Below the pieces are notes generated by a model. It did not search any database and had not been told where the DNA came from. It worked only from the letters and a program-made list of their open reading frames with translations. From Eledone cirrhosa (lineage: Eukaryota): DNA of 64,000 nucleotides. The position numbers were made by a program, and so were the translations under genes. Of this stretch, positions 1 to 64,000 are shown one piece after another (positions within the stretch are counted from its first letter, which is position 1; each line of letters begins with the position of its first letter). The stretch is taken from positions 94,798,001 to 94,862,000 of the forward strand of contig OZ024743.1 in assembly GCA_964016885.1 (NCBI GenBank), written 5' to 3'.

Positions 1-102
1 TATTCACACGGTCAAAGAAATAACTGTATAAAGTAGGCCTAATTAAAATATATCAAACAGAACACACCCAAAATAACATTACCCGTATAATAAATGCTGA
101 AA

Positions 103-133
<31 letters not shown>

Positions 134-619
134 CTTCTTCTTCTTCTTCTTCTTCTTGAACCCTCCAATATTGAACTAGTTCTTTATTTATTGACCTCAA
201 AATGATGAAAGCAAAGTTAACCTCATCAGGATTTGAACTCAGAGCACAAAGTGTCGGAATGAGTGATGCAAAGCATTCTATTCGACGTTCAATTCACCGC
301 GTTTAGTTGAACCGCTGATCAGCAAAGCGTTAATTGAAGATTTTCTCAGGAGGCTCAGGACGTATCATGGATAATTTGTGAGAAGGTATTTGAGTATCTT
401 CTCCACGCGTGGATTCTGGAAATATAAGTCTTGAGTAAAGTAAAAGCAATTAAAGGTACATACATCAAATTTAAATACAGTAGTACAACCCCATCATCTT
501 GTGACAATAGGAATGTATTTGAGAGATCAGGGGAGGGCTGGTTGAACTGTAGCCAAGAGCCAACAATATTTTAAATAGCCCCAAACATAAATAAACGTTA
601 ACTTTATAGATTAATACAA

Positions 620-1440
620 AGTACGCTTTTCTTAGCCATTAATTTTACTTCCTTTGCAACAACAGTTGCTACAGTTCCCTCGGTTTGTCCAGTCTAGATA
701 TTAGTCATGAGATCACTACCAAATATTTTGCTCTCTTTCAAGATCGAATGAAACTTCTTACTCCTCTCATGTTTTTCAACGAGTTTCAACATCCAGTCGT
801 TTGTTGCTCCAAGATATTTAGCCAGTCTAATTGTAGTAGTTTTGTAAGACAGTTCAAATTGCTTCGGACTCATTGAGTTCTGGGAAGGTAAAGACAATCC
901 ACATCTGCCTTTGAGTGCCAATTCTCTTTATTTCACTGAAATTCCAGTTCAACACATTGAAGCGATAATTAACAACTGGAATTGTCATGTGCATTTAGCT
1001 CAGATTTCAGAACTGCTCGTTTTCTCCTATAACATTCTTTCCTTATATTCTCTTTCATGATTGCATGCTGAATGTCGGAGCCTTCATTTATACCTAGGTA
1101 TTTATAGGTTTGTTTCTGCTCAAGTTCGTTTATAACTGCTCCAACACCCAATTCAACTTATCAAACCCAACATCCAGGCACATTTATCAAACCCAAATTC
1201 CATCTCGGTGTAATCACTGAATATTTTCACAGTACGTAAAAGGACTTCAAGCTCATCATTGTCTTCGCCATATAGTTTTAGCTAATCCATATACAATAAA
1301 TGGCTTATTTTCCTGTCGTCAATTTTATATCGATAATTTTTTCTGTTAAGTCCCATTGTAAGGGATATACAAATTATTAGAGGTGAAAGTGAGTCACCTT
1401 GGAAAATGCCACAGTCGATGCTAATATTGCTTGAAATAAC
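620..1440 (-). mobile_element. Decayed non-LTR retrotransposon RT fragment (R4/Dong-like); duplicate at ~33930-34795
   Basis: Motifs GIFQGDSLSPL, KISHLLYMD, TYKYLGI..., ECYRR..VLKSELNA, interrupted by stops and frameshifts. Confidence 0.75.
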
Positions 1441-1641
1441 ATGTTGTTTCAGAAAGTTAGAAATTATTGGAGAAAACTGATGAGTAGATGGAGGGAAGTC
1501 ATCGATAATGATGTGAATTATATAGAGGGCTAATTTTTAATAAAATGTGAAATTTGATGACTTGTTTTTCTGACCTAAATTTCGGACATTACTTATGGGA
1601 TGACCTGATAAATGAGGGTAACGTCTTCTTCCTCTTTCTGT

Positions 1642-1794
<153 letters not shown>

Positions 1795-1859
1795 CTCTAA
1801 ACAAATGACTTCTTTTTCTCTCTCTATTCGCTTGACGCCCTCGCTCTCTCTATATAGAT

Positions 1860-2030
1860 TAGGGTGACGTCGCAACTTTCTGTCTATCTACCTCTTTCTG
1901 TCACCTCGAAAGCACACAACGTTCGCTTTTCTATCTCTATATACATATCTCTCACTGGGCACTCCCCCTCTATATACACAGTGAGCGTGACGGACGGACC
2001 GACGAACAGACAGTGCTCTTATAATATAGA
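1860..2030 (-). mobile_element. Possible 5' end of a non-autonomous Helitron; duplicate at ~35230-35400
   Basis: Minus strand begins TCTATATTATAAGAG followed by short GTCT/GTCC repeats, like the other Helitron 5' ends here. No 3' end was identified. Confidence 0.35.
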
Positions 2031-2039
2031 TTGGGGAAT

Positions 2040-3580
2040 TTTCTTTTCAATCTATTTTTTCAGAAATCATCATTATTATTGATTTCTTTATTAGCCACAC
2101 AGGACTCACATTAAGAAAAAAATAAAGACAGTACAGGACGGTACAGTGTAGGGTTTTTTCGTGTAAAATAAAATTTATAACAGAGACTAAAAAATAAACA
2201 ATTAAATAATGAAACAACAAATTCCTCAAAAGTGGGGAGACCTCTGACTGTCACTCGTAGAGAAAGCCCACAAAAAGCCTCGGTCACCCTGACTGCTAGG
2301 GCAAGTGCCCTCTCCCAGCTGTCCTCCTTCAATCTACAGACGTATACTCAAGGCAGCCCATTTATTCGGACCATGATCGCCACTTACACCCACCTTTCAA
2401 CAAACTGGTTGGAAGGAAGCATTTCTCTCTCCACCCTGATTTTCTCTTCAAGTGAAATCGGAAAAAGATAATCAGAGCTTCACCGAAGAGAAAAGTTCTG
2501 GTCTTCAACCCTTTCAAACGCGTCCACCACACAACCTCTTTTACCATAACCAGCAGGCAGATGAAAACTTTCCTCTAAAGGAAGGCGGGTGAGCGATCTA
2601 CACAAAAGATTGTCGATAGTCGCATCCTTCCACACATGACAGCAGGTGTTCGACATAAACCCACTGGTCAGCAATACTCGAACACTCGATGGGTGCGTGC
2701 AGGACGATTTAGTCGTCCTGCGTGCATCTCAGAGAGGCCCGACTCACGGAACTTCCATTCCTGTAGGGTTTATTTCAAACTGGCAAAGCTCCACGGTAGC
2801 ACTGGCAGGCCAGGGATTTCTGGAAGTTATCCATGAACCCTAGACCGAAAGTCCTCTGAAAAAGAGTGGCTAGTTTATTTTTCCTCAACGCCCAGAATCA
2901 CCCCGAGAACGTCGTCGCTCTTACCATCCACGACAACATCCACCTTATGCGATACATCATAGAAAGTGTGGCTAAGAAACCTGGCACGAGTGGGGCCCTG
3001 ATTAATTTAGATTAGTCGAAAGCTTCGATAGGGTCGACCATCGCTACTACGCGGCAATCCTCAAAGTAGTTGACTTCGGACCCGTTTTCAGGGGCTGGAT
3101 CGCTGTAATGTACTGCGACATATGGTCTGTGGTTAGAGTGAACGGTCACCTTACGGAATCGTTCAACATCATGCATTCGGTCCACCAAGGTTGTTCTCTT
3201 TCGTCACTTTTGTATGTATTGACTCTTGAGCCATTACTACACAAATTGGAGACGTCACAGGGTATCCTGCGCGAACTAGGATGTGGGAGATCTGTGTCAA
3301 CATATGCCGACGACGTCATCGTAGTGGTGTCGAACACCAAACAAATTGAGTTGATCAGAATCACTCTCAAGGAGTAAGAAGCGGTAACAGGAGCAAAAAT
3401 GAACCAAGAAAGGTCGCTGGGTCTTTCTGTAGACTTGTCCCTGCAGCTCGGCATTTGCAGGGACAGGTCTACACCGTTTAACAGCATCATTGGACGCTGG
3501 CCGAACAGACAGGTTGAATTGTTTAGTGTTTGATTTGGTCCAGACCTCCCTATGAACAAAACTCGGGGCGAGGTAATGCC
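2040..3580. mobile_element. Tx1/L1-like LINE relic with internal inversion (3' end on minus 2040-2930, RT on plus 2930-3580); duplicate at ~35410-36950
   Basis: Plus strand: LD*SKA.DRVDH, HQGCSLSSLLYVL, TYADD. Minus strand: L1/Tx1-type C-terminus MVKEVVWWTR...FFRFHLKRK and a 3' UTR. Confidence 0.75.
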
Positions 3581-3879
3581 TATATAGTCGACTACTTTGA
3601 ATTATGGACAACCTATACTAGACGTATCTATTTCTCTACAGAATATCTAGATACGATCTGGATGACCCGGTGCGGTTTGTCTGTCTTCACAATGGCACAT
3701 TTGGGAAATCCAGTCAGTACCTGTCAGACAGCTGGAAGCGACTGAGTATGTTAGCGTGGTATTTACACCTCCTCCCCTATCTGCTAGTACCACACAGTCC
3801 CAGCCTGTATCCAAGATACCGTTCCAGTCCCCCATGACTCTAAAGAGCGGAATGCTCCTAGAAATGTTTCAATGCGCTT

Positions 3880-4255
3880 GAAGAAATCAGACCGTCCTAC
3901 TCATGTGGGGCTTAGACTGCCACAAGCCTGAAGACATACTCTTCATTGCTAGTCACGATCAGCACTACCAACGTATCTTCTAGATGTAGGAATATGATTT
4001 GTATCGCGAGATCCAGGCCTTTCCGAAACAACACAGCTTGGAGCTGCGTAAACTTCGTAGCCACCGAAAATGGGTGTAAAAGTTGGTGCGTCGAAAATTC
4101 TGGTGTTGCTGATAACCACCACATCTGTATTTAGTGAACTGAGGTCGTTGAGCTGGTGACCCTGCTTCCAAGATGACCTTAGGCCACGTAGCTCCGTGCA
4201 TTTACATGGCTTATCCTGAATGAAGTCATGTTCGATGAAGAGGAAGAAAAGTAGG
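3880..4255 (-). mobile_element. LINE ORF2 N-terminal AP-endonuclease fragment (Tx1/L1-like); duplicate at ~37250-37620
   Basis: ...LRGLRS...LNDLSSLNTDVVVISNTR and FRLVAV resemble the APE N-terminus. Confidence 0.55.
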
Positions 4256-4490
4256 AAAGGCAATCTGTCCAGCGATTCTTTCCTGATACATTCTAACCAC
4301 ATGCCCATACTATCGTAGCTGTGATCTCTGAATTGGAGAAGTAGCAGCTCTACCTGGAGTGACTCTCTCATCTCCGAGCTACACACTTTATCGAGTAACG
4401 TTACTCTAAAGACCCTTCGGAGGAACCTCATTTCGGTTATTGCTCAAGATTCATGGCCATAGATAAGGGTTGGCACGAATACCGTGAATA
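4255..4490 (-). mobile_element. RTE-clade LINE fragment (post-RT region); duplicate at ~37620-37850
   Basis: EMRFLRRVFRVTLLDKV.S.EMRESLQVE is typical of RTE ORFs and homologous to 19440-19700. Confidence 0.7.
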
Positions 4491-4572
4491 TATATTATCC
4501 AATATCAATGATATCAATATAAATAGTATCAATATATGATTTAATATGAATATCAATATATTATCCAATACC

Positions 4573-4790
4573 AATAATTGTTTCTGATTTATGCACAAGG
4601 CTAACCATTTTGAGGGAGAGAAAGTCGATTAAATCGACCCCAGTGCGTTACTGGTACTTTATGTTATCGACCTCGTAAAGACAATCGTCAAAGCTAACCT
4701 CCGTGGGATTTGAAATCAGAACGTAAAGGGACGTAACTAAATGCTACAATGCATTTTGTCCGAATCTCTAGGGATTTTACCAATCCAGTG
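4573..4790 (-). mobile_element. tRNA-derived SINE; duplicate at ~37935-38155
   Basis: Same family as 5170-5363, with the central gtcgattaaatcgacccc segment. Confidence 0.75.
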
Positions 4791-5169
4791 CCCTCTACTT
4801 TATAAAAAAAAGACAAATACTTAACTCCTGAAATCTAATATCATGTAATAATGATATTTTAGTCCAAGGTTTGAATTTAAATTTGAATACTTTAATAAAG
4901 TCGGTATTTGGTGGGTTTGTGTTTTAGGGTTAACCCTTTTGATATCAACCCGCCTGAAACCGCCCATTGTTCTATGATACAAAACTGCCTGTATTAAAAC
5001 CTTGCATTATAATTTTATTTAAGAACATTTTGTTAAATGATGTTCTAAATATCAGATTAATAATAAGGTAAAATATTTTACTAAATTTCTTCATTTTTTA
5101 AAATTTCAAAATTAATTGAAATTTGTCCGGTGCTCTACCAATTCTGCCAACCCACCGCCGTTTCAATAT

Positions 5170-5363
5170 CAATAATTGTTTCTACTTTTGGCACAACGCA
5201 AGCAATTACCGCAGTGTATTATTTGTACTTTATTTTATCGACCCCGTAAGGATGAAAGGCAAAGTCAACCTCCGCGGGATTTGAATTCAGACCATAAAGG
5301 GCCGTAACATTTTGCTGCAAAGCATGGCGTCCGACCCTCTACCGATACTGCCAATCCACCGCC
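5170..5363 (-). mobile_element. tRNA-derived SINE, the dominant family here; duplicate at ~38592-38783
   Basis: Minus strand starts GGCGGTGGATTGGCAG (A-box-like), has a B-box-like GAATTCAAATCC, and ends GTAGAAACAATTATT. More than 10 copies in the window. Confidence 0.85.
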
Positions 5364-6465
5364 GTTTCAATATCAATAATACCGCTATATCAACGCCGTC
5401 TGAAGAAGGATTATCCAGAAGACGCAGGATTATATATATATTTTATTATTTCATGCAAAGCCAAACATTTTAACAGACACTTTTGAGTGCACCAGATTCC
5501 CAGTAGAAACAGTAGAAAGCGGTTAACTTCACCCTAACCGGTGGATCTTCAATCGAGCGTGGGTAGGTAAACGTAAGTGTTTCTATATTCATTTTTTACT
5601 ATAAAAAATAATGGTGATGTATTATTTATTATCTGCTTCCGGAATAGCTATTTATTTGTTTGTTTGTTCATTTATTAATGTCCTTAGTTTTACACAACTT
5701 CTTGTTTGACGTATTTTTTCTTTAACGTTCATGAGCCACTAAATCCTGTTCCATATAACTGTTTTGTCTTTTTCGCCTATGCTCCTACGGTTTTTACACA
5801 CACCTCACTCGTTTTTAACACCTCATGTAATTGTATGCATGAATTAAATTAATGACTAATTTACTTCTAGTTGAGGTTTGGATCAAATATTCAGCATGTC
5901 TTCAAAGGAAAGATGCATAAAAAAAAGAAAAAGCTATATTTTCTATAGTAAAACGGCACATGTTTCTAAATGTACTCTCATACTTCAATGTTTACATCAA
6001 TAGTAAGTTGCTGAATATCCTCGTCAACTGGGAATAATTACATTAATTTTCCCAAATTGTTGAATGATAGTCTCAATGGTCTTAGAAAATAAGAAAAAAA
6101 GAGTTAGTAGCTAGGTGTTAACTCTATTACGTGATCAATTATCATTTAAATCCCCCAAAAGCCTTGTGTGGTATGTTTCCGAATAAAAACACAAATCACA
6201 TGCCACTAAATGTGCTTTTTATGAATTTTCAAACGTCACAAACACAAAGGTGTATTTTCAATGTTTCTTTTCATTACTCTGGCATAAATCTATAAATGTC
6301 TCACTTGATTCTTTTCATTTTAACTGACTCAGGGTTGTATATGAACGATAATTTTGTCATATGTTAATTTGAAACGCCTGTGACACGCAAGTTCAGCAAC
6401 AAACAAAGATTCAGTGCCAAATGTCCTTTCTAACTACTAAGATATAAAAATATATCATTTAATTA

Positions 6466-6633
6466 CTGTATTTCCCGGCGCTGAAGACGCTTCGTCTTCG
6501 AGAAGGCACCCTAATTTTGACAACCAAAAATTTGAAAAAAATAATATACAACCTTCGGCCTCCAGGACGCATGGTAGATTTTTGAGACTTATTTTAGGAA
6601 AAAAAGTACTGTCTTCGACGCCGGGAAGTACAG
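6466..6633. mobile_element. MITE of the Tc1/mariner-pogo type with TA target-site duplication; duplicate at 39890-40057
   Basis: TIRs CTGTATTTCCCGGCG...GAAGAC / GTCTTC...CGCCGGGAAGTACAG, flanked by TA on both sides. Confidence 0.85.
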
Positions 6634-8147
6634 TATTTAATTATTTAATTATTATTAAGGACAGACCATAACAAGGAATAACATAGTGTATGCTATTTTA
6701 CATTTTCCTGGTCTGTAAAATGCAGCTTCCGGTCAAAGGTAAGTAATATCAAATCCATATCATGGACCCTTAACTCCTAATGGAGTCGTCGAGGTGCTGG
6801 CGTGACTTACGACATGACTCAAGTATTTAAATCTGGCGGAGTCCATCTCTGTTTATGTCTGAACACAACTGAGTTCTTCCAGAGAAAGAAAAGGAGAGGG
6901 CGAGAGAGGGGAGAGGGTATAAAGGTAAAATCGACCTCAGTATTGGACTAGACATGAAACAAAGTATTGGTGGTGGTAGTGGCTAGGGATATGTGCAACT
7001 CAAATACTTCCAAGGCGGTGTCCCAGCATAACTGCAGTAAAATAATTGAAACAAGTAAAAGAATAGATGAATAAAAGAATAACTAACAAGAGGACAGCGT
7101 TTCTCTCCCCGGCTTCTTAAACATCACCCCCCCCCCCACCTTTTGGTAGGCAGTGAAATGTAACTGCCCCCAGTGTCCTTTCTTAAGTAAGAACGCCAGT
7201 CAAGGGAGGCAAAATATTTTGTTACATAACTATGCAATGTTCTGTTGTATTGTGTTCCTGAAAATTAACCAATGTTCAGAATTAAGCTTTTACAAGTAAA
7301 TTTTGGCCACAAATGTCCTGCCTTTGTTACCGACTTCATTTTGCTATTTATGAAGTTGTTATTGTGTGTGTGTGCGTGTATGTGTGTGTGTGTGTGTACG
7401 TGTGCGCGCGTGTGTGTGTGTATTTACCCATAACAGTCGGCGCTATCTGTATATGTCACGTAACATGTTCCATCGATTGACTACCACGCATCGCAAATCG
7501 ATAATAGACAGACAAACAGCTAGTGCTTATCACATTCTTGAGTAATGTACTGTTCTTCAGGGCGTATAAGGCTTATAAATATTAGTTTCTCTCTTGGTGT
7601 GGTGATCCTAGCTATTTCTTGTATTAGGTTACGCTTTTGTTTTTCTTGATGACTTAATTCTCTATAGATCTTCTTTTTTATGTTTAGAATTAATGTTCGT
7701 TTTAGCCTATCTGCTTGTTTTTTGGTGAGTTGTAATCTTCTAACGTCGGTATTGATGGTGTTGGCATTGATATTCTGGACGAGGCACACTGCTTTATGAA
7801 GCATAGTTGTCGAGATGTTATGGTTTTTCGTAGACAACAGAACATGGTGGTTTTCAGTATCTTGTTAGCCTGGCTAAGGCTTACGATATTTCGTTTCTGA
7901 ATTTGTTTAGCAAGATTCTTTATCTGAAATCGTGTGTTGAAACCGATATTGTTATACTTTGGGAGGGTCATGTTGCCAATAAGAAACACACGCACCAGTT
8001 GCTTTCACTTCAATTTATTATATATTTATAAATTTATAAATTTACAAATCTACAAATTTATAAATTTCGGGTTGGTTGGTTGGTTCCACAACCAGATAGT
8101 TGTTTATATATAGTCATAGTCCTTTCGTCACACACTCTGTGACCTCT

Positions 8148-11122
8148 GATTGTAGACAGAAAACTGCATACGGTGGGTGAAGTGTTGTATGTGTCTCTCT
8201 AGTTCTTCGGGGTTGCACATGCGGGACACATTTCTCATCACCCGTACCAAATACGCAATCAGTATGTTGATTTTGGTATGGTCCGAAATGGCCGAGTTTC
8301 GGTGGATCAGATGTTTGGAAGTCATGGGTTTGGCATAATGGGAATGGAGGATTTGTTTTTGGTTGTTAATGGTATCTAACCAGAGCTCTGTGTCTAGTAC
8401 AGGTAATCGATGGTTGGGGTGTCTACTTGGGTAGTCTATAGTAACTCTAATGCTCTGGTGGATGGAGTTTGCTATTTGCTGGATGCTTTCCATTGTGTTT
8501 TTCTCTAGTTCCTGACTGTTCTCTAGTGGGGGTGTCTTAACTACGATGTTTATATCATCTACGTAGCGGGAGTACATTATCAGGGTTAAGCTGTCTTCTA
8601 ATTGTTCTTTAAGTTTAAGTTTAAGTCTACTGTCCCACCATACCATGAATAAGTTAGCTATGTCGCCTGCAATGCTAACACCAATGGCTGCTCCTTCCTC
8701 TTGGGCATATGCTTTTCCATTAAATTTGAACATATGTTCCTTAAAGGTTAATTTTATGCTGGCCCCTACCGCATGTGCAATCATTTTCTTCAGTTCATCG
8801 TGGTTTTCGGGTGTCCGTATGGCTCTGGTCCACCCGTTCCATCTATCTGTGTGGGTTTTCTTGGTCATTGAGGTAATGGTAGGTGGTCTGCCTCTTGCTG
8901 GTCTTGTAGGGCACAGGTTGCTAAGGTCATATGTGTCTAGGTAACTATTACTATGGGTAAGCTTAAGTAGAAGTCCCAGCTCACTGGTATCAATCCCACG
9001 GAACTCAACCTTGCTCTCGCTGATCATTTCTACGCATTTCTCCACAGCAAAATCCACGTCAATAGATGGATACAGGGACACAACATCCATACTGCCTATT
9101 ATGCAGTTTGTTAGGTCCCCAGATCGGTTACCCACGCCGATTCTGCTGAGGAGGTCCTCCGTGCTGTCACATACATCTGGGGACATCTCAATGATGGGGC
9201 GTATGATCAGGGAGAGGAAGTAGGACAGTCTGTAGTTACTAGCAATGTTAGCTCCACAGACCGGCCGTGTTGGTGGTCCCGCGACAGGGTCACAGCCCGT
9301 TTTATGGTCTTTTCGAAGCCCATACAACGCCGGCACGTCATTGTTCCAGGCCTGGAAGTTGTTGGCAGTCCTTTTGTTGGGCTGCATTATATTCGTCCAC
9401 ATCACCATATGGGCATTGAGGGCTTTTTCTCTATCCTCATGCTCCTGTGGTGTTACCTCTCTTGTGTTAGTGATGTGGGGTTGCATTGCCTGGATGTAGT
9501 TTGGCAGGCTGTCAACCGACATTCTGCCAGACTTGTCTGTTGGAAAGCATGCTATCTCTCCATTACGTGAGCGCTGCATGAGCTTACGCAAGCAATTTGC
9601 AGGTTTTTCTCCCAGTTGCTGGGCCTCTATTCTATTATGCTTCTTGCTATACTGTTCTATAATATTTCTAAGTTCGGATCTAGCTATACTAAATTGTGCT
9701 TCTGTTTGTTCATCAACCTGCGACGGCAACTGCGTGCGTTTGTTAAATGGTAAAGTCGTGGCGTGGACTCGTCGCAGGTCGAATGATTTATCGGAGGGAT
9801 TATAAAACAGAGAGTTCCAGGCTGCTGCTTTATGTGTACTAGTGCTATTGTTATTGTTAGTTGTGTTGTTTCTATTTCTATTTCCACCAACAGCCTCATG
9901 GTTGTTTCTATGTCTCTCATAATTACTCCTGTCTCTTTCCACTGGCTCAATGTTGTTATCTACCCTATTTTGTGTGTCTGTGTGTTCGTCTTGGTTATTC
10001 TCTTTGTCCTTAGTCTCCCTTCTCCTTTTAATCCTATTACTTTCCCTTATTTCTGTGATTTCTGTGCTACTGTCATTACTTGTTTTCTGTGTCTGTGTGT
10101 TTGTTAAGATTGTGGTGGTGGTGAGAGGCATTGAATGCGTGTGTGTTGTTGTTGTTGATGTGTGCTGTTGTTGATGTGTGTTGTTGTTGTCTCCGTGTGT
10201 GTTATCGTTGTTGTGTGTGTTGTTATTGTTGTTTGTGTCTGCCTGTCTGTTGTTGTTGTTTCTGGGTATGTTGTTATTGTTGTTGTTGTTGATGTGTGTG
10301 TTGTTGTTATTGTTGTTTGTGTCTGTGTGTCTGTTGTTGTTGGGATGTGTGTTGTATATGTGTGTGCGTATATTGTTGCTTTTGTTTTTGATGCTCCAGC
10401 GTAGATTTGTAAATGATTTTTCTATTTCTGACAGACAACTAATCATATTTACCTTCTTGAATGTCGCAAATTTCGGCGGCAAACATAACACAGACATTTC
10501 ATCATTATCTATTTTTGCGTTCCCATATATGTTGGTGTTTTTGTTGTTGAACTCTTCTGATAATGAGGTGTCGGCCATGTTGATACCGTCAATTTTGTCG
10601 GGATATCTATTGGTATACTCTATAGTATCCTGATTTAGCTTTGCCTGTTTAAGCCACTTTAGTTTCCTGTTAAAGTGTTTATCACATTCTTGAGTAATGT
10701 ACTGTTCTTCAGGGCGTATAAGGCTTATAAATATTAGTTTCTCTCTTGGTGTGGTGATCCTAGCTATTTCTTGTATTAGGTTACGCTTTTGTTTTTCTTG
10801 ATGACTTAATTCTCTATAGATCTTCGTTTTTATGTTTAGAATTAATGTTCGTTTTAGCCTATCTGCTTGTTTTTTTGGTGAGTTGTAATCTTCTAACGTC
10901 GGTATTGATGGTGTTCGTGTAGATTCTGGACGAGGCACACTGCTTTATGAAGCATAGTTGTCGAGATGTTATGGTTTTTCGTAGACAACAGAACATGGTG
11001 GTTTTCAGTATCTTGTTAGCCTTGCTAAGGCTTACGATATTTCGTTTCTGAATTTGTTTAGCAAGATTCTTTATCTGAAATCGTGTGTTGAAACCGATAT
11101 TGTTATACTTTGGGAGGGTCAT
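8148..11122 (-). pseudogene. PLE ORF (N-terminal domain + RT), frameshifted near 10870 and lacking the endonuclease
   Basis: Starts MTLPKYNNIGFNTRF at 11122. An extra T in a T-run shifts into the 936-aa ORF, which carries an Asn/Thr-rich microsatellite insert. It is cut at ~8147 by fusion to the next pLTR. Confidence 0.88.
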
Positions 11123-11262
11123 GTTGCCAATAAGAAACATACGCACCAGTTGCTTTCACTTCAATTTATTATATATTTATAAATTTATAAATTTACAAAT
11201 CTACAAATTTATAAATTTCTGATTGGTTGGTTGGTTCCACAACCAGATAGTTGTTTATATAT

Positions 11263-11307
11263 AGTCATAGTCCTTTCGTCACACACTCTGTGACCTCTTC
11301 AGTGACT
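11263..11307 (-). ncRNA. Minimal type I hammerhead ribozyme in a PLE pLTR
   Basis: AGUCA-CUGAAGA-G-GUCACA(GAGUG)UGUGAC-GAAA-GGAC-UA-UGACU. Stems I and II pair perfectly, stem III is very short, and the cleavage triplet is CUA. Confidence 0.8.
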
Positions 11308-11511
11308 GGGGATTCCTTTCTTTGTTTCTGTGCCTTTCCTTTCTTCTGTCCTACGCCATTTTGTTTCTGTGTGTGTGTTGTGTGCTCAGTTTGCGCATGC
11401 GCCACATCCGGGTGTCTGTGTGTGTTTGTGTTCATTTATCTATTTGTTTATTTATTTACATGTTATTGGTTGGTTGTTTGTTCTATGTGTGTGTGTGTTT
11501 TCATTTTGTCC

Positions 11512-13354
11512 TTAATTGTAAGTTGTGATGTTGCTGTTCCACTCATATTTTCTATTTAATTTTGGTTGTAATTCTTTTATGTTTATTGCCTCTGTAATTT
11601 GTCTAAACATTGCATCTTTTCTGTGTGTAGATTCTATTTTTATTTCTATGTTCTCTAATTTACCCTTGTGTTCTATCTTAGCATGTTGGTAGAGTACAGA
11701 TGATTCTTTATTATCTTGAAGGTCTCGCCAGGGTTCATTTATCCGTTCCCCTATACTACGAGCTGTCTCACCTATGTACACTATATTTTTGTTTCTACAT
11801 TGTCCTTCAGTACATCTTATGCTATACACTACATTTCTAGTTTTACAGTTAATATGGGGGCTTATTTTACAGGTTATACATTTCTTATCTATACATGAGG
11901 GTCTTTGGAACGGGTATGTCTTGCTAATAAGTGTTTTTACGGAGGTACCTGGTCTTTCTACTATCTTAATATTGAGTTTATGTTTATTTAGGGCCCTTCT
12001 AAATTTGTAGGCTAGTTCGCCTCTAGGGGTTGTGTCGATGAACATTACACTCTGGTATTTATTGCTATCATACCATGAGTTTATTCTATTGGCCTTGTTC
12101 CTAGTTCTTTCTATTCTATTCCAAAATTTGCTCCTATACAAGGGGCAGGTCCCATTTATGTCATTATTTACCATTTTTTCCCATTTGGTTCTGGCTCCTC
12201 TATACACTCTGATTCTATCTCTCTGATTGTAGACAGAGAACTGCATACGGTGGGTGAAGTGTTGTATGTGTCTCTCTAGTTCTTCGGGGTTGCACATGCG
12301 GGACACATTTCTCATCACCCGTACCAAATACGCAATCAGTATGTTGATTTTGGTATGGTCCGAAATGGCCGAGTTTCGGTGGATCAGATGTTTGGAAGTC
12401 ATGGGTTTGGCATAATGGGAATGGAGGATTTGTTTTTGGTTGTTAATGGTATCTAACCAGAGCTCTGTCTAGTACAGGTAATCGATGGTTGGGGTGTCTA
12501 CTTGGGTAGTCTATAGTAACTCTAATGCTCTGGTGGATGGAGTTTGCTATTTGCTGGATGCTTTCCATTGTGTTTTTCTCTAGTTCCTGACTGTTCTCTA
12601 GTGGGGGTGTCTTAACTACGATGTTTATATCATCTACGTAGCGGGAGTACATTATCAGGGTTAAGCTGTCTTCTAATTGTTCTTTAAGTTTAAGTCTACT
12701 GTCCCACCATACCATGAATAAGTTAGCTATGTCGCCTGCAATGCTAACACCAATGGCTGCTCCTTCCTCTTGGGCATATGCTTTTCCATTAAATTTGAAC
12801 ATATGTTCCTTAAGGGTTAATTTTATGCTGGCCCCTACCGCATGTGCAATCATTTTCTTCAGTTCATCGTGGTTTTCGGGTGTCCGTATGGCTCTGGTCC
12901 ACCCGTTCCATCTATCTGTGTGGGTTTTCTTGGTCATTGAGGTAATGGTAGGTGGTCTGCCTCTTGCTGGTCAGGTTGCTAAGGTCATATGTGTCTAGGT
13001 AACTATTACTATGGGTAAGCTTAAGTAGAAGTCCCAGCTCACTGGTATCAATCCCACAGAACTCAACCTTGCTCTCGCTGATCATTTCTACGCATTTCTC
13101 CACAGCAAAATCCACGTCAATAGATGGATACAGGGACACAACATCCATACTGCCTATTATGCAGTTTGTTAGGTCCCCAGATCGGTTACCCATGCCGATT
13201 CTGCTGAGGAGGTCCTCCGTGCTGTCACATACATCTGGGGACATCTCAATGATGGGGCGTATGATCAGGCAGAGGAAGTAGGACAGTCTGTAGTTACTAG
13301 CAATGTTAGCTCCACAGACTGGCCGTGTTGGTGGTCCCGCGACAGGGTCACAGC
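11512..13354 (-). pseudogene. 5'-truncated PLE ORF copy: RT C-terminal half + GIY-YIG endonuclease (frameshifted)
   Basis: ORFs 12912-13244, 12443-12937 and 11512-12402 are nearly identical to the 8148-9300 copy and extend through the GIY-YIG domain. Confidence 0.9.
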
Positions 13355-14049
13355 AAAAGGACTGCCAACAACTTCCAGGCCTGGAACAATGACGTGCCGG
13401 CGTTGTATGGGCTTCGAAAAGACCATAAAACGGGCTGTTTACTTAAAGGGAGATAATCTTTGAATATTTTCATATTTCATAAATTATTATTTTATGTCCT
13501 AGGTCGAAGGCAAATAATCGATCAAATAGTTTCGGTTACTCTCGGGTCCTTTTAGTTTACATATTGAGACCCCAACCCACCCTATTCATTTTGTAACGTA
13601 TGTGATTTCGGGTAATGTACTATTTCAGTCATATAAACGACAGGGGGGGATGGAACAGGAGCGGTCGGTATGGACACATTTGAAAAATTAACAAGCGGGG
13701 TGTCGGGGAGGGATTGTTCGAGACCCGTGAGTAGGTGAATATTAACATAGTAACGATATCTCGGTAGCGCTAGTTTACTTAAAGGGAGATAATCTTTGAA
13801 CATTTTCATATATAATTTATTATTTAGGATGCTTTCCCCAATCATATGTTAAAGGGAGATAATCGGTAAAAGGTATCGGTTAAAAGAAATTTCAGAGTAT
13901 ATCAATTTAAGCCAAATTGAATTTAAATCACCTATATCAAGCTAAATCAAATCAAATCAATATCATTATCTATATTCAGAATTGGTTTGATCTTTTTAAT
14001 AAAATTCTTTTCTTCTATGAATTTGTTTTGCGAGATTTCTTATCTTGTA

Positions 14050-14300
14050 ACAGATATTGTTATACTTTGGGTGGGTCGTGTTGTCAATAAGAATACACGC
14101 ACATGTCAGTTTTCACTTCAATTTATCATAAATTTCCGGTTGATGGGTTGGTTCAGTAACCGGAGGATTGTTTATATATTGTCAAAGTTCTTTCGTCACA
14201 CATTCTGTAACCTTTTCAGTGACTAGGTTGTTTTATTTTGTGTGTAGCTCCTTTGTTCTGTCCTGCACCATCTTGTTTTTGTGTGTTCTTTTCTTTTACA
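14050..14300 (-). mobile_element. Solo, diverged PLE pLTR related to the 11.1-11.4 kb pLTR, with a degenerate HHR at 14181-14223
   Basis: Alignable to 11095-11380. The HHR core reads CUGAAAA (G8 to A) and stem II GUUACA/UGUGAC still pairs. Confidence 0.75.
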
Positions 14301-15411
14301 TTTCTTTCAACTTCATTTGAGTCCTGAAGTTTATAAAATAGGAATATTATTATTTTTTTAATGCGTCAGTTTCCCAAATGACTACTTAGGGTCTTTGATC
14401 TGTTGATGGTGTACTGATGAATGTGTGTATTGTTTATATGGACCCGTAACTCCTGGAGGAACCATGGGTGTCGCCTTTGCCATTTTGTTAGCGTGGCATG
14501 GCTGAGGCACCGCTTAGACTAAATTATAGTATCTGTCCCTCCCCATTTCCCTTTCAATCGTTGCTTGAATATTGGTTGCTACGAGACGTGTAGAATACTC
14601 TATGCTGAGTAAATATAACAATCAATTGTTTCTTTTATCCTGGACATCCTGCTTGACGCATCTACTGGCTCATCTACAGCGAAGTCAAAGGAAGTTCTAG
14701 CCAGACAAAGCTATAACGCCGAAGCAAATCAATTAAACCGTTGATTGAAGCTATACCTACATATAGAATTAGAGAGAAAGTGACGTCCTCTATCAACTAA
14801 CTTACCCTGTGGATCCCGGTCGACAAGATGGAGAATACATTGCCTCGAAGGTCGGTGAGGGAGATGCGCTGGAACAGCCATTCCACCATGCGGGGATCGC
14901 ACCTGAGGAAGGCCAACCCCGCTCCAATAGCAGTGAGTAGGAATGTGGTCTGGGGATAGTGGGGGTGACAAGAATGCCGGAAATCTCCACTGCTACAGGC
15001 CCTATCACAAACCTATCAGAGAGCGGCCGTTACTTTTCTTGATTTAAATCCAAATAACGTTTACAATTTCCGCGTATGATTTTAATGTATAAAAATAGGA
15101 AAATATATGATGTAATATTATGTTTATTCAGATTCATAATAAAACTCAATTATAATTCTTTGTATGAAAAATAAATAATTATTTTGATAAATGAATAAAT
15201 GATTACAAAAGGTAACGAAATGAAAAAGTTCATGTGATATTCTGTTCAAAATTAGCACCGGATTTCGTAAATATATATAGATATATCTCACCATATATTT
15301 ATTTATATATCTGTTTACTATTGTTAAATAGTGTTCCATATTTCTATCTTTCTCACCATTCATTCTCCATATACACAACCATTTATTCATCAATCAATCC
15401 ATCCATTTTTT

Positions 15412-15470
15412 CTTCCATCCATCCATCCATCCATCCATCCATCCATCCATCCATCCATCCATCCATCCAT
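15412..15470. repeat. (CCAT)n microsatellite
   Basis: Direct reading. Confidence 0.95.
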
Positions 15471-15626
15471 TCAATCCATACATCTTCCCATCCTGCAATC
15501 CATTCTTACGTTGACTGTTGTTAAATGATGTTCTCTCTTAAACAGTACAATTCAAACGTCTTTTGAAACTACACGTTCAAATGTGTAGTTTCATTAGGAA
15601 TGTTGCTTAGTAAAAATGTTGCTGGG

Positions 15627-15826
15627 TTAAAATCTATAATGACAGTATCCACGAATACATCTTTTTGTAATGGGGTCAAACCTTCTACCATAGCCACAGG
15701 AAGCCATAATATATCTGCCATATGCACAAATAGCATAATGAGAACATATTTGTAAGCAAGGCTGTTTGTCTCTCGATTTACAATCACATCCTTTAGGAAC
15801 GACACATTTTTTGTTGATGTAACATT
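15627..15826 (-). CDS. Tyrosinase coding exon 4 (chitin-binding-like Cys module); not in the ORF track
   Basis: Polypyrimidine tract and ACAG| acceptor, in phase with exon 3. Encodes KCYINKKCVVPKGCDCKSRDKQPCLQICSHYAICAYGRYIMASCGYGRRFDPITKRCIRGYCHYRF*. Confidence 0.85.
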
Positions 15827-18800
15827 CTGTAATAGAGAAAGAAGAAAGGTTAGCTGAAACAAGACAAATTTACGAAATAGGAAATATATATGTATAGAAT
15901 TAATAATCATTTATAAACCAAATGCTTTGGTGCTTATCGTCTCAAATTTACAAGTTGCGTGAAGCTGAATAGTCCTACAGCAAATATGTGATTAGATGGC
16001 AGATACAACCTGAAACTAGCAACATTTGTGTGTTTTTAAGCATACACACGCACTATATGCAAATGAGCATCGCCAACCAAAATTTAATAGGCAAACAGCA
16101 TATAAGCTTTTAGTTTATTCTTGTCTTATGACAGTGTATATAAAAGCATATCCTTATGTTTATGTATAATAATTTTAAAAGGTGTGAACATGTCACAGTT
16201 ATCTCAGCAGTGGTGAGAATGCCAGGTAGATATTTATGCATTTTATCCTTCAACAGTAACATATATTTACTTGCTACTGAGACAAAATCTGCTAAAACCT
16301 ATATAGTGTTTGCATGTCAATAATCCGCTAGTGAAAGGGAGATAATTAGGTAGCAATATCAGCGTTTTTCGCCACAGGGTTGTATATGTTTAATATATAA
16401 TAAACACAAATCTCGCCTTGAAATTTTCAAAAAGTAGGGATCATGTCACAGGTATCTTAGTATTGGTGAGAATGCAAGATAGCTATTTCCGGATTGTTGT
16501 CCTTCATCAGTGACATTTACTCACTCGCTACAGAGACAAAATGGGTTAAATCTCCTATGGTTTTTGCGTATGAGACATTAAATGGAGATGCTCATTTGCA
16601 TATAGTGTGAACATTACTGTTGAAAGGGAGATAACTATGTTGTACTAACACACACATTGTTCTTTGTCTTGTATGTTGAACCCATAACTTGTAGTAAAGG
16701 CATGGTAGTGTCATACAGCGTTTCTTGGACGTTTTTGAAACCTGATGGAGTCTACTCCACCCAAGGGCTAATTACAGTCAACTTCTTCCAGGGAGGGCGA
16801 GAGAGAGTGATAGAGTGAAGAAGTGAGTAAGAAATACAGAGGTAAAAAAATACGACACCAGTATTGGACTGGTATCTTTTATTATCGATGACGAATCGAT
16901 GAAAGGCCTAGTTGACCTCAGCAAGATTTGAACTGACAGAGTAGAGAGCCGGAATGAAGACTCCAAAGCATTCTATCTGACGTTCTAAAGACTTTGTTAA
17001 TTCGCCGCCTATTTATCTTGTAGGATACATTATATATTGTAACGAAATGTGAACCCATGAAAAACTAATGCTGTATGTCTGTTTTGGTATACGTCCTCAA
17101 ATATAAACATTCTTCACTACTCTAGTTACAATAACCTATACTGACCTATATTTGTTTATTTTAACCATGATATGGTCACATACACCCCCCTCCTTTGATA
17201 AACAGTTCTTCACACATCGACTACCCCTACCTTTATTAGACTACAACCATCACCATCTACCATATCCATAAGAGCTACTATCACATACAAATATACATAT
17301 GAGTGCACATTACACTGCTCTGAAAAGTTTAACATTATAAAAATAAGTGTTTCTACTTTTGGCACACGGCCAGCAATTACCCCAGTGCATTACTGGTACT
17401 TTATTTTATCGACCCCGTAAGGATGAAAGGCAAAGTTAACATCGGCTGGATTTGAACTCTGACCGTAAAGGGACGTAACTATGCTGGAAAGCATGTCCAA
17501 CCCTCCACCGATACTGCACATTGACCGCCCAATTCACTGCCAAAAAATAAAGGGTTCTAATTTAAGTAGAAAATCAGCAATTTGGGGAAGAGGAAAATCG
17601 ATTAAATCGACCCCAGTACTTTCCTGGTACTTAATTATATCGGCTTCTGGAAGGATGAAGGGTAAAGTTGACTTCAACAAGATTTGAAACGAGAACGTAA
17701 AGAACCGGAACAAGTACATGGCACTTTGTCCGGTACTTTAACCATTCTACCAATCAAAACATACATAATTACTTACTTTGAGATGTTGTTGTTGTTGGTA
17801 CTAGTGTTGTTGTTGTTGTCGGTACTGGTGTTGTTGTTGTTGTCGGTACTGGTGTTGTCGTTGTTGTTGTTGTTGTCGGGGTTGTTCTAGTTGTGGTTGT
17901 TGTTGTTGTTCGAACTGGTGTGGTCGTTGTTGTAGTCACATTACTGCTGGTAAATGGCCACCGGCTGTCATCACAGTGGAAAACAATTGGAATATTCTGG
18001 TGCTTCAGTTTCGGTCGAATCTGGTTGTTATAATCCCAGACCTTCATGTAAGTATCTGCGAGGGTTTTACCGTAGAAGGCAGTATCGTTACGAGTTATGT
18101 TCAAAAGTCCTATACATTCTGTGTATCTTGGTGGGTTGGAACCTGGAACTAAGCAAGATGGCCGACATATTCTTCCACATTGTTCCGTAACTGTTAGAAA
18201 TACGAGAGCAGCTCCTTTTTCGGGGTCTCTGATACCGATATAAGCTAGATCTGATGATACAGCTAATCTACGGTCCACTACCACCATTTCTTCATAATTT
18301 CCAAAATAATTGATGCCACTGGCTTGAACATTCACTCTTCCTGCTGGTCCACAACACTTATTCATCCGACAAGTAGAATTACTGGACGAGGAATTTTTGG
18401 ATAGACTGTTGTCGTATATATCATTCAATAAGTTTGGTTGACCATTTACGATTGGGAAATTTCCAAATCTCATCGTCTCGTAAGGTCGTTCGTAAATTAT
18501 TTCGATCGGAATAAATGCCCATTCTTTTAAATCACACACACGGTTGATACAAAACATATTTTGATAGGGAATGAGAGTATTACAACGAGTTGTTGATTTA
18601 GATTTTGTTACACATCTTCCATTTTCGCATGTTAAGTATCGAGGATTACAAAGATTTGGATTGTAAGTACAATTTCCAAGTAAGTAATCATAATCATATC
18701 TGTAAATACCAGTGTAACTTTGAGTTACTTTTAATGCTTCTTCGACTGTTAAATTCATAATGCCAATACTTTGGTTGGGAGCATAAATATCTAAACCAAA

Positions 18801-19698
18801 ATCTGTAGGATAATCTGTTGCAGGATCGATGTTGTTTTTCTTTTGGTTTTCATTGAAACGTGTGTGAACAAGTTCTACATAACTGTGAAGTAGAAAGAAG
18901 AAAGGATCCATGGGTGCAGATGGAATCATAGACATATGTCCTCCAACAGAAACGTGCATAGAATTATGCATAAGTTCAAAGTTATAGCGTCGGTCAGCGT
19001 TTGGTTCTGATATTTCTTCGAGTTTCGTTCGAGTGAGAACATCTTCGATATTACGATGTGTTGGCAAAGTTGTGCTGAAACCTCCATTCCTTACTAGATG
19101 ACCAGATGGTGTGGTCCAATTAGCAAACGGTCCACGATTTACAAATCCATTGACTGTTCCCATGAACGTGTCCGACCAGATAATGGAATCTCGAGGATTA
19201 GAAAGAGAAGCATCAAGAGTTGGATCCCAAAATGGAATTGCTACAGTTGGTACTTTTGTACGAAGAGCATCTTCCATCCTGAAATTTAAAAATAAAAACC
19301 ACATTAACATATTTCTAATGACATATTTAATGAATGAAATATTACGAGGGATTTATTTAAATTATCAATTATTTTAATTATTAAGATCGTATTTGTTTCA
19401 AAACTTATCTAACGGGCTTAAATAAAATTTATATAAAATTCTCCGAATTGAGAGATCACAGCTCCGATACTATAGGCATGTGGAAGGAATGTCTCAGGAA
19501 AGAATCGCTGGACAGATTTTACGGCCAAAACCAACCGGCAGGAGGCCCAGGAGTAGACCCGAGCATGATGGTCGGACCACATCCATGAGCCTGGCTGGTT
19601 TCGCTTGAGGATCCAGTCGGATCAGTTGGAGATGGTTGCTTCTGACAGGACCGACTGGAATGAGTGTGTGACGACTCTGCCTTCACGACCCTCTCAGA

Positions 19699-19744
<46 letters not shown>

Positions 19745-20882
19745 TGTTTGTGTATGTTGTGTTATGTTGACCTAGGATTTTGGATATAAAATAGTAGTAA
19801 TCTTCGTTTTTTTTCATTAATGCTTTATTTTAACATAGATGGAGGAAAAGACTATGAAAGGGGACCAAAAGGGAAATGAAAAGAAGAAAAAAAGAAGAAT
19901 CAAGCAACGAAAGAAAGGGAAAATGGGGGACAGATACTACACCCCAGTTTGAGCAGTGCCTCAGCTGCGCCCTGTGGACAAAATGACAAAGGCATATACC
20001 ACGGAGAATGGCTAGAGATACCCGCTACAACAGCCATCCCATCTCACGGGGCTTCCTCCTCGAGCTAGCTGCTGTCTTTCCGATAAGCATTGTGGGGACC
20101 ACGGACATCAGAGGTCTCGACGGACACCGGTACAACGAAGAAGCGGTTGGTCAGGACCCGGTATTAAACTACAATTATATTTCATGCCTTGCGGTATTCA
20201 TTTTGGCTATCTTCTCTCTGAGTTCAAATCCCGCCGAGGTCAACTTTGCCTTTCATCCATTCAAGGTCGAAAATAGTACCAGTCTAGTACTGGGATCGAT
20301 ACTTCCTCTATATATCTTTCTCACTTTCATTCTCTCACTCTATCTTTCTCTGGAAGAAATCTGCTTTATTCAGAACTAGGGTGGAGACGGGCTCTGTCAG
20401 GTTTTAAAAAATACCATAGAATCACTGTATGTCAATATGGGGCTCCTACAAGTCCCACACAAGAACAACTGTTAAAACAGCAAAATGCCGACAATATTCA
20501 TGGAATAATGGCGAAAAATCAGCGCAAGAGTAGCTGTTAAAACATGGTATTTAACGGCATTTTGGTGTTAACAGCTATTCTTGCGATGAGTTATATTTTT
20601 CATTATTCTATGAATTCTAATATTAAAGTTATTAGCATAATATTACAGTAGAAAAAATAAGTAATTGGAAAATACTGAATTATTTACATTTTTAAATAAA
20701 CTCTGTGCCAGGTGAGGAATACAGGACCATTGTGAGCATTTCTGGCAGTTGCACCTGTATGGAGGAAGGCGATAGCATCGTAAACATTTGGTTCCATGCT
20801 CTGTAAGATAAAGAAAGAGATATAAGACATTACAATCATTGAAACAAAGTATGGAGGCAGGTGTATATATATACACACACAC

Positions 20883-20929
<47 letters not shown>

Positions 20930-22509
20930 ATTACTTCTCTCGTAAGTGTACATATATATGAATATATAGTGAATTCTTTCTTTTTAAAACTTGTATCACT
21001 ATCAACTTATACACAACAGCAACACGTCTCTTCTCTTTGCTCTTCAACCTCTTAAAACGTATTGAAGCACAACTAGAGTGTCCTGCCGAGATTTCTTAAC
21101 TCCACCTTTTTTTTATCATATTTCTATTGAAATACATTGCAAATAATTTTCAATGAATTTATGAAAATATATTTTTTTAAATGTTGGAATTCAGTAAAAT
21201 AACGTTTTCATTAGTAAGCTGGTTACATAAAATTATGATGGAATGTTTCTATATAATTATGAATACTTTAAAGCGGACAATTTTATATCATAGAATAGGA
21301 GCTGTTTTAAGTATCAAAAGGGTTAAATGCTATAATTATACTTCTTCTAAATGATGCAAATGATGATATTGTACAAGTAAACACTTGATCAAATATAAAG
21401 ACTGTCTGAACAGAAGGTTATTGAGTATATAGCTCTGTAGCCGGCACGTTACAATGCAAATGATCCAGTAACTCACATACTTTACTAGCGTGTATTAAAT
21501 CGATCTGCTATGAATAATCCACTTCCACTCACGAAAGTATCTATATGTAGATAATATACTAGATTTCTCACTTCGCAGCATCCTCAACATCTGCTGGAGT
21601 GATAGAGCGATTTTGTTACCAGCATTGAAGTTCTTGAAGAGACAGAGAGCACCAATGCATGTTTCCCGAATAGAAAATCATCATCGCTGCATGGCGAACT
21701 CTTCATTTTCCACTGAAACAGAGGGATCCGCAGCAAATGTACAAGGGTTCTCTAAAGAAATCTCTTTAAGCATGTCATATTGATCACCACCAGAGGTATG
21801 ATATGTCCTCTGATCAGGTGATCTGGTGACATACCATCTGTCAATTTCCTCCTTCGAGAATGAATGGAGGACTGTTGATGAAGACAAAAGTCCGGGGAAG
21901 AAATGTAGTATGGTAACACTGAAACCAGAACAAAATTAGACTTACTCTTGCTTTAGTCGTGTTTGCCTATCTTACGTTTTTCTCGTCAGTTACCAGCGAG
22001 CCTACGATAGATGTGGACAGCCCCTTTCATAAATCTTCGTTAACGAAGTAAAGTCATGATACTAGTTTAGTAAAATATCAAAGTCTGTCAGTACTCTGAA
22101 CTTCTCTCAATAATATTCATATAAAAAAATAGAACCTTACCGTATCTTGTTTTAGAAGATGAATACTACGGTGGAAATCATATCTTTCTTGTTCACTGAG
22201 TTGTCTATATTCCTTCCTTACTCGGAGCATTATCATAGGATTTGGTTGTGATGTTTTTGGTTTATCGGTTGGTAGATTATAATTTAGATAGTTCGTTGTC
22301 CAATTAGGACATATTTTCGCCATTTGGAGCTGACCGATGCAATATTTCCATATATCGGCCTTCTTTTCAATTGGTGGATTTGTCGATTTGCATACATTCT
22401 CAAAACAGTCTGGAACATAGCTACCTATTTCTGGAACATAATACTGTATATCTGACTTCACGTTAACGAAAGCCAGCAATATGATGAATGCTAGGTACAG
22501 ACGATTCAT
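15627..22509 (-). CDS. Secreted tyrosinase-like protein with C-terminal chitin-binding (CBM14/peritrophin-A-like) module; join(22509-22141, 20800-20688, 19278-17777, 15826-15627), 727 aa
   Basis: All introns are GT-AG with consistent phases (0, 2, 1); the 2184 nt give 728 codons including the stop. Signal peptide MNRLYLAFIILLAFVNVKS. CuA: FLHTG...AHNGPVFLTWHR. CuB: FELMHNSMHVSVGG...DPFFFLLH. Confidence 0.9.
16471..16517 (-). ncRNA. Minimal hammerhead ribozyme in the last tyrosinase intron (sense strand); degenerate tandem copy at ~16218-16263
   Basis: AAUGUCA-CUGAUGA-A-GGA(CAACAA)UCC-G-GAAA-UAGCUA-UC-UUGCAUU. Stem III is palindromic and stem I has one mismatch. The repeat period is about 253 bp. 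Confidence 0.7.
17343..17755 (-). mobile_element. Two adjacent tRNA-derived SINE copies in the last tyrosinase intron
   Basis: Match to the SINE family at 5170 (tttctacttttggcac...ggatttgaactc). Confidence 0.8.
17777..17945 (-). repeat. Coding Thr-rich mucin-like repeat (PVPTTTTT, 24-bp units)
   Basis: Translation TTTTTTPVRTTT...PVPTTTTTPVPTTTTTLVPTTTT. Confidence 0.9.
17777..19278 (-). CDS. Tyrosinase coding exon 3 (CuB, Cys-rich domain, Thr-rich linker)
   Basis: Acceptor TTTCAG|G completes an ATG. Contains IPFWDPTLD and the CuB motif. Consensus donor CAAA|GTAAGT at 17777/17776. Confidence 0.92.
19440..19743 (+). mobile_element. RTE LINE 3' end with (TAA)n tail
   Basis: Encodes ...GHVEGM...GRRPRSRP.., homologous to 4255-4490 and 52310-52500, and ends in a (TAA)n run. 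Confidence 0.7.
20185..20300 (+). mobile_element. SINE fragment; similar copy at ~22875-22975
   Basis: ctgagttcaaatcccgccgaggtcaactttgcctttcatcc (B-box region). Confidence 0.7.
20688..20800 (-). CDS. Tyrosinase coding exon 2 (CuA site)
   Basis: Acceptor CTTACAG|AGC and donor AAAAT|GTAAAT; encodes SMEPNVYDAIAFLHTGATARNAHNGPVFLTWHRVYLK. Confidence 0.93.
22141..22509 (-). CDS. Tyrosinase coding exon 1 (signal peptide, RVRKEYRQLS motif)
   Basis: Acceptor TTTTCAG|CA ATG and donor ACG|GTAAGG. RVRKEYRQLSEQER.DF..I..LK is the classic tyrosinase domain start. Confidence 0.92.
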
Positions 22510-22702
22510 TGCTGAAAATATAAGAAAATGTAAAACATCATTCAGACGAAAGCATGGCTGTTAAGGAGTCTACTTTGCAACCACGTAGTTCTAGGCTCTG
22601 TCACTCTGTGTGGTGCTTCGAGCAAGTGTTTTCTACTAGTGAAATTTGGTAGACAGAAATTACAGTGTGTCTGTCTGTCTATATGTTTGTTTGTTTGTGT
22701 GT

Positions 22703-22823
<121 letters not shown>

Positions 22824-24338
22824 TATCTCCGTATCTTTGTTTACGTTTATGTTTGTGTGTGCAGTATTTGTTCCAGCTCTTGAGATCATTAGCTCAATCC
22901 TCATCGAAATCAACTTTGCCTTTCATTCTTCCAAATTTGATAAAACAAAGTGTCAGTTCAATACAAGGATCGATTCTCTACCTCCTCTCTATTTCTCTAG
23001 AAGAAGTCGGTTATGTTCAGACCTAGAGAGAGATGGGCTCTGCCAGGTTTAAAGTGGATGTAACGACGAGACTCCACCAGGAGTTAAGAGCTCAAAAGAC
23101 GCACACTTATGGGATTCAACTCACATATTTGCTTCTTTTTATGGCTTACACTAAAACTAACCTGGGCGGGATTTGAACTCATCCATTTACACAATAATAA
23201 TTTCAATAAATGCTGGAAAGAACGAGTTGATCTTGGTAAATATTGGTTTCAAATGTTCTAATTGAGGCGAGTTTAAAGAAATACCCTGTCTAATCGAATA
23301 TCAATTCAAAATTAAGATATATAACACTGACATTCTCCCTCTACCTATTTATGTATTATTTTGTTACTTGGTCTGCAAAACAAACTTCGAAAATTGAAGT
23401 ATTTCAAAACCATGTCATGAGATTTATTACTGGTAAACGCCTAACAGACAGAGTTAAAATATTATTGTACATCTACGAGAAATGATACAACAATGAGCAG
23501 TTTTTGATAGTAATTCTCTCAAGTTGTTTTGCTACGTCAAATTTTCTATTTGTTGTCTCCCGAAAATCTTTCTGAAGAGGATATTATATCTTGAAAGAGA
23601 AATTAGGACGCTCCAATGTATATGAAGAGATCAGACCCTAAAATCTGCTTAGAGCATATAGTACATGAAAAGCGAAAATGAAGACGCCTCACTGATAGCT
23701 GGAGACACCATTTCCTAAAATGGTCTTAATCCAAATCATGGAAAGAACTCAATAAAATGACAATGAACAGAGAGAGAAATGGAAAAAATACGTTCGTAAA
23801 GTTTCATACTCTACTACCGGAAACGGAAATAACGATTACCAAGCAGATTGCTAGATTTCTTCAATCGTGATTCAGTGAGACGATTATTATATTTTTGTTT
23901 GCTGTTACTAATACAATGTTTTGGAGTCTTTTGAGGTGGGAGAAATGAGATAAGATTGAGTGATGTTTATGAAGAAAATATCGGAGTTATTTGAATTATC
24001 TCTACAATCCTCACGAAATTATTTCAAAATAATTAGCCATTTTGTCTCTATTGTGGGGTCGTTTACAATTGCTAACGTCTCTCTTGGGAATCCAGTCAGT
24101 TCTGTAAAGAGCGTTGTTTTAAATTATTGGACCTATTGTAGTATATTACTGGTATAGATTTAACCAAGCGTAATGTAAGTTAAATCAAAGGTAACCAGAA
24201 ACATCTGTGAATTGATTTAAATAGCAATAACTTCATAATGTATTGACACTAGTAAGACATGGAGATGGTGTTGTATAAATTAGAACTTCAGTTATGATAT
24301 TGCTGTATGAACTTGTCATAATACAGTAAGACTCTTAC

Positions 24339-24420
24339 CTTCAGTTGGTTCTTAACACTTCCAGAACAATGTAGCTTGACAAAGTGATATGAATTCTTAA
24401 ATAGTTACGGTATATATATA
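24339..24420 (-). promoter_or_regulatory. Candidate TATA box (24411-24420) and short non-coding first exon of the tyrosinase gene (donor at 24339/24338)
   Basis: The ATG lies 2 nt after an acceptor, so a 5' UTR exon is needed. A strong donor GAAG|GTAAGA lies about 70 nt downstream of TATATATA. Confidence 0.5.
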
Positions 24421-24968
24421 GAGAGAAATAGAAATATTTGGAAATACCAGAATCTAATTAACTCTATGCCTATTGTTGGTATATATAATAACACATGGGA
24501 ATCGATGAATTAATTGCATGTTTCATGCTCTCCCACACACACTGCCCATCCCACAATTGTTGCAATCAAACGTCCTTTTACAGTTGTTGATATCACTCGA
24601 TACAACACGTGCTTATAGTAATCTTACATCAGTCAATGCTGTCCATCCCGGAACTCTCAGTTTATGACGAAATGCATTGCATTGAATATTTTTGAAACCC
24701 GTTGTTCAGGTTGTGGACTTTCTTTCCCACATCAGTCTGCACCAAGCAGACATATGGTCAAAGGCGTTCCATTCGTGACCATCCCATCGTTCTTTGTTGT
24801 TGTATATATATTTTAGGATTACATTGGACAATGTGTTCTCCCGTTTTATAACGGAGGGAATTTGACTATGAAGTTTGTACTCCGTGGTTTGTAACTAACT
24901 TTTTAGTTGCAGCCATGTCATGAGTCCTTAAACTTTTGTTGGAGAGAGCCCATACCTCTCCAAGTTTG

Positions 24969-25002
<34 letters not shown>

Positions 25003-25004
25003 GG

Positions 25005-25041
<37 letters not shown>

Positions 25042-26439
25042 TATTAGACCGGTACTTTATTTATCGATCTCAAAAGGAGAAAGACAATGTTGACCTCGGT
25101 TGGATTTGAACTCATGGCACAGGGAGCCGGCGCAAACACCGCAAAATATTCTATCTGACATTCTAACGACTCTGCCAATTTGCAGCTTAAATTGTTATAT
25201 GCAATATGAGAATGACAAAAAGAAAAAAGAAAACACATGGAGGAGAAATGCAAAAGCAGGGGACCCTACACCCTTGACTGCACTTCACAGACAAGATGGC
25301 GAAGGCATTACTGTAGAGACGAGCCAACAATACTTGTTGCGTCAGCCATTTCTACCTCATGAGGTCAACTTTACATCCTTGATGGACAGTGTATATCAGC
25401 TACTGCATCTTACTGACAAAATGGTGAAAGCATTGTCGTGGAGAACAGACAACGATACTCAATACATTTATCCATTCCACCTCGTTGAGCTCCTTCCTCA
25501 AGCATAATGCCCTCCCTATTGGGAGGAGGAAAAATGACAATCTGTGGATCGAGGGAACCCAACGTCTCAACACATTATACTCAACTGTAACCTATGTAGT
25601 ATGAGAATTTAATCCTAAATTATAGGACTTCAAACATTATCTTGGGAATGACTTGAATAATAATGGGCTCAAACAGATGAATTACCCCAGATTTCCTGAC
25701 CACTAATATCGAAAGAATTGGAAACGCATGATGTGGTTGGAGTATTACACCTAAACCTTTGCTCATAAGATAGTGGGTTAAATTCCTCCATGGAACTACG
25801 CGTTGTTTTCTTGAATAAAATATGTTATTTTATGGTGCTCTTTTTACCAGGAGTTGTGCCTCACAGATAGTAATCAATAAAGGAAAAGACCAATGAAATA
25901 GTTGTTTCCTTGGTCCAATCTGATGACCAGATTCTATTCTATTTTTTCCCCTAAAGAAATTAAGGTGTTATATTTATCGATATTTCGGAGGAACCCATAA
26001 AAGGTGACCTCGGCACTATCAACTGATTTGAACAACGGTACTCTCACTTCATCTTATTAGGTAATCGAAGCTGGAATGGCTTAACTTGAAGGTCTGGTGA
26101 TAGGAGAGATGGGCAGATAGATTTAAATCCAACGAGAATCGAATTGGAATTTCATCGATCTTGGATCGATATTATAAAGTACCATGTGCGGGTCTCGAAC
26201 GCAACAGACTAAACTTGCGCTCAACGTGTGCTCCGCTGTCTGTGTTGAGAAATACAATATATATACATACAATATATATACATATACAATTGTTTCTATA
26301 TCGATCAGCTCAGGGTACATTTATAATCATGGGGCCTGACTCTTCTTCGACATCTCCTTAAATATGCGCGTTTTATACACACACACACATATATATATGC
26401 GTGTGTGTGTGTGTGTGTGTGTCTGTGTGTATGTGTGTG

Positions 26440-26558
<119 letters not shown>

Positions 26559-26559
26559 A

Positions 26560-27690
26560 TATCATCATGATCATCATTTTACGTTCGCTTTTCCCTGCTT
26601 GCAAGGATGAGACGGGTCCTCTTCAGCACAGAATCTCTCCATTCGTCATGGTTCCCAGTCATCTCTGTGAGCTTCAGCGATCTGAGGTCAGCTCTCACCA
26701 CCTCCGCCCATGTTTTTCGTGGTCTTCCTCTACTGCGACTTCCTTCCACCGGGATTTCTTGGTACTTCTCCACCCAGCCGTCACCCTCCATGCGCATTTG
26801 TCCCACGCACTACAGTTTATCCCTCTTATACTGTTTCACTCTCAACCCGTCTATGCTTGATCGTACGCGCACATTGACATTGTACATCCATTGGAGCATG
26901 CTTGCTTCATTTCTCTCCAGCCGTCGCATATCCTCCGCATTTGCTGCCCATGTTTCACTACCATGCAGCATCGCTCATCTCACACAGGCATCATATGATC
27001 GACCTTTCGTTCGTAGGGCGAAACACTTCGTTGTCAACAGAGGAGGCAGCTCTCTAAACTCCTTCCATCCTGTCCTTATTCTAGATATTATGACCTCGGA
27101 GCATCCTCCTCGCTTGCTAATATGATCACCTAGGTATCGGAAGCTATCAACTACCTCTATAGGTCCTACTTGCATTTGAAAAATATGCCTATCACTGACA
27201 CTTCTACTATCAATTTTCCCTGAACATCCACTACACATGAGGTTTTCCTTTCCTGTTAGTTTGCCTGCCATCCCACTACACCTATTGTGTATCCAAAATC
27301 TGCATTGTGTACATTCTATAGAGTTTATATCCAACTCCTTCTCTATATACAGTATATGGTCATTTCCCTGATGGAATCAGACTTTTGTCCTCTTTCCTAC
27401 TTATCAACACTTTAGTCTTTGCTAGGTTCACTCTCAGTCCTCTTGATTCCAACTGCTGTTTCCTTAGCCATAATTTATTCTCTAGCTCCTCTGCTGTTTC
27501 TGCTATACCAGATCGTCAGAATAGAGAAGTTCCCATGGGCAGCCAGTATTAAACTCCTCTGTTATGGCTTGGAGAACTAAAATGAATAAAAGTGGGCTGA
27601 GGACTGAACACTGATGTACTCCTACTTGTGTCTGGAATTCCTCACTAAACTCCATTCTTACTCTCACTTTACTAACAGCTCCTCTCTACA
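26560..27690 (-). mobile_element. RTE-clade LINE fragment with PHD-like Cys motif and short ATG-repeat tail
   Basis: LSPLLFI, WELLYSDDL, CTQCRFWIHNRCSG, SFRYLGD, GRPRKTWAEVV. Confidence 0.85.
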
Positions 27691-27940
27691 GAGCTTAAGG
27701 GAACAAAGAATCAGTGTTGCATCATATACATATTTATTTACATATTACATGTGTTACACTGTTGATCAGCTCGAGGAACGATCGATTAATGTTCGATCCT
27801 GACTCTGGAATCGTAAAGCTCCACAGATATGTTTTAACATGTAGACTGGCGTCAACACTGATTCTTTGTTCCCTTATATATTATTATTATTATTGATACT
27901 CTGCTCTCCACCATATATATATATATATAAATATAAATAA

Positions 27941-28034
<94 letters not shown>

Positions 28035-28036
<2 letters not shown>

Positions 28037-28566
28037 CGGAAAAAATGAAACGATATTTCATTTCCCACTCTTAGTACGACTGTTACTTAAATATAAGTAT
28101 ATACACGTACATACATACATGTATACAGACGTACAGTAGTTTGTATATATATATATACATACATGCACACATATATATATGCACGTATGGATTCACCGAA
28201 CATTTATTACAATGCTCTGTGTGTTTGTAAACAAGCATCCCGTATTAAGCCGTAGTGTCTAGCAACCACCGTTGCTCGTTTGTTCAACACTGACAAAGGA
28301 ACGCTGTACTAGTTTCAAGCTTGTTAGCTATCGTCAGCAACGTATACCTTCCTGCCAGATTGTTGAACGTATATACTTACATTATGCATATTAACGGCTG
28401 AGTAGCCCAATTTGCATATCGAGTGGGTTAATCAGCCGGGTGCACCGAAAACGATAAACGGAAAAAATGAAACGATATTTCATTTCTCACTCTTAGTACG
28501 GCTGTTACTAAAATATAAGTATGTACACGTACATACATAAATGTATACAGACGTACAGTAGTATGT

Positions 28567-28575
<9 letters not shown>
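28035..28575 (-). mobile_element. Retrozyme-like non-coding partial tandem repeat (422-bp period) flanked by (TA)n
   Basis: 28035-28140 repeats at 28457-28562. Contains an HHR (28301-28343) and an octamer (28410-28417). Same family as 54366-54990. Confidence 0.75.
28301..28343 (-). ncRNA. Minimal hammerhead ribozyme
   Basis: ACGUUG-CUGACGA-U-AGC(UAACAA)GCU-U-GAAA-CUAG-UA-CAGCGU, with a GUA cleavage triplet and palindromic stem III. Confidence 0.8.
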
Positions 28576-28606
<31 letters not shown>

Positions 28607-28612
<6 letters not shown>

Positions 28613-28775
28613 GTTTCTACTTTAGGCACAAGGCGAGCAAATACCCAGTACATTACTGGTACTTTATTTTTTCGACCCCGTAAGGATGAAAGGCAAACTT
28701 AACCTCGGTGGGATTTGAACTTAGACTGTAAAGGGACGTAACTATGCTAGAAAGCATGGCGTCCAACCCTCTATA
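28607..28775 (-). mobile_element. tRNA-derived SINE (5'-truncated)
   Basis: Family match. Confidence 0.8.
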
Positions 28776-29579
28776 ATGACGGATAGTCCTGGCTTCTTAC
28801 TCTATTTTTTAATTCATATGTATCACATCTGCAACAACGCATCACGCCATTTTCATCCCTATATGTTTTCCCTCCGCTGTGACCTGTCTCTTTCTCTTCC
28901 CTTACTGCTATCCTCTTTCTCTCTCCGCCTTCTCTCTCCTTCTACCTCTTACTTTCATTCACCCCCTCTGCTAGTCACCCTTTCTCGGCTAGCCTCTTCC
29001 TCACACTTCCACTCACTCACTCTCTGCTACTCACCCTCTCTCACTCCCACTCGTCTGACCTATGTGAAATTCTTTTCTCGCTCACATTTCGCATGGTTCG
29101 GATGCATCTTTCGGCTTTCTCGTCTATGATTCGCCAGATCTTATGTTCACTTGCATCACTGACTTGATTTTCCACCCTTTACGTTGCCTTACCATTCTTG
29201 GTTGTTTACATGTCTCTCTTTTTCCACCCAATTCTTTTTATCCCAATAACTTTATTTAGTTATTGCTCGCGCTGGCCTGAGGTATATGATCTTTAATGCG
29301 AAGAAATACCTATGATGGCCAGAAGATCACTGATGACGGATAGGCCTGGCTTCTTACTCTATTTTTTAATTCATATATATATATATATATTAGGTTATGC
29401 AAGATATGCTTAGGATTATCCTGAATGCAGTAATGGTTAATTACTGCACTAGATAGAATCGACGTACGGTGAGGGGTTATTCAACGAGTTATGAAAGAAC
29501 AGTTAAAGAAACTCGGTTTTCGATTCTTCCGATAAAGAATGATTAATAAAACAGGTAGACATCATAAAAAGGTAATTTA

Positions 29580-29784
29580 TTCCGAGTACTTACAAATGTT
29601 TCTTTAGTAGTTACACAGCCTAGTGATGCTGTGTGCAAATTGTAGTTATTTATTTGCAGGTACCCAATTTTCAAATGCTGTTCATCCTACCAAGTCTCAG
29701 AGCAAATGGCTAAATTGTAAATTCCCTGGTATTTCCTAAAGGGAGTTATTGGGGAAGATAGAGTAGAAAAGGAAGAGAGAAAGA

Positions 29785-29856
<72 letters not shown>

Positions 29857-30975
29857 TAGCGGTCGGGGAAATGGGAGAGAGTGGTTTGAAGAATACAGAT
29901 AGCTTAATCTAAATGTGATAGGGGTCCAACAAATGGTTTTATTATACTGCTTACTCTCAAAGTGACAACTTAGGCATTGTGTTGATATTGTCAAGTTTAG
30001 AATTATTTATTGCCACAGAGAGAAGGTTAGTAGATGTAGAGTAGGGGGGATATAGACAGAGGGCGAGAGAGAGAGAGAGAAAGGGAGGAGAGAAAGAGAA
30101 AGAGAGAGGGGGGACAGAAAAAAGCTAAGAGAAGGGGAAGGAAAGGCGATATACACCGAGTTGGTAGTTGCATTTTGCTGATCGCACTTAAGTATCCATT
30201 TATTACGATAAGCAAGCTACTGGCTTAGAGTGTGTGTGTGTGGGGTGGGGGGTTGGGGTGGGGTATAGTTGGGAAGTATTATTGAGTGAAATTAGTTAGC
30301 GAGAAAGTGGTGTAGTAGTCTCGGGTTCATATGTTAAGTTATTTTATAGTGAGAAAATTTAGCCTTCAGTTTGTGGTTGCAGTATAACGATCGTTCGATT
30401 CTGTCATTTAGTAAGTTGTTTTTAGATTTCAAGATATAAAAGAGTTCAAGGTTGCATAATCTGCAGTACTTTAATCCACTCCGATATGCACTAGCATTGG
30501 ATAATTTATCCCATTTTAAGGTGAACTGCCGGAGGTATTCACGGAGTTGTCAGGTCTTATTAACGAGTGTAGTTACATAACGGTGTTCAGGATGTTTAAT
30601 CGAAAATCAATGACGATACCAGCGTGATTTAAAGGAGATACTGGTAGACCCGATTAATACCATTTCTGGTCGTTTGATTCGACAGTGCGTTGGACTCTAG
30701 GCATTTATTCTTCAATGGGCATCTCTCGGGTAGGTGGCAATTGCAGTTTTTGTTATGGGTAACAGCTGTACCATGGATAGGTTGGGATAACAGTTCAGGT
30801 GGGTTGTGTAATACCCGTCTCCCATTTGGTGGAAGGGAGGTTGATATTACGTTATGCCCATCTGTTTCTAAAATATTTTGTTTTGTAGTTTTGTTTAATA
30901 ATCGCTTTAAGTTAAGTTTTTTTTTTATGTATGCTTCTAGGTTTGGTGCAGTGGAGTGTGATAGCTTAACAATCT
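29580..30975 (-). mobile_element. Decayed PLE 3' part (GIY-YIG + 3' UTR + degenerate HHR at ~29581-29668)
   Basis: Minus-strand NCNCHLPERCPLKNKCLESN and IGSTSISFKSRWYRH match the endonuclease of the 61-63 kb element. Confidence 0.7.
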
Positions 30976-30979
30976 TAGA

Positions 30980-31808
30980 GTGTCTTTTATATCGGTAATC
31001 TAATTTATTCGGTCCTTAATGTTGCCATTGACTGACCAACGGTCAAAAATAATACAGATACAATATAGACACAAACACATATATATAGTTTATCAAAGTT
31101 CTTTCGTTGCACATCTGCAACATCGTCAGTGGTGCTATTGTTTCCTCCCGTTGCATTGTATTTTCTAAACCCTCTTTATTTAGTCTGTTTATATATTTAT
31201 TTATTTGTTTATTTTATTTTGTCTTCTTTGCGCATGCGTTTGCGTGTGTGTATAGTGTTTCGTTTGATGTGTGTTCGTGATTGGGTGATTGTGTATTGGT
31301 TAATGTATTCTATCTTTACTAGTGTGTGTTTATATGTGTTTGTTGTTATTGTGCTTGTGTATGTATTAAACACACACTAGTAAAGATAGAATACATTAAC
31401 CAGTACACAGTCACCCAATCACGAACACACATCAAACAAAACACTATACACACACGCAAACGCATGCGCAAAGAAGACAAAATAAAATAAACAAATAAAT
31501 AAATATATAAACAGACTAAATAAAGATGGTTTAGAAAATACAATGCAACGGGAGGAAACAATAGCACCACTGACGATGTTGCAGATGTGCAACGAAAGAA
31601 CTTTGATAAACTATATATATGTGTTTGCGTCTGTATTGTATCTGTATTAATTTTGACCGTTGGTCAGTCAATGGCAACATTAAGGACCGAATAAATTAGA
31701 TTACCGATATAAAAGACACAGAAGCGAAAAGCGAAAACCAACCAAACAGTGAGTGTGTTCTGTTATTAATTCTGGCAATATTACACAAATATAACCCTCC
31801 CCAAGTAT

Positions 31809-31815
<7 letters not shown>
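30980..31815. mobile_element. Inverted pair of PLE pLTRs (arms 30980-31332 and 31367-31719), each with an HHR (31091-31134 minus; 31565-31608 plus)
   Basis: Near-perfect 353-bp inverted repeat. HHR reads CUGACGA-U-GUUGCA(GAUG)UGCAAC-GAAA-GAAC-UU. The right arm runs into a TLPKYNN ORF start. Confidence 0.85.
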
Positions 31816-31873
<58 letters not shown>

Positions 31874-32959
31874 TGCAATGACTGATGATATGCAATTACA
31901 ATAAATTTAGTCCATTAGATTATTATTCTTATATCGTTAAACAAAAGTGTATTATCTGCATATGGCATCTGATTTGCTTGAATATAACCATAAGCATTAG
32001 TACAAGAAAAGACTATTTATTTCTATATTACCATTCTTTAGGATGTTTTAGGATGGTAGATTTATAATCATGAAGTCGTGCTTTCACGTTTTGTTCTTGA
32101 GCAGGTTGCTTCATTTCCAATTGCTCAAGTCCGCTCAGCTGAAATATAAAAAAGAGTTGTATGCGTAATGACTGCAGATTAAATACTAGTCTGACGGGCA
32201 GGAATCACTCAAGTGTGGTTCTTATTGCCACAAGTGTGACCTTTTCTGTCTCATTGCTTTTGATTTTGCAGCCACGACGGTAGCTCTGGAATGATTATGT
32301 GGTTTTCAGAGCCTTATAATTTCATACTGATTCCTCTTGACACCTGGTCATCTCCTGTGACCTTTTCACACACATATATTGTGCTATAAAAGTCACAAGG
32401 AGTTAGGGGGTGTTAATACCACTGCAAATGCCCTCTAGTTGTCACTCTTTTATTTCGCTGGTTCAGGTATTGTGGTATGAACCTATGCGTATATCTGTGG
32501 AGGACTTGCTGCTTCCACTAATCCTCTTTGTTGAAAACCTGGCGGATGTTTTCATGTATTTTGATAGGATTGATGGAAACCAAATCCTTCCACACATCGT
32601 CTAGGACCTCCTGCAACTGTTCTTTTTAGGTAATGTGAAGCCTTTGAACGTTTAACAATACAGAGATATGTTACCCTCCTTTTTTGTTTTGGCTCTTGTA
32701 AGTGTTGCTCCGACATTTTAGATCATATCCGTTGCTAATATTTTTGGGAAAAGCACGAGTATGCCCCAATGACATTGTTTCTCACATTTTAAAATCTAAA
32801 ATCTTTTGTCTCCTCTGAAGAAGGAATAATTCGCCTCTATTTTATAGAAACCTTTGAATACAATAAACATTTATTTCTTCTCCAGGAAATGAATGAGCAA
32901 TTAAAACAGCTTTAATGTATTTTTTAAAATAAACAATAATAAATAGGGACGAATGATTA

Positions 32960-33148
32960 ATAATTGTTTCTACTTTAGGCACAAGGCCAGCAAATACCCA
33001 GTGCATTACTGGTACTTTATTTTATCGACCCCGTAAGGATGAAAGGCAAAATCAACCTCGGCGGGATTTGAACTCAGATCGTAAAGGGACGTAACTATGC
33101 TGGAAAGCATGGCGTCCGACCCTCTACCTATACTGCCAATCCACCACC
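32960..33148 (-). mobile_element. tRNA-derived SINE
   Basis: Family match, near full length. Confidence 0.85.
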
Positions 33149-33337
33149 CTTTACTGCCAATCCGGTAGTTTCTTATATACATTTAATGAACATATACATT
33201 TATATACATTTAAAGACACTGTGGAAACTATTGCGATAGTCAAGTATTACGTTGGATATTTGCAGTAGTGAGAATTACGATACAAATACAATCAAGGGCA
33301 TAAAAAACAAATATTGCCACATTTGTTTATATCTTTA

Positions 33338-40939
<7,602 letters not shown>

Positions 40940-41017
40940 ATAGATAGATGAATGGAGAGATAGATAGACAGATGGACTAACTGATAGCTAGAAAGACAGA
41001 TAGACAGACAAACAGAT

Positions 41018-41070
<53 letters not shown>

Positions 41071-41071
<1 letters not shown>

Positions 41072-41907
41072 TAGTAGCACGATCTGGCGTTGCACAGAGT
41101 AGGAAACGTGAAATAACAACACGCATATGCAAAGATTGAGGAATGTAGCTGCTGTGTACTTTTTGAATTCCCTTATTCTCAGGGAATGGTTGTTCATATA
41201 CTGGTAACGTAAAACACCAGCAGGCCCGAATCGTGAAACTTCTGCATGCATGTGAAAAATCTGAAGAAAATCATCTGGATACTCTCTAAGCGTTCTAAAT
41301 CTTAGAGTATGATTCTTCTTCCATTTGGAGAAAATCGGTTAGGTACTTTTCTAGTTTTATAGATTCGCACCCAGTCATCTGGACAGACACCATCAGTTAT
41401 GTCTATTGCACCTGCATGCATATTGTACAGAGTAATGTCTGCAATGCTTGAGTAAGACATGTCATGCAACCGCACAGCATGTTGGGCCTTCCCCACAGGA
41501 GACCATAGCCTCTTCGTAAATCTACCCAATCTGATATAGACCGAACTGTTATATCGGATGCCGAACGCTTCAGAGTTACTATTGGGTTCACCATCAACAG
41601 GGCGCCGACAAGCATTTTAAAGTCCTCCTCATTTCCTCAATCCCCCGAAAATGGTCCTGCAAATTTCGAGGAAATCAGCTGGATTATCTTTAAGTTACAC
41701 CTCAAAAAAGCTTAAAAATGCCTAAAAATGCAGGCCATAGGACAGAAAAAGTTAAAATTCTTTTAGCCCATTGCACTTCAAGAAATGTAAGTAACGCATG
41801 TGTAAAGTTTGAAAAAATCGGTCGGGTACTTCTCAAGTTTTAGGGATTTACACAGACAGACAGACATAGACAGACAGACGATATCCTCTGTTATATATAT
41901 ATAGAGA
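41071..41907 (-). mobile_element. Non-autonomous Helitron
   Basis: Minus-strand 5' TCTCTATATATATATAA + (GTCT)n. The 3' end has a degenerate hairpin (GTGCAACGCCAG) and a CTAG terminus followed by T. Confidence 0.75.
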
Positions 41908-42133
41908 TAATGAAGGAAGTGTGGTAAAGGAACCAGGTGGACCATAACGCACCAGAGTACTCGATACTTAGGGTAGTAGAGTGGGTAATAGAAAAACGGC
42001 CGGAGCTCAGCCGTCGGGGTCCTGACTCTTTTCCTAGGCGGCCGACCGAACTAGAAACTGCTAAATGTGTGGCCGCCTTCTTGTCTCTCTACCTTTTCAG
42101 CCCCATGGATTATATTCCTTTGTTAAATTTCGA

Positions 42134-42191
42134 ATACCTGATGATGTCACCGGATTCATACTGAACCCGGTCATTGAAATGTTCATAGTAT
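42134..42191 (+). ncRNA. Hammerhead ribozyme with extended stem II
   Basis: AUAC-CUGAUGA-[..ACCGG..UUCA(UAC)UGAA..CCGGU..]-GAAA-UG(UU)CA-UA-GUAT, followed by AATAAA. Confidence 0.65.
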
Positions 42192-42412
42192 AATAAACAT
42201 TTAAGGAATTACACCAGTCCAGCCTCCTGTTATTTTATAATAATTAACTCTGTACTCGCACCACCAACAGCACAAACGAAGACGGGTGAGTTGCATTACG
42301 TCGAGTGCTCTCCCTAATATTACATTGAGGTTGACCATACGGAATGACCAGTTCTATCCAGTGGTGAACCAACATACCTAAATGAATATATATATATATA
42401 TATATATGTGTG

Positions 42413-42727
42413 TTGTTATATTTGGGGAGGGTCATATTTGCGTAATATTGCCAGAATTAATAACAGAACACACTCACTGTTTGGTTGGTTTTCGCTTCTC
42501 GCTGTCTTTTATATATATATATCTGGCAACATTGAGGACCGAGTAAGTTAGATCGCAGATATATATATATAAAAGACAGCGAGAAGCGAAAACCAACCAA
42601 ATAGTGAGTGTGTTCTGTTATTAATTCTGGCAATATTACGCAAATATGACCCTCCCCAAATATAACAATATCTGTTTCGACACACGATTTCATATAAAAA
42701 ACCTCGCAAAACTAATTCATCGCCGCT
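42413..42727. mobile_element. Inverted PLE pLTR/5'-end fragments (arms ~42413-42525 and ~42556-42668)
   Basis: About 110-bp inverted repeat. The plus arm encodes MTLPKYNNICFDTRFHIKNLAKLIHRR, homologous to the 11122 ORF start. Confidence 0.8.
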
Positions 42728-42908
42728 ATATATATGTGTATATCTGTATATATATGTATATATATCTATGTGTATTTGTGTGTATATGTATACACATGTA
42801 TATTTGTGTATGTATGTATGTGTGTGAGTGTATTTATATGTGTATATATGTGTGTGTGTGTGTGTGTATATATATGTATGTGTGTGTGTATGTATATATA
42901 TGTGTGTG

Positions 42909-42957
<49 letters not shown>

Positions 42958-43546
42958 ATGTGTGTATGTATATGTATGTATATAGATATATTTATATTTA
43001 TATATATGTGTGTGCGTTTTTATGTGTGTATATGTGTATGTGTATGTGTGTTTATGGTTGCGCGTGAGTGTGTGAGTGAGTATGTTTTTTTGTGAATGTG
43101 TCTGTTGATTTTTGGCATATAGTTGATTAGTTTAAGAGAAGTTCGAAGATAATTGTAAGATATGCACTCAGTATTTTGAATCTGTCTACAGAATTCTCTA
43201 AACCTTTGTCACTTAGGAGAACCTTAATGATTTTAGCTTTTAAAGAATCTCCCTTTTCTTTAATTCTATCGACCATGACTGACCCCCCACTGATCTTATA
43301 GACATCTGTTAGCTTAAGAGAAACTTAATGACAAGGAATGGTATGCCATCCGGAACCTGTTTATAGAATTCTGTCTGCCCTTGTTACTCTAAAAACATAA
43401 ATAAATAAAAATAAACTATAGCTTTGTAGAATTAGCTTTTAATGAATTCCCTTTTCTATCAACCAATGACCTACACCCATCCCACTCCCCACCCTCTCCT
43501 ACCACTTGTAGAGACCTATAAATACCATTTTTATTTTTTGATACCC

Positions 43547-43597
43547 AGATTCCTGATGATTTCTAAAGAATGAAACAGTTCTAGTCCTGTAGAATCT
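43547..43597 (+). ncRNA. Type I hammerhead ribozyme with 4-bp stem III
   Basis: AGAUUC-CUGAUGA-U-UUC(UAAA)GAA-U-GAAA-CAG(UUCUAGUC)CUG-UA-GAAUCU, GUA site. TATAAAT lies about 25 nt upstream. Confidence 0.78.
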
Positions 43598-43599
43598 CA

Positions 43600-43655
<56 letters not shown>

Positions 43656-43759
43656 CGCTATCCTAGCTAACCCCGTTGAAATTCCAGTTTGATTAGAAAC
43701 AACCTCCCTCCAACTATTAAAGATCAATATCACATTTCAAATGTTTTATTTTTACGTTA

Positions 43760-44030
43760 TCTGTCTATATATATAAAAGCAAGTCGGTCTCTGTGTGTGT
43801 GTTTGTGTCTGTCTGTGTACAAATATTAGGCTCCTTTTAACTTTTGAAGTACTAGGCCGATTTCAACCAAATTTGGCACACATGTTATAGGCCAGAGCAG
43901 GTTTTGGACAAAACAAATTTGAAAAAAAAATCGATATTGGGGCCGAAAAATCGATTTTGTGTGTGTATCTGTCTGTGTACAAATACTAGGCTCCTTTTAA
44001 CTTTTGAAGTACTAGGCCGATTTGGCACGT
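43760..44030 (+). mobile_element. Helitron-like 5' fragment with internal direct duplication
   Basis: TCTATATATATAAAA start and GT-rich repeats. The block gtctgtgtacaaata...aggccgattt occurs twice. Confidence 0.6.
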
Positions 44031-44157
44031 GCTATTGAGGCGACCTCTCATTGGCTAGCAAATTAGCTGACATAAGCTGACATGCACTCAGAAATTGCTA
44101 GCTAAGTGAGAATCAAGTGAATGGAAACAATAATACCAATAATAAAAGATAATAACA

Positions 44158-44350
44158 ATAATTGTTTCTACTTTTGGCACAAGGCCAGCAATTATCCCAG
44201 TGTACTACTGGTACTTTATTTTATCGACCCCGTAAGGATGAAAGGCAAGGTTAACATCGGCGGGATTTGAACTCAGACCATAAAGGGCCGTAACTCTTTT
44301 CTGAAAAGCATCGCGTCCGACCCTCTACCGATACTGCCAATCCACCGCCC
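44158..44350 (-). mobile_element. tRNA-derived SINE
   Basis: Family match. Confidence 0.85.
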
Positions 44351-46300
44351 TTAATATTAGTGTTCGGTTCGGCTATTTCGCATGCCCGTTGCCTATTTCC
44401 ATGTTTAGTTCTATATTTGTTATTCCTATAGGTGCGGGTAGTGTAGTTGTCGTTAGGTTTGTAGTTGCTGTCTCTATCGGGTATGTATTTGAGCCCCTCC
44501 TTATGGCCTGCCTTATGTAAAGCTATGTTATAGTAGTTTGCGTGTTCATTGAACATTTCTAGGTTAGAAGATAGGCCGGATATTCTTAGGGCTATACTAT
44601 GTGCTATCGAGTTAATTATGGAGCGAGGGTGGTTTGAGTTATAACTAATGTAGGCTAGATTCTCGTTATTTTTATGGAAAAGCTCTATTAGTCCTATGTT
44701 TAGGTTGAGTCTTACATCTAAGAAATTTGCTTTTTTAGAGTTAAGTTCGAAAGTGATACCTAGGCCTAGTCTATTGAAGAAAACTCTAATGTTTTTCCGT
44801 AATCTTTCCATGCTTTGATTATTCATGTTTTTAGTTAAAAGGAGCGTGTCGTATCTATAAATTCCTCCTCAGAGATTACTAAATTCCTTTCGTACGTTAT
44901 GCGCTATATATATTCCAACTATGTCTGTTACTTGTGCTGAGTTGCTAGATCCCATTGTAATGTTGAAGCTATTCTGTCTGTTTTTTCGTTCCCAGTAACT
45001 ATTCTCTAATCTAATGATAGTTCTCCGAGCGGCTAGTATTATTCTAATTTCAACAGAGGTTAGGTCTGAGTTTTTCCGGGCAAAGTCGAGCGCTTTATTT
45101 AGGATGACTGGAGAGATGGATGAGTAATAGTCGTTGATATCGAACTGTACGAAGTTGGATGTTTCCCTATTGTCTATTTTGTTAAACCAATCTATTGCTT
45201 AATTAGTGTTACCCCATAGTTTAATTTCTAGTTTGTCCTTGATCTGCCCTATTACTCTATCTAGTATATACTTGCTAATTCTACCTATATCTGACTTCGA
45301 TGGGCATATTAATCTAATTGTAGGCTCTGTTTCGAAATTATTTTTGTGATCTTTTAGGTTAAATGTGGGATTACAAGGGGTTAGAGGCTCGGTTCTATCA
45401 GATATTTTCATTTTTTTTTTTATTTTGCTAAGTTCTTCCTTATTAATGTCCGTGTGTGTAAATTCAGTAGTTTTCCTGTATTTTTTGTGTAGTTCACGGC
45501 TTATAAAGTTATTGTATGTGTTAAGGCTCATGGTGTATACATTTGATGTTTTGTCCTCTTTTACTATAATTCTATAAAAGGCATTCTATAAAAAAGCCGT
45601 AGACTCGAGAATACAACGACGCTGGCCAATAAGAACTGGCAGCTTAAGGACATCAACCAGGAATATGAGATTAGCTGGTCGAAGTTATCGAGTGCAAGGG
45701 CCTACAAAAATGGAATGTCCCACTGTGGACTATGCAATATGGTATGGAGCTGCTCCATATTTCAAAATATGATAAAATGCTGCTTAATAACAAGATAGAG
45801 CGAACAATCTTCTGTAGGCACAAAGCAGCCACCAAATTATCTAACTTCAAACGACAACCGGCATGATTCGATCCAGCAATCTCGGAATTCAGTCAAAGAT
45901 TTAAATGTACTAGCTTCACACCACTCTACTATTATTAGTTGTCAACTGACCAATTGGTCATTAAATCAACATCATGAATCTCCCAACCTTTCTTTCACTC
46001 TCTCTCTCTATAGCCGTATCACCTCCATTAAGATAAAACAATCAGTCTACCAGACATTAATCACCCATATATCATGACTGTGCCTTTCACTTTTTATTCT
46101 CTATCTGTCTATCTACTGCTTCCCCGGCCTTAGTCCTACTCTTTATGTCTCATCCTCAAATCCTTATTCTTTATTCTTTATCTCCTACTCTTTATCTCTT
46201 TCTCTCTTACTTTTTATTTTTTATTTAATCCTCTGATATTTTGTTGTACCTCTTGCATTTTTATTTCGCCAATTCATGAACTCAATACACTACATAACGC
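44351..46300. mobile_element. Decayed PLE: RT on minus (44351-45575), inverted GIY-YIG C-terminus and 3' UTR on plus (from ~45580)
   Basis: Minus strand: LKDHK..IRLICPSKSDIG, FVQFDINDYYSS, NFLDVRLNL. Plus strand: WQLKD...YKNGMSHCGLC...CRHK. Confidence 0.8.
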
Positions 46301-46524
46301 CTTTCATATAACGTATTTCTTTTCATGTTATTGTTATCATTACTGTCATCACTATTTTACACATCCACTTACTCACCATTACCGTAAATAAGTGCAAAAT
46401 ACGGGTACTGATAACAGTAGAAGTGGTGGTGGTAGTTGAAGTTATAATTGTTTCTACTTTTGGCACAATAAAGTACCAGTAATACACTAAGTCTATTTTA
46501 AACCGGTCGAGGTCGTGTCCACTT

Positions 46525-48485
46525 TTATGGCTCGATAAAGTCCGGGAATCTAACACGTAATATGTCTAAGATAAATAGGCCAACCAAGTCACATACGTCA
46601 GCACTGTCAAACGATCCCATGGAGTCGTCGAATAGGTCTGAAGTTGTAGACGTCTTTGCCCAGGCTACTCCGTCGTTGAAGAGGAGGGTTTTCCGGCAGT
46701 GAGCGATGATTTCCCTGTCCAAACCATCGACGGTGGTGTAAGTGGTAGCGAACTCCAACGCTTTGTTTAACAGGGTCTCTGAGATCGACGGGTAAAAATC
46801 GACAATGTCAAACTGTGTGAACTTCGCTTTTTGGGATTTTAAGGAGTTAAACCACTTAATTACAGAGTCGCTGTTCTCCCACTGGGGCAGATTGGACTTG
46901 GTCCTAATGGTCTTAACTATGTTTCTAAGTATGGCCTTACTGACTAGTCCAATATCTCTGCGTTCCGGGTTTATTAGTCTACATGTGGGGTTAGAAGTAA
47001 AGTCTACCTTGTGATCTTTCAGGGTGAGGAACGCCTCCCGCTTAGCTAGAGATTGTAGCTTCTTATCTACCTTAAGGTCGGCGGCAAGTTCTTTGGCTTC
47101 TGTATTAATGTCGTGGTAGGCCATAGGGTTAGCTTTCTTATATTTAGAAGTAATAGCGTTATGGGCCAGGTGGCGGAAAGTGGTGTTGTCGACTTCGTAA
47201 ATATTATGAGTTTTGTCGGAAAGAACGAAGGTGTTATTAGAAGACCTAACTTTCTTAATATCATTTCTGAGTTTCGTTTGAAAGGTGTTAGTATGTTTGC
47301 GAAATGTTAGCGACTAAGTCAAGAAAGTCCGTCTCGAAAGGAGCAAGTTCGGTTACCTTAGGAGGGTAGGCTCTCGATTTCAGGTTGAAGGTGTTGTTGG
47401 TGCCTGTAATGTATTGACGAACGAATAACTATTCTAAAGAGATTACGCAATAGTGATTGCCTAAACACGAGAAGGCCATACTTAGAAACATAGTTAAGAC
47501 CATTAGGACCAAGTCCAACCTGCCCAGTGGGAGAACAGCGACTCCGAAATTAAGTGGTTTAACTCCTTAAAATCCAATATGTAGGAAACAAATTTCTAGC
47601 CCTCTTAGATAGACACTTTCCCATAGGTCATAAATATCGCTCCATTTTTAACCGACACAAAGTTAAACTAGGATACTCCTGCGCTAAGAACATGAAGGCC
47701 CACATCACCAGCAGCCCTAGGAGCAACACCCCACCAGGGTGCTCTTGCCGTAAGCCTGAAGCTTGCCCCCTTCAACAGCAATGCAACACACCAACTGTAA
47801 TTTATGAAGCTGTGGTCACTTCCAACCAACCAAACGAACCACAGGAGGTCAAATCCTATGTGGGCATGACGGAGGGCCGATTTAAGGAACGTTTCCTGAG
47901 CCACCAGTCTACCTTCAGGTACCCGGACAGACGTTCATCCACGAAACTCGCGAGCCACGTATGGTTCTTCAAGGACTCAAGTATAGACTACTCCATTCAA
48001 TAGAAAGCCATCACTAAGTCCAAGCCATTCGCAAGGGGAAATCCGACGTGTGGCTTATGTATTGACGAACGAATAACTATTCTAAAGAGATTACGCAATA
48101 GTGATTGCCTAAACACGAGAAATGATTTTTTCACACGTTGTCCACACGTCGCCAAACACATATTGCATAACTACAAGGCTCCGGACTGATTCTTTGTAAT
48201 TTTATTTTCAACCTAAACACTTTTCGGACTTTCGCAGTTATCTCCCTTACACCTCTCGCACGCAGTCTAGTATTGCCTGTGTGAAGTGACCGGGTTTCTG
48301 CGCATGCGCGTTCGTACGGTTTTCCTTCCTGTTCCTATAAACACGCCCATTCCGAGCTGAGGATCCGCTAAGGTGAAACAATTGTTCTCGGTATGGTGAA
48401 CTAACTCTTGTGTAACCACTTCTACCTAACTCGTCCCGTGGACTGAGTGCTCTACCACTACGGATATTACCTTCCAGTGTTCCAC

Positions 48486-48490
<5 letters not shown>
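46525..48490. mobile_element. Decayed PLE: RT on minus (46525-47400), GIY-YIG + pLTR on plus (47575-48490), with templated junction pieces
   Basis: LKDHK...CRLINP, QFDIVDFYPSIS; CSCRKPEACPL...VIYEA...SYVGMT..FKER; HHR at 48352-48391. Confidence 0.85.
48352..48391 (+). ncRNA. Minimal hammerhead ribozyme in a PLE pLTR
   Basis: CCGAG-CUGAGGA-UCC(GCUAA)GGU-GAAA-CAAUUG-UU-CUCGG, with palindromic stem III and TATAAA just upstream. Confidence 0.75.
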
Positions 48491-48542
<52 letters not shown>

Positions 48543-48638
48543 AATTGAAATGAAGAATTAGAAATAGAAGCCAGGACTATCCATCATCAGTGGTCTACTA
48601 GCCATCGTAGGTATTTCTTCGCATTAAAGACCAGATGT

Positions 48639-48742
<104 letters not shown>

Positions 48743-48744
48743 AT

Positions 48745-48789
48745 GGTCTGTGGTTTTTCTCACATCAGATGTGAGAAAAACCACAGACC
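48745..48789. repeat. Perfect 22-bp inverted repeat with 1-nt spacer
   Basis: ggtctgtggtttttctcacatc-a-gatgtgagaaaaaccacagacc. Confidence 0.95.
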
Positions 48790-50764
48790 CTCCATCTCAA
48801 CTCTACTTTGGAAAAGCAGAAGAACTGCGAAACCGGTAAAGGAACCAAATAAATATATATATATTTTAAAAAAAATAAGACTCCAGTTGCATTTTCTTTT
48901 TCATCTTTTTTTCTTTATACTTTCACTCGTGTAGGACACCTCGGTTATTTTTCATTTTGTAAAAAAAACCTCACTTTCTAATATATATATATATATGCCC
49001 ACACACTATAATCATCTGGGATAAAAAGGAACAGAATGCACATACACTCTTACCATCCCCTTTCCGTAAAATCTGAATACAGCTCTCTCTCTCACTTTAT
49101 TTCTCTCTCACGCTATGTTACCACTCCTTCTCCATAAAAAAAACTTACAGCTCTCCCTCTTTGTCATCTCTCTCTCTTCCTTTCACTCACGCTGTTACCA
49201 CTCCTCCATAAATAATGTACAGCTCTCTCTCTCTCTCTGTGTTTTTCCGTCTCACGCACATAAGACGTTGAGGGCTGAAACACTCGCTTGAGGGGTGTTT
49301 CTCCTCTGAACACCTGCTACTGTCCAGTTCTCCTGAGAGTTTCTTATCACTTTACCATCTCAATTTTAGGGTGACAGACGTTTTACACAATGTGTACAAC
49401 AAGTTTAATATCATGGATTATTATTGCATGATTGTTATTGGCGGTTCCAATGAAATTGAATTATTAACCCACGTTTTACTTGGTGTTGAAGATTAACTTC
49501 CTTTGGGGTTTAGTTTACAGACAGCGGACACCCGTCACAATACCTGAAATAAACGTCATAAATCTTGATATTTTTCTCCAAGGATATTATCTCACCTACA
49601 ATGAAACTTTTTCAGCCTCCCTTTTGAATCATCACTGTTTTCCTTTCTAAATGCAATACCAACCACGAACATTCGGGTCCCGAATAATTGCCGCCTCTCC
49701 CTGCTCCCGCTTATTAGTTTCTCATATTTTTCCACCACCCACCTCCACTTGTTAAATTTCGCTAATCTATCTCGGGCGAAATTTTATTTTAAGTGGTAGC
49801 ATTCTTGCGACAATTAATTTTCTTTAGACATTAAAAAACATTATACATTACAAAAACGTAAATTACTAGAAATCCCATACGTTATAAAAAAAAAATAGGA
49901 TGGGTTGGAGTCTCAATATGTAAACTAAACAACTAATTCTGGTTTTCACCGGAGACAACCTAGAAAAATTACCGAATCGACCCAACGCATTATTATTTGG
50001 GATCTGAGAATAAGACAGTAAATCTAGTTACAAATCTGCAATATCGTAGCACACATCGGAATCTCTATCCCAATAGCTAGAATATATGTGAAGTCTGAAT
50101 AAACCTTGAGATGATCTCAGTAGAACATTTCAATGATAGTTCTGTATAATGAGGGCTGATCTGCAACTGAAATTAGACTCAGTGGTTCAGAGTTTAGTTC
50201 TGTTATTTTGGACAGAGCTTGCGCCTGGGTATTTAGCGCCCTAGGCTTGCGCTATAATGTGAGCCTGGAACTTCCAGTTATGTACTACTTCTCACAAATT
50301 AGCAACATATATTTTGGTAAGCTGATGAACCTAGTTTTTGACAATTCTAACTTTGACCTCACTAAGAAAATTACTAAGTTACCCAAAGTAGGCTAAATCT
50401 TGTGACAGTTCATGACACCATACAACACGCTCCACCGCTTTTGCTATTTCCATCAGGTTGATGATTAGTGATATATTTATTGATCGCAGGAAATTATTAT
50501 ATATTTAAATTAATTATACACATTTGTATAAAACTATAATCTTTCAAGATTCACTATTGCGTCACTCTGAGGTCTGTATCTGGGCGTGTGCCTAGTTGGC
50601 CTTCATGGCAACACCGGCCCTGGTCATGGGCATAAATGGACATAAACAATACCGATACATGATCGAATCCTTCAACTATCGATCTGTTGTTCTTAGTAGC
50701 CCACAGCACTACCTAAATATTAAACATTATGCTGTATCATTTACAGGATCAATTTAAATACTCT

Positions 50765-51248
50765 GCATGTCTTCAAATTGAAGAAATAAAAAGCTATATT
50801 TGCTATAGTAAAACGGCACATGTTTCTAAATGTACTCTCATACTTCAATGTTTACATCAATAGTAAGTTGCTGAATATCCTCGTCAACTGGGAATAATTA
50901 CATTAATTTTCCCAAATTGTTGAATGATAGTCTCAATGGTCTGAGAAAATAATAAGAAACAAAGAGTTAGTAGCTAGGTGTTAACTCTATTACGTGATCA
51001 ATTATCAGTTAAATCCCCCAAAAGCCTTGTGTGCTATGTTTCCGAATAAAAACACAAATCACATGCCACTAAATGTGCTTTTTAAGAATTTTAAAATGTT
51101 ACAACAACCAAAACAAAACAAAGGTGTATTTCTCTATTTCACGAAACATGTTGAATGTTTCTTTTCATTACTCTGGCATAAATCTATAAATATCTCGCTT
51201 TATTCTTTTCACTTTAACTGACTCAGGGTTGTATATGAACGATAATTG
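50765..51248 (+). repeat. Third copy of a ~480-bp block also at ~5895-6355 and ~39315-39778
   Basis: Long identical stretch aaacggcacatgtttctaaatgtactctc...gtatatgaacgataatt. Confidence 0.9.
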
Positions 51249-51829
51249 TGTGAAATAATTTAAAATGGCTTTGGTATGGAACGTCAGCAGGAAAGAGGTA
51301 CACACTTGTTTAGTTCTTATTTTGCGATAAGACTTCTCTCGGCGGGATTTATCAACGATTTCGGCATCTCCTAACAGTATCCATCTGTGTCAAGCAGCAA
51401 TGGAGCTATCAGGAAATGACCGTTTTTTATGGCGCACTCTGTTATCCATGCAGCCATCACAACAATCTGGCTGTTGCTGTAACCATTCTAATCCTTTAGG
51501 AATTATCTTTACTTATTGTTGAGGTTTTGCCCTCTCTGCTAACAAAGTTGGTCTTTCTTATAAATGCTTTGCCTTTTCCAGAATGAAGTTTTTTTTCAGT
51601 TTCTCTCTTGAATCGCCCCACTACTTCCCTTTTCTAGTTCAATACGAACCACATAGGACTTAATGGATCTAGCTACAATTCTGCGACACCTCACCTCAAC
51701 TGGAAGCAATTTATACTACCATCGACGTCTTTCACACAATTTATGTTCCTCATATATTATGTACTTTCTTTCATGAGCCCATACCATATTGCCTTCCAAA
51801 GGTATTGTTAGTTTAATAATCAGGAATTT

Positions 51830-52000
51830 TGTCAAAACAGTCCCCCGGCCCAGGAAAGTTAGTCTGTAAGCAATTTTGACCGTTTCATAGGTTTCTGCAG
51901 CGATTTTCCTGAGCTTGACACAAAACTTTATTGCATATCGAGTCTCCAAGTTGTCCTCACGTCCCGACTGCATTGTGTAACCAGTCAGCTGTATCAAGAC
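51830..52000 (-). mobile_element. Mariner transposase N-terminal fragment
   Basis: LETRYAIKFCVKLRKIAAETYETVKIAY resembles the mariner HTH start. Confidence 0.7.
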
Positions 52001-52599
52001 GTAGTAGTGTTTAAAGTGCTGTAGCAGGCCGAACCTTTAACCTGAAAAAAAAAAGATATGGCATGTTATGCTTATATCAAGGTTGTATTATAGTGACAGT
52101 TACGTAGGTCAATTAATAGTACCTGATAAAAAAAATGTCTCAAAATTTCTTGAGCGCAAGCGTGTCCTGAATGAGGCTAAGTATTTATTTGCCGACAGAA
52201 TGATACCGCAGTGCTTCTTAAATGTTCGGCTCTTGTGGTAACAGGCAGCTATGTAATAGGGGTAAGTCCTCAATTCTTTCTTTTAATCAATCAATTTGAG
52301 GTGTTAACAGTGAATCGCTGGACAGATTTTACGTGCAAAACCAACCGGTAGGAGATCCAGGTACAGACCCCGATCAAAATGGTTGGATAACATCTGGCTG
52401 GTCTCGCTTGGGGATCCAGCCGGATCAGTTGAAGACGGTTGCTTCTAACAGGATCCGCTGGAGTGTTTGAGGACTCTGCCACTGCGACCCTCTCCGGAAT
52501 GAGTGGGCGATGAAGAAGGAGGAGAAGAAGAAGGAGGAGGGAGGGAGGGGGGAGAAGAAGAAGAAGAAGAAGAAGAAGAAGAAGAAGATCTATTGTAAA

Positions 52600-53790
52600 A
52601 ACTGAATGCTTCATCCAGAAATTCTCTTCTAATTATACTCTTGGCTCATCTGGAGCAATTTCTGTTGTTTCCAGTTTTTAAGAGCTCCGAGGAACAGCCT
52701 GTCCCTTCTAATTATCGATCAGTTAGTTTTCTACCACTTTTTGACAAAGGTTTTGAGGTTTTAATCAATTCTGAATAGGTTACGCCTCATTGAGTCTTCT
52801 TTCAGATAAATAATATGGCTTTCAGTGCACTTTGGTTAAATGTGATTAAGCTATGGTTGTTGTTTTAAATATTTCTAAGGCGTTTGGCACGCTGGTCTTC
52901 TTCATAAATGTAGAGATCATGGTGTTTCTGGGTGGATTTTCGAACTGATTGAGTCTTTCTAATAAAATGGTGAACTCAAGGTTGTTTCTACATTAATGCA
53001 GGTGTTCCTCATGGTTCCATCCTGGGTATTATACGCGGGGTTGCTGAATAGTTCCTGGCTTTAAGGGTATCGGGAAAGGGTGGACCTCTTACCTTTACAG
53101 GGGAGGTAGGACAGTTGCAATACGTGTGTGAATCTGAGAGGGGAATATGTTGAATAAAATCATAATTAACCGACCCTCCTGCATTTTCTTTTACCCAAAG
53201 TCAGGAACTTTTCAGCACCCCGAGTACGGTTCTTAATTTTCATCAATGATCTTTCTGATGACACATATTCTCAACGTGGTTGGTATCTGAGCTGATAACA
53301 CTACTCTATTTTCTTGTCTTAATGGTAACTTTAGTGTATTTGATAAGGTTAAATTAGCAGCTGATCTTGAATGTGGTCTTCGATCTGTTGTTGATTGGGG
53401 CAAGAAATAAATGGCTTGTTACCTTTAATGCATCTAAGACAAAACTGCTATATTTTAAACGTTATAGAGAACCAGTTTTGACTTCCATTTGTATAGCTGA
53501 TCATATCCTCCGAGAAAGCAACTCTTTACGTCTTCTTGATCTAACATTTTCCACTGATTTCAGCTGGAATGGTAACATCACGTTGATATAACCCAGAAAG
53601 TTTATTTGCTCTGATAGTTACTTCACATGCACATCTTACTTTCCTCGCCACTACAATTTGCAAAACTTCAAAAGCTACATCAATCATCATTTTCTCTTTG
53701 AATTATGTTTTCTCTGTCTTTTCATATTCTCTTCTCGGTAACTCCCTGCATTTTAGCGGCTTTATTGCCTTGCTTGGGGTGAAAAGAAGA
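52600..53790 (+). mobile_element. Decayed CR1/Jockey-like LINE RT fragment
   Basis: Remnants of ISKAF, NAGVPHGSILG, FLIFINDL, ADNTT, W..KWLVTFNASKTK. Confidence 0.7.
53034..53224. mobile_element. Mariner-type MITE inserted into the LINE, TA target-site duplication
   Basis: TIRs CGCGGGGTTGCTGAATAGTTCCTGGCTTT / AAAGTCAGGAACTTTTCAGCACCCCGAG, flanked by TA. It splits the GSILG and FLIFIND motifs. Confidence 0.8.
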
Positions 53791-54153
53791 AAAAACCGAT
53801 TAAATTTAACAAATGACTAAAACTACTGAAATAAAATATTTTACTCGTGTATAATTTGAGAATAAACAATATACTTGGCATGATGTAGGTTTAAAAATAA
53901 AAATTCGGCACTACTACCACGAGTTTATTAACTCTTCAAGAAAATAAGTTCAGAATGTCTAAACAAATTCCAGACAGTACCATTTTTAGAAATTTTTAGA
54001 AATTCTTTGAATGGTTTTGGGGCTGCCCTTTCTAGCAGCTCGTCTCTCAGATACCACTGGTTCACTGTCCTACGCACGCTGTCACATCTCTCTGCCACGT
54101 GTTGCTGGACAGTTGTCTTAGATTTTCTTAGAGTTGTTTGGAATCTATCGTCT

Positions 54154-54238
54154 TACATGCGCTGATGACCCATAGACGATTCCATTTCAGTCAACAACTT
54201 CCTGGCGAAACAGATCTATTTGGATTTGTACGCGTGTG
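54154..54238 (+). ncRNA. Type I hammerhead ribozyme with full-length stem III
   Basis: UACAUGCG-CUGAUGA-[CCA...UGG]-C-GAAA-CAGAUCU(AUUU)GGAUUUG-UA-CGCGUGUG. Stems I and III are 8 bp each, GUA site. Confidence 0.78.
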
Positions 54239-54330
54239 TTATATAGTTATAGAGGTGCGTATATGGTTCTCCCTGTTTTATTGATGGCACACGATCTCTC
54301 TCTCTAGTGTGTTATCCTTTCCAGATATTG

Positions 54331-54365
<35 letters not shown>

Positions 54366-54370
<5 letters not shown>

Positions 54371-54481
54371 TTGAAAAAAATGAAAACGAAATTTCATTTC
54401 TCACTCTTAGTATGGCACTTACTTAAATGTAAGTATGTATGTATACGTACATACATATATGTATACAGACGTACAGTAGCA

Positions 54482-54533
<52 letters not shown>

Positions 54534-54984
54534 CATATACACATATGCATACAGGTACACATACATATATGCACGCATCAGTTTAGCCGACGTTTATTAT
54601 AACGCCTGCTTTGTTCGTTTGTTTGTCAACAAATCGAACAGCCTGAATTTATGCCATACGGTGTTAAGGCAACCACGTCACCTTTTTGTTCAACACTGAC
54701 ACAGGAACGATGTACTAGTTGCAAGCTTGTTAGCTATCGTCAGCACCGTTTACCCATCTGCCAGATAGTTGAACATTCGAAAGTATATACTTTCCTTATG
54801 AAAATTAACGGCTGAGCAGCCTAATTTGCATATTGAGTGAGTTAAATCGGTCAGGCATACCGAAAACGATAAGTTGAAAAAAATGAAAACGAAATTTCAT
54901 TTCTCACTCTTAGTATGGCACTTACTTAAATGTAAGTATGTATGTATACGTACATACATATATGTATACAGACGTACAGTAGCA

Positions 54985-55050
<66 letters not shown>

Positions 55051-55114
55051 CATAACGTCGGCTAAACTGATGCGTGCATATATGTATGTGTACCTGTATG
55101 CATATGTGTATATG

Positions 55115-55192
<78 letters not shown>

Positions 55193-55250
55193 TGCTACTG
55201 TACGTCTGTATACATATATGTATGTACGTATACATACATACTTACATATA
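54366..55250 (-). mobile_element. Retrozyme-like partial tandem repeat (503-bp period) with inverted partial copy (~55053-55250); HHR at 54706-54750 has GAAA changed to GCAA
   Basis: 54366-54490 repeats at 54869-54990. Homologous to 28035-28575. Octamer at 54824-54831. Confidence 0.75.
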
Positions 55251-55297
55251 TATATATATATATAATTAAGTTAAAAATGTACATCCACATATGTATA

Positions 55298-55976
55298 CTG
55301 TGTGTTTACATACAGAATAGCTGGACACTCACAGTAAAGTGACCAGTGAAAAACTCGGTACATCTACAATGTATACGTGTGTGTATTCATATGCATACTA
55401 GTATTTCAGTATACATATGTGGATGTACATTTTTAACTTAATTGTTTAAGCGTCAGTCATACAAAAGTGAGTTACAAACGAAACGAAATTTAATTTCGTT
55501 TCGTTATTTGTTTTTATCGTCTCCGTTGAACCGGTACGTACTCATGCTCTATGCAAATTAGTCTGCCCACTACTAATTTTCATAGAAAAAGCATATAACG
55601 ATATGTGCTTTTACGATTCTCTAGAGAGGCCGGAAGATAGGTAAATATTGCTGATGAGATGTAACAACATCGAAACTAGTTCAATATTCCTTGTCTGGCT
55701 TTCTGGAGAATAGAGGAAAGGTGTTTCCTCAAAAACCAGTATGACTCTAAAAACCGGTTTGTCTGTGTGTTTACATACAGAATAGCTGGACACTCACAGT
55801 AAAGTGACCAGTGAAAAACTCGGTACATCTACATATGTATACGTGTGTGTATTCATATGCATACTAGTATTTCAGTATACATATGTGGATGTACGTTTTT
55901 AACTTAATTGTTTAAGCGTCAGTCATACAAAAGTGAGTTACAAACGAAACGAAATTTAATTTCGTTTCGTTATTTG

Positions 55977-55982
<6 letters not shown>
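55298..55982 (+). mobile_element. Retrozyme-like partial tandem repeat (465-bp period)
   Basis: 55298-55515 repeats at 55763-55982. Contains an octamer (55551-55558) and an HHR (55644-55688). Confidence 0.78.
55644..55688 (+). ncRNA. Minimal hammerhead ribozyme (best-formed copy in the window)
   Basis: AAUAUUG-CUGAUGA-GAUGU(AACA)ACAUC-GAAA-CUAG-UU-CAAUAUU: perfect stems I and II, canonical core, palindromic stem III. Confidence 0.88.
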
Positions 55983-56049
<67 letters not shown>

Positions 56050-57490
56050 ATATATATATGTATATATATGTATATGTGTATATATATATGTATGTATATA
56101 TATATATATGTATATATATATATGTATGCAGAAGTTATATTTAATTTGTTGGGATTCAACAAGCTTAAACATTTTATAACTGATATAGAGCACTCAAAAA
56201 TTGAGATTATAAAAACAATAAGGAAGTTTAAAGGAAGTTAAAAGGAATTAAAAAAAAAAATCAAATGACTCCTAGGATAGATAAAAATCCCTTAAAAAAG
56301 TTATAAGAAGTTATAAAAAGTTATAAAAAGTTATAAAAATTCATCTAAAAAAATTTAATTAAAAACATAGCACATACATTATTCCACATATATATAAATA
56401 ATATAAATATTTGGATATATATGAAAATACATAAATATTAAAAATGTTTAAAATATTGGAAGATATAAAAATATTGGAAGATATGAAAATAGTAGTTTTT
56501 CCGTATCTTTCAAAAGAATCTTTCAAAAATTTTACCAAAAGTGTTTCAAAAATTTTCAGAAAGTCTTTCAAAGGAAATTTTTAGAATTTTCAAAACCATT
56601 TCTTAAAAGACTTCATGAAAATTTGAGTTTAAAAAAAATCCCTTTTAACTTCCTTTAAACTTCCTTATTGTTTTTATAATCTCAATTTTTATAGTCTTAA
56701 TTTATAGTCTGAATTTTTAAATGGTTTTAATATATACTTCTAATTATGTACTTATTCCTTTGTAAACTCTCGTAAATTTTCGTAATTTTGGAATTGTTTG
56801 GATGATTAAGATTTGACTTACAACTATTAATAAATTCTGGCTAAATATAATTTTGCCAAACTTACTTTAATCAAATAAACTATACTAGATTTTTTCCAAT
56901 GTAAATAATTTATAATCTATAACATAACATACCCGTCTAAACCCATATATTATTAATACATCTTAATATATTTTAAATACTTCTTTTTGTAATATATTTA
57001 TTTTAATTAAATTTTAATTAAATTTTTAATTAAATTCTAACAATATTTTTAAATCTTAACAATCTTTTTATCCTTAATTTAATTTAATTTAATTTAATTT
57101 AATTTAATTTAATTTTTTAACTTACCATTATAAATGTAAAACTTATTTCTTCGTTCGATTCGCTTCTCTTCACTATCACTATGCATAATCTCGTCTTCTT
57201 CTTCTCTCTTTCTCTTTCTCTTTTCTTCTCTCTCCCTTTCACTATTCTTTCTCCCTCCCTTTCAATATTTTTTCTCTCTCCCTCTCAATATTTCCCCTCT
57301 CCCTGTTACATCACCTTTCTTCCAACAGTTTAATTTAAATAAACCGTTGTTTTTTCAATTTTTCTGACACTCATTTGCATACTGACTTTGTATCACCCTC
57401 AATAAAATATTATCTCCACTATCCAGCGAACTTCAACCGTTAAGGTTGTCTTTTCCGGGTATGTCAATATTTATTTATAAAACAAATCTG

Positions 57491-57556
57491 TATTTTATCT
57501 GATGAAAGCGCACCATAATTTGCCTTGGGTGCCCTTGAAATATATATAATAAAATA
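57491..57556 (+). ncRNA. Minimal hammerhead ribozyme at the end of a PLE-like 3' UTR
   Basis: UAUUUUAU-CUGAUGA-AAGCGCACC...GGUGCCCUU-GAAA-UAUAUA-UA-AUAAAAUA, with an 8-bp stem I. Confidence 0.8.
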
Positions 57557-57594
57557 ATTATGGTTTTATAAATATAGTTTCCATTTATTAATGT

Positions 57595-57680
<86 letters not shown>

Positions 57681-58130
57681 CAAGTTAATATATAGTTTAG
57701 AACTCATTATTCTTAGTATATATATACAAAGAATTGTTCTTTGTGCACCACAGAAAAGTATAGGATTTTGCTAAACTTGAGAGCCACTTCCGCTTGCCTT
57801 AACTCAAAGACTGAGATCTTCAGATGCTGTCCTCATCTGAAATCGCATCTGATCTGTAACTGGATTGGCACTCCTATGAGAAATCAACCGCCTTGAACTC
57901 CTTCTCTGCTCTTTACTTTTGCTACGGTTTTTATTTTGCTGACTCTACCTTCTGTACTCTTGTATATTTAAAAAAAAATTTTCTCCCTTACCTCCCCTTA
58001 TATTTTACCTTCTCTTATGCCCCCCCCCATATATTCTTTTTGTTTTGCCCTTCACATACCTATGTGTATGTGTATGTATTTTTGTGTGTATTTATATATG
58101 TGTATATGTATATATATGTATGTATATATT

Positions 58131-58182
<52 letters not shown>

Positions 58183-58257
58183 CGTGTGTGTATGTGTGTA
58201 TATAATTGTATATTTGTGTGTGTATATGTATGTATATGTGGATAAACCAGGCTTTTT

Positions 58258-58315
58258 TTCATTCTGAAGATTGAAGGAAACTTTTTTTGCTTTTAAGAAA
58301 CCTCTGGTGAATGGA
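58258..58315 (+). ncRNA. Hammerhead-like fold with GUG cleavage triplet (probably poorly active)
   Basis: UUCAUU-CUGAAGA-UUGAAG...CUUUUAA-GAAA-CC(UCU)GG-UG-AAUGGA. Confidence 0.55.
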
Positions 58316-58466
58316 TTAATTGCATTGTATGGCTTTATTACTTTACTACTATATATACGTTTATGTAAGGTTCATTTGTCTTATCTAATACTGAGCTTTA
58401 CACATACACACATGTATATGTGTGTGTGTATATGTATGCATGTGTGTATGTGTACGTGTATGTGTG

Positions 58467-58535
<69 letters not shown>

Positions 58536-58741
58536 GTATATGTATATGTATGTATGTATATGTGTGCGTGTGTATTTATTTATTTTTATGTATGTGTGGG
58601 TGTGTGTGTGTGTGTGTTTGTATTTGGTTGTGCGTGCTTTTGATATATACGTATTTGCATGTGTATAATTGTTTAGCTATGTATGTATATGTGTGTTTAC
58701 GTATTTATATGTGTGTGTGCGTTTATATTTTTATATTTTTG

Positions 58742-58786
<45 letters not shown>

Positions 58787-58789
58787 AGA

Positions 58790-61700
58790 TCAAAAGATGG
58801 TTAAAGGAGTTCCATGTATTTTATTATGCGCATTTCAAAAACAAACATCATCATGCAATAATATTTGTGTTTTTATCAGATAAAACAGGAGAACATGATA
58901 TGAAGGCTAAAAAACACTTGTGGATAGTGCAGTTTTAAATCAACATATGAAAAGTCGTTTTAGATTGATGTGTGATATTGGGAAAAATATTTTATTTAGA
59001 GAGGGGGGGGTGAGGATGAAAAGGGAAGGAGATGAGAGGAAGAGATGGGTGATAGAGAGAAAGAGATAGTTTTTATAACTGAGAGGAGATATATTGTTTT
59101 ACATAGAGAGGTTGAAAACCGTTGGAAGATAATGTATAAATTAAAAATTTTGAAAATTAACGAAGGGAGGATATGTGCGAGGAAAAATTATTTTATTTAG
59201 GGAGGGGGGGTGGAAAGGATGAAAAAAAGGGGGAGGAGATGAGAGTGAAGGTGGAGAGGGAGAGATGGGTGATAGAGAGAAAGAGATAGTTTTTATAACT
59301 GAGAAAAAGATATATTGTTTTAACATAGAGAGGTTGGGAACCGTTGGAAGATAATGTATAAATTAAAGGAATTTGAAAATTAACGAAGGGAATTTATGTA
59401 TGAAGATAGAGAGAAAAAATAATAATTGTGGATGAATATTCTAACGTCAAAAAAAGAAATGTATGTATTGTGGCAATTTCAAAATTAACGAAGAGAAAAA
59501 TTATTAAGGTTTGTGTGTAGAAGGATTTGAGAAAAATAATGTGAAGTTAAAGTTTGTATATTGAAGGAATTGATAATATATGCGAATAAAGAGTTAATAT
59601 GTATTAATAATGTGTTCGTTGATGGGGAGAAAAAAATAATAAATTAAGGATGAAATTGAGATTAAAAAGATTTATGATAGAGAGAAAAAATAATAATGAT
59701 TGCGGATGAATATTCTAACGTCAAAACAACAAATGTATATGTTATGATTTTACAAGGTGAAGATAGAATGAGGGTAATGAGTAAACAAGTATTATAGAGT
59801 GTATAATGCCCTTTAAAGTAAGGTAGATGGGTATATTTTAAAGAGGTGTATGTATATGTGCCTTTGAGAAAAGATTCTAAATTGATAAAGAATTGAATAT
59901 TAACTGTATACTTTGTGAAAAGTTCTATGGAATTTATGCAGGCAGATAGAAAACAAATCTGTGCGTCTATTTATTATAGAATCTAGGTTAGAGATAATGG
60001 TAAATTTTTCATTTAGGCAGAGATTACAGATTTTAGATAGAGAGCTGTTCAAGTATGAGGATGCAGAAGAAATCTTCTTCCAAAAGATGGTATATTTAAT
60101 GTTTTTGTCTTTTAAGGACCATATGAGTTCTGAGAGAGCAGTGTTGGTTCTTTTAAGTTTGTATTTGAAAGATGAATGATGATTATAGAGACGAGCTTTA
60201 AAAGAGGTGGAAGTGGAGCCAAAATAGGTGAAGGAATTGGTGCTAGTTATAATTTTACATTCATAAATTAAGTTTTTATCGAGACAATGGTTGTTGAGAG
60301 GACATTTATTTTTAATGCGGCAGTTGCAATTAGAGAGATTATTAATGAGTGATCTAGTGTTATCTATAGAAGGAATTGGATTGGAGAAGTTGTTTGCGAT
60401 AGGAATAATAGGAATAATAGTTTCTTGATTTAGAGTTGGATTATGAACATTTAGCGAAGTTGTGTTTGACGTTGTATTTGGGTTTACAGAAGTTAACCTA
60501 GGGTTTACAATGACGTCGGGAGTACTATTACTGTTATTATGAAATTCAATATTGGAAGGAAGAGATTTAGTATTTAGTATTTTATTGTTGTGTTTAGAGA
60601 TGATGTTAGAAATATTGGAGGATGTAGAATACGAAAATGTGATGGTGTGTTTGTTAAATATTTTACTATAGATATGTGAGGGAGGGAAGCATTTATTTAA
60701 GGCATTAAAAAATAATTTAGGAATATTGTTATTAATAGAGATGGAGAAAGGAGCATTATACCAGATTATGTTTTTGTATCTAGGTCTTTTATTAAAATTA
60801 TTGGAATGGTCATGATTAATTATTCTACTGTAAGTTTTTCTAGAATTTGTTTCTTTACTATATTTGATTTTATCTGGATAGCCGGCTTTAGAAAGTGCGT
60901 TATTATAGTAATTGGCGTTAGCATCAAAGATGTTTTTATTAGAAGATATGTTAGATATTCTTTTTCCAATATTATTAACATGGATTATTACAACATAACC
61001 AATTCAACTAAAGACATTCCTATACCTGGTAAATCTGAATTCACCAAAATTCTTATTGAAAAAACTGACTCCTTCGTAAGAAGACTTAGATGGACAGCCT
61101 ATTTCTATGACCAGCGCCTAAAAGGGAACTTTCATACCAAAGAACATAACTTCCTCGATCATCTTTTTAATTCTAGACGAAATCCTCCTTCCAATAAAAA
61201 TCTAGTACAATTCGAGGAAGAATTAACTAAAATAATAAAAAATCTTAAATTCAAGAGATACCCTTACAAAGGACAAGAGCACCTTGTAAATCTCAAGAAC
61301 ACAATCTCTAACCTAAATTCCTCAAAAAATGTTTTAGTCCACTCTGACAAAACCAATAACATATATGGTATTTCCAAGGATAATTATAACAACCTTATCC
61401 TAAAGGAACTTAGGAAAAAGTATCGTAAAACCAACCATGAAAATTTAGAATGCATAAACCTTGAAGCCTATGAGATTAATTATGTCAAAACTTGGCATTG
61501 AAAAAAAGACCGAACCATTCCTCCCAAGAACTCCGAGGATAAATCTCAAGGATCACAAAAACAATTTTCGCACTGAACTACCTGTTAGATTAATCGCCCC
61601 CTCTAAATCTGATCTGGGGATTGTTAGTAAAGCCATCTTGGATAGAATTATCCCACAGGTTAGTTCTAATTGCTCTTCTTTGAACCTAAATTTATGGTTT

Positions 61701-64000
61701 GGTACTTCTGAAGTGATTGGCTGGTTCAACAAATTGGATAATAAAAACAAACTAAAATTTATTCAATTTGATATTGCCAGCTACTATTCCTCCATTTCGC
61801 CTTCACTTCTCAATAATGCTCTATCTTTCGCACTTAAATATTCTGACATCACCACAGATGAACTTCACATCATCCTCACCGCACGTAAAACCATCCTAGA
61901 GTTCAACAACGAATATTGGACCAGAGCCGATACCTCTAACAACTTCGACATCACAATGGGAGCATCCGATTCATCCCAATTGACTGATTTAATTGGTATC
62001 TTCATTTTGAACTCTTTGAGTCGGAAAATTCCTCAACTTCGCGGTGGAATTTATCGTGACGATGGACTCTTTACTATCCTAAATTGCAATATAGTTAACC
62101 TTAATATTATTAAGAACAATATACGTAATTTCTTTAACCAACATAACCTAAAAATTGAATTTGATAACAGTATCAAACTAGCTAATTTCTTGGATGTATC
62201 TCTTAATCTTGACACTGGCCTATATTACCCTTACCATAAAAACAATGAGAACCTTAATTATGTTAACTTTAAATCTAACCATCCTACCAATATCAAGAAT
62301 GCTATAGTTAATAATATTGGAAAAAGAATATCTAACATATCTTCTAATAAAAACATCTTTGATGCTCACGCCAATTACTATAATAACGCACTTTCTAAAG
62401 CCGGCTATCCAGATAAAATCAAATATAGTAAAGAAACAAATTCTAGAAAAACTTACAGTAGAATAATTAATCATGACCATTCCAAAAATTTTAATAAAAG
62501 ACCTAGATACAAAAACATAATCTGGTATAATGCTCCTTTCTCCATCTCTATTAATAACAATATTCCTAAATTATTTTTTAATGCCTTAAATAAATGCTTC
62601 CCTCCCTCACATATCTATAGTAAAATATTTAACAAACACACCATCAAATTTTCGTATTCTACATCCTCCAATATTTCTAACATCATCTCTAAACACAACA
62701 ATAAAATACTAAATACTAAATCTCTTCCTTCCAATATTGAATTTCATAATAACAGTAATAGTACTCCCGACGTCATTGTAAACCCTAGGTTAACTTCTGT
62801 AAACCCAAATACAACGTCAAACACAACTTCGCTAAATGTTCATAATCCAACTCTAAATCAAGAAACTATTATTCCTATTATTCCTATCGCAAACAACTTC
62901 TCCAATCCAATTCCTTCTATAGATAACACTAGATCACTCATTAATAATCTCTCTAATTGCAACTGCCGCATTAAAAATAAATGTCCTCTCAACAACCATT
63001 GTCTCGATAAAAACTTAATTTATGAATGTAAAATTATAACTAGCACCAATTCCTTCACCTATTTTGGCTCCACTTCCACCTCTTTTAAAGCTCGTCTCTA
63101 TAATCATCATTCATCTTTCAAATACAAACTTAAAAGAACCAACACTGCTCTCTCAGAACTCATATGGTCCTTAAAAGACAAAAACATTAAATATACCATC
63201 TTTTGGAAGAAGATTTCTTCTGCATCCTCATACTTGAACAGCTCTCTATCTAAAATCTGTAATCTCTGCCTAAATGAAAAATTTACCATTATCTCTAACC
63301 TAGATTCTATAATAAATAGACGCACAGATTTGTTTTCTATCTGCCTGCATAAATTCCATAGAACTTTTCACAAAGTATACAGTTAATATTCAATTCTTTA
63401 TCAATTTAGAATCTTTTCTCAAAGGCACATATACATACACCTCTTTAAAATATACCCATCTACCTTACTTTAAAGGGCATTATACACTCTATAATACTTG
63501 TTTACTCATTACCCTCATTCTATCTTCACCTTGTAAAATCATAACATATACATTTGTTGTTTTGACGTTAGAATATTCATCCGCAATCATTATTATTTTT
63601 TCTCTCTATCATAAATCTTTTTAATCTCAATTTCATCCTTAATTTATTATTTTTTTCTCCCCATCAACGAACTCATTATTAATACATATTAACTCTTTAT
63701 TCGCATATATTATCAATTCCTTCAATATACAAACTTTAACTTCACATTATTTTTCTCAAATCCTTCTACACACAAACCTTAATAATTTTTCTCTTCGTTA
63801 ATTTTGAAATTGCCACAATACATACATTTCTTTTTTTGACGTTAGAATATTCATCCACAATTATTATTTTTTCTCTCTATCTTCATACATAAATTCCCTT
63901 CGTTAATTTTCAAATTCCTTTAATTTATACATTATCTTCCAACGGTTCCCAACCTCTCTATGTTAAAACAATATATCTTTTTCTCAGTTATAAAAACTAT
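58790..64000 (+). mobile_element. Young Penelope-like element (possibly Naiad-type) with a ~2.2-kb inverted 3' copy at its 5' end
   Basis: 59286-60979 is the reverse complement of 62307-64000. The inverted arm ends in an HHR-like motif at 58818-58886 (core CUGAUAA, palindromic UGCGCA). Confidence 0.92.
60980..63386 (+). pseudogene. PLE RT + GIY-YIG ORF with a single frameshift near 61470-61500
   Basis: MDYYNITNSTKDIPIP..RRLRW, SDKT, LKDHK, QFDIASYY, ITMGA, YRDDGL, CNC..CPL..C, LIYEC...YFGST..FKARLYNH, C..C, C.H. Confidence 0.92.

Follow-up and report, generated by a model that had tools for sequence, protein, structure and literature searches.

A Tyrosinase Gene of Eledone cirrhosa With a Predicted CBM14-Fold C-Terminal Module, a Layout Shared by Annotated Mollusc Proteins

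Introduction

The locus examined here raises the question of where its tyrosinase ends, either at an in-frame stop just within the third intron or beyond that intron in a cysteine-rich exon, and of what the additional module would do if the longer protein is made. The window (the whole stretch of 64,000 nucleotides of Eledone cirrhosa DNA that was analyzed) consists of AT-rich and repeat-rich animal DNA and contains one tyrosinase gene, the nearest relatives of which are octopod proteins.

Gene Structure and Splice Sites

Joining the coding exons on the minus strand yields a protein of 727 aa with GT-AG ends at all introns (Table 1); without the last splice, the frame reaches a stop at 663 aa. 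The first-pass annotation had proposed that a perfect donor and an in-phase acceptor add an exon with ten cysteines to the protein. The GTAAGT donor at 17776 and the acceptor at 15827 do join in phase to give the 727-aa protein with its ten-cysteine end, and the exon contains exactly 10 Cys in the C-x5-C-x9-C-x12-C-x4-C spacing that had been claimed. The donor is perfect on its intron side, but position -1 is A and not G. Read against the general splice-site and branch-point consensus, the exon 4 acceptor (15826) has the top pyrimidine tract, with 18 of 20 positions, among the candidate acceptors listed for 17776-13500. An alternative in-frame AG at 15853, upstream of the CTAAC, is a possible second acceptor that would add 9 aa. 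At the other end of the gene, a pyrimidine-rich AG acceptor lies on the minus strand at 22512-22520, only 2 nt ahead of the start codon, and a non-coding upstream exon is therefore likely.

Table 1. Features of the tyrosinase gene, in positions of the window.
Feature	Position	Strand	Phase	Basis
Coding exon 1: signal-peptide-like start, four-Cys N-terminal region, start of tyrosinase domain; aa 1-123	22141..22509	-	0	
Coding exon 2: CuA H137, H146, H155	20688..20800	-	2	PF00264, E 4.9e-7
Coding exon 3: CuB site, small Cys knot, predicted beta-sandwich domain, Thr-rich linker	17777..19278	-	1	
CuB site H265, H269, H292	18885..18968	-		Sequence matching
Middle domain, ~200 aa, predicted beta-sandwich	17955..18578	-		Strands in model of O. 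vulgaris orthologue
Thr/Pro-rich mucin-like linker, 55 aa, 67% Thr	17778..17942	-		Composition
Intron 3, 1950 nt, GT-AG, contains repeat fragments	15827..17776	-	1	
Branch-point-like CTAAC, 23-27 nt upstream of exon 4, before pyrimidine tract	15849..15853	-		
Coding exon 4: ten-Cys extended CBM14/peritrophin-A-fold module (predicted) and stop; 200 nt	15627..15826	-		Pfam, fold matches, P0003

Evidence for Use of the Last Exon

Exon 4 had been described as hidden, a description that does not hold, as annotated Octopus, Argonauta and gastropod proteins already contain it. In tblastn searches each of the four exons is hit, in the correct order, by P0003, an annotated protein of O. vulgaris whose aa 1-112 match exon 1 (E 1e-22), and exon 4 was therefore hidden from the open reading frame track only. 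Residues 644-710 of the same protein match exon 4 at 61% identity (E 8e-22), and the exon is also matched by O. sinensis, both Argonauta, and Patella proteins. All 10 Cys align between the octopods and the limpet Patella. Across the six-frame translation of the window, exon 4 is the single place with the strict Cys pattern, and 60 shuffled windows contain none. Exon 4 is real coding sequence belonging to the gene, and is almost certainly spliced into the transcript.

The locus is covered by four sequencing runs from one study, with the data type unrecorded. Runs X1-X3 show even coverage over exons and introns alike. Run X4 contains spliced sequence, since a loose end in it at 19278 agrees with the last part of exon 2 at 25 of 29 positions. 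Contig depth in X4 is 2.8-13 thousand in the exon 4 bins and 0.85-10.7 thousand in the exon 3 bins, compared with 20-36 where the sequence of intron 3 is unique and 5-12 just past the donor, a comparison that amounts to a weak hint, contig depth not being a measure of RNA level. The deep X4 contigs may be derived from a paralogue, because their letters differ from those of the window (19 of 546 in exon 3, and the replacements I714T and R720P in exon 4).

It is extremely unlikely that exon 4 goes unused in this copy and that translation terminates just within intron 3, at the in-frame stop. The joint between exons 3 and 4 (17777/15826) is absent among the 15 joints listed, with 242 more beyond the listing and the adjacent Thr-repeat skipped as a repeat, and AATAAA words are present in intron 3, both of which would suit such an ending. 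Set against this are an exon that is intact and closely resembles the C-terminus of annotated orthologues, the drop in X4 contig depth right after the donor, and the occurrence of several homologues that end in S/R/G-K immediately after the linker, as read-through of a phase-1 donor would produce.

Catalytic Domain

The identification of the gene product as a tyrosinase is borne out by PF00264, which matches exon 2 as well as exon 3 (E 2.4e-16 in the latter, which is 71% identical to O. vulgaris P0003). The catalytic site looks intact, with all six copper histidines present (Table 1). When the alpha-class tyrosinase criteria given in the available text of PMC3658974 are applied to the copper motifs, the Phe and the placeholder residue, the protein is found to have the alpha-subclass motifs (CuA H-(n)-H-x8-H, CuB H-x3-H-(n)-H) and a Phe at -4 of the third His at both sites (F151, F288). 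The small placeholder residue over CuA is Ile; I279 and N266 occupy the positions of V218 and N205 in the B. megaterium tyrosinase (56 versus 56 residues, read as ungapped). Four positions past the last CuB His, where the alpha class has Asp, the protein has Glu (E296), as do P0003-P0005. Residues 1-18 resemble a signal peptide, as judged by eye and by hydropathy, with a 19-residue hydropathy peak of 1.57 at the N-terminus and none above 1.03 in exons 3 and 4. We infer both secretion and enzyme activity, and the protein is very probably an active secreted oxidase.

Middle Domain and Linker

The layout first proposed for the protein, tyrosinase, linker and chitin-binding module, leaves out a segment of ~240 aa that lies after the catalytic domain and before the linker. 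The tyrosinase domain is followed by a four-Cys knot (residues 364-383) and by a middle domain that is predicted to be a beta-sandwich. Searches with the middle domain returned no Pfam family and no Atlas match, and its structural matches are Ig/pilin-like at Z 7.0 or below, obtained with a 710-aa model in which the domain was not folded alone. A middle-domain profile matches 156 of 174 proteins in a set that was gathered with related queries. Many molluscan-type tyrosinases terminate with this domain. The linker that follows it here was claimed to be Thr-rich, as its composition confirms (67% Thr across 55 aa), and it may be O-glycosylated.

C-Terminal Module

The cysteines encoded by exon 4 stand at positions 663, 669, 675, 677, 685, 689, 695, 705, 718, and 723; the spacings of the six-Cys CBM14 motif (x5, x9, x12, x4) are present, and four extra Cys lie in an N-terminal extension. 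On exon 4 the Pfam profile PF01607 (CBM_14) scores 22.3 bits versus a cut-off of 22.1 (E 1.5e-4; profile positions 14-45 of 53), a marginal result 0.2 bits above the gathering cut-off. Homologues attain this cut-off in 0 of 10 cases in one set and in 6 of 17 in another. A structural model of the module (pLDDT 76) has five strands. CBM14-fold proteins occupy the top 12 ranks in Foldseek, in which the module model gave no row at E <=0.001, and they make up the first 8 of 12 rows among the VIA structural matches, all with Z < 8, including EHEP (Z 6.7, rmsd 2.5, 57 aligned), Der p 23 (Z 5.8) and the CBM14 domain of CHIT1 (Z 4.8). The earlier assignment to CBM14/peritrophin-A is upheld by the marginal Pfam pass together with CBM14 folds as the top structural matches, and the predicted fold is that of CBM14, with a three-stranded and a two-stranded beta element.

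Putative Ligand of the Module

Most characterized CBM14 domains bind chitin, and we lean slightly toward chitin or chitosan as the ligand of this one. The same preponderance speaks against an alternative that we consider rather unlikely, namely that the CBM14-fold module binds a non-chitin ligand, such as polyphenols or catechol- or Tyr-rich matrix proteins, in the manner of EHEP, so that the enzyme would be docked on its own substrate or product and not on a polysaccharide.

In human chitotriosidase (CHIT1), P451, L454 and W465 weigh most in chitin binding according to the available text of PMC5459812. Mapped by the identical 12-residue Cys spacing, these residues correspond to G706, R709 and R720 in the window protein; the CHIT1-type Pro/Leu/Trp platform is absent, and none of the 16 exact-spacing modules has Trp at the W465 site. 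The absence of this platform favors a non-chitin ligand, as does the basic character of the module (13 K+R versus 3 D+E). Furthermore, the two best VIA matches, EHEP and Der p 23, are both CBM14-fold proteins reported to lack chitin binding in the part of PMC10619976 that was available, and EHEP, described in the same text as a molluscan CBM14-fold polyphenol binder, is the best match by VIA and also by PDB sequence. The sequence match to EHEP is weak, however (E 0.07), the CBM14 rows differ from one another in Z by no more than about 2, and the module of the chiton member, Leptochiton, retains a Trp at the chitotriosidase position, two residues past the fifth Cys.

CBM14 binders differ in their binding residues (PMC10619976, available text), and the missing Trp therefore does not exclude chitin binding. 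If the module does bind chitin or chitosan, it would do so with a different surface from the Trp platform of chitotriosidase, the top candidate being an aromatic hairpin, Y/F-x-x-C-x-Y-G-x-Y/F/W, that is conserved around the third Cys in the subfamily. Among the 16 exact-spacing modules, the conserved aromatic sites are Y/F (16/16), Y (15/16), Y/F/W (16/16), and F/Y (16/16).

Related Proteins

A survey across molluscs, proposed in the first-pass annotation, returned named proteins with this layout from octopods, gastropods, bivalves, and chitons. The exact Cys spacing is present in 15 of the 27 homologues from the first two homology searches, with representatives in Octopus, Argonauta, Patella, Littorina, Babylonia, Gigantopelta, Bulinus, Biomphalaria, and Physella. 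A profile built from 15 seed modules detects the module in 27 of 156 proteins with the middle domain, and also in Mactra and Solemya (2 of 13 further proteins), while tyrosinase A of Leptochiton has a Thr linker and a divergent module that was recognized by eye and not by the profile. Both Pfam domains, tyrosinase and CBM14, are precomputed for two proteins.

The closest known systems are the octopod secreted tyrosinases, represented by O. vulgaris 'tyr-3' (P0003), O. sinensis 'tyr-1 isoform X3' (P0004), and Argonauta hians P0005 and P0006. These share 66-75% identity across the first 440 aa of exon 3, the Thr linker and the 10-Cys tail, and form one clade (SH-aLRT 100), whereas the N-terminal region has diverged (37-45%). 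Their tails fall below the Pfam cut-off, and the domain is therefore unnamed in their labels. More distant relatives include Patella caerulea P0009 (UniRef name 'Chitin-binding type-2 domain-containing'), Bulinus truncatus P0018 (PF00264 and PF01607 precomputed), Mactra P0175, Solemya P0176, and Leptochiton P0076. These gastropod, bivalve and chiton proteins likewise have a tyrosinase domain, a Cys knot, the middle domain, a low-complexity linker and an extended CBM14 module, but their identity is about 32% and their linkers are mostly rich in Pro or Gln and not Thr. An R-x-K-R-type site, absent from the window protein, precedes the catalytic domain in many gastropod, bivalve and chiton relatives. 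The tandem cluster of Argonauta argo, reported in the available text of PMC9635652 to comprise secreted alpha-type tandem genes with a homogenized second half, probably belongs to the same subfamily as the window protein; that text does not mention a chitin-binding domain, its lone mention of 'chitin' concerns BMSP/Pif, and the supplement text has none.

Outside this subfamily, human CHIT1 (GH18, hinge, CBM14) offers a comparable arrangement of an enzyme, a flexible linker and a terminal CBM14, with 12 residues between the fourth and fifth Cys in addition to the structural match given above. CHIT1 is a hydrolase, however, whereas the window protein is predicted to be an oxidase with an extra middle domain, and its module has 10 Cys, an N-terminal extension and replacements of the three main binding residues. 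Aplysia EHEP resembles the module as the best VIA match and as a molluscan CBM14 fold, but consists of three stand-alone tandem peritrophin-A domains that bind phlorotannin, with no enzyme domain (PMC10619976, available text). The nematode tyrosinase-ShKT proteins P0012, P0186, and P0187 are also secreted tyrosinases with a small Cys-rich C-terminal module, which in their case is ShK and not CBM14, and they show no match to the middle domain.

Distribution and Evolution

To place the module in the family, trees were computed from rows picked by a subfamily-built profile, with 17 rows dropped for a middle-domain score <120 bits. In FastTree all 28 module-bearing rows fall within one group of 79 of the 139 rows (support 0.957), and none is found among the 60 rows outside. 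An IQ-TREE analysis of 55 of these rows left the backbone open, with 10 changes compared to a shuffled mean of 17.9, indicating that the module is clustered without forming a clean clade. The simplest reading is a single origin of the fusion followed by repeated loss, which is only compatible with the trees because IQ-TREE left the backbone open.

The Leptochiton protein P0076 groups weakly with the octopod proteins (SH-aLRT 87) and is a natural control for binding. Two other proteins have tails of a different kind, fibronectin III and a likely membrane helix in P0085, and collagen repeats with an Ig domain in P0161; either real shuffling or model fusion is possible for both.

A more extended scenario appears unlikely. 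It holds that chitin-anchored tyrosinases are old and pan-molluscan, predating the split between chitons and conchiferans, that they were retained and amplified in tandem in the shell-less octopods with a Tyr-rich hairpin taking the place of the Trp, and that they are the missing oxidase patterning quinone tanning in the beak, sucker cuticle and stylet of cephalopods.

Tandem Copies and Repeats

Positions 1-7523 and 33338-40939 of the window are copies that are 96.7% alike, lie ~33 kb apart and flank the gene on both sides. If this pair marks a tandem unit, a sister tyrosinase would be expected beyond the left end of the window, an arrangement like that of the argonaut cluster; tblastn found no second tyrosinase copy within the window. 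Among the octopod relatives, P0003 and P0004 are 33% alike at the N-terminus and 96-100% alike from the CuB part onward, and A. hians P0005 and P0006 are 84% alike in the middle domain and 61% alike in the CuB part, patterns consistent with gene conversion between copies in tandem. Model P0007 of O. vulgaris comprises two tyrosinase copies and an exon-4-like stretch in another frame (window 15641-15805, E 3e-4), and probably arose when tandem copies were annotated as a fusion or with wrong splicing. The surrounding repeats include inverted copies at 59286-60979 and 62307-64000, 99.8% alike and with a retroelement-like open reading frame, as well as similar reverse-transcriptase-like frames, labeled by eye, at 7520-13442 and 44251-48003.

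Proposed Function

Our best reading, to which we assign about an even chance, is that the gene encodes a secreted tyrosinase, one of an old subfamily in molluscs, that is tethered to the matrix by binding of its CBM14-fold module to chitin or chitosan. The copper tyrosinase would be released into the extracellular space, where the module, on its flexible Thr-rich linker, would dock the enzyme on a matrix containing chitin or chitosan. Tyrosine or catechols within reach of the linker would then be oxidized, and the resulting quinones may cross-link and darken nearby matrix proteins. Because of the CBM14-fold tail and a layout that is shared across molluscs, the body-surface matrix that the enzyme would tan is likely also the one to which it is tethered.

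Published expression of relatives points to several tissues. The argonaut tandem tyrosinases show high expression in arms and mantle (PMC9635652, available text), but no argonaut tyrosinase was detected in the proteome of the eggcase, which contains chitosan, even though expression in the arms is high, according to the accessible portion of bioRxiv 2021.07.10.451900. A chiton tyrosinase of the same name as the Leptochiton protein is reported in larval photoreceptors in the available text of PMC4689004. Published expression in arms, mantle and larval photoreceptors gives no specific pointer to a role in beak or radula, and beak hardening is described in the available part of PMC9999432 as spontaneous or catechol oxidase-assisted, neither being validated.

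These expression sites (PMC9635652, bioRxiv 2021.07.10.451900, PMC4689004, each as available) would also suit an enzyme of ordinary epidermal pigmentation, the tail of which is structural or regulatory (serving folding, oligomerization, latency, or granule sorting) or is removed by cleavage at the linker. Such a role for the tail is quite unlikely in our estimation. Many relatives with the middle domain end directly after it (73 of 139 tree rows, within 20 aa), so that the tail is dispensable for the family, yet the retention in four classes of a long low-complexity spacer with a CBM-fold module would better fit a tether, and surface-type aromatic residues are conserved. Anchoring to a matrix remains our preferred reading.

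A paper on a Mytilus larval tyrosinase may, reportedly, mention a chitin-binding domain. No description of a tyrosinase-CBM14 fusion was found in the available portions of PMC8700984, PMC5105077, PMC4660305, PMC6368272, PMC3658974, PMC13425148, PMC10619976, PMC5459812, PMC9261976, PMC9999432, PMC5379566, PMC9283884, PMC4689004, PMC9635652, and bioRxiv 2021.07.10.451900, which makes for a weak claim of absence; the last of these terms tyrosinase a single-domain enzyme.

The gene itself is ordinary, its layout being already present in annotated mollusc proteins and its close orthologues having exon 4 annotated. The points that have been little described are the layout across the subfamily, the change in the binding surface and a middle domain that has no name. 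For the confinement of quinone tanning to the chitin-protein hard parts of molluscs, a tyrosinase with its own matrix anchor would be a concrete and testable candidate, with a 65-aa module that is easy to express.
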